64,000 nucleotides of DNA from positions 28,181 to 92,180 of IMG/VR virus record IMGVR_UViG_3300000547_000001, one strand, 5' to 3'. How positions within the stretch are numbered: the first letter of the stretch is position 1; every line of letters begins with the position of its first letter. The position numbers and the translations under genes are program-made. The notes under the pieces are model-generated. The model saw only the letters and a program-made list of their open reading frames with translations. It did no database searches and was not told the DNA's origin. Of the stretch, positions 1-64,000 are shown piece after piece. The stretch comes from a virus (lineage: Duplodnaviria; Heunggongvirae; Uroviricota; Caudoviricetes).

Positions 1-1177
1 TAGAAAGACCACTGTTAAGATATACTTCAGAACCATCTCCTGCAATGATACCACCTGATGTTAAATAGAGATTACCGCCAGCAGAGTTGTATGTACGAGA
101 TCCAGAGTTTTTATGAAGCTCAGATTGTGTGTTTAAGAACATATTGCCAGTGGAATATCCACTTAATATACCATCAGATGTTAGAAACATATCAGAACCA
201 GACTTTAAGCTGAGATTATTGCCAGCATCAATCTTGATCTTTTGAGCTGATTTCAAATTAAAGTGTTCTGATGTTGCAGCAAGAGACATACGCTGTGCAC
301 CCATTTCAAAGCTTTCGCCAGCAGTTATACTCATCTTACCCCCAACATTGAGATTGTAATCACCTTTGACTGTATGATTCATATCACCGTTTACTTGAAG
401 AGTAACGTTCTTACATTCGAGTGCATATGCACCTTCAATATGAACTGTTCTAGAACCAGCAGTTGCTTCCATCATATGACCTTCACTGTAGTAGTGAGAA
501 TCGCCAAACGATTTAATCTTAATGTTACCACTAGAATCGATTTGCATATGAGAACCAGATTCATGAGATATTACAATGAACTCTTCATCTTCTGCAATTT
601 GGATATATGAGTTACTGTTACGGCTTTTCCATACCATATTTTTATGTGGCTCGGTTGCTGCCGGAACTCCAGGTTCTTCAATAGAAGGAGCAGAAGGAGT
701 ATTATCATCTTGCCCAGCGATTTGCTTTGCCGTTTGTGCAGAACCAAAAATCATCTTAGCTGCATTTTGTAAAACAAGCTGAGTTGTTTCAAGATCTTCA
801 CCAGCCATAATTTTACCAAGTGGAGGAATACCATACTGACGTAAAGCTTCAATAGAAAGATAGTCATCGGAGCTTCCTGTCCCACCTGGTAGCTCTAAGT
901 TTTGACCAGGAATAATACCAAGAACGATAGGATGTTGAGCATCTCTTCCATCAATAAAGCAACCAAATACCCAATCTCCTGGCGCAGGTGTATTCACACC
1001 ATAACCAAGATTCAGCACAGGAGCCCAAGGTAAATCTTCTGTAGGAACAAGATTTCTATCAGGTGAATGAATACCATAAGCTCGAACACGTACACGCCCT
1101 TGCTTGATAGCATCGTCATTTTTATCTACTGCTCCGACGTACCAAAGTACGTTATCAAATCCGTTAGATGAAATCAT
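1..1177 (-). CDS. gp5-like baseplate central spike, 5' part only (N-terminal OB-fold, linker, beta-helix repeats). No lysozyme domain. The gene continues beyond the window start.
   Basis: Hand translation of the minus strand from ATG (cat 1175-1177) gives MISSNGFDNVLWYVGAVDKNDDAIKQGRVRVRAYGIHSPDRNLVPTEDLPWAPV... This matches the T4 gp5 N-terminal OB domain (GRVRVRVYGLH...LPDEDLPWA). Downstream are VxGxxxxx beta-helix-like repeats. No T4L-like segment lies between them. The ORF is missing from the six-frame track because it has no stop inside the window. Confidence 0.75.
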   Translation of the reverse strand, partial: MISSNGFDNVLWYVGAVDKNDDAIKQGRVRVRAYGIHSPDRNLVPTEDLPWAPVLNLGYGVNTPAPGDWVFGCFIDGRDAQHPIVLGIIPGQNLELPGGTGSSDDYLSIEALRQYGIPPLGKIMAGEDLETTQLVLQNAAKMIFGSAQTAKQIAGQDDNTPSAPSIEEPGVPAATEPHKNMVWKSRNSNSYIQIAEDEEFIVISHESGSHMQIDSSGNIKIKSFGDSHYYSEGHMMEATAGSRTVHIEGAYALECKNVTLQVNGDMNHTVKGDYNLNVGGKMSITAGESFEMGAQRMSLAATSEHFNLKSAQKIKIDAGNNLSLKSGSDMFLTSDGILSGYSTGNMFLNTQSELHKNSGSRTYNSAGGNLYLTSGGIIAGDGSEVYLNSGLS

Positions 1178-3117
1178 TAACTATTCCTTCTCAATGTATC
1201 ATTATATGTTGCAATTGAATCCGCTCTTAGGTTTGAATACTGCCATGCTTCCCATGTTGGTCCAAGATGTGATAGCACTCGATTGTCTAGGCCATTTGCA
1301 GCAATATAAGAATCATATGTTGAGAACCCATCAAGTGCTCCATAAGACTGATATCTTTGCCTAATCAGCTTAAGTGCTGCTCTATCTTGATTCTCTGGTG
1401 TCATTGGAACGTTAACACCGTTATTCATATCCAACCATGTTCCGTAAGTAAACTGATATCTACCTGCAGCCGTACTTGTACCACCTGGTCCAATAGTATT
1501 TGGATGGGGTTTAGTAGTATCAAACGAAGATCCGCCATTAAGAACAGCATAGTCACCGTTTGACTCCCGAGCTGCAATTGCATTCAGTGTAGCCTTTTCT
1601 TCCGCAGTTAATCCTGCTGCTGCGGGATCAGTAGTAATTTGAGGTGTGCCAGTAGATAAAGTGCCTTCACCAGGTCCTCTAACATTTCCGGCGCCAGGTG
1701 CAGAAGTCCCACCACTCTCGGTATAAACACTTTCAGTTTGTGGACCATTTTCATAAGAATCTGCGCGTTCTGGTTGGCCATAAATACCGCTACGAGAAAT
1801 CATAAGCTCTTGTATAAACTGATCACCACGAAAAATGTTTTCAATTGATTCAATTACATAACGGCCTGATCTTTCAATATCTATTTCACGATCTTCTTGA
1901 TAGTTAATATCATACAATTTAAGTTCTATAAGATCACCAACTGTAATCTCATTTCTACCGTAAATGGTTACTTTAACCATTTCATTTTGATGATGATATA
2001 GATTGACATTCTTTTGATTATAAGCTTTTGGATAAAATGTATCAGGTCTTAAATAATCCGGATCAGAGAATGTTTGTTCAGGATTCTTGTAATCTTTGAA
2101 TACAAGAGTCTCAAGAGGATCATTCATATGTTCATCAACAAAATCTTTAGTATGTTTTGAACGAGTAGTATTATCACCGTCTGGATAACGATACTTTTGA
2201 TATTCATCAAGATGGCGGTATTCAGTATATAGTGGAGTACGATTTAAAAAGTCAAGTTCAGTGGTAAGCTTATAATAAGCGCCATTACTCATATCTTGAA
2301 TAGTATTAACATAGTTTGGATACTCGATATCAATGAGTGTCGACATCATTCGCAATTGACCATCTGGACTTTGATCAGCAAATTCTGATCTTACAAAAAT
2401 TGGAACTCCACCTTCTCGATCTAGCTCTCCGCTAAACAATTCATAATCGTCTATAACCCAGCCAATAGTGCCAAAGTAAAATCCATCTTTAGATTCAAAG
2501 AAACGATATGTTTGAGATGCATATAGTTCATTTCCAGATATGGCTTTGCGAGTAAAGAAATGCATAGTTTCTTCTGCAGTGTAGTTTGGCACTACAAGCT
2601 TTTGATCACCATCTGTTTCTTGTACAAAAAACTCTTTATCTGATTCAAAGTAATCATTAAATACCGTATTAGCAAATTGGCTAATTGGCGCGCCGCTAAA
2701 TGATCGGCGAATAGATACCCTATCCCCATAGAACTTTTCTTTTGAAACGAAAAAAATGTCATATTCATATACATTGTCTTTGTTTCCACTTGCAATCTTT
2801 ACATTTGATATTGCATACAAGAAAAACTTAAGTGTAATACTATTTTGAAAGAAGTCAGTAATCTTAATTTCGATCTCTTCTTCACCTTTTAACCATCCAT
2901 TTTTTTCGCCAATAAATTCATCAAGAACACGATCAGAATCAAATACCTTAGCAGTACCTTGGATATATCCAGTACTCATTGACTCGGAAAAACTCCAAGT
3001 GTGAATAAGTCTCCATATATCTTTACTGTTTTCAGGGGTAGGAGTTTCTCCAAGCTTATAGATCTTGAAAGAATTTAAAACATATTCCCCAGCTTTACGT
3101 TTAAACGATTCCGTCAT
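1177..3117 (-). CDS. gp27-like baseplate hub protein fused to a C-terminal lysozyme-like / lytic transglycosylase-like domain
   Basis: 646 aa, lying immediately upstream of and overlapping gp5 (ATGA overlap). The hub call rests on the N-terminal ~400 aa length being gp27-like (T4 gp27 is 391 aa) and on gene order. The C-terminus has an ESNGDY ... GRYQFTYGTW ... AANG pattern resembling the GH23/lysozyme-like E-S ... GLMQ ... AYNAG motifs. Confidence 0.5.
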   Translation of the reverse strand: MTESFKRKAGEYVLNSFKIYKLGETPTPENSKDIWRLIHTWSFSESMSTGYIQGTAKVFDSDRVLDEFIGEKNGWLKGEEEIEIKITDFFQNSITLKFFLYAISNVKIASGNKDNVYEYDIFFVSKEKFYGDRVSIRRSFSGAPISQFANTVFNDYFESDKEFFVQETDGDQKLVVPNYTAEETMHFFTRKAISGNELYASQTYRFFESKDGFYFGTIGWVIDDYELFSGELDREGGVPIFVRSEFADQSPDGQLRMMSTLIDIEYPNYVNTIQDMSNGAYYKLTTELDFLNRTPLYTEYRHLDEYQKYRYPDGDNTTRSKHTKDFVDEHMNDPLETLVFKDYKNPEQTFSDPDYLRPDTFYPKAYNQKNVNLYHHQNEMVKVTIYGRNEITVGDLIELKLYDINYQEDREIDIERSGRYVIESIENIFRGDQFIQELMISRSGIYGQPERADSYENGPQTESVYTESGGTSAPGAGNVRGPGEGTLSTGTPQITTDPAAAGLTAEEKATLNAIAARESNGDYAVLNGGSSFDTTKPHPNTIGPGGTSTAAGRYQFTYGTWLDMNNGVNVPMTPENQDRAALKLIRQRYQSYGALDGFSTYDSYIAANGLDNRVLSHLGPTWEAWQYSNLRADSIATYNDTLRRNS

Positions 3118-3667
3118 TCAATAAATCTTTCAATTGCTCTTCTGCTCTTTTAGCATACTTCTTATCAACCAATTCTATAGTTCTTCGGTCATCATTTAAA
3201 CGAGATTCATAATCATAATATCTTACTGCAGACCAATCACCTTCAACAAGATTTGGATCAAGTGTGTAAGTGTCTGGTGAAATAATATCACCTTCAGCAT
3301 TTGTGTAATGAATGATATTTTCGGTGATATTTGTATTTTGTGTCCAAGCAATAACTGCATCACCAGTTGTATTTGCTTGTGTTTGATACTTATCAATGAT
3401 ATATTTATCAAACTGTCTTGTGTTGAGTGGCCATTGGAAATATGGATCAATCATTCCAACTGACAAATAAACAAGCCAAGTATATCTTACACTATCATAG
3501 TAATAGTAAGCTATGTCTTCTGGTCTTTCTTCACTTTGAATGGTATATGGAAGAAATACGTATGGGTCATTTAAAATAGATTTACTAAAATCTACTCTTC
3601 TCGTAATATCTTTTACAAGCTCACCGGTGTGAGTGACATTAGGAAAGTTTTGAAAATATACAGCCAT
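3101..3667 (-). CDS. gp53-like baseplate wedge protein
   Basis: 188 aa (T4 gp53 is 196 aa). PEDIAYYYYDSVRYTWLVYL and DPYFQWPLNTRQFDKYIIDKYQ align with T4 gp53 PEELANAIYGNPQLYWVLLM and DPYYGWITSQEAAYQASIQKYK. Confidence 0.5.
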   Translation of the reverse strand: MAVYFQNFPNVTHTGELVKDITRRVDFSKSILNDPYVFLPYTIQSEERPEDIAYYYYDSVRYTWLVYLSVGMIDPYFQWPLNTRQFDKYIIDKYQTQANTTGDAVIAWTQNTNITENIIHYTNAEGDIISPDTYTLDPNLVEGDWSAVRYYDYESRLNDDRRTIELVDKKYAKRAEEQLKDLLNDGIV

Positions 3668-4596
3668 TAACGTGGTCCCTCACCTGATGTATTTGGATCA
3701 TAGTAACCATTATAAGGCGTGCTTCTATTGGCAGAGCTTGAACCTGATGTTCTGATTTGAGCTTCTTGGAATGTAAATGAAAGATTCACAATAGCTGGCT
3801 TACCACCCTCTACAAGAACATTTCCTTGTGGTGTATAATCAACAGTAAAGTTACTAATCATTCCAGGTCTTAGTTGTGGAAAGTATTCTTTTGCTACACC
3901 ATTGAGACGAATCTTTGCGATGTCTGGATATTTTAAAATAGCTCTTTCGAGGCCAGGCGCATCTCCAAATCCTACAGTTTTTGGTAGAATATGCGATTTA
4001 ATTTTCGCAATTATGTTTTTTAATAAATCAGATTCTTCAGCATTACGAGGTGCAAGTTGCCAACTAAATGTAAATTCCTTAAGACCAACACCATCAAAGT
4101 TAAGAGTTGTATGAGGGTTGATAGCTGTGCCTGTAGCTACATCAGCAGCAAGACTTAATTCGGGCGATAATGATAATAGATTTCGTGCAGCAAAACCAAG
4201 ATAATCAGAATATACACTAAAATTACCAGAAGCAATGTTATCAGCAACACTTGCACCAGCTTGTTGTGCACCTTTAAGTGCATTTGATATTTTTTGATCT
4301 AAGCCACCGTCTGTAGCAGAACTAAATGCTCCAACGGCGAAAGCTCCGCCAGAACCAAGTTGTCCTGCTCCGATATCAATACTATCAACGTCTACGAGTT
4401 GTTGAGGAAGAGGTAAAATAATTGCAGTTGTTGATCGACCAGATTGGTTTACACGCGAAAATGTTGCATTATAAGAATAACGCATAAAGTCTAATACTAA
4501 AGCGTTTGGACCTAAGTCTCTTGGAAAACGATACAAGCCGAAATTCGTATCTTCTCGTTTTGTTCTCATTTCGACTGCGACTGGGTTGGACGCCAT
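3667..4596 (-). CDS. gp48/gp54-like baseplate tail-tube initiator (gp19 tail-tube fold family)
   Basis: 309 aa. The N-terminal FPRDLGPNALVLDF resembles gp19 ARPNLFQVEI. The C-terminal ISNFTVDYTPQG...VNLSFTFQE resembles the gp54 C-terminus. A TATAAATA late promoter sits 38 nt upstream. Confidence 0.4.
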   Translation of the reverse strand: MASNPVAVEMRTKREDTNFGLYRFPRDLGPNALVLDFMRYSYNATFSRVNQSGRSTTAIILPLPQQLVDVDSIDIGAGQLGSGGAFAVGAFSSATDGGLDQKISNALKGAQQAGASVADNIASGNFSVYSDYLGFAARNLLSLSPELSLAADVATGTAINPHTTLNFDGVGLKEFTFSWQLAPRNAEESDLLKNIIAKIKSHILPKTVGFGDAPGLERAILKYPDIAKIRLNGVAKEYFPQLRPGMISNFTVDYTPQGNVLVEGGKPAIVNLSFTFQEAQIRTSGSSSANRSTPYNGYYDPNTSGEGPR

Positions 4597-4608
4597 ATTA
4601 ATGACCTC

Positions 4609-4616
4609 TATAAATA
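4609..4616 (+). promoter_or_regulatory. T4-type late promoter TATAAATA (plus strand) for the gp4 operon
   Basis: Exact TATAAATA about 39 nt upstream of the gp4 ATG at 4655. Divergent and partially interleaved with the minus-strand late promoter. Confidence 0.55.
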
Positions 4617-4633
4617 ATTGTTGAACTTATTTC

Positions 4634-4641
4634 TATTTATA
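4634..4641 (-). promoter_or_regulatory. T4-type late promoter TATAAATA (minus strand) for the baseplate operon beginning at 4596
   Basis: The plus-strand sequence tatttata is the reverse complement of TATAAATA, about 38 nt upstream of the ATG at 4596. Confidence 0.55.
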
Positions 4642-4654
4642 TTGAAAAGAAGAA

Positions 4655-5095
4655 ATGGCATATAAAGGCAGATTTAAACCAAAAAATCCCAAAAAGTATA
4701 TGGGTGATCCGACCAATATTATTTATCGGTCGAGATGGGAGCTATTGCTTATGTCGTACTGTGACCGTCATCCTCATGTTGTCCAATGGGCATCTGAAGA
4801 AGTCGTGATTCCATATCGTAGTCCTATAGATGGTCGCATCCACAGATACTTTCCTGATTTTCTAGTAAAGCGTATAAATAAAAAAGGAATAAAGGAAACA
4901 ATTCTAATAGAGGTAAAGCCCGAGTACCAAACAGTACCGCCTCAAGTACAAAGTAGTAAGACTCAAAGATACTTGAACGAAGTAAAAACATGGGGTGTTA
5001 ATGAAGCAAAGTGGAAAGCAGCTCGTGAGTATTGTAAAGATCGTGGTTGGAAATTCGAAATATTTACCGAAAAACATTTAGGACTTAAGAAGTAA
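4655..5095 (+). CDS. gp4-like head completion protein
   Basis: 146 aa. NPKKYMGDP...RSRWE...SEEVVIPYRSPIDGRIHRYFPDF matches the T4 gp4 pattern (NPKKY.GDP...SEE.VIPY.P.DG..HRYFPDF). Confidence 0.6.
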   Translation: MAYKGRFKPKNPKKYMGDPTNIIYRSRWELLLMSYCDRHPHVVQWASEEVVIPYRSPIDGRIHRYFPDFLVKRINKKGIKETILIEVKPEYQTVPPQVQSSKTQRYLNEVKTWGVNEAKWKAAREYCKDRGWKFEIFTEKHLGLKK

Positions 5096-5682
5096 TGGCA
5101 ATTCTTTTCGACGAAATTCTTACTAAAGGTGTTCGAGCAGGACAAATACCTGCACGCGAACAAAAAGCACGTGAGTGGTATCGTGACGTCGCAAAAGATT
5201 TTCGAAAAGTAAATGAATCCGAATTAATGCGCGGTGATAAGTCAAGACTTACTGCACAGCCACAGGTTGGTTCGATGTACATGTTTTATTATGATGCTAA
5301 ACACAAAGATACATTGCCATATTGGGATAGATTCCCATTAATTTTTCCATTTAAGAAAGTACAGGGCGGGTTTCTTGGAATCAATCTCCATTATCTTCCA
5401 CATCCTCTCCGTGCTAAACTTATGGATTCACTATATGATCTTACAACAAATGAAAGATACGACGAAAGAACAAAATTGAAACTCAGCTATGATGTATTGA
5501 ACAGTGCAAGTCGTTTTAGATACTTTAAGCCATGTGTCAAACATTATCTTACAGGCCAACTCAAAAGTCGTTTTCTTTATGTATATCCATCTGAGTGGGA
5601 TATTGCTATGTTCCTTCCCCTCGAAAGATTTGAAGGCGCGGGAAAACGCAAGGTTTGGTCAGATTCAAGGAAAGCAATCTAA
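5095..5682 (+). CDS. hypothetical virion/baseplate-module protein
   Basis: 195 aa ORF translationally coupled to gp4 (ATGG overlap) and to the next gene (TAATG). No motif recognised. Confidence 0.35.
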   Translation: MAILFDEILTKGVRAGQIPAREQKAREWYRDVAKDFRKVNESELMRGDKSRLTAQPQVGSMYMFYYDAKHKDTLPYWDRFPLIFPFKKVQGGFLGINLHYLPHPLRAKLMDSLYDLTTNERYDERTKLKLSYDVLNSASRFRYFKPCVKHYLTGQLKSRFLYVYPSEWDIAMFLPLERFEGAGKRKVWSDSRKAI

Positions 5683-6458
5683 TGTCGTTCAATATCTCAG
5701 AGTTTAGTTCTAAGCTAAATAAGTATGGACTTTCAAGAGACAACTTATTTCTTGTCACTATCACACCACCTGATCTTGGTGTTGATATGCCTGCACAAGA
5801 CTTAAGATTCTTTTGCAATAGCGTTAACCTTCCGGCTCTTTCAATATCTGTTGCAGAAGTACAGACACAGGGATATGGTCTAGCTGAAAAGCGACCAACC
5901 GGCTTACCACTTGACAATCTCAACACAGTATTTATGGTTGATTCTACTTATCGCGTAAAAGAATTCTTCCATCGTTGGGCTCAGAGCATCGTAAACTATG
6001 ACAATAATCGTGGATATAACTATGAATATAATCGTATGCTTCCTTATGAAACAGCATACAAAGATAGTTATGTTGGAACGATTGAAATCATTGTTTATTC
6101 TTATAATGAACGTGATATCAAATACGTATACAAATTTGGTAATGCGTACCCTGTCGCTCTTGGAGAGATTACCACATCATGGGAAAATAATGACAGTGTT
6201 ATGGTGATGCCAGTACAGTTTGCATACGATAAGTATCAAGTAGACGGGCTAGGTCAATCAGTAAAATCCAATCGTATCAATTCCAGCCGAGGCTTCGGCG
6301 GCGGTGGTGTAGGTGGTTTTGTTACATCACTTGGAAACTTTGGTCAAGCACTTGATGCAATTGGTATTGATACACCAATTCAAGATATCGTAAATCAGTA
6401 TTCATCAGTAGCAAGCCGTATTAATAGCGGACTTGAAGCTGTAAGAGGAATTTTCTAA
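5682..6458 (+). CDS. gp48/gp54-like tail-tube-family protein (gp19 fold)
   Basis: Likely start is ATG 5682 (MSFNISEF...). RDNLFLVTITPP resembles T4 gp19 RPNLFQVEISYL. About 258 aa. Confidence 0.4.
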   Translation: MSFNISEFSSKLNKYGLSRDNLFLVTITPPDLGVDMPAQDLRFFCNSVNLPALSISVAEVQTQGYGLAEKRPTGLPLDNLNTVFMVDSTYRVKEFFHRWAQSIVNYDNNRGYNYEYNRMLPYETAYKDSYVGTIEIIVYSYNERDIKYVYKFGNAYPVALGEITTSWENNDSVMVMPVQFAYDKYQVDGLGQSVKSNRINSSRGFGGGGVGGFVTSLGNFGQALDAIGIDTPIQDIVNQYSSVASRINSGLEAVRGIF

Positions 6459-6476
6459 ACAATATGGAGTTACACA

Positions 6477-7181
6477 ATGGGTTTACCTAAAATTCAACAA
6501 CCGCTTTTTGAACTGACAGTACCATCAACAGAGAAAAAAGTAAAGTACAGACCCTTTACGGTTAAAGAGGAGAAGATCCTTTTAATTGCTCAAGAGTCTA
6601 AGGACATTGATCAAGTGATTCTTGCTATCAAACAGATTATAGGTAATTGCGTTGAAGATGTTGATGTAGATACACTTGCAATGTTTGATCTTGAATATAT
6701 GTTGATCAACATCCGTGCCAAATCTGTAAGCAACGAAATTGAGTTTGCGATTAAAGATCCTGACACTGATGAACGTATTGAAATGGCTTTAAATATTGAA
6801 GATATTCAAATTAAGCGAGATCCGAAACATAATAAACTCGTAAAGATCAATGATGATATTACTCTTGAAATGGCCTATCCAAGAATTGATCAACTTAAGA
6901 GTATTGCAGAAGTAAATGAGAAAGATCGTGAAGTTGTATTGTTTGATATGATGATGGGTTGCATTAATTCAGTTGTACAAGGTGATCAAATTTACAAGCT
7001 TAAAGACTTTAGTGAACAAGAGGTTGAAGAGTTTATCGGAAGTCTTTCATCGTCTAACATATCAGATATTAAAACATTCTTTGACACTATGCCGGTTCTT
7101 CGTTATGAAAAGAAATATAAGCTTAAAGACGGAACAGAAAAGACATTTGTCGCGGAGGGTACAGAGACTTTTTTTATCTAG
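6477..7181 (+). CDS. hypothetical baseplate-hub module protein (positional)
   Basis: 234 aa ORF between the tail-tube-like gene and gp29. An RBS-like GGAG lies upstream. Confidence 0.35.
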   Translation: MGLPKIQQPLFELTVPSTEKKVKYRPFTVKEEKILLIAQESKDIDQVILAIKQIIGNCVEDVDVDTLAMFDLEYMLINIRAKSVSNEIEFAIKDPDTDERIEMALNIEDIQIKRDPKHNKLVKINDDITLEMAYPRIDQLKSIAEVNEKDREVVLFDMMMGCINSVVQGDQIYKLKDFSEQEVEEFIGSLSSSNISDIKTFFDTMPVLRYEKKYKLKDGTEKTFVAEGTETFFI

Positions 7182-7359
7182 CGCTGAGCCATACGAGCCT
7201 TCATGTTTATTATAAGAACGTTTTTGCTTTGGCTCAGCATCATAAATATCAAATAAGTGAGATAGAAAATCTGTTACCATTTGAACGAGACATTTATGTG
7301 GATATGCTTCTGGCATATATTGAAGAACAAAAAGAAAAGAATAAGTAGAGAGAAGTCAT

Positions 7360-8895
7360 ATGGCTCTAGAGCAAACAATAGAAAAATTCTCGGGTGTACT
7401 TAAATCCATCGAAATGAATGTGCTTAAGCAAGCGAGTTTTGCTGAGTCGCTTTATAATGAGAAACCACTTGAAAATCTAGAGCAACAAAAACAAACATCT
7501 TTACTTCAACGTCTTGTCGGTATTCAATCCGAAGAATTAAAGGTTTTGAAAGAAGGCCGTAAAAGAGCTCGAGGTGAAGAGCGTCTTACTGATATACCAA
7601 ATAAAACACGACCTACTGATGAATCTGGTAAACCTGTAACATTCGGTGGTGCTGTTGGCGCCGACGTAATAGGTGATGCGATTGTTGGTGTACTTGGTGC
7701 TATATCTTTAGGAGGTATCCTTAAAACTGCTGCACTAGCAATTGCTGCACCATTTGCTTATAAATTTGTTGAGGGCTTTTTCGGAGAATTTGGTCTAAAC
7801 GGCATTGAAGCTGCTGGTGTTACCCTTGGTGGATTAATTGCTTTAAAGACTACAAAAAGTCTAATAAAGGATGTTCTTGCAAAAGACACCACAAAAAAAT
7901 TCATGCGGGGTTTTCTTGGTAAAGCTGGAATTGCTACAGGAATAGGTATTATTGGATCTCTTATAGGCAATGCAGTAGGAGATGCATTTGAAAATCCAGA
8001 ATTAGGTGACGATATATCACAAGTTGCTAATATAGCTGCATTAGGATCGTTCTTTGGTATTAAAGGTCTTATTATTGGGGCAGTTGCTGGGCTAGCATTA
8101 ACATTAGGCCAAAAGCTTTTAGACTGGTTTAATAACCAAGACAAAAAATATCGAGACAAATTAGATGAAAAGCTAGCAGCAAATATGGCGGAAGCTGATA
8201 AAGCATTTGAAGAAGGTGATTATGAAACTGCGTCTAAGTTATCGGCAGAAAATTTAGCTAGAACAGATCAAGAATTAAAAAATAATGAGCAAAGGCTAGG
8301 TGTTGAAGCCCGAGAAAGTGTTAAACGAGCTAAAGAAGAGGCATTAACAAAATTAGAAGATCTTGCTAAAGAAGGAAAAGCAAGACCAGCTGATATTCAA
8401 TTAGCAGCTACTAAGAGACTAGAAGCAAGTGATAAGACTGTAGAAGATTATGAAAACTATATAAAGCTTATGTCACAGGCATTTAAACAGCGTGAGCCTG
8501 AAGTGAATATGTATGATATTGTCAAAACAGTTCGAGTTCCTGTAGGCTTAGGCGCCAAACCTCAAAATATTGAAAAAGCAAGACAAAATGTTTTAACAGA
8601 AATTTCTACAAAACAAGAAATGACTTATGGTACTCCATTACAAATTCCTTCTACTGGAATGTTTTGGTGGAAAAAACAAAATATGGAAGAGCTAATGCCA
8701 CCTTTAGCCCAAAAGACTGAAGCTCTATCACAAGGCTCTACTGCGATGGCTGCAGCTGGTTCGCCTGTTGTTATTAAAGGCGGTGATCGTGTTACTGGCG
8801 GATCAACCTATAATGATAATAAGACTATTACACAGGTAACTAATATCATTGATCCAACTCAGGCATTGAACTTTAACGCAGCTCAAGCAAGATAA
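7360..8895 (+). CDS. gp29-like baseplate hub / tail tape-measure protein
   Basis: 511 aa. A central Gly/Ala/Ile-rich hydrophobic repeat block (GGAVGADVIGDAIVGVLGAISLGG ... GIATGIGIIGSLIGNAVG) is followed by a coiled-coil region, typical of tape-measure proteins. Lies at the end of the structural operon and is followed by a terminator. Confidence 0.45.
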   Translation: MALEQTIEKFSGVLKSIEMNVLKQASFAESLYNEKPLENLEQQKQTSLLQRLVGIQSEELKVLKEGRKRARGEERLTDIPNKTRPTDESGKPVTFGGAVGADVIGDAIVGVLGAISLGGILKTAALAIAAPFAYKFVEGFFGEFGLNGIEAAGVTLGGLIALKTTKSLIKDVLAKDTTKKFMRGFLGKAGIATGIGIIGSLIGNAVGDAFENPELGDDISQVANIAALGSFFGIKGLIIGAVAGLALTLGQKLLDWFNNQDKKYRDKLDEKLAANMAEADKAFEEGDYETASKLSAENLARTDQELKNNEQRLGVEARESVKRAKEEALTKLEDLAKEGKARPADIQLAATKRLEASDKTVEDYENYIKLMSQAFKQREPEVNMYDIVKTVRVPVGLGAKPQNIEKARQNVLTEISTKQEMTYGTPLQIPSTGMFWWKKQNMEELMPPLAQKTEALSQGSTAMAAAGSPVVIKGGDRVTGGSTYNDNKTITQVTNIIDPTQALNFNAAQAR

Positions 8896-8925
8896 AAAAG
8901 GGGCTCCTTAGAGCCCCGAAATAAA
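8895..8925. terminator. bidirectional rho-independent terminator hairpin
   Basis: AAAAAAGGGGCTC-CTTA-GAGCCCC, a 7-bp GC stem with an A-tract before and T/A run after, between convergent genes. Confidence 0.6.
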
Positions 8926-9267
8926 TCCTTCAAGAAATGCGAACCAAAGTGGTGATGTTAGAATTAAGATAATCCAAAAGACCCAATTATTGTTTGCTGA
9001 GTTTTCTGACCGAACTTTACCATAACAATTACCACAGAGCCATACTTTACGTTTACGATAGTAAGTACGCTGATTGTTATTAAAGACCGTATCGACTACT
9101 GATCGAGCACTCTTTTTATTTCCAAATACCAACCATCCAGTAACAGTTGATCCAGAAACACCTTTCTTCGATCTTCCAGACTCTGCGTAGATTTCTTTCT
9201 GACGCATATTTGGTTGAATGTCACGAAGTCCACAGTTTACACAAGTTCTTTTAGTATATTGTGCCAT
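8908..9267 (-). CDS. hypothetical zinc-ribbon protein with C-terminal transmembrane helix
   Basis: 119 aa. CVNCG...CGNC Cys pairs and a C-terminal WVFWIILILTSPLWFAFL hydrophobic segment. Confidence 0.4.
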   Translation of the reverse strand: MAQYTKRTCVNCGLRDIQPNMRQKEIYAESGRSKKGVSGSTVTGWLVFGNKKSARSVVDTVFNNNQRTYYRKRKVWLCGNCYGKVRSENSANNNWVFWIILILTSPLWFAFLEGFISGL

Positions 9268-9282
9268 GATATAATCCTTTGA

Positions 9283-9310
9283 AAGGGGAGGAGCCGAAGC
9301 CCCTCCCGAT
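9283..9310 (-). terminator. rho-independent terminator downstream of gene 32
   Basis: Minus strand GGGAGGGGCTTCGGCTCCTCCCC followed by TTTC. Shares a GCCGAAGC core with the hairpin at 14362-14390. Confidence 0.5.
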
Positions 9311-9314
9311 AGGT

Positions 9315-10250
9315 TTAGTCGTCAGTGAGACCTTTGAAGAACGACAGATCGTCATCGTCGTCATCACTTGTCGAACCAAAATCCGGAGAAGGAGCTTCAT
9401 CCATTGTTTTCGGTGCGCTTTCCTTGAACTTCGGAGTGAAGTCCATCTCCGGCTCGTCATCCTCGGCGGTATGTGTGGGTGCGTGGGAACCACCGTCAAG
9501 CGCAAGAACTTTGTAAAGCTTCGCTTTGAGTTCATCATACGACTTGAAGTTTTTAGGATCGACGATTTCCTGCAGAGAATGCTGGGAATTCCAAATGGAC
9601 TCCATTTCCTCGTCTGTCATCGCAGAGCCATCAGGCTTAGTGATTGGACCAGGAGCAGAAAACTCTGACTTATCATAGTTACGATAACCTTCAACATTAC
9701 GAGCTTTCAGTTTGAAATCTGCACCTTCCCAGAAGTCAAACGGATTAACAGCTTCTTCATCCTCGAATTGAGGGTTCATCATGTCATTCAGCTTATCGAA
9801 AATTTTCTTACCAAACTTGTACTTGAAAACCTTGCCTTCGTTTTGAGGATTTGCAGGATCCTTGACAACATAGACATTGGCATGGAAACCAAGACGGCGC
9901 TTCTGTTTGCGGGCGATGTCTTTATCTGATTCGACACCAGAATTCCAAAGTTTACTATTGTATTCAGAAACGGGGTCATCTTGACCAATAGTGGTAAGAG
10001 AGTTTTCAATGTACCAACCACCAGGACCTTGGAAACCATGGTCCCACATACGAACAAATGGCATGTCTTCACCCTGAGGCGCAGGAAGAAAACGAAGCAC
10101 AGCATAACCATTGCCGGCTTTGTCGACTTCGAGCTTCCAGTAGTCATCATCGCCAGATGGGCCGGAAGAGTTCATAGATTGTAGTTGGGAATTGAGCTTA
10201 TCAAACTCTTTAGAACGAGCTTGTTTTAGTGCGGAAAAAGAACTTGGCAT
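9315..10250 (-). CDS. 32: gp32 single-stranded DNA-binding protein
   Basis: 311 aa. LRFLP...W...NSKLWNS...NEGKVFKYKFGKKI..FWEGADFKLK and the acidic C-terminal tail DDDDDDLSF align with T4 gp32. Confidence 0.9.
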   Translation of the reverse strand: MPSSFSALKQARSKEFDKLNSQLQSMNSSGPSGDDDYWKLEVDKAGNGYAVLRFLPAPQGEDMPFVRMWDHGFQGPGGWYIENSLTTIGQDDPVSEYNSKLWNSGVESDKDIARKQKRRLGFHANVYVVKDPANPQNEGKVFKYKFGKKIFDKLNDMMNPQFEDEEAVNPFDFWEGADFKLKARNVEGYRNYDKSEFSAPGPITKPDGSAMTDEEMESIWNSQHSLQEIVDPKNFKSYDELKAKLYKVLALDGGSHAPTHTAEDDEPEMDFTPKFKESAPKTMDEAPSPDFGSTSDDDDDDLSFFKGLTDD

Positions 10251-10308
10251 ATGTGTATCTCCTTATATATGCGGTGTATAAAAATTGTTTGCGGTATATA
10301 GCGTTATA

Positions 10309-10908
10309 TTAACTTGTATACTTAAATTTGTCAACCACTATTTTCCTCATCTTATCTTTGTCATACTCTAGAAATGGCTTGTAATTCAGCACGAAACTAT
10401 TTATATGTGGGAACATGATTTTTTCATGAATTTTTTTGTCCCAGTAAATAAAACATTTTGTCAAATCATCGAGTATCACAAGGGTTTCTGGACTAATTTT
10501 TTCTTGCATATACAATGTAAGCAAGCGTGGATGTTGTCCGTTATCAACCACAATGTTTGAGTCGAAATTATCATTCAACTCGTTTAACTCACGCTTAAAA
10601 TTATACGTGAGAGCCTGTATTCGTTTAGCCCATGCGACATAGTTTTGATGCGCTTTCTCTTCAAGCATATCACCAATCCATATCGAGGGATCAACGATCA
10701 TATTAGCAAGAATAAGCTCTTTTGCTTCTGATCTTTTTGAAAGCTTATAGAAAAAGAACTTATCTTTTCGATTCTCAAAGCTTTGGACATTAGCTTTGAT
10801 TTTGCCATTATACTTGAAGAAATCATAATTAGAAGTAAAATGACGTTTCATTGCAAGATAGTATACATAGATGTCATAAGCATCTCGAGTACTATAAAGT
10901 TTTGTCAT
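10309..10908 (-). CDS. 59: gp59 helicase (gp41) loader
   Basis: 199 aa. YDFFKYNGK ... RKDKFFFYKLSKRSEAKEL matches T4 gp59 (YDVIKYNW...RRDKYFFQKLSEKYKLKEL). Follows gene 32 as in T4. Confidence 0.8.
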   Translation of the reverse strand: MTKLYSTRDAYDIYVYYLAMKRHFTSNYDFFKYNGKIKANVQSFENRKDKFFFYKLSKRSEAKELILANMIVDPSIWIGDMLEEKAHQNYVAWAKRIQALTYNFKRELNELNDNFDSNIVVDNGQHPRLLTLYMQEKISPETLVILDDLTKCFIYWDKKIHEKIMFPHINSFVLNYKPFLEYDKDKMRKIVVDKFKYTS

Positions 10909-11201
10909 ACTGGCAACCTTGCGGTTTTCTCCATTAGTCGAAGTCGTTCAGCATCTTCACGAACTTTTGCTTTTAAAATAGGTGAACGCTTTACAATATC
11001 ACCAATGAGTTCAATTTCAATTTCATTTTTTTGAGCATAATGCACAAGAGCATCCATGAGTGTTACATCTTCATTTACCCATGGACTTACTTCTTTTAAT
11101 ATTTGCTCTGCTTTGAGGTCTTCAATTTTATCCATTGAGATTTTTGATTCCTGCTGCCCAATTTTGTGCTGCACTTTCGACCCAATGTACAGATTTTCCA
11201 T
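10905..11201 (-). CDS. hypothetical protein, possibly gp33-like late transcription co-activator (positional only). Alternative start at 11135.
   Basis: Lies immediately after gp59, as gene 33 does in T4. Size 76-98 aa depending on the start. Overlaps the 11128-11340 ORF, so the start is ambiguous. Confidence 0.3.
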   Translation of the reverse strand: MENLYIGSKVQHKIGQQESKISMDKIEDLKAEQILKEVSPWVNEDVTLMDALVHYAQKNEIEIELIGDIVKRSPILKAKVREDAERLRLMEKTARLPV

Positions 11202-11340
11202 GATGAGTTTCTGACTTCATAAAATTACCGTTCATATCATAGTACTCGATCATATAGCCATCAGGTGTATCATGTACCTCTGCACGTGCACCAGATGTAT
11301 CTTCTTTGAAATAAGTTGAAATAAGCATTTGCGTCCTCAC
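11128..11340 (-). CDS. hypothetical protein (70 aa)
   Basis: ORF with an ATGA-coupled neighbour. No motif recognised. Confidence 0.3.
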   Translation of the reverse strand: MRTQMLISTYFKEDTSGARAEVHDTPDGYMIEYYDMNGNFMKSETHHGKSVHWVESAAQNWAAGIKNLNG

Positions 11341-11957
11341 TTTACCATAAATCCAATTCTTGCGGGTTTGATGAAACCATCAGCATCATCAAAACTCTCT
11401 ATATAACTATAACCCATACTTTCGTAAATGTCAATCAAATTGACTGGATCATCCTCGAATATAGGAACGAGCTCATCATATTCCGGATCAGGAGTATCTC
11501 TTAGATGTACTTCGATCACTTTATCACCTATGAATTCTATATTGATTAAAGGTAAGTCTGATAACTCATTAAGTTTACGTGGAACTGCAGGAGCATAATT
11601 AGTTCTTTTCCACCACATGAATCGAAGCTCTAGTTTACTCGCTAACCAACAACTCTTAAGTTGCCATCCAACCAAATGTTTCCAAGTAAATGTAGCCGAG
11701 TAATGATCGCCTTCAAACCATTCGCACCAAAAATATCCAGGTGGGACTTGTGTTACATCTCCGGCTTTGATAAACTTTTTATGAGCACCTGCACTCATCC
11801 CAGAGAGGTTGTAAATCGGTCTGATGATATAATAACCATCACGATCTGGAGCTACACCACAGGGGCCACAGTAGTGTCCTAGAAGGTTAGACACATAAAG
11901 CTTATTGAACCATTTACGATATTCAGGATATTCTTTCCAAGCTTCATGATCTTCCAT
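11337..11957 (-). CDS. hypothetical protein (206 aa), immediately downstream of the tmRNA-like locus
   Basis: Codon-consistent ORF with RBS-like AACGGAG upstream. No confident family assignment. Confidence 0.45.
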   Translation of the reverse strand: MEDHEAWKEYPEYRKWFNKLYVSNLLGHYCGPCGVAPDRDGYYIIRPIYNLSGMSAGAHKKFIKAGDVTQVPPGYFWCEWFEGDHYSATFTWKHLVGWQLKSCWLASKLELRFMWWKRTNYAPAVPRKLNELSDLPLINIEFIGDKVIEVHLRDTPDPEYDELVPIFEDDPVNLIDIYESMGYSYIESFDDADGFIKPARIGFMVK

Positions 11958-11961
11958 AATA

Positions 11962-12345
11962 TACTCCGTTGTTAAGTGAGCCCGTTCTGTTGCCCGGTGG
12001 AGCTCATACCGCGTAGACTCAAGCTGCGAGTGCTACAGGTTCTGCGTTAATGTTTGCAGTTATTAAGATGCGACTATTACGCGTTCGCCTCCGATAGTCT
12101 CCACGTTCCCTTCCGCATACGTCGATCCCAATTCACCCCCATCAAAGATACACTTTAAGCTTCAGAGTGTCGGACTCGAACCGACATACCCTTCTCTGAT
12201 ATTCAGAAACACAGAACGTTACAATGTTCCCTTAGTTGGCCAACTAGCTTATAAAGGTTGCGGCGCCTTTAAGTGTATCCGTGGTGGAGGTGCGGGGTTT
12301 CGAACCCCGGTCCGTCCTACGTCCAGTCAGTTTCACCGACTACAA
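11962..12345 (-). ncRNA. ssrA: candidate circularly permuted (two-piece) tmRNA / ssrA-like gene. Order on the minus strand: acceptor piece (T-arm, 3' acceptor strand, CCA; 12345-12282), then a 141-nt intervening segment containing a tRNA-like minihelix, then the coding piece starting GGGGGTGAATTGGGATCGACG at 12140, with tag ORF ANINAEPVALAA-TGA.
   Basis: Minus strand ...GTAGGACGGACCGGGGTTCGAAACCCCGCACCTCCACCA resembles the E. coli tmRNA 3' end (GGACGCGGGTTCAACTCCCGCCAGCTCCACCA). Minus strand GGGGGTGAATTGGGATCGACGTATGCGG resembles the E. coli tmRNA 5' end (GGGGCTGATTCTGGATTCGACGGGATTTGCG). GGGGGTG pairs with CACCTCC (one G-U). AATAGTCGCA (E. coli-like pre-resume motif) is followed by GCA AAC ATT AAC GCA GAA CCT GTA GCA CTC GCA GCT TGA. 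The resume codon sits at nt 84-86 from G1 (E. coli: 90). Confidence 0.45.
12159..12199 (-). other. tRNA-like minihelix (acceptor stem joined directly to a T-arm) inside the tmRNA intervening segment
   Basis: Minus strand TCAGAGA-AGGGTAT-GTCGG-TTCGAGT-CCGAC-ACTCTGA-A: a 6-bp acceptor-like stem plus a canonical TPsiC arm (TTCGAGT loop), but no D or anticodon arm. Confidence 0.4.
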
Positions 12346-12567
12346 TATATTTATACCATAAAAACTCTTTAATGTCAACAAGATAAACACGCAACCAAGT
12401 ATACCCATAAAAATATGTTTTGCATTTTCAATATCTATACCAAACGATGTAAGAACAGCAACAGAAAAAACAGTTAGAATATAACTTGTAAGAATTGATA
12501 ATGGGATATTAACCGTGATCATAGCGACGTAGTTTCTCTTCGCGCCCTTCTCTTTGACCATAGCCAA
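12340..12567 (-). CDS. small membrane protein (75 aa, 2 TM)
   Basis: Hydrophobic segments ITVNIPLSILTSYILTVFSVAVL and ILGCVFILLTL. Confidence 0.4.
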   Translation of the reverse strand: MAMVKEKGAKRNYVAMITVNIPLSILTSYILTVFSVAVLTSFGIDIENAKHIFMGILGCVFILLTLKSFYGINIL

Positions 12568-12703
12568 GTCTCCTCATTACATCCATTCTTTCAAGGTCCG
12601 TATATCGAGACCACATTCGAATTTCTTCTACAGTACGATTACAACCCTTACAAATTTGGGTTTCATTGTCGATCTTACATATACCAACACAAGGAGTAAT
12701 CAT
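12509..12703 (-). CDS. DUF1289-like Cys-rich small protein
   Basis: CVGICKIDNETQICKGCNRTVEEIRMW, the C-x-G-x-C ... C-x-G-C-x-R-T-x-x-E-I pattern of DUF1289. Confidence 0.5.
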   Translation of the reverse strand: MITPCVGICKIDNETQICKGCNRTVEEIRMWSRYTDLERMDVMRRLGYGQREGREEKLRRYDHG

Positions 12704-12990
12704 TTAGACATTACCTGATAGATGTGAACCATCCTATTACCGCACATTGTAGAACCAACGTGTGTACTATTATCAGGAATATATTCATTATCATAGCAAA
12801 GTTCTAGAACTACTTTGCGACGATGGATTGGGTTTTCAAGAGTTTCATACCAAACCGTAGGTAAACCATAACACGAAAAAACACGAATTACTTTGAAAAC
12901 ATCAACAGCAGTATCAAATTCTAGAGTTCTTTGAAGTGCATATGCACCATCTTCTTTGAAGCTTCTTCGATGAATTACCCGATCGCACAT
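12700..12990 (-). CDS. hypothetical protein (96 aa)
   Basis: ORF in the early operon with 4-nt overlaps to neighbours. Confidence 0.4.
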   Translation of the reverse strand: MCDRVIHRRSFKEDGAYALQRTLEFDTAVDVFKVIRVFSCYGLPTVWYETLENPIHRRKVVLELCYDNEYIPDNSTHVGSTMCGNRMVHIYQVMSK

Positions 12991-13001
12991 ATAGTTTCTC
13001 C

Positions 13002-13496
13002 TTATTGATAGAAAATATGAGTGTCGACTTGCACAACCTGATCATATGCACTGGACCAATATGGTTCAACGTAGTCTGCATGATACATAGTTGCATCTTC
13101 AACAGGACTATTTATTCCACGAGCCCAGTCAAGCAGGACAACATCAGTAACAATACCAGCATCTTCCCATGCACGCTGTTCAAGCACATTATCAGAAGGT
13201 GTATCCGACTTACCGTCATGTGTCCAGCTAAACTGCTTATGCTGCCAGACCACTTCGCAAATCGTATTAGGATAACGAGCACTTTCAACACGATTCAGTG
13301 TAACCCATGCAACTGCTGCTTGTCCAAGTGTAGACTGGTTACGAGCTTCGAAGAAAATGTTTTGCTGAAGACAATAACGATCTTCTTCGGAGATACCTTT
13401 CACAAACTGCTCAGCTTGAGCATCTTGAATTTGATATGCGCCAACACCGACGATACTTGCAAGAGTGAGTGCGTTCAGGAAACCTGCGATTTTCAT
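13002..13496 (-). CDS. secreted SleB-like cell wall hydrolase (Hydrolase_2 family)
   Basis: Signal-peptide-like N-terminus MKIAGFLNALTLASIVGVGA. CLQQNIFFEARNQS...VAWVTLNRVES..YPNTICEVVWQHKQFSW matches the SleB/Hydrolase_2 signature. Confidence 0.65.
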   Translation of the reverse strand: MKIAGFLNALTLASIVGVGAYQIQDAQAEQFVKGISEEDRYCLQQNIFFEARNQSTLGQAAVAWVTLNRVESARYPNTICEVVWQHKQFSWTHDGKSDTPSDNVLEQRAWEDAGIVTDVVLLDWARGINSPVEDATMYHADYVEPYWSSAYDQVVQVDTHIFYQ

Positions 13497-13508
13497 GTCT
13501 ATTTCTCC

Positions 13509-13916
13509 TTACACACCAAAGAATTCTTTGATGTCTTTCCATGTGCCGCTTACGAGAGGTCCATCAAAGTTGTTGTCGATGCCCCAAACTTCGGCTTTAC
13601 CGTTATGACCACTGCGAGGAACAACGGTGTAGATCACATCGCCAGTTTCCATGTCACAAATGCGAAAGTCATCATAAAGAGAACCGCGCGATGGGCAGTT
13701 GTTTTTAAAGAACACATACATAGTTTCACCATCAACCTTTTTCGAAGGAAGAAGCTGAATAACCTTTTTGCCGAGTGTTCGAGTTTTGTTACGAAGAGAC
13801 TCAGTCTTACAGAACCAGTCATACCAGCCGGCTTTACACTGAGTTTCAAACGAAGCGTCTTCAAACTGGCCATCGAGAAATTTACCGACAAAAGTGTTGA
13901 TGTTCATGTTGTTCAT
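13509..13916 (-). CDS. hypothetical protein (135 aa)
   Basis: ORF immediately downstream of the early promoter at about 13937-13973, with a GGAG RBS. Confidence 0.5.
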   Translation of the reverse strand: MNNMNINTFVGKFLDGQFEDASFETQCKAGWYDWFCKTESLRNKTRTLGKKVIQLLPSKKVDGETMYVFFKNNCPSRGSLYDDFRICDMETGDVIYTVVPRSGHNGKAEVWGIDNNFDGPLVSGTWKDIKEFFGV

Positions 13917-13936
13917 AGTGTTTTCTCCATTGCTTA

Positions 13937-13973
13937 TATTATTAATATAAGCCTTTTAAGAAGGAATGTCAAC
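13937..13973 (-). promoter_or_regulatory. T4-type early (sigma70-like) promoter
   Basis: Minus strand TTGACATTCCTTCTTAAAAGGCT-TATATT, then GGAG and ATG. Confidence 0.55.
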
Positions 13974-13976
13974 AGT

Positions 13977-14345
13977 TTATTCATCATTTTTTGCATTTAT
14001 TTCAAGATAGCCAATATTAATTAGCCATGCAAGAACTAAAGAACTAATAGCGATAGCAACCCAAGGTGCACACCAAAAAGCCACATAAGCAAAGGGAGTC
14101 AACTTATACAACGCAACCAATGCAACAAGATTTCCACCGGTGCTCAACGTAGCATCTTTCAAAACATCTCTTTCGGCCACAAGCTGCGACTCATCAAGTG
14201 TCACCATAATACGCCCGACCTGGTAGTAATAGAAAAGAGAGTACATAACCATCATTGATGCAAGAGCAATCTGAGCCCACCAATAAGGTGTAAGCATAAC
14301 AAATGCAATAAGAGTATATGTGGCCCAACGAAAAGGATTAAGCAT
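13977..14345 (-). CDS. integral membrane protein (122 aa)
   Basis: Three or four hydrophobic helices (TYTLIAFVMLTPYWWAQIALASMMVMYSLFYYY ...). Confidence 0.5.
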   Translation of the reverse strand: MLNPFRWATYTLIAFVMLTPYWWAQIALASMMVMYSLFYYYQVGRIMVTLDESQLVAERDVLKDATLSTGGNLVALVALYKLTPFAYVAFWCAPWVAIAISSLVLAWLINIGYLEINAKNDE

Positions 14346-14361
14346 TTAGTATCTCCAGAAA

Positions 14362-14390
14362 GTGGAGGAGGGCCGAAGCCCTCCATTATT
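14362..14390 (-). terminator. rho-independent terminator
   Basis: Minus strand GGAGGGC-TTCG-GCCCTCC (perfect 7-bp stem with tetraloop), followed by a T-containing tract, downstream of the DUF932-like gene. Confidence 0.55.
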
Positions 14391-15339
14391 AAGCAGCGTC
14401 TGCCATTTCAAGGGCAAGCTCAAGAGCATCAGTCTTCAGCTTGCGGTTGGCGCCATACCATGCCGACTGAAGGCGAGTATCAGCAGTACGACCAAGTTCG
14501 TGGTCAGTCATGTAGGTGATTGCATTGAAGGCAGTCCAGAAGGTACCTTCCGCAAACTCTGCACCGGGCTGTTCCTGAAGAACTTCCATTGCACGCTGAC
14601 CTTTACGGCTCAGCTCACCTTCGTTCTTGTTCGACATGCCAAGCAGATGACCGAAGTACTGCTTTACAGTTTCTTCGGTAGTACGCTTCGAGCCAAGGAA
14701 CTCAGCCATCTCTTTGTACTGACCCATCTTAAAGTGCGCGATACCCATCATTTCCTTGACAGCATCAGCATCGAACTGCGAACGGTGGTTAACACGAACA
14801 GCTGCTTGACCTTGTTGCTGAAGAGAAAGAGTCAAAGTGTTGTTGCAGACCACGCGGATCGGAGTGAAACGGATGTCGATGGTTTTACCATACTGATGAG
14901 GGTTCGAGAAAAGCATGTAGCTTTCAACCTTATCACCATTGAACAACTCGAAGTCATCATTGACTTTTGCAAGAGCCCAGATGATTTCGCCATTCTTCAG
15001 CGAACCAGCAGTATGCATTTCCATTTGTCCACGCTCGACAAACTCAGCGAAGAAATCGAAAGCTTCTTCATTTTGTACAGGGTGCCAGTTCTTACCGACC
15101 TGGGTCAGGACTCGACCATCGGTCTCGCGAACAAGAGCCTTTTGGCCAGTGGGGATTTGTTTACCGTTGAAGTTCACAAAGGACTCAACTTCCTGAACAC
15201 GCCAGTCGACACCAGCTGCTTTCATCATTTCCTCGGGCGAGATGTCAGGATCAACCTGAACTCCAAGCCCATGCCAAGGAAGTTCACCAACATATGCATG
15301 CTGTGCTTGACCGTTGATCATTTCAAGTTCGTGTGCCAT
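14389..15339 (-). CDS. DUF932-like phage/plasmid protein (316 aa)
   Basis: N-terminal MAHELEMINGQAQHAYVGELPWHGLG resembles the DUF932 family signature (recalled from memory, not searched). Has its own early promoter. Confidence 0.5.
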   Translation of the reverse strand: MAHELEMINGQAQHAYVGELPWHGLGVQVDPDISPEEMMKAAGVDWRVQEVESFVNFNGKQIPTGQKALVRETDGRVLTQVGKNWHPVQNEEAFDFFAEFVERGQMEMHTAGSLKNGEIIWALAKVNDDFELFNGDKVESYMLFSNPHQYGKTIDIRFTPIRVVCNNTLTLSLQQQGQAAVRVNHRSQFDADAVKEMMGIAHFKMGQYKEMAEFLGSKRTTEETVKQYFGHLLGMSNKNEGELSRKGQRAMEVLQEQPGAEFAEGTFWTAFNAITYMTDHELGRTADTRLQSAWYGANRKLKTDALELALEMADAA

Positions 15340-15368
15340 GATATATACTCCATAGTTTGTGCTGTTGA

Positions 15369-15405
15369 TAGATATAATCTACACTATTTAAGAAGGAATG
15401 TCAAC
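15369..15405 (-). promoter_or_regulatory. early promoter
   Basis: Minus strand TTGACATTCCTTCTTAAATAGTG-TAGATT. Confidence 0.55.
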
Positions 15406-15411
15406 TCTTTT

Positions 15412-15780
15412 TTAAAAAGAATTCAACATTTCAACTTCATCATTGAAGAGAAGAAGAGAAGCAAAGCCAAAGTTGTCGACCATATAGAACCGATCACCTT
15501 TTTGGAAGATGTCACCAACAGAAGTTGAGCTTTGCATATCACCAATACGAGTAACACGCTCTGGATTGCTCCAAAGATTGGTTAGCAAAAACGCTTCTTC
15601 GAGGTCATCAGTATCAACCTGCATAGTCTCGGTATAGTACTGAAGATCGGAAGTACGGAAGTTTGAAGCTCCAAACATGACATTCAACTTAGCACGTTGA
15701 GCAGGAACAGCTTCGTGACCGCGCTCGTTGATGATGTCAATTTGCTCGTCGGTGAGTTGGATTTGGTAGATGGTGATCAT
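15412..15780 (-). CDS. hypothetical protein (122 aa)
   Basis: ORF following the promoter at about 15806-15842. Confidence 0.5.
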   Translation of the reverse strand: MITIYQIQLTDEQIDIINERGHEAVPAQRAKLNVMFGASNFRTSDLQYYTETMQVDTDDLEEAFLLTNLWSNPERVTRIGDMQSSTSVGDIFQKGDRFYMVDNFGFASLLLFNDEVEMLNSF

Positions 15781-15805
15781 GTTGGAAACTCCTTTTTCCT
15801 TCTTA

Positions 15806-15842
15806 CAATACTAATCTACATTATTCTTAAAACAATGTCAAC
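15806..15842 (-). promoter_or_regulatory. early promoter
   Basis: Minus strand TTGACATTGTTTTAAGAATAATG-TAGATT. Confidence 0.5.
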
Positions 15843-16242
15843 ATATTTTTTCAAAATTAGGAAAAATAATTTGAGCTTCTACAACTTCAGTTTCTCCATT
15901 ACGAACCCGAGCTTTCCAAATATCAGGAAACTCTTCACCAACACCATTTACTTCGAACGTAAGATGCGGATATTTTTTACTCAAAGCCTCGAGGTCTTTT
16001 TGCCAATTATACCACTTCCACTGCCCCAACCGAAACGAAACACTATGACTTTCGACATACATGCTTGTAGAACTTTTGATGTCATTGAGAAGACCATCAT
16101 CTTTGTGGAATTCTTTAAACTCAAAAAACTCTGCTTCGTCTCGATTCTTAAACCCACTAATCTGTACTTCGTAATCAGTGTAATAGCCCATTTTATTCTC
16201 CTTAGTCACACATTCCCATAAAGGCTGCAGGTGCAGCTCCAT
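15838..16242 (-). CDS. hypothetical protein (probable start at the internal MGYYTDYEV, 16188)
   Basis: 134-aa ORF. No motif recognised. Confidence 0.45.
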   Translation of the reverse strand: MELHLQPLWECVTKENKMGYYTDYEVQISGFKNRDEAEFFEFKEFHKDDGLLNDIKSSTSMYVESHSVSFRLGQWKWYNWQKDLEALSKKYPHLTFEVNGVGEEFPDIWKARVRNGETEVVEAQIIFPNFEKIC

Positions 16243-16349
16243 TGCCTAGCAGTAAAGTTTTAGCACCACACTTTTGAAAGGTAAATGCAAGCATACCTAC
16301 AGAAACTATAAACCAAATTACTGCAACGACGTAAACCCATCCAGGTACC
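16203..16349 (-). CDS. small hydrophobic peptide (48 aa, TM)
   Basis: Hand-found ORF MVPGWVYVVAVIWFIVSVGMLAFTFQKCGAK... with AGGAG seven nt upstream. Below the 60-aa cutoff of the track. Confidence 0.35.
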
Positions 16350-16357
16350 ATTTTATT

Positions 16358-16454
16358 CTCCTATGAAACCGCGATAAAAAAGAGAAGAAACATGAGAGCC
16401 CAATAACCCACATAGAGGATAATAGCAATCTTTATAAGCTCCCAAATAAATCCC
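16358..16454 (-). CDS. small hydrophobic peptide (31 aa, TM)
   Basis: MGFIWELIKIAIILYVGYWALMFLLFFIAVS with an AGGAG RBS. Confidence 0.3.
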
Positions 16455-16457
16455 ATT

Positions 16458-16667
16458 TTACCACTCCTTGTGCCAACCCATTTTTTCGTTGTCGTCATAA
16501 CCAGCCCAGTATGCGGCAAGTTCTTCCTGAGTCATATTTTCCATTTCGACTCGTTCACTCATGCCGGTACCACCGACATAGTAGTGAGGGCGAGGTGTAC
16601 GACCATAGTAACTATCAGCAGAACCACGATCATACGGACCACCGTGCCGTTCATCATACTTTGTCAT
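16458..16667 (-). CDS. hypothetical protein (69 aa)
   Basis: ORF with translational coupling to neighbours. Confidence 0.45.
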   Translation of the reverse strand: MTKYDERHGGPYDRGSADSYYGRTPRPHYYVGGTGMSERVEMENMTQEELAAYWAGYDDNEKMGWHKEW

Positions 16668-16948
16668 TCTTTATCTCCTTTCCAATCTGCTTCAGGATCA
16701 TATTCAAAACCTTCGAATCGCTCTTCAAGGCTCCGAATAAGTTGTTGCTTATGCTCATTCATAAACCGCCGAAAGAGCTCACGATCAAATTGCATGTCAG
16801 TGGCATCTGAACTATGTTTAGGGTTTCTCACTTTCATATATGCGGGACCAGGCTTGTCTTCTTTATACCATTCAAGCGCTTCGTCAATGTCCTGGATAGC
16901 TTCAAGTGTAGTTTGAATAGAATTCAGTCGCGCGAGATTCATTTTCAT
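16664..16948 (-). CDS. hypothetical protein (about 95 aa; start trimmed to MKMNLARL)
   Basis: The track ORF 16664-17011 extends upstream, but a 49-aa ORF (17098-16949, AGGAG RBS) ends in TAAAATG, overlapping this ATG. The shorter start is therefore preferred. Confidence 0.4.
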   Translation of the reverse strand: MKMNLARLNSIQTTLEAIQDIDEALEWYKEDKPGPAYMKVRNPKHSSDATDMQFDRELFRRFMNEHKQQLIRSLEERFEGFEYDPEADWKGDKE

Positions 16949-17098
16949 TTTAATATCCTTTCGAAACTGCGACGATTTCACCACCGCGGTAGATTGCAAC
17001 TTCAAATCCAACTTCGCGTGCTTTTGCTTTTGCAGTCACAAGATCATCAGTTACAAAGTCGAGGAAGTATCCGAAGTTGATCATAAAGAGTTCGTACA
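16949..17098 (-). CDS. small protein (49 aa)
   Basis: MYELFMINFGYFLDFVTDDLVTAKAKAREVGFEVAIYRGGEIVAVSKGY with an AGGAG RBS. Confidence 0.3.
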
Positions 17099-17119
17099 TT
17101 GTGTTTCTCCTGTTTTCAC

Positions 17120-17380
17120 TTAGTAAGGAAATCGAATACTGTTTACCAAATTTGCAATCTTTTGTTTGACTTTTTCAAATTCTTCCTTTGCAAATTTCAT
17201 ATCGCTTTCGGCTTCCCAGATTTGATTCTTGAGATCATCATCAAGCGGGTCGTCATTCATTGCGCGAATCAATGCTTTGTCCTGAAGAACTTTCAGCTTC
17301 TTTTGTGCTTCAGAGAAAAAGCGAATATTATCTTCGAGGTCCAACATAAGAGACTCGATATGATCAAAAGCTCCGTGCAT
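17120..17380 (-). CDS. hypothetical coiled-coil protein (86 aa)
   Basis: ORF downstream of the promoter at about 17404-17440. Confidence 0.45.
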   Translation of the reverse strand: MHGAFDHIESLMLDLEDNIRFFSEAQKKLKVLQDKALIRAMNDDPLDDDLKNQIWEAESDMKFAKEEFEKVKQKIANLVNSIRFPY

Positions 17381-17403
17381 GGTGTTTTCCTTTTCATTTT
17401 GTA

Positions 17404-17440
17404 TATTACTAATCTACAATACTCTTAAAAGGATGTCAAC
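17404..17440 (-). promoter_or_regulatory. early promoter
   Basis: Minus strand TTGACATCCTTTTAAGAGTATTG-TAGATT. Confidence 0.5.
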
Positions 17441-17467
17441 TACTTTTTTTACTTTTTTGAAAAAAGT

Positions 17468-17968
17468 TTAGGCTGCCACTTTTGCAGCAGCCTTTTCTTT
17501 GATCATAGGATTAACGAGGTCCCGGCGAAGGTAGCTATAGATTTGCTTGAAGCATTCACCGTGTGGCTTATCATAGTTTTGACGGAACCGCTTTACTCTC
17601 CAGCAATAGCGATACTGCACGTGATGAGATACTTCATGAGCAACAAGAACCCACATCACATCTTCCCAATCATTACAACGAATCGATCCAATCGTAGGAT
17701 GATCTTTGAATGCTTTATACTCTTGAAAGGTGAGATACGGATAAGCGATATTGATCTTAATTACACGAGCACCGGCCCGTGAGCGATATCCCATTGTCTT
17801 TCGAACTTCGAGAACACGTGCTGCGATATCAGGGCAGTTGGTCGGAAGCTCGAGCTCATATTCCTTTTTACGAAGAAGACGCATGCACTTTTTAACCATC
17901 TGTTCGATTTTACGATATTCAGCGGTGGTGACATTCGAGTTCTTTTTCAAAGGTACACTCCTTTTCAT
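17468..17968 (-). CDS. SprT-like zinc metallopeptidase domain protein
   Basis: 166 aa with the HEVSHH (HExxH) motif in a SprT-like context (...WVLVAHEVSHHVQYRY). Confidence 0.5.
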   Translation of the reverse strand: MKRSVPLKKNSNVTTAEYRKIEQMVKKCMRLLRKKEYELELPTNCPDIAARVLEVRKTMGYRSRAGARVIKINIAYPYLTFQEYKAFKDHPTIGSIRCNDWEDVMWVLVAHEVSHHVQYRYCWRVKRFRQNYDKPHGECFKQIYSYLRRDLVNPMIKEKAAAKVAA

Positions 17969-17974
17969 TTGGTA

Positions 17975-18011
17975 TAGTTATATACTACACCATTTAAGAA
18001 GGAATGTACAC
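17975..18011 (-). promoter_or_regulatory. early promoter variant (-35 TGTACA)
   Basis: Same cassette as the others (TTCCTTCTTAAATGGTG-TAGTAT) but the -35 reads TGTACA. Confidence 0.35.
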
Positions 18012-18038
18012 AAAAACGTTTGCTTTAAAAACAACTAC

Positions 18039-18629
18039 TTATGCAGCATTTTCATAAGGACGTTCACCATCATAGTCTTGGAAACCCTGCCACCAGTCAG
18101 GAGCAGAGCGACCACGATCCCATTTAGCAAACGGTTTTGCGGCATGGTAATAGTTACGATAAGAGGTAACCGCATCACCTTCGACAATACAATCCGGATA
18201 TGCTTTCATCGCGAGAGCAAATGGTGTAAGACCAATATCAGGAATATTGTCAGGTGCTTTACGAAGAAGTTCACCAAGCTTTAGGATTGTAGCATGATCT
18301 TTATTGAAGCGATACAGGAACTCGACACCAAGAGCACGGAAGTGTTCGTAATGCCATTCGTAGTTAGCCTTCGACTCAGCAGTCCATGTGGTGCAAGGAT
18401 GATACTTATGTACCGCAAGGTAATACTGATCATCACGTTCATCGCCAAAGCTGTAATAAGTCTGCATGGTTTTACCGGACTTAGATGGCCGTTTGGTGGG
18501 AGTACCATCAAGCATACGATGTACGGTCGACATCATTTGAGCAGACTCTACGATCATTTTGGGAATATGCTTATCGCACATCATTTGAGCAGAAATAATA
18601 GGTGATTCGTCAAGTACGAAGATATTCAT
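18039..18629 (-). CDS. hypothetical protein (196 aa)
   Basis: ORF. N-terminal MNIFVLDESPIISAQMMCDKH. No confident family assignment. Confidence 0.45.
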   Translation of the reverse strand: MNIFVLDESPIISAQMMCDKHIPKMIVESAQMMSTVHRMLDGTPTKRPSKSGKTMQTYYSFGDERDDQYYLAVHKYHPCTTWTAESKANYEWHYEHFRALGVEFLYRFNKDHATILKLGELLRKAPDNIPDIGLTPFALAMKAYPDCIVEGDAVTSYRNYYHAAKPFAKWDRGRSAPDWWQGFQDYDGERPYENAA

Positions 18630-18698
18630 GTTGTAACTCCATTGTTAGATAGATACATTCTATCACATAAAAAAGTATATGTACAATGAAAAAAAGTG

Positions 18699-18727
18699 TT
18701 GACATTCAATAACTTAGTGTGTATAAT
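18699..18727 (+). promoter_or_regulatory. consensus sigma70 promoter on the plus strand (antisense to the flanking minus-strand genes)
   Basis: TTGACA-ttcaataacttagtgtg (17 nt)-TATAAT, preceded by an A-tract. No plus-strand ORF with an RBS lies downstream. Transcription would run antisense across 18740-19000. Confidence 0.5.
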
Positions 18728-18991
18728 GCTATTAAGCTACTGAAAATAATCTGTTATCTTTTATACTTGGTTACGTAAAATCCTTCAGGATAATTCATTG
18801 CTTCAAGCATATCTTTAAACATTTTAGGTGTAAGCAATATCATATCAGGTACATCATCGAAGGTAGAATCATTGAACTGTTTAATGTAAACCATATCGTC
18901 TTCGATTATGAGTTGTACATCTTCGAGATTACCTTCTTCATCTAGAACGGTAGTTACAGTACCTTCAAATTCAAATTCGTTAGTAAAAATC

Positions 18992-19660
18992 TTAGAATCC
19001 TTTCAGTTTCTTGAAGTCAACTCTGAGTTCCATAAAGTCTCGAATGTGATTGTCTCGATGTTCAACAAACACTTGTGGATCATCTCCATCTACAGTAATT
19101 ATAGTAACTAACTGGGTGATTGGTTTCTTTGTACGCTCTTCAAATGCGACAGCGTAGAATGATTCTTGCATAAAATAGCTTTTGATCCAATCTTTTTGTT
19201 TCTTTCTACGAGATGTTTTGAAATCAATAATTGAAAGCTTACCATCAAACTCAGCAATGCAGTCAACTTGTCCAGCAGTTTGAAGATAATCACTATAGAG
19301 AAAAGCTTCTTGAAACCAAATATTGTCTACATGCTTATCGAGAATGCCTTTGATTTGCTGAAACGAAAAAATATTTGAAGGCATATGATTCTCTTTCCAA
19401 TCTTCTCGATTGTCAAGATAGTCTTCGGCAAGTTTATGTACAGCCGTTCCACGTACTGCAGCTTGAGTTGAGATTTTTTGAGCCTCTTCTTCACCAACTC
19501 TTTTTTTCCAAGCTTCAAGACCAGACTTGTCCTGAATACCAAGAACAGTAGTCACCGAAGGATATGTATTACCCTCCGGTGTAAAGTACTTTCTTCCTTG
19601 TGGTGTTGTTTCACGTGTGCATTCAGGCAGCACAATTCCATGATCTACATGAGTAAACAT
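18992..19660 (-). CDS. PD-(D/E)xK nuclease (RecB/Cas4-like fold)
   Basis: 222 aa. GTAVHKLAE ... QVDCIAEFDGKLSIIDFKTSRR, the D...E.K motif arrangement of PD-(D/E)xK nucleases. The start abuts the stop of the PAAR gene. Confidence 0.55.
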   Translation of the reverse strand: MFTHVDHGIVLPECTRETTPQGRKYFTPEGNTYPSVTTVLGIQDKSGLEAWKKRVGEEEAQKISTQAAVRGTAVHKLAEDYLDNREDWKENHMPSNIFSFQQIKGILDKHVDNIWFQEAFLYSDYLQTAGQVDCIAEFDGKLSIIDFKTSRRKKQKDWIKSYFMQESFYAVAFEERTKKPITQLVTIITVDGDDPQVFVEHRDNHIRDFMELRVDFKKLKGF

Positions 19661-19969
19661 TTACCCTCCGATAAACACGTTGTCAGAACCAGTAATAATT
19701 TGACCGCCGTCAGCTGAGTCACCGATACGAGCAGCTGGTATATTTTCAAAGAAAACTGTAGAGCTTCCTTCATTCACGTATGCGGTATGAGGTACACAAA
19801 CTAGTCCTTGCAAAATCGTGTGAGGAGCAATAATATCACCCTTTACTGATGCAAGGATTCCATTAATATAGACACTGTTTTGTTCTGTGCCACGTATTTG
19901 AGCAGTGCCATCGCACGCATGGCCAGTTGTGATTGTGTCTTCGTCTTGCGCTCTTGCTGCCTTTGGCAT
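19661..19969 (-). CDS. PAAR-repeat protein (gp5.4-like spike-tip protein)
   Basis: 102 aa. SVYINGILASVKGD, STVFFENIPAARIGD and GSDNVFIGG are the three PAAR-type repeats with His/Cys zinc ligands. Confidence 0.75.
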   Translation of the reverse strand: MPKAARAQDEDTITTGHACDGTAQIRGTEQNSVYINGILASVKGDIIAPHTILQGLVCVPHTAYVNEGSSTVFFENIPAARIGDSADGGQIITGSDNVFIGG

Positions 19970-19970
19970 C

Positions 19971-20714
19971 TTAGTATCCTAGCTCTTCCTTTTTCAGTAT
20001 GTACGACTTAACTAATCCACTACGTACAATATCTTCTGGATAGAATCTTATTATATCAAATTCTTCCATTTTGTCAACAATGTTTAGTATATCACCAAAC
20101 CCAGACTTCTCAGATTTACGCTGAGTAGCAAGATCGTCTTGCTTAGTATCACCACAAAAGATAAATTTGGTATTCTCACCGGCTCTTGTAATCACTGTAT
20201 CAATTTCATGGAAGTTCATGTTTTGTATTTCATCTACAACTATATATGCATTATCAAATGTTGCTGATCTCAAAAACGATGTTGATGTAAACTCAATCAT
20301 ATTTTTTTGTTTTAAGATCGTATAAGCATCTCCACGACCAAATACTTGATTACAGATTGGTGGATATGGTGTTTCATATACTGCTTCTTTTTCGTTTTTG
20401 TTGCCTGGCTGAAATCCTTGATCTCGAGTAGAAACAGTAGAGCGTATAATGAAAACCTTATTACGAGGACTGTTCTTATCTACAATATCACTTAAGGCAA
20501 AATACAAACCTAAAAAGCTTTTACCTGTACCAGGAGAACCATGAAGTACGAGATTGTAATCTTCTTCCCACGCTTCCCAAGCAGCCTTTTGACCTGGTGT
20601 TAATGGTTCAATTTCAGAATTTACTCGAAATACACTTTCTCTAAAATTACCTTCTTGATCAATTATACCTTGTTGTCTCAGTGTTCTTTTTTGTTTTTTT
20701 GTTAAACGAGACAT
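19971..20714 (-). CDS. phoH: PhoH-like ATPase
   Basis: 247 aa. Walker A LHGSPGTGKSFL and PhoH-like overall layout. Common in marine phages. Confidence 0.8.
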   Translation of the reverse strand: MSRLTKKQKRTLRQQGIIDQEGNFRESVFRVNSEIEPLTPGQKAAWEAWEEDYNLVLHGSPGTGKSFLGLYFALSDIVDKNSPRNKVFIIRSTVSTRDQGFQPGNKNEKEAVYETPYPPICNQVFGRGDAYTILKQKNMIEFTSTSFLRSATFDNAYIVVDEIQNMNFHEIDTVITRAGENTKFIFCGDTKQDDLATQRKSEKSGFGDILNIVDKMEEFDIIRFYPEDIVRSGLVKSYILKKEELGY

Positions 20715-20722
20715 ATGATTCC

Positions 20723-20959
20723 TTATCTTGTATTAATGGTGGAATGCTTATGAGAAGACTTTGCTTTTTTCAGTACGTCATTGAAGTTATCATCCGGTCT
20801 TCGAAAACCGAGACGAACTGAATCACCAAAAGCTGGAGGCGCGATCTTCTGTGTCATGTGGGGATTGTCTTGTTTGTATTGCTCATACTCAGCAATAGAC
20901 ATAGTAAGTGTAGTTTCTTCTTTTGTATCATTATTCACAAACGTGTAATTTGGCATCAT
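20723..20959 (-). CDS. hypothetical protein (78 aa)
   Basis: ORF. Confidence 0.4.
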   Translation of the reverse strand: MMPNYTFVNNDTKEETTLTMSIAEYEQYKQDNPHMTQKIAPPAFGDSVRLGFRRPDDNFNDVLKKAKSSHKHSTINTR

Positions 20960-21020
20960 TTACCTCCATAAAAAAAGAGCAGCCAATAAGCTGCTCTGTT
21001 CAACCTACTGACAATAGTAT

Positions 21021-21608
21021 TTATACTAGACTGTCATAGATTTCACGCCAGTTTGAAACACGACGAATACTATACTTCGACATATTAAAGTGCGTGTTAT
21101 GCGGATGATTAATAAGAATAGGATCAAGACCCATTATTTGGCCAGTGATCGCATTTTCGGGTTTATCTTCTACCCAAAGACAACCAGTATCACGATAAGG
21201 TTCAAGTGCTTCATCTTTGTCAGCACCACAATCAAGACACTCAATCTTTTCAAATGCAGTTTTACCAAAGAGCGCTTCGAGATTTTTCTTACGAAGCTTA
21301 CCTGCATAAATGTCTTCACTCAACGAAGTAATACAGTGGAACACAAAGCCATGATCTTCATGAAGACGCCGAACATATTTTACCGAGTCGCGAAGCTGAG
21401 GCAACCAACCAATTGCGGCTGACTCGTTAAACTGTCGGACATATGATTTGGCTTCTGGTTTCGGCATATTAAAGATCTTACCAATATCATATTCAGTATG
21501 ATTGATTGGCTCAAATCCACGATCTCGCATCCAACGATAGAAACCATATTGCCAATCAAGCAATACACCGTCGCAGTCTACAAGAATTAGTTTATCACTC
21601 AGTTTCAT
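21021..21608 (-). CDS. HAD-family 5'(3')-deoxyribonucleotidase-like protein
   Basis: 195 aa. N-terminal LILVDCDGVLLDW (DxDxV HAD motif I) and NT5C-like layout. Confidence 0.55.
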   Translation of the reverse strand: MKLSDKLILVDCDGVLLDWQYGFYRWMRDRGFEPINHTEYDIGKIFNMPKPEAKSYVRQFNESAAIGWLPQLRDSVKYVRRLHEDHGFVFHCITSLSEDIYAGKLRKKNLEALFGKTAFEKIECLDCGADKDEALEPYRDTGCLWVEDKPENAITGQIMGLDPILINHPHNTHFNMSKYSIRRVSNWREIYDSLV

Positions 21609-21619
21609 AATATATTTCC

Positions 21620-21817
21620 TTATCCGACAACGTTGAAGTGGAAGTGAACGCCGTTTTGAACAGCTTCTTGACCAACAAACACCGGGAAAAAGCGACCTTC
21701 CTCATTGGTCATCATAAAATGCCGAAAACCTTCGCAACCTGCTTTCTCAACCGCACGGCGAGCATTAGCAATAGTCTTGTAGGTTTTCGGCGCTGTGAAA
21801 GTGAATTCGCGGTTCAT
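21620..21817 (-). CDS. hypothetical protein (65 aa)
   Basis: ORF downstream of the promoter at about 21840-21876. Confidence 0.4.
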   Translation of the reverse strand: MNREFTFTAPKTYKTIANARRAVEKAGCEGFRHFMMTNEEGRFFPVFVGQEAVQNGVHFHFNVVG

Positions 21818-21839
21818 GTTGATTTCCTTTTCATTCTGT

Positions 21840-21876
21840 ATAGTTATACTATAAGCTTTCTAAAAAGGAATGTCAA
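21840..21876 (-). promoter_or_regulatory. early promoter
   Basis: Minus strand TTGACATTCCTTTTTAGAAAGCTTA-TAGTAT. Confidence 0.5.
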
Positions 21877-21894
21877 CTACTTTTTTGAAAAAAG

Positions 21895-22053
21895 TTACTC
21901 TAAATGCGAAAATTTATTCTTGTTCTTATTTCGCCGAGCGTTTTGGATCTTTGCTTTCTTTTTGTCGTACCTTTTACCATCACGCTTTTTAAACTTGACT
22001 TCAGAGTCTTGTTCTTCGTACATCCATTCACGGAAGTTTTTATTCTTAGCCAT
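21895..22053 (-). CDS. small basic protein (about 52 aa)
   Basis: Hand-found MAKNKNFREWMYEEQDSEVKFKKRDGKRYDKKKAKIQNARRNKNKNKFSHLE. Its ATG overlaps the upstream stop (GATGGCTAA). Confidence 0.3.
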   Translation of the reverse strand: MAKNKNFREWMYEEQDSEVKFKKRDGKRYDKKKAKIQNARRNKNKNKFSHLE

Positions 22054-22486
22054 CGCTAATGATCTCACCAAACGCTTCGTTGATTGTTGCTTTAGTCAAA
22101 CCCTTGATCGGTTTCTTTTGAATCATTTGAATCAATAGCTCAGCATCTTTCTTATCTACAGACTCAAGCATCTCGATAAACATTGTTTCACGCTTGATAC
22201 GATGCACACCTTCAGGCGCAAATCCTTCAACAAAGTATTTAAGTTTACGCGCTTGACGCTGAAGAGCACCTTGATTATCAGGATACTCAGAAGGTGTATA
22301 AGGTGGTGCTGTATCAGGAATGTTAAACTTCTTTGACTTATCATACATAAGTACAAGAATATTTCGAAGAGGTAGACTATTGTGCTGTCGAAGGTAGTCT
22401 ACCTTTTCTTGTTTTGATTTCATTTTTGCTGCTTCTTCAAGAATTTCTGCAATAGACAATCTATAACCCATTTTTACTCCGTTCAA
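22046..22486 (-). CDS. hypothetical protein (146 aa)
   Basis: ORF coupled to rnh upstream. Confidence 0.45.
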   Translation of the reverse strand: MNGVKMGYRLSIAEILEEAAKMKSKQEKVDYLRQHNSLPLRNILVLMYDKSKKFNIPDTAPPYTPSEYPDNQGALQRQARKLKYFVEGFAPEGVHRIKRETMFIEMLESVDKKDAELLIQMIQKKPIKGLTKATINEAFGEIISDG

Positions 22487-23337
22487 AAGTCCTGGATGGA
22501 CTCCATAAGAAATTTCAATTTGTTCTTGATAAAGTAATTGAAGAGCTGTGAACGATCCTTATCATTCTCTTCACCATACACATCAAGAATTTGCTCTTTA
22601 ATAGACTCAGGAACTTCAGAAAGGTCGATGAGCTTTTTGTTCCGAGCCCAATTACGTTTAAGTGTCTCATCAAGATTATTTATATCCTCAAACATCTCGA
22701 TACGCTTCTTAGTAACTGGCTTTTGACGCTGACCAACCACGAGACAATTATCAGGTGAGAGTACATTCGGAATTCCGTCACCTACATCGCCTTTAATGAT
22801 ATGCTCAGCAAGATACTTTTCAGCATCTGAGTGTTTGATCCAACGCTTACGTGTAGGGTCCCATTGATCGACATTAGCATACTTATGAAGCTGAATGTAG
22901 TCCTTATCACCAGAAAGAATAAGGATAGGCTCACCAGTATTAAGAGGTGTACCCTCACTATGAACAACAGTGCCAATAATATCATCGGCTTCAGCAGTTG
23001 GAATTTGAATTACTTTATATGGAAAGAACGTCTTGAGTTCTTCACGTACATTATTCAATGCAGTAAAGATTGCATTCCAATCAAGCTCAGACTCTTGACG
23101 AGCTTTCTTACGAGATGCTTTGTAGTACGGAAAATAAGACCTACGCCAATAGTTTGTGTCATCACAGCAGATGACAAATTCTCCATACTTTTCATGAAAC
23201 TTTTTACGATTGAAACGCAAGCTGTTAAGTACCATGTGACGGATCATTGACTCATCAACCTGCGCGTTTTTATGATTACCAATTTGAACCATCATATTCG
23301 AAATCATTACTTGGTTAAGATCAACCAAAATAGGCAT
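22483..23337 (-). CDS. rnh: RNase H / 5'-3' flap exonuclease (T4 rnh)
   Basis: 284 aa. MIRHMVLNSLRFNRKK ... YWRR ... HKYANVDQWDP ... matches T4 RNase H (MVRHLILNSIKFNVKK ... YWRRDFAYYKK ... HKYPNVKQWSP). Confidence 0.85.
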   Translation of the reverse strand: MPILVDLNQVMISNMMVQIGNHKNAQVDESMIRHMVLNSLRFNRKKFHEKYGEFVICCDDTNYWRRSYFPYYKASRKKARQESELDWNAIFTALNNVREELKTFFPYKVIQIPTAEADDIIGTVVHSEGTPLNTGEPILILSGDKDYIQLHKYANVDQWDPTRKRWIKHSDAEKYLAEHIIKGDVGDGIPNVLSPDNCLVVGQRQKPVTKKRIEMFEDINNLDETLKRNWARNKKLIDLSEVPESIKEQILDVYGEENDKDRSQLFNYFIKNKLKFLMESIQDF

Positions 23338-23357
23338 TGTATTCTCCTTATCTGTTA

Positions 23358-23394
23358 CCTATTAATTATATTCTAGGCACAGACAAATGTCAAC
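23358..23394 (-). promoter_or_regulatory. early promoter with perfect -35/-10
   Basis: Minus strand TTGACA-tttgtctgtgcctagaa-TATAAT, then AAGGAG and the rnh ATG. Confidence 0.6.
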
Positions 23395-23740
23395 TTAAAT
23401 TGTCTTCCATATCAGCAAGAAAGTCTTCGAGCAAAGAAGCTTCATCATCAATAAATCCATAAAGCGTATTGTTTACTTCATGGATTGGACTATTTAGACC
23501 CTTTGCTCGATATCCAAGAGCTCGAATCGCTTCAATCAAGCCAAGAATATCTTTGATACATTCAGGATTCTCTTGAATTGGATATTCAAAGTGTAGCATA
23601 GCATCTACAATTTCCATAGTTGCTAACGCGGCAATGTTAGCTACCTCCTCTTCGTCGCTTTCGAACTCCTCTGTAATAGTATCAAGCTTTTCTTGCTCGC
23701 GCTTTTGTTTTATTTTAGCGAAGTCGATTACTTCTGTCAT
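23390..23740 (-). CDS. hypothetical acidic protein (116 aa)
   Basis: ORF. Confidence 0.45.
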   Translation of the reverse strand: MTEVIDFAKIKQKREQEKLDTITEEFESDEEEVANIAALATMEIVDAMLHFEYPIQENPECIKDILGLIEAIRALGYRAKGLNSPIHEVNNTLYGFIDDEASLLEDFLADMEDNLS

Positions 23741-24930
23741 GCATAAACCTTTACGATAATTGTTTGATCATTCACTCGGCCGTTGCAGGATGCTTCTTTT
23801 GTTTTCAAATCTTTGAGAAGCTTACGAGCCTTTGCCTTGGTTGTCTTAGTGAATTCACTGAAGAATTCTTCAGGCTTACGAAGAGTCTTCTTATAAGAAG
23901 CTTCTACATCAATACCCTGAATAGTGGTACCTTTCACCTCAAAGCCTTTAGGAGATTGAGTAACAAGGTATGTCATAGTACGATACTTGGTATTAAACAG
24001 GTACACCTCAGAGGCACCCACAATGTTTGTAGGATCAACACTCACAAGCTTAAATTCAGCACTATTGACCATATACTTCATTTTGTCGACTTGCTTTGAA
24101 GCAGGAGCAACCTTTTTCTTACGAGTCTTACGAACCGCTTTCTTGCTCATCATGTACTTTTCAGCATCATCGATGATTGCTTGAATAACCTTGAGATACT
24201 GCTTACGCTTACGAGGACCAAGCCATGCATACGCTTCGACAAGGTCTTCGGTTTTCTTTTCAACAAGCTCTTGAATTTCATCGCGAAGAGGTGTGTAGTA
24301 ATCAACAACAGCCTTAGCAGTGTTATAAGGCGCATCGATTTTTTGAAGCTCATTATAGACCGAGTATTCATCCCAATCCATATGTGTCTTGCCACCAAAC
24401 ATGTCAATGACCTCTTCGATCTCAGCAATGAAATCAGAGGTACGCTCTTTTACAATTTCAGCAGGCGACTTCTTGCGAATGTCGACTACCTTTTCTTCAG
24501 CAGTTTCTTCTACTTTATTGATACCACGTTGGATTTGATCATCAATATTTTTGTTAATGAATGCCATACGCTTTTCACTAAACGTTGCTCCATTCATAAT
24601 CATCTTACAAAGACCAGAAACAGTCGAAGAAAAGTGACGCTCAGGCGCAGCCTTGAAGTTTTTTAGATCTTCCTTTGAGCGGTTAACCTTAACCCACTCA
24701 ACAGCCCACTTATAAGAGTCTTTCACATCATAGAAGTATCCATAATGACGAAGAGTCTCATAGACTTTCTTTTCCATATCTTCAGGAAGAATATTTGTCC
24801 AGTCTGTTGTTTCACGACCTATATGTTTCTCTTCAGCTGCAATGGATTTGCGAGCATTTGAAATCGGTACTTTTTTCTTTTTACGAGAAATGCTAGCACG
24901 AGCCATGTTGTATCCTTTCGATTGATTCAA
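23737..24930 (-). CDS. hypothetical protein (about 390 aa; likely start MARASIS at about 24906)
   Basis: Long ORF. AAAGGATACAACATGGCT places the RBS before the internal ATG. Confidence 0.5.
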   Translation of the reverse strand: MNQSKGYNMARASISRKKKKVPISNARKSIAAEEKHIGRETTDWTNILPEDMEKKVYETLRHYGYFYDVKDSYKWAVEWVKVNRSKEDLKNFKAAPERHFSSTVSGLCKMIMNGATFSEKRMAFINKNIDDQIQRGINKVEETAEEKVVDIRKKSPAEIVKERTSDFIAEIEEVIDMFGGKTHMDWDEYSVYNELQKIDAPYNTAKAVVDYYTPLRDEIQELVEKKTEDLVEAYAWLGPRKRKQYLKVIQAIIDDAEKYMMSKKAVRKTRKKKVAPASKQVDKMKYMVNSAEFKLVSVDPTNIVGASEVYLFNTKYRTMTYLVTQSPKGFEVKGTTIQGIDVEASYKKTLRKPEEFFSEFTKTTKAKARKLLKDLKTKEASCNGRVNDQTIIVKVYA

Positions 24931-24964
24931 TTACAATCTATCATATTACAAAAGAGATGTCAAC
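24928..24964 (-). promoter_or_regulatory. early promoter
   Basis: Minus strand TTGACATCTCTTTTGTAATATGA-TAGATT. Confidence 0.5.
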
Positions 24965-25860
24965 AAGTTTGTCCACTCTTTTGCGCGTGTTTCCCAACTA
25001 TAGTTATGATTTGCAAGCAGTTTTTGTACTTGATAATCTGGTTTCATTTGTTTTTGTACTTCTACCGCATGTACTAGCGCTTGGTAGAACATATTTACAT
25101 GATTTTGCATATCTTCGGTGTACTGATACATTCTTGTCAGGCCCATACTTGTCTCAGGTAGAGCAGCAAGAGAGGAATGTACACACTCAAGACCAGCACT
25201 CATTGCTTCGATCAAACAAAGACAAGAGGTCTCTTGCCAAATTGAAGGATAAGCAAAAATGTGATGGTTTTTGAGTTCATTGCGAATATGTTTATTCGAT
25301 ACTGCACCACTATAACGAATACGAGGATGTGCTTCAAGCGCTTCAAATAGCTTCTTATAAGGTTCATCTCGTTGTGGCCACCCATATAAACCAAACGATG
25401 AATATACAGTAAGTTCTACGTCATCATAATGTTTACAAAGCTCATCGAATGCTGGGTATAGTAACTCAAGACCACGATGTGGTGTACTGTAATAAATCAA
25501 ACGAATTTTATCATTTGGTTTTTCGTGTTCTTCAATTGGCTTAATAGCATTACGCATTACTCCTCCAGCAAAAAAGGGAACACCAAGATAGGCGTTATAC
25601 ATTTGCTGCTGCCAATGTGAAACAAATACTATTTGATCAAACTTCTTCCAACCACCATCTTTTAGATGCTGTACTTCTGGATCACCGGCAAGATCATGAA
25701 CCCAATAGATCTTTTTCTTTTTTGGATCAAGTTCACGTACTCGACTTTGCACAATTTGAAACTCATCAAGAAGTTTATTATCTACATATTCATAAAGGCG
25801 GTCAGCCATTAACTCTGTACCGCCTTTTGCATTTTTATTCAGCTCATTGAGCTCCATCAA
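24946..25860 (-). CDS. GT-B glycosyltransferase (GT4-like)
   Basis: 304 aa. C-terminal E...CLIEAMSAGLECVHSS resembles the EX7E/GT4 motif (E..GL...EAM..G.PVV). Confidence 0.55.
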   Translation of the reverse strand: MMELNELNKNAKGGTELMADRLYEYVDNKLLDEFQIVQSRVRELDPKKKKIYWVHDLAGDPEVQHLKDGGWKKFDQIVFVSHWQQQMYNAYLGVPFFAGGVMRNAIKPIEEHEKPNDKIRLIYYSTPHRGLELLYPAFDELCKHYDDVELTVYSSFGLYGWPQRDEPYKKLFEALEAHPRIRYSGAVSNKHIRNELKNHHIFAYPSIWQETSCLCLIEAMSAGLECVHSSLAALPETSMGLTRMYQYTEDMQNHVNMFYQALVHAVEVQKQMKPDYQVQKLLANHNYSWETRAKEWTNLLTSLL

Positions 25861-26125
25861 AGATTACTCCATTGACTGTTTGCAATTTATCCCAACGAAA
25901 GCTCCGCCACCCTTCTTGAGAAATATCAAATACAGCAAGAACTTCAGGATTTTGCTTTTTCTTTTCGGTAAACTCTTGTTCGTTCATTTTAAGAGGAAGA
26001 TGCAATTCATTAAGAGTACACTGCATTTTTCGATATTCACCGTTGACTTTAGTAAACTCTACTACAACAATTCCTTTTTTCAAAAGGTCGATCACATCAG
26101 AACGATCCATCACCATATCCTCCAA
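25844..26125 (-). CDS. conserved phage protein (93 aa)
   Basis: ORF. VVEFTKVNGEYRKMQCTLNE pattern. Confidence 0.4.
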   Translation of the reverse strand: MEDMVMDRSDVIDLLKKGIVVVEFTKVNGEYRKMQCTLNELHLPLKMNEQEFTEKKKQNPEVLAVFDISQEGWRSFRWDKLQTVNGVIFDGAQ

Positions 26126-26342
26126 TTGTATTTTCTACTTCTTCTGCAAATTCTGTATAACCACCAATGTGACGACCATCCCAAACAATTTGTGGAACTG
26201 TTTTAGCACCTGGAAATTGTTCTAGGAATGTTTCTTTCCATTCCTTTGCGTCACGATATTCGTAATCCATGTTATAAGATTGTGCGAGAGCTACTGCATA
26301 CTTACAGTAGCTACAGTTTTCCATTCCGTAGATTATAACCAT
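26097..26342 (-). CDS. nrdC: glutaredoxin (NrdC/NrdH-like)
   Basis: 81 aa. VIIYGMENCSYCKYA: a CxxC active site at the N-terminus of a thioredoxin-fold-sized protein. Confidence 0.65.
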   Translation of the reverse strand: MVIIYGMENCSYCKYAVALAQSYNMDYEYRDAKEWKETFLEQFPGAKTVPQIVWDGRHIGGYTEFAEEVENTIGGYGDGSF

Positions 26343-26343
26343 A

Positions 26344-26619
26344 TCACGCCTTTTTCTTGGGTGGGTTCAGACGTTCCTTAGGTGTACCCCAAAGAGTGTT
26401 AGCCTTCACACGAATAAAGCGCTTGTTGGTCTCATTTGGATTCGGATTTGCGATGGTGATCCAAGGGTTCTTACCAGCCCAGTAAGCGTTAACCTTGTAC
26501 ATTTCTTTTTCAGCGCCAGTGCGATCACGCTTCATACCCTTAAGAGTATCACGTGCTACATTAGAGTGAAGTCCTTGCGAAATAAATCCTTTGGATTTCC
26601 CGCCCTTACCTTTTGCCAT
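26344..26619 (-). CDS. hypothetical basic protein (91 aa)
   Basis: Strong RBS AAGGAGATAAACA-ATG. Lys/Arg-rich. Confidence 0.45.
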   Translation of the reverse strand: MAKGKGGKSKGFISQGLHSNVARDTLKGMKRDRTGAEKEMYKVNAYWAGKNPWITIANPNPNETNKRFIRVKANTLWGTPKERLNPPKKKA

Positions 26620-26921
26620 TGTTTATCTCCTTCATCAATTTCATAAATAACGTCTTTACGAACTCGCCAATAAATCCAAGATTCCATACAATGATTGTCG
26701 AGTTTGTATATTATATTTCTTCTATAGTATAATGTTAACCATAACGATACACAATATGCGATAAAAATACAAACACCGTCTATAACTAAAACGAGATTGG
26801 TTTTACCGTTTCTTTTTCGATCCCAATTACGAGCAGAAAATGTTTGGTTACTCTTACCTCCAAGAGTAACATTTAAAAGAACAGAAAGAGCAATTCCAAT
26901 TCGTTTTAAATAGGTGAGCAT
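26556..26921 (-). CDS. membrane protein (121 aa)
   Basis: Two hydrophobic helices. Its 3' end overlaps the next gene by about 60 nt. Confidence 0.4.
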   Translation of the reverse strand: MLTYLKRIGIALSVLLNVTLGGKSNQTFSARNWDRKRNGKTNLVLVIDGVCIFIAYCVSLWLTLYYRRNIIYKLDNHCMESWIYWRVRKDVIYEIDEGDKQWQKVRAGNPKDLFRKDFTLM

Positions 26922-27012
26922 TGTAAATCCTATTGTGTATAGGACTATTTATCTTCTCTCTCCTCTTTAATTTTACGCTTTAGCCACTCGTGGTAGCGTT
27001 CTTGATCGTTAC

Positions 27013-27324
27013 TCATCTGAATTGCATGATCAAATTGCGAGTCCAATCAATCTTGTAATCACGTGACCAGCTTGAAAGATAAGCATTATCCTTATCAAAC
27101 AGTTCAAGCATTTCATCTTCTGTCATTGTTGTGGAGTCAATAATCAATTCACCAAGATGTTCTTGTGAAAAGTCATCACATTCATTACACGTAATAGTGT
27201 CCTTTGCCCATTCAATAGGATTGACCGGAGTATCAGGATTTAGTTTCTGAAGATCGTCTTTGTGCATTACATACCGCATACGAAACTGGGATACAGTTGT
27301 CACTACTACATAATCATTTGACAT
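27013..27324 (-). CDS. hypothetical protein (103 aa)
   Basis: ORF. Confidence 0.4.
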   Translation of the reverse strand: MSNDYVVVTTVSQFRMRYVMHKDDLQKLNPDTPVNPIEWAKDTITCNECDDFSQEHLGELIIDSTTMTEDEMLELFDKDNAYLSSWSRDYKIDWTRNLIMQFR

Positions 27325-27333
27325 ATTTTTCTC

Positions 27334-27717
27334 CTAAGAAAAGTTCATATGAATTTGTGTTGAAAAGTTCAAATTGCCAGGCCGATCTTCACCTTCAGCA
27401 TTGAGAAGTTTTGTCATATATTCTGGCAAGTGATTACCAAACCTTTGCAAAAACTCTTCACGAGGCAGGTTCTCAGCACCTTGAAGATACCAACCACCAA
27501 ACTTTTCACTGAATTCACGAGCTGCACGAAACTTAGCAGAGTTTTTGACTTCTGGCTTTGTCTCACCAGTCTCATAATCATCAGCACGAGGATATGCTCG
27601 CGTGATAAGAAGAGAAATGGTACGACCTTCGCCGGTAGCAAAGTAATCACATGCTAGGTATTGGTATAGTTCTTCATCTCTTTCATGACTTCCATCTGAT
27701 ACTGTTCGATTTTTCAT
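27334..27717 (-). CDS. hypothetical protein (127 aa)
   Basis: ORF. Confidence 0.4.
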   Translation of the reverse strand: MKNRTVSDGSHERDEELYQYLACDYFATGEGRTISLLITRAYPRADDYETGETKPEVKNSAKFRAAREFSEKFGGWYLQGAENLPREEFLQRFGNHLPEYMTKLLNAEGEDRPGNLNFSTQIHMNFS

Positions 27718-28007
27718 TGAACGAATTCTCCCATTTTTACTACTCGATGTACTTTAGCAAGAAGTTTTGGGTTGTCATATAAACTAACCCAAACTAAAGT
27801 TTCGGCAACTTCTGCTTCAATCTCAAGGTCATAAGTCACAGTGTTGTAGACATGACCGTGATCGTATACTTGATTCTTTTTTCTTACCGCTCGAGCGTCG
27901 TAGTCCCACCCTTCAATAGTTACAGCGTCAATGTCTCGAACATCAACAGATGAGCCATCCAATGTCCATTCATAGTTTTCCCAGTTGTTACGTACTCGAA
28001 GTTTCAT
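27714..28007 (-). CDS. hypothetical protein (97 aa)
   Basis: ORF. Confidence 0.4.
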   Translation of the reverse strand: MKLRVRNNWENYEWTLDGSSVDVRDIDAVTIEGWDYDARAVRKKNQVYDHGHVYNTVTYDLEIEAEVAETLVWVSLYDNPKLLAKVHRVVKMGEFVQ

Positions 28008-28174
28008 TAGATCAACTCCCTTAGTTGTTCGGGGTCTTTTCCTATAATAGCAGCTAATGAGTCAATGGCGTCACTGATTCGAACGCCGCCCCACATCATG
28101 TTCTGATCCTGTTGTTCTGCCCAAAGCAGGAAGAACACAAGGTTAGCATAATGCTCATTCATCAAAAGTCCTCC

Positions 28175-28399
28175 TCACCACCTTGAACCTGACATCAAAT
28201 TCCGATGTTCGTGAATAATATTTTGACGTTCATTAAGAGCGACCATTGCAATGGTAGCGGAAACTTCATCGTGACTTTGCTCAGTAATTTTCAACAAAGC
28301 GTCATACATTATAGCTTCAAGTTTCCAAGCCAAATCAGCACTATTTGCTTTTTTGGTACGTTGCTGATTGATTTCAAATTGAAGATCACCGATAGACAT
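28175..28399 (-). CDS. hypothetical protein (74 aa)
   Basis: ORF. Confidence 0.4.
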   Translation of the reverse strand: MSIGDLQFEINQQRTKKANSADLAWKLEAIMYDALLKITEQSHDEVSATIAMVALNERQNIIHEHRNLMSGSRW

Positions 28400-28890
28400 T
28401 AAAAGTCCTCCTCACCTTGATATACGTCAAAAACAAAGATACCGTTATCACGCCACATCTTCACAACTCTCGGTCTGTCGTCAAAGACCATATCAGGCTT
28501 CTTACCGTAGTCAGCGATGATTTCGTCAAGGATTTCCTGCTTCACAATATCATCACTACGGAAGTCTTCTGCCTTACGCATATAGAGTTTTTGATACATG
28601 CTAAAACCGTTTTTACGTAGCCAATCCTGCGTTGCGATACGACTGCGTTCATTACGACCACTGGCAAGGATAACAGTATGACCACCCATAACCATTGCGT
28701 CAAACACTTCCGCAACAGGCTCATTCACCTTATCATTCGGAATGCCAGCATCAAAGGCTTTCCAGTTCTTTGGCTTACTACGAACATAATCAAGTCGATG
28801 TTCGATGTTAGCAAGAGTTCCATCGATATCAAATACTACTAGCATTTTATTTTCCTCTAAGTTCTTATAATAGTAATCTATACTATTCAA
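28399..28890 (-). CDS. pseT: polynucleotide 3'-phosphatase (stand-alone Pnk phosphatase domain, HAD family)
   Basis: 163 aa. VVFDIDGTLA ... ILASGRNERS ... FDDRPRVVKMWRDNGIFVFDV aligns with the T4 Pnk C-terminal domain (VIFDVDGTLA ... VVVSGRESGT ... [21 protein letters not shown]). Confidence 0.7.
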   Translation of the reverse strand: MNSIDYYYKNLEENKMLVVFDIDGTLANIEHRLDYVRSKPKNWKAFDAGIPNDKVNEPVAEVFDAMVMGGHTVILASGRNERSRIATQDWLRKNGFSMYQKLYMRKAEDFRSDDIVKQEILDEIIADYGKKPDMVFDDRPRVVKMWRDNGIFVFDVYQGEEDF

Positions 28891-28904
28891 GAATGAATGT
28901 CAAC
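28868..28904 (-). promoter_or_regulatory. early promoter cassette
   Basis: Minus strand TTGACATTCATTCTTGAATAGTA-TAGATT. Confidence 0.5.
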
Positions 28905-29334
28905 TATTATCTTCGACGAATTCGCCATCTTTCACTTTGAACCAGCGAGACGGAATAGTCATATCACCAAGGCGACGAAAGTATGCACGACCACCATCAA
29001 TACATATATTTCCAACAGAATAGAAATCGTGACGATGCTGACTGTAATGTAGTTGTCCAGCTGATTGAATCATACCAAACTCAAGCTCTTCAATCATATC
29101 AGCATTGGTGATCATAATCGTACCATCAGAAGCTGGATCAGGATTACGATACAATCCAAAGTAGCGATTACCAAACTCAGGGTGTGGAGTTTCACGGTAA
29201 AAAATATCTGCAGCATAATTTGCATACTCGTTAGGAGCAGATGTACAGACATACTTCACCGGTACACCATCTTTCTCAGAGTAATGTTCTTCTACTCTTT
29301 TAGTATCAAAAATTGGCCTATGATGTATGTTCAT
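28900..29334 (-). CDS. hypothetical protein (144 aa)
   Basis: ORF. Confidence 0.4.
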   Translation of the reverse strand: MNIHHRPIFDTKRVEEHYSEKDGVPVKYVCTSAPNEYANYAADIFYRETPHPEFGNRYFGLYRNPDPASDGTIMITNADMIEELEFGMIQSAGQLHYSQHRHDFYSVGNICIDGGRAYFRRLGDMTIPSRWFKVKDGEFVEDNS

Positions 29335-29597
29335 TGTTCTTCCTCATCAAATGTTAACGGCGCCCATTTGGTTTTTTCATAATAAGTCAAATACAATGTA
29401 TCGTCAATACCATCAATTGCGATTGTGGCACCTTCGTGATCTTCTTCTAAAAATACTGTATGAAATATAAGATCACCCGCAGATTCTAAAACCTCGTTTA
29501 GTTCATCGAGTTCTTCATCAAGTATTTTTTGTTGTTGTGCTGTTAATGTTGGCTCTTCGTGAGTCCATTGTGTTTCAAATTTCATAGTCCAAACCAT
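29331..29597 (-). CDS. hypothetical acidic protein (88 aa)
   Basis: ORF. Confidence 0.4.
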   Translation of the reverse strand: MVWTMKFETQWTHEEPTLTAQQQKILDEELDELNEVLESAGDLIFHTVFLEEDHEGATIAIDGIDDTLYLTYYEKTKWAPLTFDEEEQ

Positions 29598-29940
29598 TCC
29601 TTTGTAAAAACAATATTGCTCGGCAATGGAGCACAGTTTCGTATCAAATTAAAAATTTCTTCGCGTTTATAACCTGCTAATCCAGTGCCAATAGGTGTAA
29701 GTAGAAAAATGTCATTTGGATTATTGTTAGCATATGTTATGAATTCATTTATAAAATCCTGAATGCGATCTAGAGAAAGCACATTTAACTGATAACCCTT
29801 AGTGGGAAGAGCATACGCATTTCCAGTACGGCCTTTACCCACTCCATACTCAGCTCCATAGTGTTGTTTTGCATGCAGAGCGGCACCTTTTCCATGCCGC
29901 CCTGCTAGATTTGATCCAAAAACAAATACATTAGCCATTA
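29582..29940 (-). CDS. SLOG-like Rossmann-fold nucleotide-binding domain protein (probable start MANVFVFG at 29940)
   Basis: VFVFGSNLAGRHGKGAALHA...YGVGKGRTGNAYALPTK resembles the Gly-rich loops of SLOG/YspA-type domains. The ATG overlaps the Rnl1 stop (TAATG). Confidence 0.35.
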
Positions 29941-31125
29941 CATGCCCATCCATTCTGCGCAAGCATCCCACTTGGTGTTGCTGCTAATACTCTTGCGAAT
30001 ATGATCTAACAACAATTCACGAAGCTCTTTTCCATCAAGCATACGAAAAACGAATGATGCATCTGCTTTATGCTCCAGTGTAGGAACAAACTCAAGAGCA
30101 ATACGCTTGCGATCACCATCATAAGTTTGTGTAGCAGCCATATAAAGACCATACAAACGGTTTTCCTTTTGCTTAAACGCTTTCCAAAAACTAGTTTCGA
30201 AGTCACGAATACGAGTTACTTGCTCTTGCGGCAGCATCGGAATAACATCGTCTACATCCTCGTTAAGAATCAGATCAACAATGTTACGGTCAAACTTCAC
30301 ACGATCCAAAGTTTTATGAATTCTGACATACCAGTCGTTCTTGATTTTCAAACGATGACCATCAGCAAACGCGATAATATCACCTTCACGACCCTCTGCT
30401 TCACGCTGACGGTTGATGTAGTCAACAATGTTACCTTCCATCGAACCGTAACGAGGAACAACAGTGAAGGGGCAACGAATTTCAGTCATCTCTTCATCTA
30501 GATCTAGATATCGACCAGTTACGTTTTCACGAATGGCAAGAAGAACAAGGTCTGCTTCTTCATAAGCAAGAACAATCTGATTAAACGGGCTTACCCATTC
30601 AAAGATAGGAGTATATCCGTTATCTATGTAGGCACGAAGCCATTCCTTGTACTCAGAGTCTTGAGCAGCAAGCCATTCTTCAGCCTGCATTGACACTTCG
30701 GTCACACCCATCTTGGTAGCAAGGCGCAAGTAACCGTCAACCAAGATAGGACGAATCATAGATCCATCCATCTTTTCCATGATTATATGCGGCTGCAACA
30801 TATCGATCTTATTGACCTGAGTTTCATCACGCTCGTTCACATTGAAGAACTTGTGGAACGGGCGGCTCATGATGTTACCATCACGATCAAAGATAAGACC
30901 TCGACACTCTCGTCTTACCAGACTTGAGTAATCGTAATGGAATTCTTTAGGTGCACCACGAATTAGTTTGCTGCCGATACTTACGCTACCGAAAGTATCA
31001 GCCATTGCTACAACATAGTTGATAACAGTGTAGCCTTCTCGTTCCGCCACAATGAATTCGTCACGCCCTTCGATATGCGGAAGCACATCAGAGATAGTGC
31101 GGATTTCAGGAAAAGTATAGTGCAT
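29938..31125 (-). CDS. rnlA: RNA ligase 1 (T4 RnlA-like)
   Basis: 395 aa. ECRGLIFDRDG, KMDGSM (nucleotidyl-lysine motif), IFEWVSPFNQIVLAY and RLKIKNDWYV align with T4 Rnl1 ECRGIMFEMDG, KEDGSL, NFEFVAPTNRIVLAY and HFKIKSDWYV. Confidence 0.85.
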   Translation of the reverse strand: MHYTFPEIRTISDVLPHIEGRDEFIVAEREGYTVINYVVAMADTFGSVSIGSKLIRGAPKEFHYDYSSLVRRECRGLIFDRDGNIMSRPFHKFFNVNERDETQVNKIDMLQPHIIMEKMDGSMIRPILVDGYLRLATKMGVTEVSMQAEEWLAAQDSEYKEWLRAYIDNGYTPIFEWVSPFNQIVLAYEEADLVLLAIRENVTGRYLDLDEEMTEIRCPFTVVPRYGSMEGNIVDYINRQREAEGREGDIIAFADGHRLKIKNDWYVRIHKTLDRVKFDRNIVDLILNEDVDDVIPMLPQEQVTRIRDFETSFWKAFKQKENRLYGLYMAATQTYDGDRKRIALEFVPTLEHKADASFVFRMLDGKELRELLLDHIRKSISSNTKWDACAEWMGM

Positions 31126-31148
31126 ATCTTAGTACCTTTCATTCATTA

Positions 31149-31185
31149 TAGAATCAATATAAACTATTTCAAAAAGAATGTCAAC
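31149..31185 (-). promoter_or_regulatory. early promoter
   Basis: Minus strand TTGACATTCTTTTTGAAATAGTTTA-TATTGA. Confidence 0.45.
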
Positions 31186-31189
31186 TAAA

Positions 31190-31212
31190 AAGTGAGCTTC
31201 GGCTCACTTTAG
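31190..31212. terminator. rho-independent terminator hairpin (functional on the minus strand, followed immediately by a promoter)
   Basis: AAAAAGTGAGC-TTCG-GCTCACTTT. Minus-strand reading: GTGAGCCGAAGCTCAC then TTTTT. Confidence 0.55.
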
Positions 31213-31584
31213 TGGAGTAAATCCTTCAAGTGTTTCGGTTCGAGGTGGTGGAGTTTCGATGATAATTTCCTCAGTACTTTCTTGATACTCAATTAGTGCG
31301 CGATTTTGCACAGGATCAATTGATAGTTTGGGTTGTGTAGCACTTCCAAGAAAAATAAACAAAATACATACAACCATCACATAAAAGAATTCTGGCGGAG
31401 TTTTAACATCTTTAAACGATTCGTATTCTTTCCATTGTGCATACATTTTCCTAAGGCCACGGATAAAAAGATATACCAAACCAAGAAAGATTATGAGATT
31501 AATGAGGGCGAACACTGTCGCCCCCGTCATAAATTCAATAGCCATATTACTTACCTTCACTGAAGATTCGGTTTTCAAGTCCAA
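31204..31584 (-). CDS. membrane protein (126 aa, 2 TM)
   Basis: Hydrophobic helices VFALINLIIFLGLVYLFI and FFYVMVVCILFIFLG. Confidence 0.45.
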   Translation of the reverse strand: MDLKTESSVKVSNMAIEFMTGATVFALINLIIFLGLVYLFIRGLRKMYAQWKEYESFKDVKTPPEFFYVMVVCILFIFLGSATQPKLSIDPVQNRALIEYQESTEEIIIETPPPRTETLEGFTPLK

Positions 31585-32449
31585 CTGAATTAGTCATTTC
31601 AAGTGGGAAGAATACAGAGTTCTTGTTGGTAGCCATTTTTTCGATTACTTGCCACTTACGATACTCAAGCAGTTCAGGTGTAACACCATCAGCAAGAATC
31701 TTATTTGCCTCGGCTACAGTTTTGGCTTCGAGTAGATCGGCTTCACGTTCAGCTCGGGCAACTTCAAGTCGTGCCTGTGCTTCTCGAATTTTTACTTGTG
31801 CATCTGCTTCTGCACGTTCAACATCAATCTTTCGACTTTGTGCTGCTTCACGTGCTTGTGTAATAATAGCAGGGAAGCGGATATCAGCAAGACCAAACTG
31901 CTTCACTTCAAGTGGAGTTCGTTTAAGAGCAGATGATACTTCTTGCTTAAGCTTTTCACTTACAGAACTTTGGTTTTCTGCGATTTCAGCAATACTGTAT
32001 TCACTCAAAGTAGAACGAACGACATTACGTACTACGCTTTGACCATAAACACCGTAGACTTGTTGAAGTGTGGTACCAAAATTTCCACTTTCAAGTCGAG
32101 TAGGAACAACACGATCAAACACGCCAAGAATTTGGTTTCGGTCCTCACTCAATGCAAGAGTAAAGCGAACATCAACACCAAGATCAAGATTGTCTTGTGG
32201 CATCAACACGGTCATTGCCTCTTTCATGCCAGCATCACCAGCTTCAATCACGACAAGTTTATCACAATTAAAGAAACAGGGAGAAAGACGGAAACGACTC
32301 GGCGGAACGATATCACCCTGATAGCCATTCTTACCAAGTACCATACCTACAGATGCAGGCGGAACTTCTACCTTTTCTCCCCAAAAACAACCAGAAAGGG
32401 ACATTACCATTGCGCCAGCAAGGGCAAGTTTTGCAAGTCGATTAAGCAT
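31547..32449 (-). CDS. SPFH/band-7 (stomatin/HflK/C-like) lipoprotein
   Basis: 300 aa. The N-terminal lipobox ...MSLSGC is followed by an SPFH-like core and a long Ala/Glu/Arg-rich coiled coil (ERAEADAQVKIREAQARLEVARAEREADLLEAK). Confidence 0.6.
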   Translation of the reverse strand: MLNRLAKLALAGAMVMSLSGCFWGEKVEVPPASVGMVLGKNGYQGDIVPPSRFRLSPCFFNCDKLVVIEAGDAGMKEAMTVLMPQDNLDLGVDVRFTLALSEDRNQILGVFDRVVPTRLESGNFGTTLQQVYGVYGQSVVRNVVRSTLSEYSIAEIAENQSSVSEKLKQEVSSALKRTPLEVKQFGLADIRFPAIITQAREAAQSRKIDVERAEADAQVKIREAQARLEVARAEREADLLEAKTVAEANKILADGVTPELLEYRKWQVIEKMATNKNSVFFPLEMTNSVGLENRIFSEGK

Positions 32450-32463
32450 TATTTAGATTCTCC

Positions 32464-32742
32464 TTATTGAGTTTTTTGAAAACAGTTGAGACCCATATAG
32501 GGTGCCGAAGACGAGTTACCAATTGCAACAGTGCAATAAGTATTAGGATCACTTTCTGTCTGCCACTCATATACACGAAAGTCAAAACCATAAGCTTCAA
32601 CTTTGAAAGCTTTACTTTGTTTGACAGGCCAGTTACTTGTTGCAATGCTATCAAACAAACCAGCATTTGCTTGTCCAGAGGTGAGTGCTGCATATCCGGT
32701 GCCGAGTACACCTAGAGCAGCGATTGTCCAAATAAACTTCAT
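32464..32742 (-). CDS. small secreted protein (92 aa, signal peptide)
   Basis: MKFIWTIAALGVLGTGYAALTSGQANA signal-like N-terminus. Confidence 0.45.
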   Translation of the reverse strand: MKFIWTIAALGVLGTGYAALTSGQANAGLFDSIATSNWPVKQSKAFKVEAYGFDFRVYEWQTESDPNTYCTVAIGNSSSAPYMGLNCFQKTQ

Positions 32743-32852
32743 TTTCTCTTCTCTATTTCTTTTTTCACTTCTTCAAGTTCAATTTTACCTTGCTTATACA
32801 TCCACGCAAAAAATGGCATGTAAGCAAGCAACATTACGATTGCAAGTTCCAT
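32739..32852 (-). CDS. small TM peptide (37 aa)
   Basis: Hand-found MELAIVMLLAYMPFFAWMYKQGKIELEEVKKEIEKRK. Confidence 0.25.
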   Translation of the reverse strand: MELAIVMLLAYMPFFAWMYKQGKIELEEVKKEIEKRK

Positions 32853-32866
32853 AGTGTTTCCTTTTA

Positions 32867-33046
32867 TTAAAGCACGTGAGAATGGCGCAGAGTGCTAGGA
32901 AAATCTTTACCACTCGGCTGAAAAATCATCCGATCACGGCAAAGTGATGCAAATTCTTCAGCTTCCTCTTTATCAAAGGTAGTAAGTAAAATACTTTGAA
33001 ACCGAGGACTCATATCAATAACGATGTAAATATCTGCAGTATTCAT
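32867..33046 (-). CDS. hypothetical protein (start at the second ATG, MNTADIY)
   Basis: The conserved leader AAAGGAAACACT-ATG places the true start at the second ATG. The MKGNTM extension in the track is an artefact. Confidence 0.4.
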   Translation of the reverse strand: MNTADIYIVIDMSPRFQSILLTTFDKEEAEEFASLCRDRMIFQPSGKDFPSTLRHSHVL

Positions 33047-33067
33047 AGTGTTTCCTTTCATTTTGTA

Positions 33068-33104
33068 TAATAGTAATCTACACTATTTGAGAATGAATGT
33101 CAAC
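33068..33104 (-). promoter_or_regulatory. early promoter cassette (about 55-bp near-identical repeat)
   Basis: Minus strand TTGACATTCATTCTCAAATAGTG-TAGATTACTATTATACAAAATGAAAGGAAACACT-ATG. Confidence 0.55.
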
Positions 33105-33556
33105 TAGTTTTTTACTACTACTGCCTCGACATCTGCATAATTGAAGTGTTCAAAGTATCCCTTCCATTCATTAGTATTAATAGGCACGCCTTCAAATTCA
33201 AGAGGCTTACCTTCATAATTGAAGTTAGGGTTCGCAGCAGCATCTTTACGAATTGCTTCAACAAGGCGGTAAGCTTTTGCGCTGTTGCTGAATGCCCACA
33301 GATGTGTTCTACAACCATTTTCGCGACCAAAGCTGTCGCCGCTGTCGTAGCTCACGTAGACAATGTAAATATCATCACCAGGTTTAACCTCTGTCTCACC
33401 AGGAAAAAGACTCACATCGCTATAACCCTCATTTGTTATTCGAGCCCCAAAATAGCGGTAGACATGGTCCTCACGCCATTCGTATTCCCAACGGCTTTCG
33501 CCATACTGAGTTTCTTCCCGTCGACCATAATCACGATAGTCAAGATTGAAGTTCAT
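33104..33556 (-). CDS. hypothetical protein (about 150 aa, start MNFNLDY)
   Basis: ORF behind a promoter/leader cassette. Confidence 0.45.
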   Translation of the reverse strand: MNFNLDYRDYGRREETQYGESRWEYEWREDHVYRYFGARITNEGYSDVSLFPGETEVKPGDDIYIVYVSYDSGDSFGRENGCRTHLWAFSNSAKAYRLVEAIRKDAAANPNFNYEGKPLEFEGVPINTNEWKGYFEHFNYADVEAVVVKN

Positions 33557-33577
33557 AGTGTTTCCTTTCATTTTATA

Positions 33578-33614
33578 TAATAGTAATCTATACTATTTAA
33601 GAATGAATGTCAAC
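33578..33614 (-). promoter_or_regulatory. early promoter cassette (repeat copy)
   Basis: Minus strand TTGACATTCATTCTTAAATAGTA-TAGATTACTATTATATAAAATGAAAGGAAACACT-ATG. Confidence 0.55.
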
Positions 33615-34166
33615 TAGTTTTTTAGCCTGTTGTGCAATATCTTCAATATGTACTGGCGTATAATCAATTGCCTCTACAGACATGTTAATATAAGCACCAG
33701 GCGGAGATGGATTTTGATGAATATGTCCATGAACGTTGACCATTTTTATTTGTGCGTCAGGTCTACCACGAGAAGCAGACATTTCATGTAGTGGTACATG
33801 ACTCAAAAGGAGATTGTACTCTGTAAACTGACGCCACAGACCAACCTTTTGAAACCAGCCACCAGATGCAAGAAACTTTACATCATCGTGATTACCTACA
33901 AGAAGACGCTTGCTTCCATGAAGTCGATTAAAGTTTTTAGCCATCCATTCTTTATGGTCTGGACCCATAGCTACATCACCAAGATGATACACAATATCAC
34001 CTTGCTTAACTGTACTGTTCCAAAGCTCAATCATATGTTCATTCATATGATCCACATCGTCGTAGCCAGGACGAATATGCTTGCCAGTAAATGCATCAGT
34101 AAAGTTTAAGATGTTCGAATGGCAGAAATGTGTATCACTAATAAGCCAAATATCACGTGACATCAT
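33597..34166 (-). CDS. calcineurin-like metallophosphoesterase (Ser/Thr phosphatase-like)
   Basis: 189 aa. DIWLISDTHF, GDIVYHLGDV and VGNHDD are the GDxHG/GDxxDRG/GNHE-type motifs. Confidence 0.65.
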   Translation of the reverse strand: MMSRDIWLISDTHFCHSNILNFTDAFTGKHIRPGYDDVDHMNEHMIELWNSTVKQGDIVYHLGDVAMGPDHKEWMAKNFNRLHGSKRLLVGNHDDVKFLASGGWFQKVGLWRQFTEYNLLLSHVPLHEMSASRGRPDAQIKMVNVHGHIHQNPSPPGAYINMSVEAIDYTPVHIEDIAQQAKKLVDIHS

Positions 34167-34356
34167 TAAATCCTTTTGAGAAAGAAGAAGTAACTGGACC
34201 CAAATCTTTTTCTGGTTCTATCCAGCGACCGTCTCTTTGATATACACGTCTTGCCCGCATAGCGCACGGGCAATAAGGTTCACCATTTTGAGGGCCGATG
34301 CAGCCACATGCCTGAGCAGCTACATCGGTTTCAAGCTTCCAACTATTCATGATCAT
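34153..34356 (-). CDS. Cys-rich small protein (67 aa)
   Basis: ACGCIGPQNGEPYCPCAM. Confidence 0.35.
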   Translation of the reverse strand: MIMNSWKLETDVAAQACGCIGPQNGEPYCPCAMRARRVYQRDGRWIEPEKDLGPVTSSFSKGFNDVT

Positions 34357-34987
34357 ACTCGTCGATATCAGTACCAGCGCGAGTAATAGTCACTTTAACA
34401 TGATCACCATAAATTGCTTGCATAATATCTTCATCAATCATATTAAGTGCACTTTGCAAAGCACTAAAGCTTTCATCGATCCTTTGAGTAGTTTCAAGAG
34501 GATACTTTTCCAAAAACGATTCAATTTCTTCTAGACGTTCTTTTGCTTCTTCAGGATCACTCGGATACGGTTTTGGTTGGCTATACGATCCCCAATCGCG
34601 CCCGTACTTTTTGTGATATTCCTTTTTATAATTTTCAATCCAAGTATTGGGATCGGCCGTGTATTTTTCAGCTTCTACTAAGCGTTCTTTTGCTTGATTA
34701 AGATCTTTCTCTGTATAAAGGACAGAACCTTCTTCATCGTCATAATCAGCTTCTGCACCAAATAGTGTAAAGTATTTGTCGTATACAGAAAATTCACACG
34801 CTTCTCCATCATTAAAGTATGGTGTGTACTGAGTCCAAAATACAGACTTGACTTCCGGACAAGCATCAAAAAATTGCTTACATGCAGCTTCTACAAATCC
34901 TGTAGATTTTGCTTGCATCTCTTTTCGAGCTGCTGCCACTTGTTCATTCAATTCTTCAAAGTTCTTTTTAAGTGCTTCAAAATCCAT
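34343..34987 (-). CDS. hypothetical acidic protein (about 214 aa, start MDFEALK)
   Basis: ORF with the conserved AAAGGAAATACA-ATG leader. Confidence 0.45.
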   Translation of the reverse strand: MDFEALKKNFEELNEQVAAARKEMQAKSTGFVEAACKQFFDACPEVKSVFWTQYTPYFNDGEACEFSVYDKYFTLFGAEADYDDEEGSVLYTEKDLNQAKERLVEAEKYTADPNTWIENYKKEYHKKYGRDWGSYSQPKPYPSDPEEAKERLEEIESFLEKYPLETTQRIDESFSALQSALNMIDEDIMQAIYGDHVKVTITRAGTDIDEYDHE

Positions 34988-35001
34988 TGTATTTCCTTTC
35001 A

Positions 35002-35367
35002 TTAATCAGCATCTAAGCCCATATGTTTTGCGAATGCCTTTTGTCCTTTTCCAAGCATCCACGGTTCAGCTTCCAATGATTTCATCCAATCTTCAATTGT
35101 GGGAATTTTACCTCCGCAGTCTTCTTTAACGTGGTCTTCACCAATGTCTCGTACACTGACGACCTTTCCGTCCGTATTGGTAATTGTTTTTCCAAATAGT
35201 TGTTCACAAAGGAAGATTCCGAATGTGTTGTGCAGGATTGCGCGGTGGCCAAAGTTCGCGTAAGCGGCTTTGGTTGAGTCAAACCAGTCGTGAATTGGCA
35301 TGTAGTCTTCAATAATTCCTCCATAACGTTTTACACTATTTTTTGCATGAACATAAGGTTTCATCAT
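35002..35367 (-). CDS. hypothetical protein (121 aa)
   Basis: ORF. Confidence 0.4.
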   Translation of the reverse strand: MMKPYVHAKNSVKRYGGIIEDYMPIHDWFDSTKAAYANFGHRAILHNTFGIFLCEQLFGKTITNTDGKVVSVRDIGEDHVKEDCGGKIPTIEDWMKSLEAEPWMLGKGQKAFAKHMGLDAD

Positions 35368-35546
35368 TTATATCCACTTTTAAAGTTCATAGCTGTATCG
35401 TTTTCCTCTTTGAGCGCGTTAACAATACCATTATGAAGACCGACTACGACATGGTTTTGAACTGTGCCGGCAGGAAGTACTTTGATACCAATTTCAACGA
35501 TTTTTAAACCTACCACTTCACGAATATCTAAAAAAGTTTGTTTCAT
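35364..35546 (-). CDS. hypothetical protein (60 aa)
   Basis: ORF. Confidence 0.3.
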   Translation of the reverse strand: MKQTFLDIREVVGLKIVEIGIKVLPAGTVQNHVVVGLHNGIVNALKEENDTAMNFKSGYK

Positions 35547-36115
35547 TATTCATCTCCACGTTTAAAGTCCATGCCAATCAACGCACCATGCATATTATAG
35601 TAAATGATATCGTCAAACCCTTCTGCAAGGGAAGGTTCGACATAGCTTTCCCACATATTCGAAAGCACATGATCCGGAATCGTTTTACCTGGTCGATTTT
35701 GCAAACGCCGCTTCCACACTTTCAAATCATCAAAGTGACCAGCCTCAGGCGGAACAATACAGCAGCAAGACACTTCATAACCTGCTTGCTTCATGCGATT
35801 GATGATCTTGCGGCGCTTACCGACACCCAAATTAGTCTGATCCCAGATGATATTCAGTTTGTGTTTAATGGCTTCGGCAAGCCAAATATCAGCTTCAGTT
35901 TGCGCTGACTTGATGTGATCTTCGAAAACCTCGTTGTAGGTTTTGCCAAGCTGTTCGGCAATGCGCTCAAGAATAGCATCAGTGCTGTATACAAACACAT
36001 CTGGATCCATTTTGCACATTTCGTCAACAAGAGTTGACTTGCCCATAGCAGGCAAGCCAACCATAACAGTGCAAATAGGCTTGGTCATTTCAAGTCTCCG
36101 TCTGATGCGGTCCAA
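35546..36115 (-). CDS. P-loop kinase, Pnk kinase-domain-like (stand-alone polynucleotide 5'-kinase candidate)
   Basis: 189 aa. Walker A VMVGLPAMGKST and a downstream WDQTNL motif parallel T4 Pnk TIGCPGSGKST ... SDTNL. Confidence 0.5.
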   Translation of the reverse strand: MDRIRRRLEMTKPICTVMVGLPAMGKSTLVDEMCKMDPDVFVYSTDAILERIAEQLGKTYNEVFEDHIKSAQTEADIWLAEAIKHKLNIIWDQTNLGVGKRRKIINRMKQAGYEVSCCCIVPPEAGHFDDLKVWKRRLQNRPGKTIPDHVLSNMWESYVEPSLAEGFDDIIYYNMHGALIGMDFKRGDE

Positions 36116-36345
36116 GTTTTAAGAGCTTCAAGCTTGTTTTCAATTCGAACAAACGATTTGATTTCGGCTTTTGGATTTTTCTTTACCCATTCACAAGCAT
36201 CGTTGAAGCTCGTAAAGGTATGAGTTTCTTTTTTATAATCAGTGTAACACGATCCTTCACGCTGATCAAAATTTTGGAAAGGTGTACTAACTTCAAGCTC
36301 ATAAAGTTCATCAACTTCAATTTCAACTTTAAATGTACGATTCAT
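36085..36345 (-). CDS. hypothetical protein (start MNRTFKVEI)
   Basis: ORF behind a promoter cassette. Confidence 0.4.
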   Translation of the reverse strand: MNRTFKVEIEVDELYELEVSTPFQNFDQREGSCYTDYKKETHTFTSFNDACEWVKKNPKAEIKSFVRIENKLEALKTWTASDGDLK

Positions 36346-36366
36346 AGTGTTTCCTTTCATTTTGTA

Positions 36367-36403
36367 TAATAGTAATCTATACTATTTGAAAAGGAATGTC
36401 AAC
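36367..36403 (-). promoter_or_regulatory. early promoter cassette (repeat copy)
   Basis: Minus strand TTGACATTCCTTTTCAAATAGTA-TAGATTACTATTATACAAAATGAAAGGAAACACT-ATG. Confidence 0.55.
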
Positions 36404-36932
36404 TATAAAATACTACTTCTTGAGTTTTAGATGACTTTACTACACATAATACTTTATTTTTATTATATGAATTAATAGTTTCTGCCCACCATTCTAAAGG
36501 TTTAACAGTACAATGGGCGTTTTCACCATTAGGCAATATTGTACATGCCTTAGCGGTTGATATTGCTATAAAAACGAACTTTTCTGCAATATTAAAAATA
36601 TATTCTAAAGAATATATTAATGCTTCTTCAGGAATGTGCTCAAAAACATCAGTACTTATAACACAGTCAAATGGACCTTCAGGTTTTAATGAATACCTTT
36701 CTACAGCTGGATCATATAGTGTAGGCATGAAGCCCCAATTTTCGTGCAGTTTTTCAACATTATATTGTCTTCCACCACCGCAACCAAAATCAAGCATTGA
36801 TTTTGAATTAGTTTTTTCAACTAAAGACGATATATCATTTACGTAAGGACTTAAAGAAACCCCTGGGTAATAATTTGTCTTTGCCATTTCTTTATAATAC
36901 TCGATGTATTCTTGTTCTATTTTTTTATTCAT
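36399..36932 (-). CDS. class I SAM-dependent methyltransferase
   Basis: 177 aa. MLDFGCGGGRQ (motif I) and DCVISTDVFEHI (motif II/post-I). Lies in a markedly AT-rich segment (36.4-37.4 kb). Confidence 0.6.
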   Translation of the reverse strand: MNKKIEQEYIEYYKEMAKTNYYPGVSLSPYVNDISSLVEKTNSKSMLDFGCGGGRQYNVEKLHENWGFMPTLYDPAVERYSLKPEGPFDCVISTDVFEHIPEEALIYSLEYIFNIAEKFVFIAISTAKACTILPNGENAHCTVKPLEWWAETINSYNKNKVLCVVKSSKTQEVVFYS

Positions 36933-36940
36933 TTTTTTTC

Positions 36941-37243
36941 CTAGTTAGTTTTGCAAACTTTTTTCAAAGAAGACATAAGATCTTCTATACTTAAAGCATC
37001 TTCATAAAGTTCCCATGATATACTAACATATGGTTTATCTGCGCCAACAACTCTCACCCAATAACATTCTAAATCGTTAATACTAAGAGGTAATGGCTCA
37101 AATCCAAGTTCAGTAAGATTTGATCTTAATCTCTCAAGAGATTCACGTCTAGTATCAGTCCCAAAGTCCCTCGTAGTATTTTCCAAACAGTCTAAATCCT
37201 CTGTCCATACGTTCTTGATGAGCCTTTTCACCTTCTCGATCAT
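36941..37243 (-). CDS. hypothetical protein (start uncertain; the track ORF extends to 37378 but overlaps the upstream gene)
   Basis: The track ORF 36941-37378 overlaps ORF 37155-37664 by more than 200 nt. A trimmed start at MIEKVKRL is more plausible. Confidence 0.3.
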   Translation of the reverse strand: MIEKVKRLIKNVWTEDLDCLENTTRDFGTDTRRESLERLRSNLTELGFEPLPLSINDLECYWVRVVGADKPYVSISWELYEDALSIEDLMSSLKKVCKTN

Positions 37244-37664
37244 ACTTACCTTCTTTTTTCCACTTAAGCTTGACAACTGCTTCCCCTTCGTAATCAACTT
37301 CTTCTTTATCATCAAAGTCGATTTCTGCATGCTCGATGACATAATCTTCCTGCCACCAATCACGACACTTTTGTTCAAATGCCCAAATCATTTCGTCAAT
37401 AACCCAATCCCAACGGTCATGAAAAAAGTCATCGGTATCCCATTCATTTTCCTTTGGTGGAGCACTTGTAGAACGAAGTTCTTCCGGTACATCTTCATCG
37501 TCTACAAAAGGAGAACCATGCTTAGTCTCCTTTAGCTGCTTAAGCATAGGAAGAATAATATGAGCAAGGGTAGAGTCCATACTCCACGTGTCGTAATTAT
37601 GAATATGAATATCCATCTTACGATCACCGTTAACGTTTTTGTAAGGGCCAATATTTACATACAT
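37155..37664 (-). CDS. hypothetical acidic protein (169 aa)
   Basis: ORF. Confidence 0.4.
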   Translation of the reverse strand: MYVNIGPYKNVNGDRKMDIHIHNYDTWSMDSTLAHIILPMLKQLKETKHGSPFVDDEDVPEELRSTSAPPKENEWDTDDFFHDRWDWVIDEMIWAFEQKCRDWWQEDYVIEHAEIDFDDKEEVDYEGEAVVKLKWKKEGKYDREGEKAHQERMDRGFRLFGKYYEGLWD

Positions 37665-37665
37665 G

Positions 37666-38064
37666 TTAAGTAGCTTTCATAAAAGTTGGACAATCGTTAT
37701 GAGAACAATAATAAGAAGTTACACCATCAAATACCATACCACATTTACCACAGGTATTAGGTCCGCCTAAATAATTTGGAATATCTGGCTGTGTGGTATT
37801 ATCACCTGGATAGATGTGTGGAACATAGTCTGGAATAAATTGTTCTTGTTGTAAATTCTTCTTCAGCATTTCAATGGCTTTAACTAGGTACTCGACCTCA
37901 TTAAAATCCAGACGAATCTCATTCATTTTTGTATCATCGTGTTGCACGATCTTAATAAAGACACCACCGCCTTCATCATCAAGTTTAACGTGAGTTGCAA
38001 TATCACCAAAAATAGGACTTTCATCTTCTTTATGAATAGAAATTTCAGTTACAGTCAGTTTCAT
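37666..38064 (-). CDS. hypothetical protein with C-terminal zinc ribbon (132 aa)
   Basis: CGKCG...CSHNDC. Confidence 0.4.
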   Translation of the reverse strand: MKLTVTEISIHKEDESPIFGDIATHVKLDDEGGGVFIKIVQHDDTKMNEIRLDFNEVEYLVKAIEMLKKNLQQEQFIPDYVPHIYPGDNTTQPDIPNYLGGPNTCGKCGMVFDGVTSYYCSHNDCPTFMKAT

Positions 38065-38519
38065 TCTGTTACTCCATATCCAATCATTTCTTTCTCACGC
38101 CGTTCCCAACTACGTTTAATGGCTCTAGCATCCTCAAGAGCGTTGTGTAGAATTTTACTGTCAACCGTGTCCAATTCTCGATCGATTTGCATTGTTAGCT
38201 TCGGCGGAGTGTTAAGTGCACGGCCAGGACCTGTAATGAGAACTGCACAAAAGTAACGAATATCATCAGGCCAGTCAGCAATGATATGGACTTCATCCCA
38301 TTGGTTTATGAACTGCCACAATTTAGATTGAAATACTTCCTTCAGAATTGGTTCTTTATTCAGCCACGGAACAACATTAGCAAAGACCCATGAGCCGTAC
38401 TTTTCGTCGTTTTCAAGATTTAACACTTCGTAAAACTCTTGTCCATCTTCTGCAACAAGAGCCATCGAAATGAGGTCACCGCCGAATTCGTTGAACTCGC
38501 AATCAATCCAAAGTTTCAT
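38061..38519 (-). CDS. DEDDh (DnaQ-like) 3'-5' exonuclease
   Basis: 152 aa. N-terminal LWIDCEF (Exo I, D-x-E) and C-terminal HNALEDARA (Exo III, H-x4-D). Confidence 0.55.
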   Translation of the reverse strand: MKLWIDCEFNEFGGDLISMALVAEDGQEFYEVLNLENDEKYGSWVFANVVPWLNKEPILKEVFQSKLWQFINQWDEVHIIADWPDDIRYFCAVLITGPGRALNTPPKLTMQIDRELDTVDSKILHNALEDARAIKRSWERREKEMIGYGVTE

Positions 38520-38693
38520 TTGTAAAGTTCCTTGTCTTTATTAGACCACTGATGAAGAACATTAAATTGAATGGGAATTACTTTTGTATATTTCCATTCT
38601 TCAGGTTCTTCGAAAACGATTTTAGTTTCTGCGTCATCAATAGAATCACCGAAACTTTCATTATAACACAGCCAAGCCATATACATCATTTAT
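38519..38693 (-). CDS. small protein (about 57 aa)
   Basis: Hand-found MMYMAWLCYNESFGDSIDDAETKIVFEEPEEWKYTKVIPIQFNVLHQWSNKDKELYK. Confidence 0.3.
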
Positions 38694-38958
38694 TCTCCAA
38701 TTCAAATTCGTGATATTCTTCATCAATTGAGCTGATGAAATAGCGCTCGCCATCGACAAACACATCAATACCAATTTTCTTAAGAGCCATTACTAAGAGA
38801 GCGTCTTCATCAAAAGATGGATCATCATAACAATAAGCTGAAGGTTCTCGACGAAGTACTTCCTTTCCGTCGATATAAACTACGCCTCCATATGCTACAC
38901 TAATCCCACATGTTTCGCATTCATGGCTATCATCCATTGTTTCAATATCAATTATCAT
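38686..38958 (-). CDS. hypothetical protein (90 aa)
   Basis: ORF. Confidence 0.4.
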   Translation of the reverse strand: MIIDIETMDDSHECETCGISVAYGGVVYIDGKEVLRREPSAYCYDDPSFDEDALLVMALKKIGIDVFVDGERYFISSIDEEYHEFELENK

Positions 38959-39335
38959 CGTTTCACCTCATATACTGAAACACCAGCTTTCTTTCCAATT
39001 GATACCATATCAGCGGTCCCATCGCCACCTGGAAATGCTATTATAACATGTGGTTGACTGTCTGTCAACATTAATCTATTTCGAATGGGCCCTGCTGCTC
39101 TTTTATGAGTTTTCCAGTCGGCAGGGTAGCGTATGACTCTAAGTCCTCGCTCACGTCCATAATCATCTGCAAGTGTGTCTGCCCCTCGGGCTGCTCCATG
39201 AATAATGACCACATCTCGTCTTGGAGTCTCTCCAGTTTCCCCGATTGTCTCAAGGACACTATCCATGAAATGAAAGAAGCGAGTTCGGTCGTCATAATCT
39301 CTTCCACCGCATATGAGGATTCGGAATTCAGTCAT
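38955..39335 (-). CDS. SLOG/DUF2493-like nucleotide-binding domain protein
   Basis: 126 aa. ILICGGRDYDD ... IIHGAARGADTLADDYG ... IAFPGGDGTADMV pattern. Confidence 0.45.
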   Translation of the reverse strand: MTEFRILICGGRDYDDRTRFFHFMDSVLETIGETGETPRRDVVIIHGAARGADTLADDYGRERGLRVIRYPADWKTHKRAAGPIRNRLMLTDSQPHVIIAFPGGDGTADMVSIGKKAGVSVYEVKR

Positions 39336-39658
39336 TTGATTATCCAGTCCACAGAATGCCAGTCAGTATCTTCGTCCATCATTTGAACTTTGTCACCATG
39401 GAGTTCTTGCAACTTGTTCCAAATATAAGCATTGTTCATACGGAGGTAGTATGCTTCTTTATGACACTTATAGCATGAACCACTCGATCCATAAAAAAGA
39501 TAGTGGTGTTCATCTTCTTCGACTTTTGTGATACCACTATTCATACGCCATGCGTCGCCGTCAAGATATCCACCCGACCAACCTGCAAGGACTCGATAGT
39601 GCGGGTCGTCACCTTTAATCTTAATGACGACCCAATTATCGGGAGTGTAATAGCTCAT
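39332..39658 (-). CDS. hypothetical protein (108 aa)
   Basis: ORF. Confidence 0.4.
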   Translation of the reverse strand: MSYYTPDNWVVIKIKGDDPHYRVLAGWSGGYLDGDAWRMNSGITKVEEDEHHYLFYGSSGSCYKCHKEAYYLRMNNAYIWNKLQELHGDKVQMMDEDTDWHSVDWIIK

Positions 39659-39863
39659 TATAAATTTCCTTTCCCATAATATCAGTCACATCAAGATTAT
39701 GCTTAAGAATGAGCTCACAAATCCATTTCTTTTGTTCATTATCCAATTCAAGTGGTTCCCAATGTCTTTCAGGCGAAACCCACCAGCCTCGCCCTTCAAG
39801 CTCATCAATCAATGATTGATCATCAAATTCATCGAGGTCTACATCTACTTCAATATATGCCAT
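39636..39863 (-). CDS. hypothetical acidic protein (start MAYIEVDV)
   Basis: ORF. The upstream 49-aa TM ORF (40010-39861) ends in TAATGG overlapping this ATG. Confidence 0.4.
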   Translation of the reverse strand: MAYIEVDVDLDEFDDQSLIDELEGRGWWVSPERHWEPLELDNEQKKWICELILKHNLDVTDIMGKEIYNELLHSR

Positions 39864-40017
39864 TATTTCTTCCTCTTCATTTCCATAATACATGCTTTCT
39901 CATACATTATATATCCAAATACACCAAATGTAAATAGAAAAATATTTAAAGATACAATTCCAGAGGCTATAATATCCGCAGCTGCAAAGCAAACTATGTA
40001 GTCATACCACCTCATAT

Positions 40018-40143
40018 CATTCAAACCCGTTCATTTCGATTTGATAACCTTTTTCTATTTTAGCCCAAATTTTTCCTGCTTCTTCGGGAAAAAATAATGA
40101 TGCAATAAGCAAAAAAGCCAAAATAATACCTAAGTCTTTCATA
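40018..40143 (-). CDS. small secreted/TM peptide (41 aa)
   Basis: MKDLGIILAFLLIASLFFPEEAGKIWAKIEKGYQIEMNGFE. Confidence 0.25.
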
Positions 40144-40155
40144 TCATTTCATCCT

Positions 40156-40794
40156 TTATTTTCCAAATTGATTTTTCCAAGTTCTTATTCTACCTTTTAT
40201 CCATCCAGATGGAATAGGCTCATTTTTAGATATTTTTTTACTTATTATTCCATTATTAATCCACATAGAACCAAATGCTGGATGTTTATCACCTTGTCTC
40301 CTAGAAGCAAATTCTTTTCTTTTTTCTTCAGACCACTTATTTCCATAATTAGGATTATTTTTTCCTTTTACTGAATTTGGGTTAAGCGCTCTATGTTTTT
40401 TCATATCTATAGATCGTTTTTCTCTAAGCTTTTTAGCTTTTTCAACACCATGAATTTCTTCATAAGTTTTACCACTTAAAACCAAACCAGTTGATCTAAA
40501 CCCCCATACAGTAGATTTACATTTATTAAAAAATAAAGGATTTTTATCTACATTAAACTTTTCATGAAGCTGAGATTCGTGCAACATTGCATCTTTAGCT
40601 TCATGAAATACTTTTAATACTTTCTTTTTAAAGTATGTCTTTCCGTATTTTAAAATAGCCTCTTTGACATATTTAGAGCTACTCCAATAATTATCTTCCT
40701 TTGGCGGCTTTTTTGATTTTCGAAAACCATAATAATATTTTTCAACTGAATCAGGGTGTGTACATGTAATGCGATATGTATAATAGTAGATCAT
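40156..40794 (-). CDS. GIY-YIG homing endonuclease (Seg-like) with C-terminal NUMOD-type DNA-binding region
   Basis: 212 aa. N-terminal IYYYTYRITCT...KYYYGFRK (GIY-(10)-YIG). The C-terminal half is Lys-rich. Lies in an AT-rich, promoter-less island. Confidence 0.7.
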   Translation of the reverse strand: MIYYYTYRITCTHPDSVEKYYYGFRKSKKPPKEDNYWSSSKYVKEAILKYGKTYFKKKVLKVFHEAKDAMLHESQLHEKFNVDKNPLFFNKCKSTVWGFRSTGLVLSGKTYEEIHGVEKAKKLREKRSIDMKKHRALNPNSVKGKNNPNYGNKWSEEKRKEFASRRQGDKHPAFGSMWINNGIISKKISKNEPIPSGWIKGRIRTWKNQFGK

Positions 40795-40844
40795 TGTATC
40801 TCCTCCTTCTACTATTTATACATTTAGTACTTAGATATTAACAC

Positions 40845-41315
40845 TTATGAAAATTTATTTACTACATGATCTGCCCCAAATGAGCTAGCAAATGAATGCG
40901 GTTTAAGCTTAGGTTGCATGCCTGTCATACCTAATACATACCCAGCAGCTTCAGATGCGGCGCAGTTGGATCCATTTTTAGGATCTTGAGAAATATCAAG
41001 GTGTATCTCAATATCAAATTCATCAATGAAGGGTGCAAGCTCAGTATAAAGTTCACACACCTTAGCTACTTCATTCAACATTCGCATCTTTGGACGATCT
41101 TTTTTAAGATCATAATCAGGTTCGTACGAAATGTTTTTAAAGATACGACATCCATTTTTACCGTTCATGTGAATAATAGCAACAGTGGCATATCTACCAA
41201 ATGCACGACCTTTTTTAAAATAGCGAACACTATCACAACCAAGATACACCTTCGTAGATGGATCAAGAGTTGCTAGTAGTTCAACGATATCTTCAATTTG
41301 TTCTTGAGTAAACAT
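40845..41315 (-). CDS. hypothetical protein (156 aa)
   Basis: ORF with GGAG RBS behind the promoter at about 41332-41368. Confidence 0.5.
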   Translation of the reverse strand: MFTQEQIEDIVELLATLDPSTKVYLGCDSVRYFKKGRAFGRYATVAIIHMNGKNGCRIFKNISYEPDYDLKKDRPKMRMLNEVAKVCELYTELAPFIDEFDIEIHLDISQDPKNGSNCAASEAAGYVLGMTGMQPKLKPHSFASSFGADHVVNKFS

Positions 41316-41331
41316 TTTAAGTCTCCATGTT

Positions 41332-41368
41332 ATGATACCATTATATCTTATATATTTTAAATGTCAAC
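41332..41368 (-). promoter_or_regulatory. early promoter
   Basis: Minus strand TTGACATTTAAAATATATAAGA-TATAAT. Confidence 0.5.
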
Positions 41369-41402
41369 TGATTCTTATAAATATTATGTAAAGGAGAATA
41401 CT

Positions 41403-41738
41403 ATGAAACCAGAAAAAGAGACTTGGATCAATAATAAATGGAGACCAATGGTAGGTTGGCTCTATATCGCTATTTGTTTTTTTGATTTCATTATTGGTCC
41501 TGTATTCTGGACAATATGGCAAGGTTACTTTGTATCTGGTGTGGTCGCACAGCAATGGGCCCCCTTAACTCTAGGAGCAGGAGGCTTATTTCATTTGGCT
41601 ATGGGTGCTATTTTGGGGGTTACCTCATGGTCTCGAGGCAAAGAGAAAATCCACGGTGTTGCAGGAAATGGATATCCAACATCTGCTTTCATCAAGCAAA
41701 CTTCATATGAGGAACAAGAACCTTACGAAGGTGGATAA
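41403..41738 (+). CDS. membrane protein (about 112 aa, 3 TM; start at MKPEKE with AAGGAG RBS)
   Basis: Hydrophobic segments WLYIAICFFDFIIGPVFWTIW, VVAQQWAPLTLGAGGLF and LAMGAILGVTSW. One of the few plus-strand genes. Abuts the tRNA island. Confidence 0.5.
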   Translation: MKPEKETWINNKWRPMVGWLYIAICFFDFIIGPVFWTIWQGYFVSGVVAQQWAPLTLGAGGLFHLAMGAILGVTSWSRGKEKIHGVAGNGYPTSAFIKQTSYEEQEPYEGG

Positions 41739-41815
41739 TGGTGCCGGCACGAGGGATCGAACCCCGGACCTGATGCTTACAAGGCAACTGCTCTTCCAGC
41801 TGAGCTATACCGGCA
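41739..41815 (-). tRNA. tRNA-Thr(UGU), with a U-U mismatch in the anticodon stem
   Basis: Minus strand GCCGGTA-TA-GCTC-AGCTGGAA-GAGC-A-GTTGC-CTTGTAA-GCATC-AGGTC-CGGGG-TTCGATC-CCTCG-TGCCGGC-A-CCA. Confidence 0.5.
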
Positions 41816-41820
41816 AATTT

Positions 41821-41903
41821 TGGAGCGGATAGAGAGAATCGAACTCTTTACACACAGCTTGGAAGGCTGCTGATGGGACCACCCACCATTAAGTTCTACC
41901 CGC
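41821..41903 (-). tRNA. atypical tRNA-like gene (anticodon loop CTTCCAA = UCC/Gly, but an enlarged D region of about 24 nt)
   Basis: Acceptor GCGGGTA/TATCCGC, T-loop TTCGATT and encoded CCA are clear. The D region does not fold canonically. Confidence 0.3.
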
Positions 41904-42355
41904 ATAAGATTATTTATAGTGTGGGGAGGACTGGGGTTCACCTCCAACAAACGAATCAGATACCTTTTATCCTATACGTTTGAGCCTTACAGTAAGATGG
42001 TCAGTCTTACTTACTAGCACTTTGTGTCTCCACAATCTACTAGTGCCACCACAGCATGTAAGCCAAGTTAAGCCCTCTGATTCAGGGCTACATTCCTTGC
42101 ACCACATACTCTCATCCGTCGATGAGAATACTTTTAATACGGGGGTGCCCTATACCGCCACTACGAAGCCGGCATTTGATTTCTTCCTGAACCGACACCC
42201 AATCCAGGTATAGATTGTTACTACTAGATGATAGGCTCGCACAATCTAACCTTCCTATCACCACCTCAGCATTTAGAGGATTTAAATGGGATTCACTGAG
42301 TGAAGAGCCCTCTCGAAATCCTTGCGGACTCGGAAAGACCCCAATAAGGGGACCT

Positions 42356-42432
42356 TGGTCTGGCTAGAGAGACTCGAACTCCCGACATCTTGCTCCCAAA
42401 GCAAGCGCTCTACCATGCTGAGCTATAGCCAG
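42356..42432 (-). tRNA. tRNA-Pro(UGG)
   Basis: CTGGCTA-TA-GCTC-AGCATGGTA-GAGC-G-CTTGC-TTTGGGA-GCAAG-ATGTC-GGGAG-TTCGAGT-CTCTC-TAGCCAG-A-CCA, with C1-G72 as in bacterial tRNA-Pro. Confidence 0.8.
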
Positions 42433-42442
42433 TAACCTTTGT

Positions 42443-42479
42443 TATATTTAATCTAACATATTTATAATTGAATGTCAAC
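42443..42479 (-). promoter_or_regulatory. early promoter driving the tRNA-Pro to tRNA-Thr cluster
   Basis: Minus strand TTGACATTCAATTATAAATATGT-TAGATT about 35 nt before tRNA-Pro. Confidence 0.5.
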
Positions 42480-42693
42480 CAGTTTTTTTCAATTTTCTTT
42501 TCTTTTGCTTTTCTAATCTGCGTTTCGCTTTAAGTCTTTCACGAGCTTCTTTTTCTTCTTTAAAAGAATGGACTGACTTAATCAACTTAACTTCCTTACG
42601 TCGCTGTCGTGCAGCTCGGTCTTTTTGAATACGATCTTTTAAAGAAGGTTTTTCAATAATCGGTTCGTCAAGTTCAATATCGTGATCAAGCAT
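42475..42693 (-). CDS. highly basic small protein (72 aa)
   Basis: GAGGT RBS. RQRRKEVKLIK...KAKRRLEKQKKRKLKK. Confidence 0.4.
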   Translation of the reverse strand: MLDHDIELDEPIIEKPSLKDRIQKDRAARQRRKEVKLIKSVHSFKEEKEARERLKAKRRLEKQKKRKLKKTG

Positions 42694-42715
42694 AAGAATA
42701 CCTCATTTGTTAAAT

Positions 42716-42805
42716 TGGCGGATATGCCGTGAATCGAACACGATACCCTTTCAGGCACGATGGGTTTAGCAAACCCTCCTGAGCACCAACTCAGTTGTCA
42801 TATCC
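42716..42805 (-). tRNA. tRNA-Ser(GCU), class II
   Basis: GGATATG ... anticodon loop TTGCTAA, long variable arm, T-arm TCGTG-TTCGATT-CACGG, acceptor 3' CATATCC-G-CCA. Confidence 0.65.
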
Positions 42806-42946
42806 ATAAGTAAACCAATAACCATAATAATACAACAGCTAAAGAAATTAAAGCAGCAATTTCAGGATGTTTATCAGCTAAAGCTGTTATTAAGAAAGCA
42901 TATAGTGAAGTTGCTGCTGTTGTTACTATTAGTATTATAACACTTG

Positions 42947-43462
42947 TCACGGTGCAAATGGATCTTCATTACAAGAAGAAACAATCGCTGCGAATAGTGG
43001 ATCTGGTCTTTGTTCTTCAGGATAACCTTTGTATTGTACGTAATCATCTTGAAGTAAGAAAGCATCTGCTTCAAGTGCATTTTGGCATTGAACCATTTCA
43101 TGCTCACCATTCAAGTACTGTAGGTAATGTACCAACTCATGAAAAAGAACAGTCTCAATAAATCCTTCGTCTACCATATAAGGTCCAGACTCATCAGCAA
43201 TGAACACAGTATTTAAATTGTGATCGTAATAACCAGCTACTGCACATTGATCTTTTACTAATTCATAAAACCCAGGTGGATATACTGCTTGGCATAACTC
43301 ATCCATTGTTCGAATTTGAATGTATGGTAGCTTTTCGTTATTGTATTCGTATTTGCTATTCTCTTCGATATATTCAATCATATCGAGCATTACTTCATCT
43401 GTCGTAGCATATGCAGGAGTAATGAAAAAGAATAAAGCTGCAATAAGAGTAATGATTTTAGT
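42947..43462 (-). CDS. secreted HExxH zinc-metallopeptidase-like protein (start MTKIITLIAALFFF)
   Basis: Signal peptide, then ...TVLFHELVHYLQYL (HExxH). GGAGGTG RBS. A TATAAATA late promoter sits 25 nt upstream. Confidence 0.5.
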   Translation of the reverse strand, partial: TKIITLIAALFFFITPAYATTDEVMLDMIEYIEENSKYEYNNEKLPYIQIRTMDELCQAVYPPGFYELVKDQCAVAGYYDHNLNTVFIADESGPYMVDEGFIETVLFHELVHYLQYLNGEHEMVQCQNALEADAFLLQDDYVQYKGYPEEQRPDPLFAAIVSSCNEDPFAP

Positions 43463-43489
43463 CATAGTCACCTCCATGTTAACTATAAC

Positions 43490-43497
43490 TATTTATA
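43490..43497 (-). promoter_or_regulatory. T4-type late promoter TATAAATA inside the tRNA island
   Basis: Plus strand tatttata. Minus strand CCAATATAAATAGTTATAGTTAACATGGAGGTGACT-ATG. Confidence 0.5.
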
Positions 43498-43498
43498 T

Positions 43499-43588
43499 TG
43501 GCGGATACGGTAGGATTCGAACCTACGGTAGGCTTGCACCTACACTGCCTTTCCAGGGCAGCACAATCGACCACTCTGCCACGTATCC
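43499..43588 (-). tRNA. tRNA-Ser(GGA), class II
   Basis: Acceptor GGATACG/CGTATCC-G-CCA. Anticodon arm CTGCC-CTGGAAA-GGCAG. Long variable arm. T-arm GTAGG-TTCGAAT-CCTAC. Confidence 0.6.
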
Positions 43589-43590
43589 AA

Positions 43591-43665
43591 TGGTTGGGAG
43601 GGGTGGATTCGAACCACCGACCTGCTGATTCAAAGTCAGTTATTCTGCCGCTGAACTACCTCCCA
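43591..43665 (-). tRNA. tRNA-Gln(UUG)
   Basis: TGGGAGG-TA-GTTC-AGCGGCA-GAAT-A-ACTGA-CTTTGAA-TCAGC-AGGTC-GGTGG-TTCGAAT-CCACC-CCTCCCA-A-CCA. Confidence 0.7.
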
Positions 43666-43666
43666 A

Positions 43667-43742
43667 TGGTGCGAGATGACGGGTTCGAACCGCCGACCTG
43701 ATCGGTGTAAACGACCTGCTCTACCAACTGAGCTAATCTCGC
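43667..43742 (-). tRNA. tRNA-Val(UAC)
   Basis: GCGAGAT-TA-GCTC-AGTTGGTA-GAGC-A-GGTCG-TTTACAC-CGATC-AGGTC-GGCGG-TTCGAAC-CCGTC-ATCTCGC-A-CCA. Confidence 0.75.
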
Positions 43743-43746
43743 ATTA

Positions 43747-43941
43747 TTAATATGAACCTTTACCTTTACGAAACTTTTTCAAAGTAGTTTTCCATTTTTC
43801 AAAAAAGTGAGCTTGAACATCAAAGATACTACCTTCAGTCTCGAAGTTTTCTTTTGCATGTGTCAAAGCTTCTTTGTCACTCATTTTATCATCTTCAATG
43901 TGAACCGAATAAGTGACTGTGACATGAACTGTTCTAGGCAT
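43747..43941 (-). CDS. hypothetical protein (about 64 aa, start MPRTVHV)
   Basis: GGAG RBS. Lies between tRNA-Val and the promoter at about 43958-43994. Confidence 0.4.
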   Translation of the reverse strand: MPRTVHVTVTYSVHIEDDKMSDKEALTHAKENFETEGSIFDVQAHFFEKWKTTLKKFRKGKGSY

Positions 43942-43957
43942 ATGATTCTCCATTTGA

Positions 43958-43994
43958 TAGTAGTATCATATACTAACTAGAAAACAATGTCAAC
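43958..43994 (-). promoter_or_regulatory. early promoter
   Basis: Minus strand TTGACATTGTTTTCTAGTTAGTA-TATGAT. Confidence 0.5.
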
Positions 43995-44001
43995 TGAAAA
44001 A

Positions 44002-44076
44002 TGGCGACCCTACGGGGACTCTAACCCCGTTCTCCCGGTAGACAGCCGAGCGTAATACACCATATACCATAGGGCC
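44002..44076 (-). tRNA. tRNA-Asp(GUC)-like, possibly degenerate (T-loop TTAGAGT)
   Basis: Acceptor GGCCCTA/TAGGGTC-G-CCA. Anticodon arm CTCGG-CTGTCTA-CCGGG. Unusual T-loop and a weak D-stem. Confidence 0.4.
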
Positions 44077-44193
44077 AATATAAAATACCAAGGTCAGTCT
44101 TGTTGCAAATCCTGAGGAGGAATTTATCGGTTTTACCAGCAACGTTGTTGACTATAAAGTGAATGCCTCGTTTCCAGCCACACCCTTGGTAAC

Positions 44194-44268
44194 TTGGAGC
44201 GGAGAATGGGATTCGAACCCACGACCACTTGCTTGGCAAGCAAGAGCTCTACCTCTGAGCTACCTCCG
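44194..44268 (-). tRNA. tRNA-Gly(GCC)
   Basis: GCGGAGG-TA-GCTC-AGAGGTA-GAGC-T-CTTGC-TTGCCAA-GCAAG-TGGTC-GTGGG-TTCGAAT-CCCAT-TCTCCGC-T-CCA. Confidence 0.8.
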
Positions 44269-44341
44269 CATTAATTGAGTCACCGCGCGTTCTTATGGTT
44301 GCGTATTACTCGCTGTAAGCCTAGGCTAGCGACGGTGATTT

Positions 44342-44416
44342 TGGTGGAGCTACTCGGAATCGAACCGAGTGAACAGTCGCTGTGCAAGAGCAACCCGCTA
44401 CCCATAGACTAGCCCC
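44342..44416 (-). tRNA. tRNA-Ala(UGC) with the G3-U70 identity pair
   Basis: Acceptor GGGGCTA/TAGCTCC (G3-U70). Anticodon arm TTGC-T-CTTGCAC-A-GCGA (loop CTTGCAC). T-arm CTCGG-TTCGATT-CCGAG. The D-arm is compact. Confidence 0.6.
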
Positions 44417-44649
44417 AATTATGTCATTGTAAATCCTAGAATAAGGAACACGCTTACAATTACAGCATAAACAAATAAGAATGTTTTGAAGTTAGCGTAT
44501 CGTCTTATCCAATTATGTTTACTCATTATTGTGTTCCTTTATAATCCATGCTAGAAGGGACCTATTCTCATAGAGGGTAGATGATGCATAATCGCTTCGA
44601 CGAGTTAGGTCAAACTCTCAGCATTGATCAGTGGGATCATCTACTGTAT

Positions 44650-44740
44650 TGGCGGATAGGGTGGGAGTCGAACCCACACGAGACTGATTACTCCGAACGG
44701 TTTTCAAGACCGTGGCCACCGCCAGTTGGCTTGCCTATCC
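44650..44740 (-). tRNA. tRNA-Ser(UGA), class II
   Basis: GGATAGG ... ACGGT-CTTGAAA-ACCGT, long variable arm, GTGGG-TTCGACT-CCCAC-CCTATCC-G-CCA. Confidence 0.7.
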
Positions 44741-44836
44741 ATTTAATTGGTGCCAGTTTCTCCCTACTGGCAGGTCTCCTAGCTATCTCACTTCATACAA
44801 AGCCTGAAGTTTCACTATGTCTAGGACCTTGGCTAT

Positions 44837-44911
44837 TGGCCCCGGTGGAGGGAATCGAACCCCCTGCGCGCGGTTTTGGAGACCGCCGCTCTGCCAATGA
44901 GCTACACCGGA
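44837..44911 (-). tRNA. tRNA-Trp(CCA)
   Basis: TCCGGTG-TA-GCTC-ATTGGCA-GAGC-G-GCGGT-CTCCAAA-ACCGC-GCGCA-GGGGG-TTCGATT-CCCTC-CACCGGG-G-CCA. The anticodon arm matches E. coli tRNA-Trp. Confidence 0.7.
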
Positions 44912-45055
44912 ATTGTAATTTCCAGGACCCCCATTAGGACTCTTACCCCTGCGACGACTTAAGTCTCGATTGTTATATCAAATACGCCGAGGTCCCACAG
45001 CGTATGCAGCTTTCTCTCTACACAGGATGTCGACCTCTTGCATAGAGAATAATTT

Positions 45056-45139
45056 TGGTACGCCTGGAGGGACTCGAACCCCCACTCCGAAGAACTGCAT
45101 TCTAAGTGCAGCGTGTCTACCAAATTTCACCACAGGCGC
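45056..45139 (-). tRNA. tRNA-Leu(UAG), class II
   Basis: GCGCCTG ... CTGCA-CTTAGAA-TGCAG ... GGGGG-TTCGAGT-CCCTC-CAGGCGT-A-CCA. Confidence 0.7.
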
Positions 45140-45146
45140 ATTAACT

Positions 45147-45230
45147 TGGTGCTAGGTGCCGGAATCGAACCGACTCGCCCTTCCGGGAAAGCGTTATGAG
45201 CGCTCAGGCTCCCCATTTGCCATACCTAGC
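45147..45230 (-). tRNA. class II-shaped tRNA with a CAU anticodon (unusual; identity unresolved)
   Basis: GCTAGGT-AT-GGC-AAATGGGGA-GCC-T-GAGCG-CTCATAA-CGCTT-TCCCGGAAGGGCGA-GTCGG-TTCGATT-CCGGC-ACCTAGC-A-CCA. Has a 3-bp D-stem, a 14-nt variable arm and A8/U9. Confidence 0.4.
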
Positions 45231-45236
45231 ATCATC

Positions 45237-45313
45237 TGGTTGCGGGTGCCGGATTTGCACCGACGTCCTCCTGGTTATGAGCCAGGTGACCTTGTCTACT
45301 AGTCCAACCCGCT
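45237..45313 (-). tRNA. tRNA-Met(CAU), initiator-like (1:72 mismatch, R11:Y24)
   Basis: AGCGGGT-TG-GACT-AGTAGACAA-GGTC-A-CCTGG-CTCATAA-CCAGG-AGGAC-GTCGG-TGCAAAT-CCGGC-ACCCGCA-A-CCA. The 3' half is nearly identical to E. coli tRNA-fMet (AGGTCGTCGGTTCAAATCCGGCCCCCGCAACCA). Confidence 0.6.
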
Positions 45314-45888
45314 ATAATTTCCCACATATGGTCGATTTGAGCTCCTATTTCAGCCCGGATTACCATCGCTTGGATTACTACCGCTCGGTTGGTGTGGGCC
45401 TCAACCTAAATTCTATATCAGAGGCAACCGTCACATAAAATGCGCTGCCGCTACTTCAACCTCTGACTGTGTTTTGCCTTGCCTAAGAAGTATTAGACTA
45501 TCGGCTGGATACAATGATCCGAATGTTGTTGGCACTACCAACTTCTTATGGCGTCTTAGCTGCGCTTGCAGTACCATGTATTGGCTTTCCAGCTACCTTG
45601 GGAGTAGGACTTTCTCACTTGAACTTTACAACACGACAGGTTTACAGTTACCAAACATACCCTTCAGCTGGTAAGGCGTCCACATATGTTTATCGACAAT
45701 CTATTTCAAGCCACTACTAAGAACCACCAAAGCGTGTTTTCTATCCAGAAGATTGTCTATTCTGCAGATTTCCTGAGAGGTCGTGTCGACCAAGACTGGA
45801 AACTGTGTTCTTGGGTTGCGGCTCCGTGCCTATTAAGGGTGCCATACCCTCCCAAGCCAAACAAACATATCTGCTTGTTTGAGAAATT

Positions 45889-45965
45889 TGGCTCCCACCC
45901 CAGGATTCGAACCTGGAACTCAACGGTTAACAGCCGTTTGCCCCTGCCAATAGGGCCCCGTGGGA
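45889..45965 (-). tRNA. tRNA-Asn(GUU)
   Basis: TCCCACG ... AACGG-CTGTTAA-CCGTT-GAGTT-CCAGG-TTCGAAT-CCTGG-GGTGGGA-G-CCA (7:66 mismatch). Confidence 0.6.
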
Positions 45966-46132
45966 ATAAACTCTGTTTTCAGCTGCACTCTAAATCCGCC
46001 TTCTTTAAAACCGCTACGGTGTGCGCGAAATGAGCGCATGTGAAAATAGAGTTTATCTATTTCCATCTCTATCATCGAGTTACCTCTAAGAGAAATTCTA
46101 AATTTTCAAAGAGCGTGGTGATTAACACCTTG

Positions 46133-46169
46133 TATAATTAATATAGTCTATTTATTCGGTAATGTCAAC
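46133..46169 (-). promoter_or_regulatory. early promoter upstream of the leader RNA and tRNA-Asn
   Basis: Minus strand TTGACATTACCGAATAAATAGAC-TATATT. Confidence 0.5.
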
Positions 46170-46177
46170 TACTTTTT

Positions 46178-46603
46178 TTAAAATTTTCCACCAACACCAA
46201 CAAAATAAGATGTTGCACTACCACTCAGTGAATGGCCAACTTTACCATATGCCATAAGATCATCGTTAATGCCATATGCAAATCCAGCAGCAACAGCTTC
46301 TCGACTAGTTCCAGCGGCGTCTACGCCACCAATACCAACAGACCATGTCCAAGTATTCTCAGTAGGATCAAAAAGTTCCAGAGAACCAACAGTTGCAACA
46401 ACAGCATCTGTTTCTACCATTTTGCCATAATCAACAACACCATCTTTACCCGCAACACCTTGAGGACCAGTTGCTCCAGTATCACCTTGAGGACCTTGAA
46501 TTACTTTGTAGTCATCATCGTCGTCATGATCACGGTCACCGGCAAAAACCGGAAAAGCAAGCATACTTGTGACCATAGCAGTAGTAATCAAAATATTTTT
46601 CAT
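46178..46603 (-). CDS. secreted collagen-like repeat protein (start MKNILITTAM)
   Basis: Signal peptide, then DRDHDDDDDYKVIQ, then a G-x-y triple-helix motif GPQGDTGATGPQGVAGKDG, then a C-terminal Gly-rich beta-like domain. Confidence 0.55.
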   Translation of the reverse strand: MKNILITTAMVTSMLAFPVFAGDRDHDDDDDYKVIQGPQGDTGATGPQGVAGKDGVVDYGKMVETDAVVATVGSLELFDPTENTWTWSVGIGGVDAAGTSREAVAAGFAYGINDDLMAYGKVGHSLSGSATSYFVGVGGKF

Positions 46604-46626
46604 AGTATATCCTTTCATTTTTACAT

Positions 46627-46700
46627 TGGTCCCGATGGAAGGATTCGAGCCTTCTCTAACTAATCCACAATTAGTCGTGCTACCATTACACTACATCGGA
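46627..46700 (-). tRNA. tRNA-His(GUG), with no encoded G-1 and with A73
   Basis: TCCGATG-TA-GTGT-AATGGTA-GCAC-G-ACTAA-TTGTGGA-TTAGT-TAGAG-AAGGC-TCGAATC-CTTCC-CATCGGG-A-CCA. Confidence 0.7.
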
Positions 46701-46705
46701 GTGAT

Positions 46706-46782
46706 TGGTTGTCCTAGAGTGACTCGAACACTCGACCTCAGAGTTATCAGCTCTGCGCTCTTACCACCTGAGCTATAGGACA
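46706..46782 (-). tRNA. tRNA-Ile(GAU)
   Basis: TGTCCTA-TA-GCTC-AGGTGGTAA-GAGC-G-CAGAG-CTGATAA-CTCTG-AGGTC-GAGTG-TTCGAGT-CACTC-TAGGACA-A-CCA. Confidence 0.8.
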
Positions 46783-46787
46783 GTATT

Positions 46788-46864
46788 TGGAGTTGGTGAC
46801 AGGACTTGAACCTGCATAATCTCGGATTTGCAATCCGGAGCCTAACCATTCGAGCCACACCAAC
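46788..46864 (-). tRNA. tRNA-Cys(GCA)
   Basis: GTTGGTG ... CCGGA-TTGCAAA-TCCGA ... GCAGG-TTCAAGT-CCTGT-CACCAAC-T-CCA. Confidence 0.6.
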
Positions 46865-46961
46865 ATTACTTAGAAGATATACACCTTGCTGGGTCCGCTA
46901 TACTGTCGTACCGGCCGGATACCGTATAGTCGTTGTGTCTCAGTGTATATCATCAAAATAA

Positions 46962-47039
46962 TGGAGGACCCTCTGGGATTCGAACCCAGGACCTTCCGAT
47001 TAAAAGTCGGATGCTCTAAACCAGCTGAGCTAAGGGTCC
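46962..47039 (-). tRNA. tRNA-Lys(UUU)
   Basis: GGACCCT-TA-GCTC-AGCTGGTTTA-GAGC-A-TCCGA-CTTTTAA-TCGGA-AGGTC-CTGGG-TTCGAAT-CCCAG-AGGGTCC-T-CCA. Confidence 0.8.
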
Positions 47040-47172
47040 TTGATGTTCTTTGCGCAATGCAACTTTATCTGCTCTGCGCAAAGCTTTCTTTGTTTTCCCA
47101 TGCGCACCTGATTTTCGTTTGAACATCGCGACTGCATGGGGATCACGAGGTTTGTGAAGTTTTTGTTTCATT
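47017..47172 (-). CDS. small basic ORF (51 aa). Its 3' end is encoded by tRNA-Lys sequence, so the call is doubtful.
   Basis: GGAG RBS plus MKQKLHKPRDPHAVAMFKRKSGAHGKTKKALRRADKVALRKEHQ..., but it reads through into the tRNA. Confidence 0.2.
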
Positions 47173-47192
47173 TTTTTCTCCGTTATTTTGTA

Positions 47193-47229
47193 TAGTGTTA
47201 ATCTATACTAATTCGAAACATATGTCAAC
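47193..47229 (-). promoter_or_regulatory. early promoter
   Basis: Minus strand TTGACATATGTTTCGAATTAGTA-TAGATT. Confidence 0.5.
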
Positions 47230-47246
47230 AACTTTGTGAAAAAAAT

Positions 47247-47324
47247 TGGTGCATCAGGATGGATTCGAACCACCGACACCATGGGCTTCAACCATGTGCT
47301 ACTACCAGACTGAGCTACTGATGC
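47247..47324 (-). tRNA. tRNA-Phe(GAA)
   Basis: GCATCAG ... CATGG-TTGAAGC-CCATG ... GGTGG-TTCGAAT-CCATC-CTGATGC-A-CCA. Confidence 0.65.
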
Positions 47325-47331
47325 ATTATAT

Positions 47332-47407
47332 TGGAGCTCCCGGCAGGACTCGAACCCGCAACACCTAGATTCGTAATCTAGTGCTCTTCCAATTGAGCTA
47401 CGGAAGC
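47332..47407 (-). tRNA. tRNA-Arg(ACG)
   Basis: GCTTCCG-TA-GCTC-AATTGGAA-GAGC-A-CTAGA-TTACGAA-TCTAG-GTGTT-GCGGG-TTCGAGT-CCTGC-CGGGAGC-T-CCA. Confidence 0.8.
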
Positions 47408-47411
47408 GTTT

Positions 47412-47657
47412 TTATTTTTTGACCATATGAGGTCTGAATTTTTTAATTCTTTTTATATCAGCTCTATGAAAAGAAATTTTTGGTTCTGAACCGTATTTTT
47501 CTTTGTATTCTTTTTTAACTTCTTTGGCAAATTTTCCAAGTTTATTTTTTGTTTGAAGATTTCCGCCAGTGGCCCATTCATTATGATCATCACCATCAAC
47601 AGTAATATACCAAAGATCGTACTTTTGTTCTGCAATAAGCTCTTTAAAAGTTTTCAT
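47412..47657 (-). CDS. hypothetical basic protein (81 aa) in an AT-rich insertion flanked by a duplicated tRNA-Arg 5' segment
   Basis: ORF. The flanks TTGAGCTACGGAAGC (47393-47407) and TTGAGCTACGGAAGC (47730-47744) are direct repeats. Confidence 0.4.
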   Translation of the reverse strand: MKTFKELIAEQKYDLWYITVDGDDHNEWATGGNLQTKNKLGKFAKEVKKEYKEKYGSEPKISFHRADIKRIKKFRPHMVKK

Positions 47658-47723
47658 TTCTTAGCATCCTTGCGTTGTTTCTTAGTAAAAAATATTTATA
47701 CTAATTGGCTTATTCCAGTTGAG

Positions 47724-47933
47724 CTACGGAAGCAATTGCTTATTCCATTGATGAAGCGACTTAAATGTAGCACCAGTAAAATTTGGTACTGGGCCTGCAG
47801 CAGGTCCTTCATCGTCTTTAGTGTACCACCACCAAGATTCATCACCTTGTTTAAAGGCTTCGGTATAACCACCGTTTAATTCAGGATCAATGTTAAATTT
47901 AAACGTAAAGTATTCTGCTTGCTTATCGTTCAT
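47724..47933 (-). CDS. hypothetical protein (about 69 aa, start MNDKQ)
   Basis: GGAG RBS. ORF. Confidence 0.35.
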   Translation of the reverse strand: MNDKQAEYFTFKFNIDPELNGGYTEAFKQGDESWWWYTKDDEGPAAGPVPNFTGATFKSLHQWNKQLLP

Positions 47934-47950
47934 AATATACTCCATTGTTT

Positions 47951-48030
47951 TGGTACACCCAGGGGGATTCGAACCCTCCGTCCTCCCGAGCGAAAATCGG
48001 GCGTCCTTGTCCTATCTAGACCATGGGTGC
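47951..48030 (-). tRNA. tRNA-Glu(UUC), with an enlarged D region
   Basis: GCACCCA ... CCCGA-TTTTCGC-TCGGG-AGGAC-GGAGG-TTCGAAT-CCCCC-TGGGTGT-A-CCA. Confidence 0.55.
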
Positions 48031-48166
48031 ATAACTCTACTTTTACAATAGGTAGCGAGGGGATTTGCACCGAGTCCCTAAACTCTTTTCCTCTTTTCAA
48101 CAACTAGGGAATTGTTTACTTTGCACCTTGCCTACCTAATCTAAAAATAGAGTTTATTTACTGAGG

Positions 48167-48250
48167 CTGGGCTGGATTCGAACCACCTTCATATACCTAG
48201 CTTACTGCGCACTCGTCTAGGTTTGCTTTAACCCATTCTAAGCTACAGCC
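48167..48250 (-). other. tRNA-like element (canonical D-arm and T-loop; anticodon region replaced by a 6-bp stem with a 16-nt loop)
   Basis: GGGGCTG-TA-GCTT-AGAATGGGTTA-AAGC ... ACCTAG-ACGAGTGCGCAGTAAG-CTAGGT ... GGTGG-TTCGAAT-CCAGC. The acceptor 3' strand pairs poorly and there is no CCA. Confidence 0.3.
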
Positions 48251-48259
48251 CCATAATTT

Positions 48260-48330
48260 TGGTAGTACCTGATAGAATTGAACCATCCCTAAAGGCTTAT
48301 GAGACCTTCGTCTAGACCACTAGAGGTACT
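48260..48330 (-). tRNA. compact tRNA with a CAU anticodon (Met or Ile2 candidate; 71 nt, miniature D-arm)
   Basis: AGTACCT-CTAGTGGTCTAGACG-AAGGT-CTCATAA-GCCTT-TAGG-GATGG-TTCAATT-CTATC-AGGTACT-A-CCA. Confidence 0.4.
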
Positions 48331-48339
48331 GTATTTGGT

Positions 48340-48472
48340 GTGCAGAGGTGGATTCGAACCACCATCGCAGGATTACTTTCTCAAGTTATTGTAGCGCTAC
48401 TTTACCTTGATACTTGTAAAGCCTACATTCTCCGCCCTCCTGAGCGGCGACTTTACCATTTGTCCATCTACA
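48340..48472 (-). other. tRNA-like element: canonical T-arm, acceptor and CCA, but about 90 nt of non-cloverleaf sequence between the acceptor strands
   Basis: 3' end GGTGG-TTCGAAT-CCACC-TCTGCAC-A-CCA. A candidate 5' strand GTGTAGA lies 133 nt upstream. Internal hairpin CCGCTC-AGGA-GGGCGG. Confidence 0.25.
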
Positions 48473-48479
48473 CAAATTT

Positions 48480-48564
48480 TGGTGGGGAGGTGCCGAGTCG
48501 AACGGCACGCTTTTACACTCCGGGTTTACAATCCTTCTGTGGCTACCCGCCACTGAACCTCCCC
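48480..48564 (-). tRNA. tRNA-Tyr(GUA)-like class II tRNA (anticodon loop TTGTAAA; anticodon stem poorly paired)
   Basis: Acceptor GGGGAGG/CCTCCCC-A-CCA. T-arm TGCCG-TTCGACT-CGGCA. 85 nt. The D-arm is a 5-bp stem GTGGC/GCCAC. Confidence 0.4.
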
Positions 48565-48940
48565 AAATATTGGTTTGACTGCCGGATTCGAACCGACTAT
48601 CTCCCGACCTACATCGGGCGTGTTACCACGGGCAAAAAGGAGTCTGCAGCCTCACAAATTGTCCTTACCCTCTCACCAAGTCAATCTCTGTTTTCAGCTG
48701 CTAATGTGTAGGAGTCGAACCTACTGGGCGGACCGCCGTCCTATTTGCTACACCAAGTATAAAGAAGGAATCGAACCTTCGCGAAGCCACCAAGACCAAG
48801 GAGGGAATCGAACCCTCTCACCTTACCAAGCATTAGCATGTGAAAACAGAGGCTCTGTTTTCAACTGCACTGCATCTAGCCGACCACGGATTTGAACCGC
48901 TCCCAGGTTCGCTGGTCTCTCCCATCTCGCAAGATTGAGA
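48560..48940 (-). repeat. array of degenerate tRNA-like / T-arm hairpin units without complete cloverleaves
   Basis: Successive minus-strand units ...CTTGGT ... GAGGG-TTCGATT-CCCTC, ...CTTGGT ... GAAGG-TTCGATT-CCTTC, ...CTTGGT ... GTAGG-TTCGACT-CCTAC, GTCGG-TTCGAAT-CCGGC and GCGG-TTCAAAT-CCGT, interspersed with AAAACAGAG ... CTCTGTTTT hairpins. Confidence 0.4.
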
Positions 48941-49057
48941 AATGCGTATCAGCTTACAGTGCATGTGAAAACAGAGCTTTCTCTGTTTCCAGTCTATTAT
49001 CGAGTTACCTCTAAGACCATAGCCAAATTTTCAAAGAACGTGGTGATTAACACCTTA

Positions 49058-49094
49058 TATAAACAATCTACACTATACTCAAACCAATGTCAAC
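49058..49094 (-). promoter_or_regulatory. early promoter at the head of the 48.0-49.0 kb tRNA sub-cluster
   Basis: Minus strand TTGACATTGGTTTGAGTATAGTG-TAGATT. Confidence 0.5.
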
Positions 49095-49107
49095 AACTTT
49101 TTTCACT

Positions 49108-49191
49108 TTTTACTCAATAAAACCATAAATCATTAAAATAATTAGAACAAAAATAAATACGACAGAACCTAAAGCAATATATCCAGCAAGC
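49108..49191 (-). CDS. small TM peptide (27 aa)
   Basis: MLAGYIALGSVVFIFVLIILMIYGFIE with a GGAG RBS. Immediately after a terminator. Confidence 0.25.
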
Positions 49192-49217
49192 ATTTCGTTA
49201 CTCCAATAAAAAACCCT

Positions 49218-49250
49218 CCGAGCTTCTCAGCTGGAGGGTTGAAGACCTTA
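49218..49250 (-). terminator. rho-independent terminator
   Basis: Minus strand CCCTCCAGCTGAGAAGCTCGGAGGG followed by TTTTTTATTGG. Confidence 0.55.
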
Positions 49251-49382
49251 ACTTTCGTTACGATTAGTCTCGAGCACCCTCCGTGCGCATATCCCAACGG
49301 ACGCTATAAAAGCGTTCGCACATAATGGGATTATTTTTGAGATGAATCGAAAGCATTAGTTTCCTCGTTTGTTTCTTACTAA

Positions 49383-49390
49383 TATTTATA
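49383..49390 (-). promoter_or_regulatory. T4-type late promoter TATAAATA upstream of a 30-aa ORF
   Basis: Minus strand GTGTATAAATATTAGTAAGAAACAAACGAGGAAACTA-ATG (MLSIHLKNNPIMCERFYSVRWDMRTEGARD). A terminator follows. Confidence 0.35.
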
Positions 49391-49427
49391 CACAAACTTT
49401 ACAAGTTTTGGAAAAAAGTTAAAAAAA

Positions 49428-49505
49428 TGGTGGTAAGGGTGGGACTCGAACCCACGACGTCGACCCTTATAAGGAGCCCGCTCTCACCTACTGAGCTACC
49501 CTACC
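49428..49505 (-). tRNA. tRNA with a UAU anticodon (Ile/AUA decoder candidate)
   Basis: GGTAGGG-TA-GCTC-AGTAGGTGA-GAGC-G-GGCTC-CTTATAA-GGGTC-GACGTC-GTGGG-TTCGAGT-CCCAC-CCTTACC-A-CCA. The anticodon stem has two G-U pairs. Confidence 0.45.
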
Positions 49506-49840
49506 ATATATCTTTCTGCATTACCAGAACTGATGAGTTCTTCGTTAAGATTCTTACCGCCATCATAAAAGATAGTAGCAAGATAACGACCATACTTTCC
49601 TGTTGCATCACGCTGAGTCATGACTTGAATGTCTGTGCCAACAGGAATTTTTTCATTTACAAAGTCTTTAGCGATTAAACCAAAAGGTCGTTCTTCACCA
49701 CGAATTTCAGGTGTATCAATACCATATAGTCTAAGCTTTTGATCGAAAATCCAAGTATTGAAACCAAGATCAATATTAGCACGAATTGTATCACCATCAT
49801 AGATGTTAGTAACAATCGCATTATAGAAATATAGTTTCAA
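49496..49840 (-). CDS. staphylococcal-nuclease-like (thermonuclease/SNase fold) protein
   Basis: 114 aa. IYDGDTIRANI ... LRLYGIDTPEIRGEERPFG, the SNase motifs (DGDT ... R ... GID.PE). Its stop overlaps the 5' end of the UAU tRNA. Confidence 0.6.
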   Translation of the reverse strand: MKLYFYNAIVTNIYDGDTIRANIDLGFNTWIFDQKLRLYGIDTPEIRGEERPFGLIAKDFVNEKIPVGTDIQVMTQRDATGKYGRYLATIFYDGGKNLNEELISSGNAERYMVG

Positions 49841-49859
49841 TACTTGAATCCTTTTATTT

Positions 49860-49943
49860 TGGTGCCCTCACCCGGACTTGAACCGGGAAGCCGAAGCGGC
49901 AGATTTTAAGTCTGCTGTGTTTACCTAATTTCACCATGAGGGC
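49860..49943 (-). tRNA. tRNA-Leu(UAA), class II
   Basis: GCCCTCA-TG-GTGA-AATTAGGTAAA-CAC-A-GCAGA-CTTAAAA-TCTGC-CGCTTCGGCTTC-CCGGT-TCAAGTC-CGGG-TGAGGGC-A-CCA. Confidence 0.7.
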
Positions 49944-49946
49944 ATT

Positions 49947-50021
49947 TGGCGCTCCCTCCAGGATTCGAACCCGGGACCTGAGGTTTAGAAGACCCCTGCT
50001 CTTCCGCTGAGCTAAGGAAGC
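49947..50021 (-). tRNA. tRNA-Arg(UCU)
   Basis: GCTTCCT-TA-GCTC-AGCGGAA-GAGC-A-GGGGT-CTTCTAA-ACCTC-AGGTC-CCGGG-TTCGAAT-CCTGG-AGGGAGC-G-CCA. Confidence 0.8.
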
Positions 50022-50022
50022 A

Positions 50023-50223
50023 TTAAGTTAATGCGCTAAATAAAGCTATCAGATTAGGACCTATTGCATCAATAAGAATTACCAATGCAATAAGAGTTAT
50101 GATACCAAAGAAAGCCCAATTTTTAGCTTTACTTTGACTTGTGATTTTCATACCAAACATCTCGTTGCCAAGAATGCGTAGGCTGATTTCAAAGTTATCT
50201 TCTGGTATCTTTTGCTGTTCCAT
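50023..50223 (-). CDS. small membrane protein (66 aa)
   Basis: C-terminal TM WAFFGIITLIALVILIDAIGPNLIALF. Confidence 0.4.
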   Translation of the reverse strand: MEQQKIPEDNFEISLRILGNEMFGMKITSQSKAKNWAFFGIITLIALVILIDAIGPNLIALFSALT

Positions 50224-50231
50224 ATAGCTAT

Positions 50232-50477
50232 TTATACATCAATACCATAAACTTCTCGCCAATAACTTTGTACCCGGGTACGATAATCTGGAAAATATCT
50301 ATCGATGCCATGAATGTTCATGCTGTCTCCCCAATCTGCAATTTGTAGATTAACATTATACTCAAGATCACACATTGTAGTTTGGTATGCATTTACACGG
50401 TTAGCTTCATCTTGCACAATACTCATTTTGCTTTCCTTGCTTTGATTTTTGCTGCAGTATACTTCCATTCGGTCCAC
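50232..50477 (-). CDS. hypothetical protein (81 aa)
   Basis: ORF. Confidence 0.4.
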   Translation of the reverse strand: MDRMEVYCSKNQSKESKMSIVQDEANRVNAYQTTMCDLEYNVNLQIADWGDSMNIHGIDRYFPDYRTRVQSYWREVYGIDV

Positions 50478-50635
50478 TCACTTTCAACATTATATCGAGT
50501 CATAATGTTCCATTGCTTACTAAGCGAAGACCAAAGTTGGATCTTACGGCTTTTACGAACTGGATCTTCTACTAGCCGAAATCGAGTATTACCAATTTCA
50601 AGCTCTTCGATGATGTCAAATTCGGCATGAAACAA
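50423..50635 (-). CDS. hypothetical protein (70 aa)
   Basis: ORF overlapping its downstream neighbour by about 55 nt. Confidence 0.35.
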   Translation of the reverse strand: MFHAEFDIIEELEIGNTRFRLVEDPVRKSRKIQLWSSLSKQWNIMTRYNVESEWTEWKYTAAKIKARKAK

Positions 50636-50637
50636 TA

Positions 50638-50856
50638 TTAGTCCTCCAGACGAGTGCGGGCGAAACGAACAACTTCATGATCAAGAGCAGTCAAACCCTT
50701 CATCGAAGCATTTTCCGCAAGCAATTCGCCAACACGAGCAAATGCATTTGAAAGAACATCTTCCTTTTCAGTTGCTGCGAGGAACATCATCTTACGACCG
50801 AAGTCTGCGATGAAACGTTGACGGTCAGTCATGTTGTGCGAATCAAGCTTAAGCAT
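50638..50856 (-). CDS. hypothetical protein (72 aa)
   Basis: ORF behind the promoter at about 50878-50914. Confidence 0.4.
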   Translation of the reverse strand: MLKLDSHNMTDRQRFIADFGRKMMFLAATEKEDVLSNAFARVGELLAENASMKGLTALDHEVVRFARTRLED

Positions 50857-50877
50857 AGTGTACCTCTTTATTGCTTA

Positions 50878-50914
50878 TAGTAGTAATATAAGTTATGCGA
50901 AAGGTAATGTCAAC
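50878..50914 (-). promoter_or_regulatory. early promoter
   Basis: Minus strand TTGACATTACCTTTCGCATAACT-TATATT. Confidence 0.5.
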
Positions 50915-51327
50915 TACTTTTTTAAGTTTTTTACATGTTTTTCATGAATTTTGCAACCAATGAAAGCATTGTAGTAATCATCGTCGAGTAGCACTTCACG
51001 ATCAAACTGTTCTTTTGCTTCAAGATAACTCATCTCACCAAGAGTATTACAAAGATGTAATATTTCTCTTTTAAAGTTATTGCGACCGAGTTCTTCTACA
51101 AGAGACTTTACTTCTTCACTCGAGCCATAATAGTCCATCCAATCAGACTCTTTGATTACGGTGCGCTTACGAGTCTTTCCTTTAAGAGGAGGTCTTCGCG
51201 TTTTTGATTGAAACTTCTTTTTACCAACGTACTTCTTACCGTTTGATAAATCGGTGATGATATAGACAAAACCAATATGGCTGCCTATATCATCACTCGT
51301 GAACTCTTTACCTTTATAATACCACAT
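50914..51327 (-). CDS. small GIY-YIG (URI) domain nuclease-family protein
   Basis: 137 aa. GFVYIITDLSNGKKYVGKK (GIY ... YIG), followed by Arg/Lys-rich and Glu-containing segments. No DNA-binding extension. Confidence 0.5.
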   Translation of the reverse strand: MWYYKGKEFTSDDIGSHIGFVYIITDLSNGKKYVGKKKFQSKTRRPPLKGKTRKRTVIKESDWMDYYGSSEEVKSLVEELGRNNFKREILHLCNTLGEMSYLEAKEQFDREVLLDDDYYNAFIGCKIHEKHVKNLKK

Positions 51328-51509
51328 TAACCACCTACGTACACTTCTTTTTTTGGTCTATACCAAACTTTTTGTTGGTGGAGACGACCTAAAAGATTAT
51401 GAAGCTTTTTGATTTGATCTTCGTTTTCGCATTTATTCATCATATCAAAAAGAGAACGCTCAATAATATCCAAGTCTTCAAGGTCAAGCTTAAACGTTTT
51501 GTTATACAT
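51327..51509 (-). CDS. hypothetical protein (about 60 aa, start MYNKTFKL)
   Basis: ORF. The ATG overlaps the stop of the upstream zinc-ribbon ORF (GAGTAATG). Confidence 0.35.
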   Translation of the reverse strand: MYNKTFKLDLEDLDIIERSLFDMMNKCENEDQIKKLHNLLGRLHQQKVWYRPKKEVYVGG

Positions 51510-51684
51510 TACTCGTCCCAAAAGCCTCCGTCTGGATCGTCATCAATATATTCTTCATCCTCGTCAGCTTCGAGTACTTCTTCGCCGCATGCAGGACAGA
51601 AGGAGAGAAGATCATCCTCTCCTTCATATTCGACTGAGTACTCGGTGTCGCAATAAGGACAGTGACTGTAATGTTTGTAGCTCA
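51508..51684 (-). CDS. zinc-ribbon small protein (58 aa)
   Basis: Hand-found MSYKHYSHCPYCDTEYSVEYEGEDDLLSFCPACGEEVLEADEDEE... with a strong AAGGAGG RBS. Confidence 0.4.
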
Positions 51685-51792
51685 TTTTGCCTCCTTAAAA
51701 TGTGATCTCACAATTCATTGTATTTATAAATAATAGTGTAGATCGCGAGAGTACCAGTCTCCATCTACTCTAGACAACCAAAGGAGGTCTTT

Positions 51793-52389
51793 ATGTCCAG
51801 TAAAGTTATTTATCATAAGCATCATATAGTACCTAGACACATGGGTGGTACAGATGATCCATCTAATCTTATTTGTCTTACTATAGAAGAACATGCTGAA
51901 GCTCATCGTAAGTTATATGAAAAACATGGTAAAATAGAAGATTTTTACGCTTGGAAAGGCTTATGTGGTCAAATAGGTAAAGACGAAATTCTTTTTGGTT
52001 TATGTAGAAAGGGTTCTCAAACTAAATTGAAATGTGAATATTGTGATAGAGAAATATCAAAACATAATATGTCTAGACACTTATACACGTGTACGAATGG
52101 TAAAATAGGAACACCAGCAAATCCTACTAGAAAAGGAATAAAAATAAAAGGATGGGCTGGCAAAAATAGAACTATAAACAATGGAATAAAAAATAAAAAA
52201 ATTCCTATTAACGAAACATTACCTAAAGGTTGGTTTGAGGGAGGTGTTAAAGGGGTCGGTAAAGGAATAAAAAAATCAGGACCACCTAAAAAATGTATAA
52301 CAAATGGGAATGCAACAAAAAGAATACCTTGTGACGACCCGATACCAGATGGTTGGAAACCAGGTCGTCACTATAACCCTAAAGCCTAG
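51793..52389 (+). CDS. HNH homing endonuclease (free-standing), plus-strand insert next to the RNR gene
   Basis: 198 aa. YHKHHIVPRHMGGTDDPSNLICLTIEEHAEAHR (HNH motif). Lys/Gly-rich C-terminal repeats. An AT-rich segment on the strand opposite to all flanking genes. Confidence 0.7.
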   Translation: MSSKVIYHKHHIVPRHMGGTDDPSNLICLTIEEHAEAHRKLYEKHGKIEDFYAWKGLCGQIGKDEILFGLCRKGSQTKLKCEYCDREISKHNMSRHLYTCTNGKIGTPANPTRKGIKIKGWAGKNRTINNGIKNKKIPINETLPKGWFEGGVKGVGKGIKKSGPPKKCITNGNATKRIPCDDPIPDGWKPGRHYNPKA

Positions 52390-54611
52390 AAGCTTATTTC
52401 ACATTGGCCGCCGACACATGCAGCGGATCCAAGTGTATCAATATCTGTGTATTTTTTAGTTTCGAGCTGAGTAACGAAATCAATTGGCTTCATATTTTGC
52501 TGGATTTTTGTCCACTTATGAAGAAGGAAAACATCTTTTAAGCAATACTCTGCATCTTTCATATCGCCCATAAAGTAATTATCAGCAAACTTTTTAAAAC
52601 GACGAATCCATTCAGCACGAAGATCAGAAAGCTCACCACGATGTTCTTCAGGCATTTGTGCTACAGATGTTGCTTCCCATAAGTTGCTAAAGCCCTTACG
52701 CGTATCGACGATAAGACCTGCAGCAAATAATGCAGCCTTACCATATTTAGCAACAATCTCGTCTTCGGTAAGAACTTCTGTCATAGGTGCTTGATTAAAG
52801 TCTTTATCACCAAAGCCACCAAGGAAAGAAATACCCGCGTAGTAACCACGATTTTCATATACGTAGTCTTCTACTTCTTTCCACTGATGAGGCATAACAG
52901 TTACAGTATTTGAAACATTATGACGAAGTTTTGGATGTGCGCATGCTTCTTCACGAGTACCCGCTTCAACCCAGTTTTGCTGTACAAGCTTAACTTTTTC
53001 AAGAAGGTTTGTGCCATACAATTCATCACGATAGAAAGAACCTTCAGGTGAAATAATCGGGAAACCAATTACATAGTCAGACTTGTTAGCAGACCATACA
53101 CTTTCTTCGACCATGTAAGGATTAGTTTCAGCAATAAGCTGAGCAACTTCACTTTCTTTATTTAGCTGAACGTGGCGAAGATAACGAGGTGCGTGTTCGG
53201 CATGAATACCAGAAGCAGTCTGAAGAAGAACAGAAGCATTACCTGATGGCTTAACACAAGTTGTACGAGCAGCAGGATTTGTACCAATAAGAGCTGCGAC
53301 TTCTGCATTTACTTGCTTGACAATCTCTGCTCCTTCACTCTGGATTTCTTCATCAAGAAGAACATCAGGATTATTCATCCAACCTGTTACAGAAACACCA
53401 AGAAGAGCTTCACGGTCAAAGATTTGCTTTGATGCATCGGTAATATATCTAAAATTTGTGTAACCGGCCTGTAGAGAACCCATAATAGAAGCAGCACGAC
53501 ACGCTTTGAAGAACTCTTCCTTTGTAGTACATTTACCACCATTGATCTCTGTAAGGTTACAACCTTGCCAACCCGAAACGCCATCGATTTGAGGATACAT
53601 GCCAATCTCAACGCAGGGATTGGTGGTAAAATCTTTATCTTCTACAAAATAGAAACCAGGCTCACCGAACTGTTTAATAGAGTCCATAAACTTCGAGAAT
53701 TCTTCTTTCGTAATCTCATTACGAACAATTACAGCAGAGTTATTTGAACGCGCGCGCTGAGGATTATCCATAAACCAGTTGCCGGTTTTAGCAGTCATCA
53801 TCTCTTCGTCGTCATGTGAAAAGAGACAAATAGTTGCCGAACGACGAACGCCGCCAGAAAGAACGGCATCTGCAGCATGCATCGCAATATCATATACTTC
53901 AATTGGCTTGAGGTAATCGCGACCAGAAAGAACAATACCTTGAAGCATATATTCAATCTTATCAAGAGTGCGACGAAGAGGCTCAGGACCAGGTGCCTTG
54001 AAACCACCGGAAATCATTGCACCTTTTGGACGAATTTGAGAAAGATCGAAGTATACTTTACGACCTTCAAACTCTGGATGTGTACCACCACCAACAAAAT
54101 AAGAGGACATCAAAACACCAAGAGAGTCTGCCCAACCTTCAATGCTATCCTCAATTACATAGCCTTTTGCTTGCTTTTTACGTTCATGAAGCTTTGGCAT
54201 TTTTGCGACATGATGTTTTTGCACAGAGAAACCTGCGCCTGCTCCACAAAGAAGAATATAAAATAGTTCGTTAAAAAAAGCTGCACGATCAGCGTATGTA
54301 GATGTACAGTTATACATTTTCATTTGATGCTTAAGAAGTTGATCACCGCCAAACTGGAGAGCACGCTGAGCGCCAAGAGCGTACTTAAGCTTATAAAGAG
54401 ATTCGGCCTCATCAATAAGCTGACTCAATTCAGGAGTCATTTTATCTTTATAATAATCACGATGCATGTCCATAACACGAGTTACAGCTTCTTCCCAAGT
54501 TTCGTAACGTTGTTTACTTTCATCCCATCTACTATAGCCCTCGTAGAACTTAGTATCAGACATGAGAGCACGTGTATCTTTATCTTGATTATTGGAGATT
54601 ACTTTTAGCAT
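52386..54611 (-). CDS. nrdJ: ribonucleotide reductase, class II (adenosylcobalamin-dependent, NrdJ-like)
   Basis: 741 aa. No ATP-cone/NrdA N-terminus and no adjacent nrdB. Active-site TNPCVEIGMYPQ (N-P-C-x-E) and a C-terminal CVGGQCEISF redox Cys pair. Confidence 0.6.
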   Translation of the reverse strand: MLKVISNNQDKDTRALMSDTKFYEGYSRWDESKQRYETWEEAVTRVMDMHRDYYKDKMTPELSQLIDEAESLYKLKYALGAQRALQFGGDQLLKHQMKMYNCTSTYADRAAFFNELFYILLCGAGAGFSVQKHHVAKMPKLHERKKQAKGYVIEDSIEGWADSLGVLMSSYFVGGGTHPEFEGRKVYFDLSQIRPKGAMISGGFKAPGPEPLRRTLDKIEYMLQGIVLSGRDYLKPIEVYDIAMHAADAVLSGGVRRSATICLFSHDDEEMMTAKTGNWFMDNPQRARSNNSAVIVRNEITKEEFSKFMDSIKQFGEPGFYFVEDKDFTTNPCVEIGMYPQIDGVSGWQGCNLTEINGGKCTTKEEFFKACRAASIMGSLQAGYTNFRYITDASKQIFDREALLGVSVTGWMNNPDVLLDEEIQSEGAEIVKQVNAEVAALIGTNPAARTTCVKPSGNASVLLQTASGIHAEHAPRYLRHVQLNKESEVAQLIAETNPYMVEESVWSANKSDYVIGFPIISPEGSFYRDELYGTNLLEKVKLVQQNWVEAGTREEACAHPKLRHNVSNTVTVMPHQWKEVEDYVYENRGYYAGISFLGGFGDKDFNQAPMTEVLTEDEIVAKYGKAALFAAGLIVDTRKGFSNLWEATSVAQMPEEHRGELSDLRAEWIRRFKKFADNYFMGDMKDAEYCLKDVFLLHKWTKIQQNMKPIDFVTQLETKKYTDIDTLGSAACVGGQCEISF

Positions 54612-54628
54612 TATTGTTATTACCTCTT

Positions 54629-55498
54629 TTAAATTGCCATTGGCGCTTTTAAACTTTCCATCGGTTCATAATTTTCAAGAACAAAATCAGAAACAGACAA
54701 CGACTTTACCGTGTCAATATTCAAGTTCTGAATATCCGGCATGCGTAAAGTTGGTAATTGTCGTGGTTCTCTTTGGATCTGTTCCTGTACAACATCCATA
54801 TGAGTACTATATATATGAGCATCACCTATGGTATGTACTAAATATGCTACTTCGAGTGATAAAATTTTTGAAAAAATGTGTAACAAAAGAGCGTAAGACG
54901 CAATGTTAAATGGAACACCGAGAAACATATCAGCACTTCGTTGATAAAGCTGACAACTTAGCTTACCGTTACTTACATAGAACTGGAATAGTGTATGACA
55001 AGGTGGAAGTGCCATATGATCTACTGCAGTTGCATCCCATGCTGATACAATATGTCGTCTTGAGTCTGGATTCTCTTTAAGAGATTTAAGCACTTTTGCA
55101 ATCTGATCGTAGCCACCATAATGGCCTGCACTTCTCCACTGCTTACCGTACACCGGACCAAGAGACTTTACAAGAGGAGTGTTAGCATATCCTAATGATC
55201 GACCTTGATTATCAGCATTAGCTGTCCAAATAGTAGTTTTATCGATAAGTTCTTCTCTTGGTTTTCCATAATGGATTTCAGCAAGTCGTCTTTCGTCGGT
55301 GCTTCCTTCAAGAAACCAAAGAAGCTCGGAAACAACAGACTTCCAAGCAAGCTTCTTTGTCGTTACGGCAGGAAACCCTTCAGAAAGATCAAAGCGCATC
55401 TGATAACCAAATACGCTTCGTGTTCCTACACCTGTTCGATCACTTCGGTCTTCTCCATGATCGAGGATATATTTTAATGCATCATGATATTGTTGCAA
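54629..55498 (-). CDS. td: thymidylate synthase (ThyA / T4 td)
   Basis: 289 aa. RHIVSAWD ... ALPPCHTLFQFYV ... QLYQRSADMFLGVPFNIASYALL. Confidence 0.9.
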   Translation of the reverse strand: MQQYHDALKYILDHGEDRSDRTGVGTRSVFGYQMRFDLSEGFPAVTTKKLAWKSVVSELLWFLEGSTDERRLAEIHYGKPREELIDKTTIWTANADNQGRSLGYANTPLVKSLGPVYGKQWRSAGHYGGYDQIAKVLKSLKENPDSRRHIVSAWDATAVDHMALPPCHTLFQFYVSNGKLSCQLYQRSADMFLGVPFNIASYALLLHIFSKILSLEVAYLVHTIGDAHIYSTHMDVVQEQIQREPRQLPTLRMPDIQNLNIDTVKSLSVSDFVLENYEPMESLKAPMAI

Positions 55499-55993
55499 TC
55501 AAAGTCTCCTATATTCTTCAATTAAAAGGTTTTTGTCTACGTAACTAACCGCTTTATGTAACTTAAATTCTGAAGTATGAATTTCAAAAAATGTGTCGCA
55601 TTCATATGTACCTCGAATACGGCTTACCCAAATTTCATCTACAAATGGTAATGTACTTTGAAATAGTTGAGCACCACCGATGATCCACACATCTTTTTCC
55701 AATAGGTCTAAATAAGCCTTTACTTGATCTCTTTTGATAACCATGTTTGGTCGAGTGTCAAATGAACCAATTCCACGATCAGATACTACTATATTATATC
55801 GATTAGGTAGAGGCTTTGGAAGTTTTGGATCTTCCCAAGTTCTACGACCCATCATTACGATATGACCTTCGGTACATTCACGAAACCATTTCAAATCTGC
55901 AGAGTTTTTTGGCCAAGGGAGTGTACCATTTTTACCAATTCCCCAAGCATAGTCTGCAGCAAAGATAGCTCTTACTGTCATACTTTTCTCCAT
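55499..55993 (-). CDS. frd: dihydrofolate reductase (T4 frd)
   Basis: 164 aa. AIFAADYAWGIGKNGTLPW ... MGRRTWE ... IIGGAQLF. Confidence 0.85.
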   Translation of the reverse strand: MEKSMTVRAIFAADYAWGIGKNGTLPWPKNSADLKWFRECTEGHIVMMGRRTWEDPKLPKPLPNRYNIVVSDRGIGSFDTRPNMVIKRDQVKAYLDLLEKDVWIIGGAQLFQSTLPFVDEIWVSRIRGTYECDTFFEIHTSEFKLHKAVSYVDKNLLIEEYRRL

Positions 55994-56988
55994 ACTTTAA
56001 GTTGCAGTTCACCTTCAAGCCCTTTATATATATTATTGTTAATGATCTTCTGGGGATCATGACCTGCAATTATCATATCATTGATGTCCTTTTCTGTCAA
56101 CTGTTCAGGCCATATTACAACAGAATAACCTCGTGAAATAACTTTTTCCATACGTTTTACAATTTCAAGATTTCGAGGTTCGTTATCAAATACATATATA
56201 GCATTATCAAGGTTTTGTAGCCCGTAACTATTTCCATCAGCACCAGCCATGGCTACACAGTTACGAATGAAAAGACTGTCGATAGGACCTTCTACAACAT
56301 AGTAACGTTGATTAAAGTCGACTTCATCTAATCCAAAAATCTTTGGCTTCTCTTCGTCAAGCATAATAGTAATGTAACGAAGACTTTTTGGATCAAAGGC
56401 TCTACCTTGAAACCCGAACATATTACCTTTTTCATCAATAAGCGGTAGAACAAGTCTTGGTTCCTCACGAGATGTGAGCTTGTCAGGCAACATACTATTC
56501 ACCCACGAATTAAACTTTGGAGCATAATAGAGTTTATAATGTTGATTTACAGGAATTTGTCTCTTTTGAATATACTTACGTACTGGATGATCAGGCTTCA
56601 GCTGAGAAATCTTTTTAATTTTACAAAGCGGAGAAGCACCTTTCAAAAAGCTTGGCTTCTTTTGAACCAATTTATCAAGAGGCTTTACTGGTTTCTTTTC
56701 GAGAAGCTCATTTTCAATTTTACTATCAACGACATATTCATTGTAAAGAGAATGATCTACAGTACGAAGGAATTTCCAAAATGGAAGAGATGCACCACAG
56801 TTATGACAATAGTAAAAGGTTTTATTACTCTTATCAAGGATCCATCCACGTGCTTTAGTCTTAGACTTTTGACTATCACCACAAAGTGGACACCGTACAT
56901 TAGCTTTATAAGGATTGTAAGACTTAATAGAGAAACGTTCAAGGCGGGTACTCAAGATACCCGCATACTTCATATCTACATGATTCAT
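55978..56988 (-). CDS. 61: gp61 DNA primase
   Basis: 336 aa. RCPLCGDSQKSKTKARGW, EPRLVLPL, FQGRAF, YITI, VEGPIDSLFI, DNEPRN and DINDMI align with T4 gp61 (RCPVCGDSKTDQNKARGW, EPRLVIPI, FQGRAL, LEGPIDSLFI, DNEPRH, DVNDMI). Confidence 0.85.
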   Translation of the reverse strand: MNHVDMKYAGILSTRLERFSIKSYNPYKANVRCPLCGDSQKSKTKARGWILDKSNKTFYYCHNCGASLPFWKFLRTVDHSLYNEYVVDSKIENELLEKKPVKPLDKLVQKKPSFLKGASPLCKIKKISQLKPDHPVRKYIQKRQIPVNQHYKLYYAPKFNSWVNSMLPDKLTSREEPRLVLPLIDEKGNMFGFQGRAFDPKSLRYITIMLDEEKPKIFGLDEVDFNQRYYVVEGPIDSLFIRNCVAMAGADGNSYGLQNLDNAIYVFDNEPRNLEIVKRMEKVISRGYSVVIWPEQLTEKDINDMIIAGHDPQKIINNNIYKGLEGELQLKVWRKV

Positions 56989-57059
56989 TCTTAACCTATA
57001 GTATTATTACTGACCATATAGTCATTATACCATAAGTAGAGAGAATGTAAACAGTTATT

Positions 57060-57368
57060 TTAGCTAAGGATGAACATTTTTGTGAGTACACCAATAACAG
57101 CAGCAACAATCATCCAAGTTGCTTTTGTAATATTTGCTGTTATTCGAGAGTTTTCTTTAACGTCATCATTAAGCTGATCAAGCTTTTCAGAGTGACGATT
57201 CAGTCTTTCAATAATATTTGCTCGATCTGCTTCCATGGCCATAATTTTTTCCTCAGTACGAGCGAGGCTGACCATTGCATCAGATAGCTTATCTATCTTT
57301 TTTTCAAGTCTATCGAAGCGCTCGTTGACTGCTTCTACTGGTAATACGTTGAATTTATCTTCCGACAT
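57060..57368 (-). CDS. coiled-coil protein with C-terminal TM anchor (102 aa)
   Basis: C-terminal TWMIVAAVIGVLTKMFIL. Confidence 0.4.
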   Translation of the reverse strand: MSEDKFNVLPVEAVNERFDRLEKKIDKLSDAMVSLARTEEKIMAMEADRANIIERLNRHSEKLDQLNDDVKENSRITANITKATWMIVAAVIGVLTKMFILS

Positions 57369-57399
57369 ATGATAAGGTCCTTATTAGTAGTATTGTGTG

Positions 57400-57921
57400 T
57401 CACTTCCACATGTCTTTAAATCTTTTCAGAGCTTGTTCTCTGTTTTTCTTTTTATATTTATCCATTTGTTTTGGAGTCAAACCAGGTTCACCCTTTGGAC
57501 CATAACCAATACCATCAACTGTGCCAGCACCAACACTCATGGTTTCGTCAAGATAGTTTTCAAACTTACCATTAATATCCAAATCTTCGGCAAGTGAAAT
57601 ATACTCTTGTAATGATTCCTCGGTAAGTGTTTCATTACCTTTTTCTACATGCTCTTTTACAAGCCATAGTGCTGCAGCATAAGATCCAAGACGCGTTTGA
57701 CCGCCTGGAACCTTTTCAAGTAACTTTTTTAATTTAAGAACAAGAAGATCAAATTTACCAAAGGCCTGGCGATCTTTAATATTGCGACGTCTTTCCTTTG
57801 CATCCTTAAGGATATTACCTTCTTCGTCAATGATCCCACGATCATACGCTTCCCACTCGTTAAAAGGAGTAGCAAGTCTTTTAATAAATTCGTATACGAG
57901 ATAGAGATCAACGACAGCCAT
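57400..57921 (-). CDS. hypothetical protein (173 aa)
   Basis: ORF. Confidence 0.4.
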   Translation of the reverse strand: MAVVDLYLVYEFIKRLATPFNEWEAYDRGIIDEEGNILKDAKERRRNIKDRQAFGKFDLLVLKLKKLLEKVPGGQTRLGSYAAALWLVKEHVEKGNETLTEESLQEYISLAEDLDINGKFENYLDETMSVGAGTVDGIGYGPKGEPGLTPKQMDKYKKKNREQALKRFKDMWK

Positions 57922-58295
57922 TAAATCTTCCTTAGTTCTTCTACAATCTTTTGATCCATCGGTATTTTATTTGATAATAAAACTTTACTATCATACTCAA
58001 TACTTTTTGGCAAATAGTTTAAAAACAATACAAATGGTTTCAAATATTTATGATAGCCTTCGAGCTTCATAAACAACATATTAGTTGACATAGGACCAAA
58101 GCAGTTGTATAATACTATTAAGTGATTTAGAATTAATCGAATCCTTAACTCATTATCTTCATCATACCTTTTAAACAATCTTTTAAGATATTGGAACCTT
58201 TTAAGATCTTCATAAAACTCTTCACTGCTTGCTGCTTTACTCATATCATAATACTTTGCAGCATATATCATAAAAGAGTCTTCATCTAACTTCAT
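57921..58295 (-). CDS. hypothetical protein (124 aa)
   Basis: ORF. Confidence 0.4.
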   Translation of the reverse strand: MKLDEDSFMIYAAKYYDMSKAASSEEFYEDLKRFQYLKRLFKRYDEDNELRIRLILNHLIVLYNCFGPMSTNMLFMKLEGYHKYLKPFVLFLNYLPKSIEYDSKVLLSNKIPMDQKIVEELRKI

Positions 58296-58319
58296 AATCT
58301 ACTTTGGTCCTATGTTATA

Positions 58320-58637
58320 TTAGGCAGGATCAGCGACTGTTGCGTCTTCAATATCCGTATTGCCGCTTACACCAAGGTCACCTGCATCAACAGCTGCAAC
58401 CTTCATTGGAATCAAAGACTCTGCACGGTGACGTGTTGCGCCATCAGAATCTGTGTATGTTGTATAAAGGTTCCAGCCAGGTGTCTGTAGACCCTTTGCA
58501 CGGTTAGATGCTACGCCAGCTTCTTCTGTATCTACAAAGTATGCGTTATCCACATCGATTTGTGGCTTAGCATTTGCATCATCGGAAAGAAACTTTGGTG
58601 CGCTATTTGCGTCGTCAGTTTTACCCCATAGTGGCAT
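58320..58637 (-). CDS. hypothetical protein (105 aa)
   Basis: ORF. Confidence 0.4.
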   Translation of the reverse strand: MPLWGKTDDANSAPKFLSDDANAKPQIDVDNAYFVDTEEAGVASNRAKGLQTPGWNLYTTYTDSDGATRHRAESLIPMKVAAVDAGDLGVSGNTDIEDATVADPA

Positions 58638-58638
58638 T

Positions 58639-58983
58639 TTAGTTCTCCTTTTCTAAATGGGATTTGATTTGCTCTATCATATAATTCTTTGATCTTCTAC
58701 GGTCAAGATTAATTCCAAGCTTATTTCTTGCCCAAATATCAATCTCGAGCTTTGACATAGAGTAAAAATCTGTATTTGCGAGTGTACGTTTCATTGAAGC
58801 TTTACGTTCATCTTCACTAAACGCTTTCACTACCGGATGTCTATCGATATGAAAATGTGGTACTTCCTGAGCCGGCTCTTTCGGCTCAGGTTGTGCAATA
58901 CCAAGTACTTTTTTAATCCAATTAATCATCATCTTTCTGAACCTTTTCAGGTGCACCTTTCTTCGCTTTTGTATAATCTTCAA
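58639..58983 (-). CDS. hypothetical protein (114 aa)
   Basis: ORF. Confidence 0.35.
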   Translation of the reverse strand: MKIIQKRRKVHLKRFRKMMINWIKKVLGIAQPEPKEPAQEVPHFHIDRHPVVKAFSEDERKASMKRTLANTDFYSMSKLEIDIWARNKLGINLDRRRSKNYMIEQIKSHLEKEN

Positions 58984-59791
58984 GATCTTTTTCTGACATC
59001 TTCATCATATCAGCTGATGCAGTACCAGCTTTTGGTTTAGTGCCTTCACGCTTATGCTTAAGAGCGATACGAGCTGCGATCGCTTGTGCTTGAGATTCTG
59101 CCTTTTCAACCATAATCATTTTACGTTTACCAGTTTCAGTGTCACGTACTTCAATACGCTCACCTTTTTTTACATCCTGCATTGCTTCCCATTCACCGTC
59201 TTTAATTTTACGCATAACAGCTGAAAGCTTCATTTCTTCAAGCTCAACTTCTTCACTCATAGAGGACTTAGCTTTACGATATGCATCACTTTGGCCAGTC
59301 TTAAGACGACGATCACGTTCTGCTTTCATTTCGTCCCAGCTATATGAACCATGAGGAACATTTTTGTTATTCATATGAAACTTTAAACGACCATGAGACA
59401 TTTTACGAACGTCTTCGTTCATATCTTCTTTATCGTCATCTTCGTCATCATCTTCTGCTTCAAGTTGGTCTGGGCTAGCTTTAACTACTTTACCATTTTC
59501 AAGCTTAACATGATAATAAGCACCTTCTTCGGGCTTATCAAGCTTTATTACAGTACCATAATATTCACCACCATCAGGAGCTTCATATTCAACCTTTTGG
59601 CCGACTTTAAAATCTGATTCAGCAAGCTCGAGAGATTCTTTTACATTCTTAATTGCTTTCGAAACCGCTTTGCGGCGCTTATGTAGGTACTCGTCGGAAG
59701 AATCTACATCACCGTCATTATCAATGTCCTGATCTTTACGATTTTTAAAATCTTTTTTAAGAGCTTTTTTGTTAACTGGATCCATTGCCAT
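58922..59791 (-). CDS. highly charged (Lys/Glu/Asp-rich) protein (289 aa)
   Basis: ORF with low-complexity acidic blocks (EAEDDDEDDDKEDMNED). Confidence 0.4.
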   Translation of the reverse strand: MAMDPVNKKALKKDFKNRKDQDIDNDGDVDSSDEYLHKRRKAVSKAIKNVKESLELAESDFKVGQKVEYEAPDGGEYYGTVIKLDKPEEGAYYHVKLENGKVVKASPDQLEAEDDDEDDDKEDMNEDVRKMSHGRLKFHMNNKNVPHGSYSWDEMKAERDRRLKTGQSDAYRKAKSSMSEEVELEEMKLSAVMRKIKDGEWEAMQDVKKGERIEVRDTETGKRKMIMVEKAESQAQAIAARIALKHKREGTKPKAGTASADMMKMSEKDLEDYTKAKKGAPEKVQKDDD

Positions 59792-59828
59792 TGTTTTTCT
59801 CCTTTAATATTTTAAGTATTTATAGGTT

Positions 59829-60143
59829 TTACCATTTTACCTTATCAGCCCAATAGGCTGCAGACATCTTGCCTTTGGCGATGTTTTTAGCATGGCGCGC
59901 CTTAAATGATTTTCTCTTGTTCTTCATACGCTCAGATTCACCCTTCTTTGGATCACCTGCTGTTTCTGCGCCTTGTTGACCAAAGCGAATAGTTTTAACC
60001 TTATCACCATCTTTTGCTACAACGATGTGACTCTTCTCTGGATGACTTGGAGTTGCTTTTGGTTTATTATAACCAGACACACCCGCTTTTTCTAAGCGTG
60101 GGTCCTTTTTCTTTTCTTCGGTAAAGGTCTTAAATTTTTTCAT
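59829..60143 (-). CDS. small basic protein (104 aa)
   Basis: ORF. Confidence 0.4.
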   Translation of the reverse strand: MKKFKTFTEEKKKDPRLEKAGVSGYNKPKATPSHPEKSHIVVAKDGDKVKTIRFGQQGAETAGDPKKGESERMKNKRKSFKARHAKNIAKGKMSAAYWADKVKW

Positions 60144-60490
60144 TTTGACACCTGTGTTTCGTAATAGATTATGATTTCGTTTTGTTGTTCTAGGTACCTT
60201 TTGATATCGGCAATACCTAAGGATAGGTTTTCATAATCTTTAACTGATATTGCAATAAAGGTTTCGGTTGCATTCTTTTTTCTAAACTCAATAATAAACT
60301 CTTCAAAGTTATCTCTATTCACTACATAGAACTCAGGTGCTACAAGCGTAACTGGATCTGGTCGAGATACTGTAGGAATATTTCTTTCAACATACTCAGT
60401 TTGTATGATTACTTCTGGTTCTGGCTGAGCACAATTAACGAGGAAGAGTGCTGCGCATAATGCTATCAAATACTTCATCTGTCGCATCAT
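60140..60490 (-). CDS. o-spanin-like outer-membrane lipoprotein (Rz1 equivalent), start overlapping the 3' end of the i-spanin gene
   Basis: MMRQMKYLIALCAALFLVNC-AQ lipobox. The gene starts inside the i-spanin reading region (overlapped architecture). Confidence 0.45.
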   Translation of the reverse strand: MMRQMKYLIALCAALFLVNCAQPEPEVIIQTEYVERNIPTVSRPDPVTLVAPEFYVVNRDNFEEFIIEFRKKNATETFIAISVKDYENLSLGIADIKRYLEQQNEIIIYYETQVSK

Positions 60491-60809
60491 TGATCCTCTT
60501 TTCAATAAGTCCTGGTTTCTCTTCGGCAAGTAACGTAAGATTATGCTCTTGGAATAATCTTCTTAACTCACTATTATACTGCTCAGCATCTCGAAGGCTT
60601 TCGGTTAAGTTATTAATTCGTTCTTGATTTACTGATTCTTGTTCAATTAAATTATTAATAGTTTCTTGATTTGTTTCTACAGCAATCTCAAGTTTAGCAT
60701 TATTTTCTCTTAATGTTCCCATACGCTCTTGAGTGTCTTGGTAGTACCAATAGCCAAGACCGCTCAAGGCAAGTAACATAAAGGAAAGAAAGATTACAAT
60801 ACGAAACAT
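60435..60809 (-). CDS. i-spanin-like (Rz equivalent): N-terminal TM plus periplasmic coiled coil
   Basis: MFRIVIFLSFMLLALSGLGYWYY followed by a heptad-rich region. Lies immediately downstream of the endolysin. Confidence 0.55.
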   Translation of the reverse strand: MFRIVIFLSFMLLALSGLGYWYYQDTQERMGTLRENNAKLEIAVETNQETINNLIEQESVNQERINNLTESLRDAEQYNSELRRLFQEHNLTLLAEEKPGLIEKRINDATDEVFDSIMRSTLPR

Positions 60810-61261
60810 CAGTTTAACTCAAAGTGTGGTCCGTCAATAAACGGTCTACGGCCTTGGCTACGACGAAGATCGATATATGCATCCATAGCATCTTGCATTG
60901 TTCCATCCCATTCACGAATATCCGGAATATGCCATGCAGCACCCCATCTCATTTTTACATCATGCTCAATAGCAGCTGCTTTAAACGCATCAGCAATGTT
61001 GTCATATAGATTCTGCTCCCAAGAAATACGAGAGCCAATATATGCAACAACATCAACCGCATCGCCTGTAAGATGCTTGGACTTCATAGTCTGAGAAGCA
61101 CCTTTAGCGACAAGCTGTCTTTGTTCTGCTACAGTACGAAGACCTTGAGTAATACCAAAATCAATCGATGTTAATTCAATAGCAGTATGAACTACTTGCA
61201 CAAGCTCAGGCTTTACACCCTCAAGCTCCCTTAATGATCTCTTTGATAATCTAAATCCCAT
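60809..61261 (-). CDS. endolysin, peptidase M15 (VanY/L-alanyl-D-glutamate peptidase-like)
   Basis: 150 aa. SKHLTGDAVDV ... DGPHFEL, matching the H ... D ... H zinc-ligand pattern of M15 peptidoglycan peptidases. Followed by spanins. Confidence 0.65.
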   Translation of the reverse strand: MGFRLSKRSLRELEGVKPELVQVVHTAIELTSIDFGITQGLRTVAEQRQLVAKGASQTMKSKHLTGDAVDVVAYIGSRISWEQNLYDNIADAFKAAAIEHDVKMRWGAAWHIPDIREWDGTMQDAMDAYIDLRRSQGRRPFIDGPHFELN

Positions 61262-61378
61262 TTTATTTACTCCACATTTTCATTACTTTTTCTTGAATAT
61301 ACTTTGCCCAAAATGGTTGTGGGAAATTCCATCCAACAAATGCACCCACCGCAACCCAAAATAGAATATCTACCATAT
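61262..61378 (-). CDS. tiny TM peptide (38 aa) directly upstream of the endolysin (holin/antiholin candidate)
   Basis: MVDILFWVAVGAFVGWNFPQPFWAKYIQEKVMKMWSK with a GAGGAGAG RBS. Its stop overlaps the endolysin ATG (TAAAATGG). Confidence 0.3.
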
Positions 61379-61387
61379 TATCTCTCC

Positions 61388-64000
61388 TCAATATTTGATT
61401 ACTTTATTTGGTGTCTTAAAGTTTTTCTTTCTCATAATAGTCTTCATCACAACATCGAATTCATCGTTCTTAGAATCGTACTCAACAGCGACTGGAATAT
61501 TTAGATCCGACTGAAGATCTTTAATAACAGCCTCTGCTCCTGCTACTCCTTTAATAGACTTACCTTGTTTTTTGTAAATCTTTTTAATAAAATCAGCAAG
61601 TTCTTGCATTTTAATACATGGGTCATTACGATCATCACCCATACGATCACCAAAGTGTTTTGTGAATTTAAAGTCTATGTTAAACTTTTCAAACATACGA
61701 TCAACAAACTTTTCAAACGCTTTAATTTGTTGCATACCTACGAGATCACAGGCCTTTTGTTCAAATAAAGATTCAAATTCTTCGTTTACTTTTTTCTTTT
61801 TTTCTTGGCCTGGAGTGTCTTTACGATAACGATTAGCAAGCTCATCGGTTCCCCACTCACCAGCGCCGTGCTCTTCAGGTACACAGTTTGGTACTTCTTT
61901 ACCATTTTTCTTTTTAGTACCTACCTGTTTATAACCTTTCCAGCATGGTCCTTTTTCTTCCTGTACACTTTGTGCTTTAATCCATTCACGAGCTGAAGAA
62001 GACTCTGGCTTTTTCTTTGACCAAACCATAAGCTTTTTATATACTGACATTACGTCAGATTCGAAATCAGATCCTTCAGAGTTATCAACAATAAACATTT
62101 TATTACGGAAGAATCTTTGGAACTTACCAAGGTTCTTTTGAACTTCGTTCCACATTGATTTTACTTCATCATCAGGTAAGGAACGAGCTCTCATTTGATT
62201 ACGCTTAAGTGCTGTATCCTGATCGGTATTAACAAAAATCATTGCTACTTCATATCCAAGGTCACGAAGCCTATTTGCCTGTTTTTCAATCTTAGCATAA
62301 TCTTTACCTGTACCATCAATTACAAGCCCAAGGCGCCCTTCAAGAGCAAGCTCAAGTTGTTTACCTGTAAGTGCCTTTGCGCCTTTGCGAAGTTCCTGAC
62401 CCTTTGGTGAATAGATATTTTCCGGAGTTGCTTCAAGATTTGCCTTGGCTAAAGCTCTTTCGAAAGCATTATCTGAATTAATAAGTTTAAATCCAAGAGC
62501 GGTTAATGCAGTTTTACCAACAATAAATGATTTACCAGATCCTGGTCCACCAGCTAGGAATACCGCTTTAAAGATTGCAGGGTCATTTACGCCTTCTTCA
62601 AGTTCAAGATGCTCTTTAAATCCATATTTCTTACGAAGAGCTGATCCTGATCCAACACTCTTTTTCTTTGGCTCGCCATACTTATCAATGTATGCTCTTT
62701 CAAGTTCACGTCCAGACTTATCAACACCTTTTGCACGAGAAACTTGATATGCGATGTCTCCAAGCTCAACACCACCCATTACATGCTTATGGATAGCCGC
62801 AAGAGCTTTATCCATAATAGATGCTTCCATAAGCTCAAACTGTTCATTCAAATCAAAGAAAGAATCGAGTTCAACTTCTTCTTTACGTACCTTTGCGGCA
62901 AGGTCTTTGTCTGCCTTACCCCAAGTACCTTTACTCTTTGTTGCAAAGCTATTTACACGAGCCATACCCCACTGAGAAGGTGTAGTACCAGGACGGTGAC
63001 CTGTACGCCATGCTGCAACACCGCGATCATATACCTTTTTAAGAACGCCATAAGAGATGCCGGTCTTATCAGCTTTCTTTTGAAGCGCGGTCTTTACTTT
63101 GCTTTCATCGAGCTGAAGTGATTCATGAATCTCGTCTACAAGATTCAAAAGATCCTTATCATTTTCAAGTGCAATCTCTTCTTTCATTTTGTTCTGACGA
63201 GAAGTTTTATTACGAACCGCACGAACCTTTGCCCGATCAAGTTCACGTTCATGGTCAGAGCGAAGACGATTCTTTTCAGCTTTATGTTGATCCTTAAGAC
63301 GATCAATTTCAGGTGAAGTTTGTTCAGCTACTTTACGATTGAACTTAAAGCGCTTATCAAACTTTACTTTACCGTCTTTCTTTAAAAGCTCGTGAAACCT
63401 TTTACGCGGTTTTGTGTCACGCATTGTTGCCTCTTCTATTTCTTCGCCATACATTTTACGAAATTTTTTAGTATGCTTTGACTCTTTTGTCTTTGCACCT
63501 TTATCACCTGGTGCTGGCTTATATGCAGCTGGATTATCATCATCCATTTTTGCACCACGTTCAAAGTGTGCTTTACGTGCATCCTTTTTATCTTTCGGAA
63601 CACCTTTGTAATAATCTTCTCTTTGAAGTCTTTTTTCTTCTTTATCAGAACGTTTCTCAGCACCCTTATCAATAGCTTTTTGATACTTTTTGTCTTTGTA
63701 TTCTTTTGGTGTAGGAACATCAATGTCGGCTCTATCAGCAACCATCTTTCCTTCACCTGATGGATTGACTTCACCTTTATCGACCATCATCATACCAGTC
63801 TTTTCAAAAAGAGCTTCAAACTCTTCATTAACTCTACGACCAGCAAGACGCTCACGCTCAGTTTTACGAACCTTTGGCATCAGTCTTTTTGCAAGACGTT
63901 CTATTTGTCTTTGGCGCTTTTGTACCTTACGATCAATAGCCGACTTTTCAGCAGGTGTAAGTTCACTATATGACTTACCCTTCTTACCCGCAACGTTTTT
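61388..64000 (-). CDS. very large Lys-rich protein with a central P-loop (AAA_33/zeta-toxin-like kinase) domain. Its 5' end extends beyond the window.
   Basis: More than 870 aa; the reading frame stays open upstream of the track's M at 63880 through 64000. Walker A FLAGGPGSGKSF. Conserved block GISYGVLKKVYDRGVAAWRTGHRPGTTPSQWGMARVNSF. Long KE/KK-rich low-complexity flanks. Confidence 0.5.
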   Translation of the reverse strand, partial: KNVAGKKGKSYSELTPAEKSAIDRKVQKRQRQIERLAKRLMPKVRKTERERLAGRRVNEEFEALFEKTGMMMVDKGEVNPSGEGKMVADRADIDVPTPKEYKDKKYQKAIDKGAEKRSDKEEKRLQREDYYKGVPKDKKDARKAHFERGAKMDDDNPAAYKPAPGDKGAKTKESKHTKKFRKMYGEEIEEATMRDTKPRKRFHELLKKDGKVKFDKRFKFNRKVAEQTSPEIDRLKDQHKAEKNRLRSDHERELDRAKVRAVRNKTSRQNKMKEEIALENDKDLLNLVDEIHESLQLDESKVKTALQKKADKTGISYGVLKKVYDRGVAAWRTGHRPGTTPSQWGMARVNSFATKSKGTWGKADKDLAAKVRKEEVELDSFFDLNEQFELMEASIMDKALAAIHKHVMGGVELGDIAYQVSRAKGVDKSGRELERAYIDKYGEPKKKSVGSGSALRKKYGFKEHLELEEGVNDPAIFKAVFLAGGPGSGKSFIVGKTALTALGFKLINSDNAFERALAKANLEATPENIYSPKGQELRKGAKALTGKQLELALEGRLGLVIDGTGKDYAKIEKQANRLRDLGYEVAMIFVNTDQDTALKRNQMRARSLPDDEVKSMWNEVQKNLGKFQRFFRNKMFIVDNSEGSDFESDVMSVYKKLMVWSKKKPESSSAREWIKAQSVQEEKGPCWKGYKQVGTKKKNGKEVPNCVPEEHGAGEWGTDELANRYRKDTPGQEKKKKVNEEFESLFEQKACDLVGMQQIKAFEKFVDRMFEKFNIDFKFTKHFGDRMGDDRNDPCIKMQELADFIKKIYKKQGKSIKGVAGAEAVIKDLQSDLNIPVAVEYDSKNDEFDVVMKTIMRKKNFKTPNKVIKY

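Follow-up and report, generated by a model that had tools for sequence, protein, structure and literature searches.

The stretch of phage DNA analyzed here (64,000 nucleotides, hereafter the window) carries a tmRNA gene on its minus strand. Downstream on the same strand are the genes for the late-transcription coactivator gp33 (positions 10905 to 11201; Pfam PF16805), for gp59 (10309 to 10908), and for gp32 (9315 to 10250), of which the last two were assigned by PHROGs matches. Two additional open reading frames (ORFs) separate the tmRNA gene from gp33. Directly upstream of the tmRNA gene is another minus-strand gene (12509 to 12703; Pfam PF06945), which encodes a small Cys-rich DUF1289 protein. 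The viral contig L102 also has a Cys-rich ORF upstream of its tmRNA gene, and from the ORF list it looks DUF1289-like by eye. No integrase was found among the neighboring genes that were checked. Likewise, a tblastn search of the window with an E. coli SmpB query, a weak test, returned no SmpB-like gene, and any activity of the RNA would thus depend on SmpB from the host. A nucleotide search of 50,697 deposited phage genomes yielded no close relative of the window genome.

The initial annotation described this locus as a circularly permuted (two-piece) tmRNA gene encoded by a phage, and this description was borne out by two detection methods as well as by the anatomy of the gene and by covariation among its relatives. 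ARAGORN independently called a permuted tmRNA at positions 11928 to 12378 on the minus strand with the tag ANINAEPVALAA. Two Rfam covariance models were also matched from end to end, where family membership was defined as a score above the curated gathering threshold across the full model. These are tmRNA_permuted (RF04321; 93.6 bits, E 8e-17, threshold 47, model positions 1 to 213 of 213) and alpha_tmRNA (RF01849; 79.3 bits, E 7e-20, threshold 50, model positions 1 to 355 of 355). The full-length match to RF01849 agrees with the earlier assignment of the gene to the alphaproteobacterial type of permuted order. The permutation itself is evident because the T-arm, the acceptor 3' strand, and CCA lie 5' of the acceptor 5' strand and the tag frame, with all of these elements on the minus strand. 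Furthermore, every sequence string quoted in the initial annotation was found on this strand at the position given for it, and these matches, together with the pairing found where it was said to be, are far beyond chance.

The gene has its own promoter of the sigma-70 type (TTGACA-N17-TATAAA). The -35 hexamer TTGACA (12373 to 12378, minus strand) and the -10 region TATAAA (12348 to 12355, minus strand), 17 nt past the -35, were both read directly from the DNA. Most relatives carry (C)TTGACA at a constant distance from a TATAAAT-type box, and this box is kept in nearly all of them about 8 to 10 nt upstream of the RNA start. A built-in promoter scan did not pick up TATAAA because the hexamer has an A at its sixth position. 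The extended -10 sequence TATAAATA is also identical to the T4 late-promoter consensus.

Transcription from this promoter would yield an acceptor piece, an intervening segment (IVS), and a coding piece, all on the minus strand. The acceptor piece (62 nt, 12282 to 12343) was defined from the sequence, ARAGORN, and Rfam, and its 5' end was placed according to the promoter and the start of the Rfam match. It contains the 5' strand of helix P2 (UAGUC...), the T-stem and loop, the acceptor 3' strand CACCUCC (12286 to 12292), and an encoded ACCA (12282 to 12285), such that the T-arm, acceptor 3' strand, and CCA (GGACCGGGGTTCGAAACCCCGCACCTCCACCA) finish at 12282. Next is the IVS (141 nt, 12141 to 12281), delimited from the sequence and predicted to be excised. 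The coding piece (11975 to 12140; again from the sequence, ARAGORN, and Rfam) begins at 12140 with the 5' end GGGGGTGAATTGGGATCGACG. Its contents are G1 with the acceptor 5' strand GGGGGUG (12134 to 12140), AAUUGGGAUCGAC, the P2 3' strands including GACUA, a region of pseudoknots, and the tag frame, and it closes with a terminal helix (UGAGCUC...GGGCUCA) on the 3' side. Where this piece stops is approximate, as its 3' limit was set by the end of the Rfam match. No terminator was found downstream of the gene, and the 3' end therefore needs processing.

The acceptor stem forms between the two pieces. The proposed pairing GGGGGUG/CACCUCC was confirmed with seven of seven positions paired, including a G3.U wobble equivalent to the G3.U70 alanine identity pair. 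Each of the 45 related genes that were recovered first has this same wobble, although six different complementary pairs occur at positions 5 to 7. The T-arm (12293 to 12309) has a 5-bp stem and a 7-nt loop (CGGGG-UUCGAAA-CCCCG). When 20 distinct phage relatives were compared, 97.7% of cells were found to be paired, versus 42 to 48% when the partners were slid, and compensatory changes were present in 25 of 40 pairs compared to 7 to 10 in the slid controls. The T-stem, acceptor stem, and P2 all covary in these relatives, with two T-stem pairs covarying in 12 and 9 of the 20. A stem of four pairs located 3' of the tag (alignment columns 265 to 268 and 281 to 284) also covaries.

Helix P2 between the pieces, for which folding tests had been proposed, is supported by comparative data, since alignment columns 21 to 24 with 160 to 163 and columns 50 to 52 with 136 to 138 are 99 to 100% paired and show compensatory changes. 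The corresponding pairs in the window are UAGUC/GACUA and ACG/CGU. However, a minimum-energy fold of the window sequence recovered the acceptor stem but not P2, and the Rfam alignment flags several non-canonical pairs in this helix. The GACUAU of the coding piece has an alternative partner in a downstream AUAGUC. Candidate pseudoknot pairings identified by eye are GCGA/UCGC and ACUAU/AUAGU.

The tag reading frame (12019 to 12057, minus strand) runs from a GCA resume codon to TGA and encodes ANINAEPVALAA, as called by ARAGORN and as aligned to the ANDN...ALAA tags of relatives. Its codons (GCA AAC ATT AAC GCA GAA CCT GTA GCA CTC GCA GCT TGA) begin with coding-piece nucleotide 84, and the intact frame ending in ALAA that had been reported was thus confirmed both in the sequence and by ARAGORN. 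A AATAGTCGCA motif is indeed present upstream, but it is 11 nt from the resume codon rather than adjoining it. The conserved resume context is UAAUAACU|GCA, to which relatives align with AUAAAU|GCA. Each tag of the relatives called by ARAGORN starts with a short conserved motif, mostly ANDN, ANDD, ANEN, or ANSN, and ends with (A/V/I/L)(L/V/I)AA, mostly LAA, plus a stop codon. All of these frames are intact, and the earlier proviso that the gene might be a decayed fragment with a disrupted tag in related phages therefore fails. The window tag begins with ANIN, where Ile takes the place of a near-universal Asp, and phage L042 has ANVN.

Permuted tmRNA genes are common at this locus. In IMG/VR, such a gene lies upstream of gp59 on the same strand in at least 51 of the 80 contigs that encode a related gp59, and one is annotated in phage Melnitz. 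These findings do not support the initial view that such a gene is unusual in a lytic T4-like phage. The gene is nevertheless dispensable in this phage group, since several relatives with at least 3 kb of upstream flank have no tmRNA. A comparison with the contig L003, the closest gp59 relative, revealed 84% DNA identity in the flanks versus only about 53% in the tmRNAs. Thus, the tmRNA body appears to be swapped as a cassette among otherwise close phages, with alleles that turn over fast, and caution is warranted in taking a phylogeny of phage ssrA genes as a simple record of host history. We also looked for a host ssrA by scanning 185,579 genomes with the 17-mer GGAGACTATCGGAGGCG, which is common to the window and phage RcSimone-Hastad. 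There were 33 matches, about the number expected by chance according to our own estimate, and no tmRNA was present at the nine loci checked, which included all four from alphaproteobacteria.

The most distinctive part of the gene is the IVS, which has an unusual conserved tRNA-like fold known from two sequences. Spacers in the permuted tmRNAs of these relatives are variable (27 to 168 nt). In the window, the IVS is closed by a stem of about 10 bp (GGAUACACUU/AAGUGUAUC) that prolongs the acceptor helix and covaries across relatives. It also has a conserved UUGAU leader 5' of G1 and a branched interior. Within it lies a minihelix (12159 to 12199, minus strand) delimited by folding and by compensatory changes with L102, in which a 6-bp helix, UCAGAG/CUCUGA, stacks on a second 6-bp stem capped by a canonical T-loop, UGUCGG-UUCGAGU-CCGACA, and 7 nt bulge out of the 5' strand. 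This 12-bp helix of the acceptor/T-arm type is the minimum-energy structure and accounts for 81% of the ensemble. Additional hairpins are present in the IVS beyond the minihelix.

The minihelix had been described as tRNA-like, and the double 6-bp helix with its UUCGAGU loop is real. However, aligned with the anticodon arm deleted, the element reached only 15.8 of the 29 bits that the tRNA model RF00005 requires (E 0.58 on 147 nt). The IVS was ruled out as a full tRNA on the basis of this score and because ARAGORN returned only implausible models at relaxed thresholds. No known Rfam family matched the IVS. The T-arm of the minihelix is closest to that of the tRNA-Met of the window itself (45147 to 45230), with 22 of 28 identities.

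The spacer of contig L102 is homologous to that of the window. The two are 65% identical, compared to 64 to 65% for the mature RNA, such that spacer and mature RNA are equally conserved. Between these spacers, 13 of 33 pairs have changed on both sides and yet remain paired, with one broken cell, and there are no such changes in the slid controls. Both stems of the minihelix show compensatory changes, and two further hairpins are conserved, one with an invariant UUGUAACGUUC loop. Searches for other homologues were conducted in several ways. The spacer T-arm with its flank returned nothing from IMG/VR, and a spacer covariance model (R1), run over fetched loci totaling about 1.6 Mb, revealed no further homologue. 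A metagenome scan with a 20-mer from the 5' end returned 13 contigs with one-piece and permuted tmRNAs, none of which has the window's spacer. A looser pattern (a T-loop 15 to 45 nt 5' of UGAUGGGG) mostly returned the T-arms of tmRNAs themselves or tRNA clusters, but also L102 and other spacers that bear T-arms. Two more motif scans recovered L102 alone, plus chance matches. Among the other viral permuted tmRNAs, a T-arm-like hairpin adjoins the closing stem in several unrelated spacers, and the spacer of contig L116 contains an intact tRNA-Val. The recurrence of such hairpins, and even of a whole tRNA, suggests that phages may repeatedly place tRNA-like cargo in the excised slot.

Judging from these comparisons, the IVS carries a tRNA-like module that is lineage-specific and conserved in structure. 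One reading, to which we assign a little less than an even chance, is that a tRNA gene, or the 3' half of a tRNA, once inserted in the spacer and that this module is what neutrally remains of it, with no role of its own. These spacers are hypervariable and tolerate insertions, and tRNAs do occur in them, as exemplified by the tRNA-Val of L116 and by a tRNA-Ala reported in another spacer (PMC11915505). The resemblance to the window's tRNA-Met, the score below the tRNA threshold, and the lack of an anticodon arm are all in keeping with such an origin, as is the absence of the element from L003 and from contig L001. This reading is opposed by the L102 spacer (the sole homologue found), which is as conserved as the mature RNA and has 13 of 33 pairs compensated, as well as by the unrelated viral spacers that likewise end in a T-arm-like hairpin by the closing stem. 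Alternatively, and only tentatively, the IVS may be a selected structured RNA in which a mimic of an acceptor stem and T-arm plus two hairpins is co-transcribed and then excised. It might guide host enzymes of tRNA processing, RNase P among them, in effect serving as a processing cassette for a long spacer, or it might be set free as a separate small tRNA-like RNA with a function of its own during infection. Our preferred guess is that the module offers tRNA-processing enzymes an additional place of entry.

Regarding the gene as a whole, it is very probably a functional phage-borne ssrA of the circularly permuted, two-piece type that serves to rescue stalled ribosomes, with its functional steps inferred and its processing deduced from known permuted tmRNAs. 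A single precursor would contain the acceptor piece, the 141-nt IVS, and the coding piece in this order, and the CACCUCC-ACCA end of the acceptor piece would pair with the GGGGGUG that opens the coding piece to form a helix prolonged by the IVS closing stem. RNase P would then cut 5' of G1, past the UUGAU leader, and host enzymes would trim the other end to the encoded CCA. These cuts would free the IVS and leave two RNAs held together by the acceptor stem and P2. Host AlaRS would be expected to charge this RNA via G3.U70, and host SmpB and EF-Tu would bring it to ribosomes that have stalled because their mRNA is broken or has no stop codon. Translation would restart at GCA and add ANINAEPVALAA, which ends in a C-terminal ..LAA degron, whereupon the ribosome would be recycled and the tagged peptide degraded. 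The phage could thereby gain added ribosome rescue and amino-acid recycling while host mRNAs are destroyed and host transcription is shut off.

It is improbable that the RNA mainly competes with or re-programs host trans-translation, either by titrating SmpB or through an altered tag specificity (ANIN.. for ANDN..). A precedent is found in mycobacteriophage DS6A, whose CDS-less, tRNA-like tmRNA inhibits the endogenous tmRNA according to a citation in PMC11915505, and both the change from D to I in the window tag (with ANVN in L042) and the rapid turnover of tmRNA alleles between close relatives could be seen in this light. However, a pure inhibitor would need neither a full mRNA-like domain nor a resume context nor an LAA degron, all of which are kept and conserved here. 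Finally, it is hardly credible, and already largely refuted, that the gene is a functionless, decayed or partial host ssrA fragment, arising for example from imprecise excision at an ssrA attachment site. Prophage ssrA fragments are known (discussed in PMC9004378), and the cassette-like exchange relative to L003 could fit this origin. However, both covariance models are matched over their entire length, and nothing is broken in the tag, G3.U, CCA, promoter, or P2. Dozens of lytic T4-like contigs carry the gene at one conserved locus, where it has evolved by compensatory change and kept its tag, and the neighbors checked include no integrase.

The tmRNA gene adds a well-supported case to the published pattern that marine T4-like myophages near the pelagiphages and Melnitz often bear a two-piece ssrA by the gp33-gp59-gp32 block for replication and late transcription. 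This pattern lends support to the view that the host's ribosome rescue is limiting in infected cells. The window also indicates that an excised spacer can carry a conserved structured RNA. If the spacer module proves to be functional, then phages would be using permuted tmRNA genes to conceal additional small RNAs or processing signals, and the pre-tmRNA would be a tractable substrate for learning how tRNA-processing enzymes resolve composite precursors.

The tmRNA gene itself is a further example of an already published type, and such genes are known at the same locus in related phages. Two-piece tmRNAs of phages and their processing by tRNA enzymes have been described (PMC9004378, PMC11915505). 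Buchholz et al. 2022 (PMC9004378) list 53 two-piece tmRNAs among phage isolates, and 17 of the 47 Melnitz-like contigs that they describe have a permuted tmRNA. The prototype of the alphaproteobacterial two-piece tmRNA is that of Caulobacter (Keiler, Shapiro and Williams 2000, cited by both PMC9004378 and PMC11915505). Alphaproteobacterial tmRNAs of family RF01849 share with the window the order of acceptor piece, IVS, and coding piece, an encoded CCA, G3.U70, P2 between the pieces, an ANxN...ALAA tag, and the conserved 3' motif ACC.GGCAACAGAA. The window copy differs in that it is encoded by a lytic phage rather than by a bacterium, and in its canonical UUCGAAA T-loop, where the alphaproteobacterial consensus is of the GGCGGUA type. 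In addition, the 5' hairpin of RF01849 is deleted in the alignment of the window, and the window spacer far exceeds that of the model, which is roughly 40 nt.

Among deposited phage genomes, only that of Rhodobacter phage RcSimone-Hastad matched at the nucleotide level (78% across an 85-nt part of the pseudoknot region, GGAGACUAUCGGAGGCGA.CGCG). This 63-kb genome carries an unannotated permuted tmRNA of the alphaproteobacterial type (MW677525.1, about 32099 to 32512) with the tag ANDNVRMDAQALAA, but in a different context, flanked by genes for a HIRAN-domain protein and a topoisomerase. Its 97-nt spacer has no T-arm hairpin, although a loose T-loop-like motif occurs, unfolded, at one position.

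The nearest counterpart is Methylophilales phage Melnitz, where an annotated ssrA of the alphaproteobacterial permuted type (MZ577097.1, 45984 to 46436) occupies the syntenic position ahead of gp33-gp59-gp32 on the same strand. Both phages are marine T4-like myophages with gp32 proteins that are about 54% identical, and both ssrA genes have a TTGACA/TATAAAT-type promoter. The IVS lengths are similar (142 nt in Melnitz and 141 nt in the window), and the tags ANDNYVPVDYALAA and ANINAEPVALAA belong to one family. The extra genes are at different places, as Melnitz has some between gp59 and gp32. A glutamine riboswitch (RF01739) is present at the 3' end of the Melnitz ssrA (52.8 bits), whereas none was detected in the window even at E values up to 10; this riboswitch is common in, but does not define, ssrA loci of the Melnitz type (Buchholz et al., PMC9004378). 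Moreover, the Melnitz spacer contains an apparent ribosome-binding site and a small ORF, whereas that of the window contains the tRNA-like minihelix module. A tRNA in the IVS of a permuted tmRNA has been reported as a "unique feature" of one nominally archaeal MAG (PMC11915505), and this MAG and L116 resemble the window in having a tRNA-type acceptor/T-arm structure within the excised spacer. Theirs are intact, high-scoring tRNA genes, whereas the window element lacks an anticodon arm, a free 3' end, and a CCA and, unlike those tRNAs, sits in a larger branched fold that it has in common with L102.

ARAGORN called a permuted tmRNA (tmRNA*) at positions 11928-12378 of the window with the tag ANINAEPVALAA*, and Rfam searches gave full-length matches above threshold to the tmRNA_permuted model RF04321 (93.6 bits; threshold 47) and the alpha_tmRNA model RF01849 (79.3 bits; threshold 50). 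Checks of this kind were proposed in the initial annotation, and both give a permuted tmRNA; the finding is real and was correctly interpreted. Reading the minus strand in the 5′ to 3′ direction, a promoter-like TTGACA (12378-12373) is followed after 17 nt by TATAAA(TA) (12355-12348). Next comes a 62-nt acceptor segment that extends to 12282 and has the 3′ end GGAC-CGGGG-UUCGAAA-CCCCG-CACCUCC-ACCA. A non-coding intervening segment, or spacer, of 141 nt (12281-12141) separates it from the coding piece, which begins with GGGGGUGAAUUGGGAUCGACG at 12140 and carries the tag frame GCA AAC AUU AAC GCA GAA CCU GUA GCA CUC GCA GCU UGA at 12057-12019. Re-reading the sequence reproduced the originally reported 141-nt gap between the pieces and the tag start at nucleotide 84. 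The proposed pairing of GGGGGUG with CACCUCC holds at 7/7 positions, including a G3.U wobble, the identity element for alanine in both tmRNA and tRNA-Ala. The AATAGTCGCA motif said to precede the tag is present, but it lies 11 nt 5′ of the resume codon rather than adjoining it. The gene is almost certainly functional.

Relatives of the gene share a common fold. We aligned 20 distinct sequences, substituting the interiors of long spacers by GAAA, and obtained a consensus comprising the T-arm, the acceptor stem, a spacer closing stem, and P2 helices that link both pieces. On this fold, 97.7% of cells are paired compared to 42-48% when partners are slid, and compensatory changes are found at 25 of 40 pairs compared to 7-10 in the slid controls. 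The observed values were not attained in any of 500 shuffles. The acceptor stem is completely paired in every recovered gene, with six different complementary combinations at positions 5-7 and an invariant G3.U pair. The window sequence satisfies consensus pairs such as UAGUC/GACUA and ACG/CGU. The ability of the two pieces to form the acceptor helix and P2, which had been posed as a question at the outset, is borne out by pairs in the window and compensatory changes in relatives. When the window sequence was folded alone by minimum energy, the acceptor helix was recovered and local hairpins were preferred over P2. The coding-piece segment GACUAU (~12092-12097), which can form the conserved P2 with UAGUC at the acceptor piece's 5′ end (12338-12343, minus strand), is also complementary to a downstream AUAGUC (12070-12075, within 12068-12077, minus strand), and the same dual potential exists in Rhodobacter phage RcSimone-Hastad. 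The GACUAU/AUAGUC pairing might represent an alternative fold or belong to pseudoknot 1.

The window has a G+C content of 39% and encodes the T4-type proteins gp32 and gp59 (PHROGs), the late-transcription coactivator gp33 (Pfam PF16805), and a baseplate/tail-lysozyme-like protein and ribonucleotide reductase. A nucleotide search of deposited phage genomes found none close to the window. Protein similarity groups it with T4-like phages of the marine cyanophage, pelagiphage, Melnitz, and Sinorhizobium phiM12 types, whose gp32 counterparts are 53-55% identical; another window protein has its best matches in Pelagibacter phage HTVC008M and Melnitz. On the minus strand, the tmRNA is preceded by genes for a cell-wall hydrolase, a DUF7352-like ORF (a weak assignment below the Pfam threshold), and DUF1289, and is followed by an ORF of unknown function (phrog_3577), a 70-aa ORF, gp33, gp59, and gp32. 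ARAGORN also found 24 tRNA genes at 41.7-50.0 kb. Within this cluster, the region 48050-49420 (minus strand) holds further tRNA-like sequences, missed by ARAGORN, that may be unusual or decayed tRNAs: one at 48263-48330 (minus strand; 28.7 bits against a threshold of 29 with the Rfam tRNA model; anticodon loop CUCAUAA), a weak tRNA-Sec match at 48793-48918 (minus strand; 23.8 bits, with a 53-nt insertion), and a canonical T-arm GTCGGTTCGAATCCGGC at 48581-48597 (minus strand) followed by AGTCAAACCA. Another gene (44654-44740, minus strand) matched the Rfam tRNA-Sec model at 51.9 bits (threshold 47), whereas ARAGORN called tRNA-Ser(tga). Its anticodon and long variable arm fit tRNA-Ser, and this long arm appears to account for the Sec assignment.

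Among 80 fetched IMG/VR contigs encoding a gp59 relative, ARAGORN identified 47 that carry a permuted tmRNA upstream of gp59 and on its strand, and Rfam added four that ARAGORN had missed (L038, L050, L058, and L079). Many of the contigs lacking a tmRNA end before the upstream region, but several with at least 3 kb of upstream flank also carry none detectable by ARAGORN or Rfam. Thus, the gene is common but dispensable, as Buchholz et al. likewise reported for the Melnitz group (PMC9004378). The initial annotation had considered that the locus might be a decayed fragment of host ssrA, with mutations disrupting the tag in related phages; the tags called by ARAGORN in these phages are all intact. 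Each opens with a short, conserved motif (usually ANDN, ANDD, ANEN, or ANSN) and closes with AA preceded by an aliphatic residue, in most cases as LAA. For the tmRNAs of contigs L042 (2870-3286, at the same gp59 locus as in the window) and L110 (3632-4005), the best model is the betaproteobacterial RF01850 rather than the alphaproteobacterial one, and thus the Rfam subtypes map uncleanly onto this phage group.

The points of remaining interest are the cassette-like turnover of the gene and a conserved tRNA-like module in its spacer. The closest contig by gp59 (L003; 92% amino acid identity) shares 84% DNA identity with the window from 12010 downstream. From 12010 upstream, compared with L003 positions 1-472, the two tmRNAs are only ~53% identical in the structural alignment, which is among the lowest values for any relative. 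Because the acceptor stem, T-loop, spacer, and tag also all differ, the tmRNA body appears to have been exchanged between close relatives. These sequence comparisons indicate cassette replacement, one breakpoint of which falls within the gene's 3′ part.

We surveyed spacers in the relatives fetched through gp59 plus two additional loci (L001 and RcSimone-Hastad). Spacers range from 27 to 168 nt and always have a covarying closing stem and a UUGAU-type leader, and their interiors are unrelated between lineages. Small basic ORFs opened by ATG occur in the spacers of Melnitz (~2322-2463 of L247; 142 nt), L079 (768-932; 164 nt), and L058 (1825-1993; 168 nt). The Melnitz ORF is preceded by a ribosome-binding-site-like GGAG, and those of Melnitz and L079 are predicted to extend into the coding piece.

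The window spacer folds more stably than shuffled sequence (z -2.8). Its predicted fold contains the tRNA-like minihelix noted initially: UCAGAG/CUCUGA stacks on UGUCGG-UUCGAGU-CCGACA, giving a helix of 12 bp that is capped by a canonical T-loop, has 7 nt bulged out of its 5′ strand, and matches the geometry of a tRNA acceptor/T-arm stack. The element is not itself a tRNA (15.8 bits against a threshold of 29, with no anticodon arm), and it matched no other Rfam family. The closest resemblance of its T-arm region is to tRNA-Met of the same phage (22/28 identities), with a score of 31 that barely exceeds the best of 200 shuffles (30).

This element is absent from all relatives linked through gp59. 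However, a pattern search recovered an IMG/VR contig (L102) with a clearly homologous 143-nt spacer. Its tmRNA is the nearest relative found, and its upstream order also matches the window: a cell-wall hydrolase, a Cys-rich ORF (DUF1289-like by eye), and the tmRNA. Near this tmRNA is a 64-aa ORF (8592-8786, plus strand; MKVEVRNNNVERAMQILKRKL...) that by eye resembles ribosomal protein bS21. Identity between the two genes is 65% in the spacer, 65% in the acceptor piece, 64% in the 5′ coding part, and 64% in the tag. In a six-helix spacer structure, 65 of 66 cells are paired and 13 of 33 pairs are changed on both sides with pairing kept, compared to 0 in slid controls; both sequences have the same loop UUGUAACGUUC and the same stretch GAAUAUCA. 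Because the spacer is as conserved as the mature RNA and carries compensatory pairs, this comparison points to selection on spacer structure, as seen in two sequences that were both in view when the structure was drawn. A covariance model and three additional collection scans yielded no further spacer homologues.

T-arm-like hairpins, in most cases adjoining the closing stem's 3′ strand, occur in spacers of other viral permuted tmRNA genes (L084, L110/L122, L091, L184, L189, and L117), and Rfam confirms these permuted tmRNAs in all except L117. Furthermore, ARAGORN placed a tRNA-Val(gac) (6101-6170) inside the spacer of a permuted tmRNA (5950-6406) in L116 (IMGVR_UViG_3300044634_000746). This is a viral example of an arrangement reported once, as a unique feature, in a nominally archaeal MAG whose spacer holds one intact tRNA-Ala (PMC11915505). 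The T-arm-bearing sample was preselected for the T-loop motif and thus demonstrates recurrence, not frequency. Our preferred guess is that the module lets the enzymes of tRNA processing enter a spacer that is long and stable at an additional site; RNase P accepts minihelices as substrates. It is about equally likely that the module is a neutral remnant of a tRNA.

Most relatives retain the TTGACA-N17-TATAAA arrangement, and a TATAAAT-type box is present in nearly all, with a subset having that box alone. Since the promoter region also corresponds to TATAAATA, the T4 late-promoter consensus, both early and late expression of the tmRNA are conceivable. No intrinsic terminator was predicted in the stretch from the tmRNA to the following ORF, whose GGAG-ATG lies within ~18 nt, and so the coding piece presumably acquires its 3′ end by processing.

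The gene anatomy, conserved pairing, and intact tag were observed directly, and knowledge of the tmRNA family suggests how the RNA would act. Host RNA polymerase would transcribe the gene. In the precursor, the consensus fold pairs the invariant UUGAU leader with the ACCA end, and RNase P would cut between this leader and G1. The 3′ end would be trimmed back to the encoded CCA, and AlaRS would charge the RNA via G3.U. Host SmpB and EF-Tu would then deliver it; a weak test saw no SmpB homologue in the 64-kb window. Addition of the ANINAEPVALAA tag would lead to proteolysis via the ..LAA degron. As hypothesized in the literature, the phage might gain rescue capacity during host mRNA degradation, along with amino acid recycling.

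A permuted tmRNA had been considered unusual for a T4-like phage, but this class has already been described in related phages at the same locus. Two-piece tmRNAs account for 53 of 133 unique phage tmRNAs, with 50 of the 53 from marine or aquatic phages, and permuted forms occur in 17 of 47 Melnitz-like contigs (PMC9004378). A 2025 tmRNA database contains 79 unique tmRNAs from bacteriophages and 11,946 permuted tmRNAs (PMC11915505). RcSimone-Hastad carries a permuted tmRNA that is unannotated in GenBank (L002 2321-2734, corresponding to MW677525.1 ~32099-32512; tag ANDNVRMDAQALAA; 108.7 bits on RF04321). In the Melnitz record (MZ577097.1), ssrA is annotated at 45984-46436 and is followed by gp33, gp59, three other genes, and gp32; ARAGORN and Rfam confirm it, with the tag ANDNYVPVDYALAA. 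Rfam also detects a glutamine riboswitch after the Melnitz ssrA, whereas the window lacks that riboswitch. Given the Melnitz-type records and the database counts, the window gene belongs to a known class and is no oddity.

Follow-up and report, generated by a model that had tools for sequence, protein, structure and literature searches.

A tRNA gene island with structurally variant members and unclassified RNAs in an uncultured marine T4-like phage

Introduction

How many of the RNA genes packed into about 8 kb of a phage genome are tRNAs that could decode, and what would the phage gain from them? The question is posed by positions 41739–50021 of the 64,000-nucleotide stretch analysed here (the window), where an initial annotation had described some 27 minus-strand tRNAs, several of unusual build. 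The source is an uncultured marine T4-like phage, a 151,847-bp contig recovered with the same sequence in two independent assemblies. It encodes gp32, T4-type RNA ligase 1 and a class II RNR, and its best protein matches are to pelagiphage HTVC008M, Melnitz and Sinorhizobium phiM12.

Results

ARAGORN identified 24 tRNAs in the island, all on the minus strand, and none in 50 dinucleotide shuffles of it, which bears out the minus-strand cluster; coordinates, strand and anticodons agreed with those first proposed, including the UAU-anticodon tRNA and the G3·U70 pair of tRNA-Ala (Table 1). The Rfam gathering threshold was passed by 22 of the 24. The two found by ARAGORN only were a class II-shaped tRNA(CAU) and tRNA-Ala(UGC), the latter matching no Rfam tRNA model and only the tmRNA model (25.7 bits). 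The best Rfam model for 44650–44740 was tRNA-Sec, an assignment that we rejected in favor of Ser(UGA) on the basis of its UGA anticodon and 7/5 fold.

A scan for elements that combine a T arm with an acceptor stem of 7 bp and a terminal NCCA returned 27 elements in the island versus 1 in 50 shuffles. Four further CCA-ending, non-canonical decoders were recognized, namely Gly(UCC), Ser(GCU), a compact CAU tRNA and a weak Tyr(GUA)-like element; standard detectors thus miss 4 of 28 decoders. Three of these (41821–41903, 48260–48330 and 48480–48564) had been listed as candidates, and each shows all three features of the scan; Ser(GCU) is possibly an addition. All 28 encode CCA and end in NCCA. At least three tRNA-like RNAs that would not decode lie beside them, so the earlier count stands as to a large island and is revised to 28 decoders plus these RNAs. 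In total, 8.3 kb hold the 28 tRNA genes and about a dozen small structured non-tRNA RNAs. The initial observation is confirmed, and every statement in it that could be checked held, with caveats noted where they arise.

Table 1. Positions of RNA, promoter and protein features of the island in the window
Feature	Position	Strand	Evidence or remark
tRNA-Thr(UGU)	41739–41814	-	ARAGORN; Rfam 61.2 bits
Gly(UCC) tRNA, non-canonical: 7-bp D stem, 4-nt loop, U73	41821–41903	-	ARAGORN -ps90
manA RNA motif (RF01745)	41915–42126	-	65.5 bits (gathering score 55.2), E=1.4e-16
Unclassified RNA 'X'	42127–42355	-	core ~42130–42240 conserved in L139
tRNA-Pro(UGG)	42356–42432	-	ARAGORN; Rfam 66.1 bits
Sigma-70-like promoter	42450–42478	-	pattern match
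Ser(GCU) tRNA, non-canonical: class II variable arm, G73, CCA	42716–42805	-	T-arm/acceptor/NCCA scan
HExxH protein, 172 aa	42947–43465	-	weak DUF6647 match
tRNA-Ser(GGA)	43499–43588	-	ARAGORN; Rfam 58.3 bits
tRNA-Gln(UUG)	43591–43665	-	ARAGORN; Rfam 68 bits
tRNA-Val(UAC)	43667–43742	-	ARAGORN; Rfam 65.7 bits
Sigma-70-like promoter, TTGACA-17-TATGAT	43965–43993	-	consensus scan
tRNA-Asp(GUC)	44002–44076	-	ARAGORN; Rfam 46.9 bits
Spacer RNA conserved in L083	44077–44194	-	74% identity; folding z-score -0.39
tRNA-Gly(GCC)	44195–44269	-	ARAGORN; Rfam 70.4 bits
tRNA-Ala(UGC), G3·U70, reduced D arm	44342–44416	-	ARAGORN
Conserved spacer RNA, 9-bp closing helix	44545–44649	-	88% identical to L088
tRNA-Ser(UGA)	44650–44740	-	ARAGORN; best Rfam model tRNA-Sec, 51.9 bits
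Conserved spacer RNA	44741–44836	-	81% identical to L140 4091–4179; 4 compensatory pairs
tRNA-Trp(CCA)	44837–44911	-	ARAGORN; Rfam 55.7 bits
Conserved spacer RNA upstream of tRNA-Trp	44912–45055	-	75% identical to L085 4043–4175
tRNA-Leu(UAG), class II	45056–45139	-	ARAGORN; Rfam 56.5 bits
Class II-shaped tRNA(CAU), A73	45147–45230	-	ARAGORN; MFE cloverleaf; L083 homologue
Initiator-like tRNA(CAU)	45237–45313	-	ARAGORN; Rfam 51.7 bits
575-nt stretch	45314–45888	-	conserved core 45551–45608 also follows tRNA-Asn in L085
tRNA-Asn(GUU)	45889–45965	-	ARAGORN; Rfam 43.4 bits
RNA cassette A, inverted-repeat-bounded, directly 5' of tRNA-Asn	45971–46051	-	similar cassette before tRNA-Asn in L085
Promoter-proximal leader repeat, copy 2	46068–46151	-	repeat family D8
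Sigma-70-like promoter	46140–46168	-	pattern match
tRNA-His(GUG)	46627–46700	-	ARAGORN; Rfam 60.3 bits
tRNA-Ile(GAU)	46706–46782	-	ARAGORN; Rfam 68.5 bits
tRNA-Cys(GCA)	46788–46864	-	ARAGORN; Rfam 44.6 bits
Spacer RNA, 10-bp closing helix	46865–46961	-	z-score -3.11
tRNA-Lys(UUU)	46962–47039	-	ARAGORN; Rfam 74 bits
Sigma-70-like promoter	47200–47228	-	pattern match
tRNA-Phe(GAA)	47247–47324	-	ARAGORN; Rfam 56.7 bits
tRNA-Arg(ACG)	47332–47407	-	ARAGORN; Rfam 63.7 bits
Duplicated 21-nt 5' fragment of tRNA-Arg(ACG)	47713–47733	-	family D19, 95% identical
tRNA-Glu(UUC), enlarged D loop	47951–48030	-	ARAGORN; Rfam 48.3 bits
Cassette H, long closing helix, cassette-like flanks	48033–48154	-	z-score -3.95
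tRNA-like element, 16-nt 'anticodon' loop, no CCA	48160–48252	-	ARAGORN/scan/fold
Compact 71-nt tRNA(CAU), 4-bp D arm, UGGU loop, A1-U72	48260–48330	-	Rfam tRNA
TLS138, 138-nt CCA-ending cloverleaf	48336–48473	-	scan + fold
Tyr(GUA)-like tRNA, weakest member	48480–48564	-	T-arm/acceptor/NCCA scan + fold
CCA-ending tRNA-like RNA, 6-bp acceptor stem, T arm, large insertions	48571–48685	-	scan + fold
RNA cassette F, inverted-repeat-bounded, three T-arm hairpins	48686–48851	-	L083 homologue
RNA cassette G, inverted-repeat-bounded	48853–48976	-	inverted repeats
Promoter-proximal leader repeat, copy 1	48993–49076	-	family D8; 83% identical to copy 2
Sigma-70-like promoter, TTGACA-17-TAGATT	49065–49093	-	pattern match
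Intrinsic-terminator-like hairpin + T run, after small ORF	49207–49238	-	
tRNA-Ile(UAU)	49428–49505	-	ARAGORN; Rfam 57.4 bits
SNase-like endonuclease ORF, 114 aa	49496–49840	-	Pfam PF00565 E=3.5e-13; PHROG 452
tRNA-Leu(UAA), class II	49860–49943	-	ARAGORN; Rfam 58.7 bits
tRNA-Arg(UCU)	49947–50021	-	ARAGORN; Rfam tRNA 63.2 bits

Oversized D arms had been ascribed to several members and are present in tRNA-Glu, in Gly(UCC) and, as an extended D hairpin, in the Tyr-like element. Gly(UCC) has a 9/3 acceptor/T split in the MFE fold, with 8/4 or 7/5 with a mismatch also possible, and matches Rfam tRNA-Sec at 35.7 bits, under threshold. Ser(GCU) has a 6-bp D stem with a 4-nt loop, and a homologue in L138 shows compensatory changes in the D stem and at 28:42 (pairs read by hand). 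The Tyr-like element combines a good acceptor stem, T arm and CCA with GUA in a 7-nt loop; its anticodon stem is mispaired, as had been reported, with 2 pairs only, and it had no Rfam tRNA match at E<=5.

Using the 172-aa HExxH protein as marker gene, we located similar islands accompanied by permuted tmRNA in the related marine phages L083, L085/L086, L088 and L089/L090. Odd D arms, variable arms and loops recur in related phages, with class II-shaped tRNAs for Trp, Ile(UAU), Lys, Thr and Asn; ARAGORN detected tRNA-Tyr in none of the related islands.

Initiator-like, compact and class II kinds of CAU tRNA had been distinguished, and all three are present. The first shows the 1:72 mismatch and R11:Y24 pair ascribed to it (A1xA72 and A11:U24 in the ARAGORN fold, with G30-C40 and G31-C39), and the reported likeness of its 3' part to E. 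coli tRNA-fMet is upheld by 86–89% identity of the 3' two thirds to E. coli initiator genes; it is most likely an initiator tRNA. The compact tRNA scores 28.7 bits against an Rfam gathering score of 29 and has homologues in L083 (2764–2836, CAU) and L088 (2458–2549, UAU), with 11 of 20 pairs compensatory. It is probably an AUA-reading, Ile2-type decoder, because the L088 homologue carries UAU and because A1-U72 is among the listed antideterminants against MetRS (PMC9976931).

The class II CAU tRNA folds as a cloverleaf with a canonical loop (CUCAUAA) and a variable hairpin (CCC-GGAA-GGG), and in its L083 homologue (6712–6799) 12 of 20 stem pairs are compensatory with the fold kept, which supports the claim that it is real. 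It is most likely an elongator Met tRNA with an acquired class II variable arm. A tRNA-Leu body with its anticodon changed to CAU, inserting leucine at AUG or serving another non-standard role, would have the same long variable arm, 3-bp D stem and A73, and could accept leucine, since LeuRS takes no account of the anticodon. Such an origin would fit the D arm of the L083 homologue (UGGCGGAAUUGGU...ACGC), which presumably resembles that of E. coli tRNA-Leu. It would also fit the covariance model of TLS138, under which the class II CAU tRNA scores 29 bits, in the company of class II, Leu-like tRNAs. Nevertheless, we regard this origin as highly improbable. Global similarity is not Leu-specific (best matches of ~0.69 identity to several isotypes), and class II arms in related phages occur together with Trp, Ile, Asn, Lys and Thr anticodons; where the anticodon is that of Trp or Asn, the discriminator is the appropriate G73. 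Leucine at AUG would harm all phage proteins, and the window holds no second elongator Met tRNA. A CAU anticodon alone is sufficient for MetRS, which efficiently charges any CAU-bearing tRNA (PMC9976931), again favoring an elongator Met tRNA.

The description of tRNA-His as alphaproteobacterial in type stood in part. Base 73 is A and no overlooked G-1 was found, base -1 being C; absence of G-1 with A73 is a trait described in PMC3937112. However, the alphaproteobacterial group also has a conserved G1-U72 and a 9-nt D loop (PMC3064791), where the phage has U1·G72 and a D loop of 7 nt. In Caulobacter, U72C cuts tRNA-His charging 91-fold (PMC3064791), and G72 in place of the U72 important to Caulobacter HisRS counts against the host assignment. 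Taken together with the alpha-type permuted tmRNA that the phage carries, a tRNA-His without G-1 and with A73 points to a probable host among the alphaproteobacteria with a G-1-independent HisRS.

Provided that the weak Tyr-like element decodes, the set of 28 would serve the 20 amino acids and all sense codons but the rare CGG (3% of phage Arg codons). The claim to all 20 hinges on that element, since it has the two-pair anticodon stem and we found no homologue. The anticodon set is near-minimal, mostly U34 or G34 plus ACG, CCA and the three CAU tRNAs, and matches the codon usage of the phage, in which A or T is the last base of 70% of codons.

Much of what had passed for spacer consists of conserved structured RNAs, manA included, which the initial annotation had missed. 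RNA 'X' and the spacer RNA at 46865–46961 had no Rfam match; the 575-nt stretch had neither an Rfam match nor a convincing ORF, and its folding z-score is only -1.18. Upstream of tRNA-Trp, 3 of 34 pairs are compensatory relative to L085. Leaders like family D8 are seen by eye in L083 and L085, and the cassette H core is conserved at L083 1407–1468, in a copy that apparently has its own closing helix (by eye). TLS138 lacks an anticodon loop and has a variable arm of ~58 nt; its L083 homologue (4063–4195) shows 7 compensatory and 0 broken pairs among 32, and covariance model R1 recovers only these two. The cassette F homologue (L083 976–1134) has 39 pairs, 9 compensatory (RNAalifold). No homologue was found for the tRNA-like RNA at 48571–48685, and the element at 48160–48252 is a pseudogene or another RNA.

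These oddities could mean that only the ~24 canonical genes work, the aberrant remainder (Tyr-like, Gly(UCC), compact CAU, Ser(GCU), class II CAU, insertion-bearing tRNA-like elements and T-arm arrays) being decaying pseudogenes or recombination debris of a fast-turnover array. The two-pair stem of the Tyr-like element, the 16-nt loop and missing CCA at 48160–48252, the tRNA-Arg fragment at the end of a 73-aa ORF and the failure of standard tools to find aberrant members are what decay would leave. The closest relatives by RNR, with enzymes 80–89% identical, lack such an island and carry 0–2 tRNAs at its position; the island is therefore accessory and not essential to the lineage, which also suits turnover. 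Yet diverged phages have homologues of class II CAU, the compact CAU/UAU pair, Ser(GCU), TLS138 and the triple-T-arm cassette in which the helices are kept through many two-sided changes, few or no pairs being broken, and NCCA ends are intact throughout. Moreover, losing Gly(UCC), Ser(GCU) and the Tyr decoder would forfeit GGR, AGY and UAY, all common in phage genes. We therefore consider decay an unlikely account of the set.

The window contains 23 matches to the pattern TTGACA-N16-18-TANANT, where 1.09 would be expected, and 21 of the 23 are on the minus strand. Several early promoters had been proposed; the island has five promoter-like sites, four matching this pattern and a fifth (43965–43993) from a consensus scan, and 'early' is predicted from these consensus matches. 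Small ORFs lie between the tRNAs, in line with the interleaved protein genes first described, and the stop codon of the SNase-like ORF falls within the 5' end of tRNA-Ile(UAU).

Discussion

We propose with considerable confidence that this locus is a tRNA gene island supplying translation of an uncultured marine phage of the T4 type. Host RNA polymerase presumably reads its strong sigma-70-type promoters, of which there are at least five, early in infection, and the resulting polycistronic precursors would contain small ORFs and other structured RNAs along with the tRNAs. From these precursors the 28 tRNAs, their CCA already encoded, would be released by RNase P and 3' trimming enzymes of the host. 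Phage translation would be kept independent of the host tRNA pool, and the limit overcome may be codon mismatch, host tRNA loss or tRNA-cutting host nucleases.

The last of these can be extended to counter-defence as the main purpose over codon supply: structurally altered tRNAs would stand in for host tRNAs that anticodon nucleases or other tRNA-targeting toxins have cut, while themselves escaping, with TLS138 and the triple T-arm RNA as decoys or sponges for tRNA-targeting enzymes or tRNA-elbow-binding factors. In T4, RNA ligase 1 and a kinase are components of the tRNA-repair response to PrrC. The phage studied here has the T4-type ligase and a P-loop AAA_33 kinase, although the latter is at most a putative polynucleotide kinase. 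Recurrence of unusual D arms, variable arms and loops, conservation of the non-decoding mimics and lack of an ARAGORN-detectable tRNA-Tyr in related islands are consistent with such a role. Against it, the phage is not known to meet a host defence system, to have a nuclease target or to make active decoys, and counter-defence is compatible with codon supply without excluding it. We hold it as a tentative possibility.

Phage tRNA clusters, big ones included, are a well-known kind of system, and the supply island proposed here is one of them. New are the structural variants among its tRNAs and the RNAs of no assigned class; oddly shaped members like those found here are not well known.

tRNA gene content and transcription of the island

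Default ARAGORN analysis of the window identified 24 tRNA genes, found exclusively on the minus strand from 41739 to 50021 and each (24/24) folding as a cloverleaf with an encoded CCA end, whereas 50 dinucleotide-preserving shuffles of this island yielded none. Rfam gathering thresholds were exceeded by 22 of the 24. Ala and a class II-shaped tRNA with a CAU anticodon were called by ARAGORN only, the sole Rfam match of Ala being to the tmRNA model (25.7 bits). Ser(UGA) had tRNA-Sec as its top Rfam model, yet displays a UGA anticodon and an ordinary 7/5 fold. A custom scan for elements combining NCCA with a T arm and 7 bp of acceptor stem returned 27 elements in the island versus 1 in 50 shuffles. 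Beyond the ARAGORN set, the scan recovered three additional candidates of an initial annotation (Gly(UCC), a compact CAU tRNA, and a Tyr-like element), a Ser(GCU) tRNA absent from that annotation's list of notable members, and two CCA-ending tRNA-like RNAs incapable of decoding. The original estimate of about 27 tRNAs is thus supported by a total of 28 genes with readable anticodons, co-oriented within 8.3 kb of phage genome as in other phage tRNA clusters. The genes show bacterial-type features (7-bp acceptor stem, 5-bp T stem, 7-nt T loop, and 7-nt anticodon loop with U33); Gly(UCC), Ser(GCU), compact CAU, and Tyr-like share the acceptor, T-arm, and loop features and have aberrant D arms or stems.

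Encoded anticodons are Phe GAA; Leu UAA and UAG; Ile GAU and UAU; CAU (three copies); Val UAC; Ser GGA, UGA, and GCU; Pro UGG; Thr UGU; Ala UGC; Tyr GUA; His GUG; Gln UUG; Asn GUU; Lys UUU; Asp GUC; Glu UUC; Cys GCA; Trp CCA; Arg ACG and UCU; and Gly GCC and UCC. By standard wobble rules, this set covers all sense codons but CGG. Codons ending in A or T make up 70% of the 13,749 codons in 59 long window ORFs, in which CGG represents 3% of Arg codons. Thus, the tRNA set fits the phage's own codon usage. Only with the Tyr-like element does the set serve all 20 amino acids.

For the promoter pattern TTGACA-N16-18-TANANT, the window has 23 sites (1.09 expected), 21 of them on the minus strand. Four sites lie inside the island along with a fifth promoter-like site, TATGAT, and two more flank it. 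The several early promoters initially proposed are therefore present as consensus sites, with "early" suggested by the consensus match. Among the tRNA genes lie small ORFs, as also described at the outset; a 114-aa SNase-like nuclease is the only one with a confident family assignment. Located 326 nt upstream of tRNA-Arg(ACG), where a 73-aa ORF ends, is a 21-nt copy of this gene's 5' end; the copy and the gene itself bracket an 81-aa ORF. The copy looks like an insertion or recombination scar within the array.

Coordinates of island and other window features and their counterparts in related marine phage loci (L numbers)
Feature	Window position	Strand	Related loci
Permuted tmRNA	11928-12378	-	L083 16613-17038; L085 18018-18419; L086 12530-12928
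T4-type RNA ligase 1	29938-31125	-
P-loop AAA_33 kinase	35546-36115	-
HNH-like or GIY-YIG-like motif ORF	40156-40794	-
PF04308 RNaseH_like protein	40845-41315	-	L083 14901-15380; L085 13468-13986; L089 18331-18813; L139 ~2122-2438
Consensus promoters (-35)	49093, 47228, 46168, 42478
Promoter-like TATGAT site	43993
Gly(UCC)	41821-41903	-
manA RNA (RF01745)	41915-42126	-
Conserved spacer RNAs	44912-45055; 44741-44836; 44545-44649; 44077-44194; core of 42127-42355
Ser(GCU)	42716-42805	-
172-aa HExxH protein	42947-43465
Ala	44342-44416	-	L085 4982-5057
Ser(UGA)	44650-44740	-
Class II CAU	45147-45230	-	L083 6712-6799
Initiator-like CAU	45237-45313	-
575-nt stretch after tRNA-Asn	45314-45888 (core 45551-45608)
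AGAGCCAAUCACAUAYGG motif	~45519-45535 (diverged)		L083 1515-1533, 1703-1720; L085 3533-3552
Cassette A	45971-46051
84-nt repeated leader	48993-49076; 46068-46151	-	L083 ~790-980; L085 ~2595-2720
His	46627-46700	-
21-nt Arg(ACG) copy	47713-47733	-
Cassette H	~48033-48154
Compact CAU	48260-48330	-	L083 2764-2836; L088 2458-2549
TLS138 (tRNA-like)	48336-48473	-	L083 4063-4195
Tyr-like	48480-48564	-
Second tRNA-like RNA	48571-48685
Cassette F	48686-48851	-	L083 976-1134
Cassette G	48853-48976
Further cassette helices			L085 2720-2815, 3195-3318
SegE GIY-YIG match	50914-51327	-
HNH-like or GIY-YIG-like motif ORF	51793-52389	+
Class II-length Trp/Ile(UAU)/Lys/Thr/Asn tRNAs			L083 3807-3893; L088 2458-2549; L099/L100/L151 ~13658-14009; L089 2597-2683, 11260-11345; L108 2863-2951; L166 753-852
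tRNAs with anticodon-loop insertions			L083 1216-1339, 4791-4908, 4916-5053; L085 8169-8295
CUA, UCA, and CAAG anticodon tRNAs			L088 4288-4363; L089 11013-11084, 8376-8451
Heme oxygenase and bilin reductase genes			L083 17218-18424; L085 18389-19598

Source phage and related islands

The island is 100% identical to a 151,847 bp ENA metagenome contig and to a second contig from another sample, making an assembly artifact unlikely. The presence of gp32, T4-type RNA ligase 1, and class II RNR, together with protein matches to pelagiphage HTVC008M, Methylophilales phage Melnitz, and Sinorhizobium phiM12, places the source phage among T4-like marine myoviruses. BLAST searches of GenBank phages, near and distant, with the island and its two long non-coding stretches gave DNA matches to single tRNAs only. 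RNR-based searches revealed 80 related IMG/VR loci (78-89% identity). The 20 of these scanned (RNR about 79-89% identical) have 0-2 tRNAs at the corresponding position, tRNA-Arg(UCU) being the only tRNA in common with the island, and hence offered no basis for covariation analysis. The island is thus an accessory expansion. Related islands were found via the 172-aa HExxH protein encoded inside the island, whose DUF6647 match is sub-threshold. The DUF6647-like marker is widespread in marine T4-like phages, with most such loci devoid of tRNA islands. ARAGORN predicted 13 tRNAs and a tmRNA in L083, 20 tRNAs and a tmRNA in L085/L086, 20 tRNAs in L088, the most syntenic locus, and 29 in L089/L090. 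Several related islands are accompanied by permuted tmRNA.

Additional genes surround these arrays. A PF04308 RNaseH_like protein is encoded just downstream of the island in the window and in four related loci. An ORF with a SegE GIY-YIG Pfam match (source contig) and two with HNH-like and GIY-YIG-like motifs recognized by eye are likely homing endonuclease genes flanking the island. In relatives, genes encoding heme oxygenase and ferredoxin-dependent bilin reductase lie beside gp32. The RNA ligase 1 (PF09511, E=3e-30) and a P-loop AAA_33 kinase of the source phage are possibly parts of a tRNA-repair pathway.

Three CAU tRNAs

The initiator-like CAU tRNA retained in its ARAGORN fold the 1:72 mismatch and R11:Y24 initially ascribed to it, displaying A1xA72, A11:U24, G2-C71, C3-G70, and A73. 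A mismatch at 1:72 is typical of bacterial initiator tRNA-fMet, and R11:Y24, A73, G2-C71, and C3-G70 are listed initiator determinants (PMC9976931). Homologues in L088 and L089 have U1xA72. Its proposed likeness to the 3' part of E. coli tRNA-fMet was reflected in 86-89% identity over nt 22/31-77 to E. coli tRNA-Met genes present 4x per genome, which we took as initiators based on this copy number. Bacterial initiator tRNA-fMet has three consecutive G-C pairs at 29-31:39-41; the phage tRNA has G30-C40 and G31-C39 only, with U-A at 29:41. Its T loop, UGCAAAU, has G where U55 is expected, as does that of the L088 homologue.

For the class II CAU tRNA, ARAGORN and an unconstrained MFE fold concur on a 7-bp acceptor stem, 3-bp D stem, CUCAUAA loop, normal T arm, A73-CCA, and a 14-nt variable region with the hairpin CCC-GGAA-GGG. 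A long variable arm is thus joined to CAU in a canonical loop rather than to a Leu, Ser, or Tyr anticodon. An 88-nt homologue in L083 shares the hairpin CCCGGAAGGG, and comparison of 20 stem pairs showed 12 two-sided changes still paired, 3 one-sided changes, 4 identical pairs, and 1 broken pair. The two folds and conserved homologue substantiate the initial description of this tRNA. Five IMG/VR matches to its signature, none called as a tRNA, apparently arose by chance. Neither of the two class II CAU tRNAs had a BLAST match in E. coli genomes, and global identity to other tRNAs was uninformative about ancestry. As the CAU anticodon is sufficient for MetRS (PMC9976931), this is plausibly, by elimination, the window's elongator Met tRNA; charging with Leu, the alternative for this pairing of long arm and CAU, is unlikely.

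The compact CAU tRNA has a D arm of 4 bp and a YGGU loop abutting the acceptor stem, an arrangement common to its homologues in L083 (CAU) and L088, with 11 of 20 predicted pairs in the family compensatory. The L088 copy has a UAU anticodon on the same AGGU/GCCU anticodon stem. This copy, along with A1-U72, an antideterminant against MetRS (PMC9976931), argues that the compact family reads AUA as Ile. ARAGORN or folding agreed with the first description of both this tRNA and the window's UAU tRNA.

Class II-length arms on non-Leu/Ser/Tyr anticodons recur in related marine phages, on tRNAs for Trp (87 nt), Ile UAU (92-94 nt), Lys, Thr, and Asn, and the class II CAU tRNA is one case of this wider habit. 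Several Leu-anticodon tRNAs of relatives are merely 76-78 nt. Relatives also encode CCA-ending tRNAs with hairpin insertions of 30-60 nt inside the anticodon loop, far below group I intron size; a link of these insertions to the phage RNA ligase would be pure speculation. Relatives' tRNAs with CUA (amber-reading), UCA (opal-reading), and 4-base CAAG anticodons could be suppressor or recoding tRNAs.

Other aberrant tRNAs

In its MFE fold, Gly(UCC) divides acceptor and T stems 9/3 (or 8/4) and has a D stem of 7 bp capped by a 4-nt loop. It carries G1-C72, C2-G71, U73, C35, and C36, identity elements of bacterial tRNA-Gly (PMC9976931). No Gly(UCC) homologue was found in related islands. For Ser(GCU), a hand-read alignment with a homologue in L138 revealed compensatory changes in the 6-bp D stem (UGGU loop) and at 28:42. 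Allo-tRNAs, and bacterial tRNA-Sec with an 8/4, 9/3, or 8/5 acceptor/T branch and long D stem, were reportedly described by Mukai et al. in 2017. Gly(UCC) resembles these RNAs in its acceptor/T split and D arm, as does Ser(GCU) in its 6-bp D stem and 4-nt loop. Unlike them, Gly(UCC) has no long variable arm, carries Gly identity elements and a UCC rather than UCA anticodon, and scored 35.7 against a threshold of 47 with the Rfam tRNA-Sec model.

The G3·U70 pair reported for tRNA-Ala was present in its ARAGORN fold and in the L085 homologue, and ARAGORN or MFE folds reproduced the oversized D regions noted for Gly(UCC), Glu, and Tyr-like. The Tyr-like element, having just two anticodon-stem pairs, is the weakest member of the island. 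It had no Rfam match at E<=5 and no homologue was found, nor was an ARAGORN-detectable Tyr tRNA present in any related island. A candidate homologue, L083 8219-8301, is better parsed as Arg(ACG), leaving Tyr-like without comparative support. The element at 48160-48252 may be a pseudogene, and Tyr-like is perhaps another; covariation contradicts such decay for the remaining odd tRNAs. Comparison with related islands indicates that most of the odd tRNAs are real.

tRNA-His and host signal

The initial annotation considered tRNA-His to be of alphaproteobacterial type, having no encoded G-1 and A73. Both features are evident: base -1 is C and the discriminator is A73, with C3-G70, a GUG anticodon, U·G at 1:72, and a 7-nt D loop. 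Homologues in L083 and L085 have U or A at -1, and both have A73. The Rhodobacteraceae/Rhizobiales/Caulobacterales/Hyphomonadaceae clade and most SAR11 are marked by this derived trait, the lack of a templated G-1 combined with A73 (PMC3937112). The fit to this type is partial. The phage tRNA agrees with the G-1-less alphaproteobacterial group in its missing G-1, A73, C3-G70, and GUG, but has U1·G72 and a 7-nt D loop where the group conserves G1-U72 and a 9-nt D loop with U20a (PMC3064791). G72 is common to all three phage tRNAs, with C-G and AxG at 1:72 in the two relatives; in Caulobacter tRNA-His, U72C reduces charging 91-fold (PMC3064791). Near and distant BLAST searches of GenBank phages with tRNA-His produced single-tRNA matches at most.

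ARAGORN also identified an alpha-type permuted tmRNA in the window, with tag ANINAEPVALAA, and permuted tmRNAs with similar tags are present in three of the related island loci searched (L083, L085, and L086). Collectively, the alpha-type tmRNA and G-1-less tRNA-His point to an alphaproteobacterial, not cyanobacterial, host.

Structured RNAs between tRNA genes

Much of the island's "spacer" sequence is structured or conserved RNA. A full-length manA RNA scored 65.5 bits (gathering score 55.2). It was found only by a 461-nt Rfam scan, having been filtered out of whole-window and 8.8-kb scans; other known families may thus have been filtered out elsewhere in the window. As in described manA RNAs, the copy exceeds the gathering threshold and resides in a marine T4-like phage. 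It differs in context: next on the strand are the tRNAs for Gly(UCC) and Thr, with a convergent ORF beyond them, whereas the usual, though not defining, site of manA is the 5' UTR of a protein gene (PMC2864571).

TLS138, one of the two non-decoding tRNA-like RNAs, is a 138-nt CCA-ending cloverleaf with a variable arm of ~58 nt and an "anticodon" arm whose 5-6-bp stem bears the cap (C/G)AGGAG(G), a purine-rich sequence with a Shine-Dalgarno-like AGGAG. Its L083 homologue keeps 32/32 predicted pairs, 7 via two-sided changes. A covariance model built from the two copies found no further members, the next-best matches being class II tRNAs. Exact-pattern IMG/VR scans for the TLS138 core and for a repeated 84-nt leader returned no matches, and GTDB genome scans for the TLS138 and post-Asn cores returned nothing or one match, in apparent coding sequence of a Clostridiaceae MAG.

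Inverted repeats bound four RNA cassettes. In cassettes A, G, and F, the closing helix is formed by 5'-CUGUUUUCA-CA-UGC pairing with GCA-GN-UGAAAACAG-3', and cassette H has the variant flanks CUCUAUUUUUA / UAAAAGUAGAG. No copy checked forms fewer than 10 of the 11 outer pairs, and folding z-scores were -3.3, -5.2, and -3.95. The helix recurs in L083 and L085 with covarying outer pairs. Cassettes carry differing RNA cargoes at the head of tRNA operons, and one lies directly 5' of tRNA-Asn in the window and L085 alike. Cassette F and its L083 homologue each contain three T-arm hairpins whose loop is always UUCGAUU and whose stems differ, each hairpin preceded by YUGGU (by eye). The RNA is closed by a ~20-bp helix, and its conservation in the diverged L083 phage includes 9 compensatory pairs. 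The cassette helices may act as RNase III-type processing stalks, and the triple T-arm cargo of cassette F may mimic tRNA elbows.

The 84-nt leader follows two island promoters, and its pattern, AUAAGG-hairpin-CGYUCUUUGA, was recognized by eye with different hairpin sequences in L083 and L085. Several spacer RNAs are kept in other phages, some with compensatory pairs. The 575 nt following tRNA-Asn contain a core conserved at the same position in L085; this stretch had no match in Rfam and no significant folding signal (z = -1.18). Strings resembling GAGAAAGUCC raised suspicion of a reduced RNase P RNA, for which a 601-nt scan gave no Rfam match at E<=10; given this result and the low folding signal, that identity was rejected. 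The motif AGAGCCAAUCACAUAYGG, found by eye directly 5' of tRNA or tRNA-like starts in L083 and L085 and diverged in the window, may be a leader or processing signal.

Discussion

The best-supported explanation of the island is the ordinary one. Early transcripts would be processed by host enzymes into a near-complete tRNA pool of the phage's own, which would render translation of A/T-ending codons independent of the host. The T4 tRNA cluster contains 8 tRNAs and two stable RNAs, and clusters of T5 and KVP40 are also known. The island resembles T4-type clusters in its one-strand early-region tRNAs, presumably co-transcribed small ORFs and stable RNAs, and genomic RNA ligase 1. It differs by encoding 28 tRNAs versus the 8 of T4, several with non-canonical cloverleaves, and by its accompanying manA, TLS138, and cassettes, the latter two with no detected Rfam similarity. 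Near-complete tRNA sets are also reported for the T4-like cyanophages S-CRM01, S-CBWM1, S-PM2, and S-CREM1 (PMC9964418). These myoviruses are likewise aquatic and T4-like, their >20 tRNAs serve nearly all amino acids, and some have manA in the same genome, whereas the island is distinguished by its alpha-type tmRNA, G-1-less tRNA-His, and DNA similarity to GenBank phages limited to single tRNAs.

Aberrant tRNAs and mimics may instead serve mainly in counter-defense, evading or distracting host enzymes that target tRNAs. Presence of RNA ligase 1 and a P-loop kinase in the same phage, and the recurrence and conservation of the structural oddities, are in keeping with this role, which is compatible with codon supply. 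A broader proposal, which we regard as possible but rather doubtful, is an RNA toolkit extending beyond codon supply: previously undescribed classes of tRNA-derived RNA, conserved among marine T4-like phages and cut from CUGUUUUCA/UGAAAACAG dsRNA processing stalks, would act as nuclease-resistant substitutes for, or decoys of, tRNA-binding host factors or defenses. Its members would be the class II-shaped Met (CAU) tRNA (Ile UAU and Trp in relatives), tRNAs with Sec-like D arms, TLS138, and the helix-closed triple T-arm RNA.

Phage tRNA islands, near-complete sets in aquatic T4-like phages (PMC9964418), G-1-less tRNA-His, and manA are already known. New are the particular tRNA architectures with comparative support, four decoders missed by standard tools, and a group of conserved RNAs, tRNA-derived and helix-closed, that belong to no described class. 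The four overlooked among 28 include the sole candidate decoders of Tyr, Ser(AGY), and Gly(GGR); thus, phage tRNA complements in metagenomes are probably undercounted. The G-1-less tRNA-His and alpha-type tmRNA provide a testable host prediction for an uncultured phage group. More generally, the island shows the extent to which tRNA architecture can drift, apparently without loss of function, as argued by conservation and covariation: a class II arm accompanies a Met/Ile anticodon, D arms are reduced to 4 bp and 4 nt or extended to 6-7 bp, and the acceptor/T split reaches 9/3. TLS138, the triple T-arm cassette, the stalk-like flanks, and the tRNA-leading manA are candidate new RNA families in tRNA processing or phage-host conflict over tRNA.
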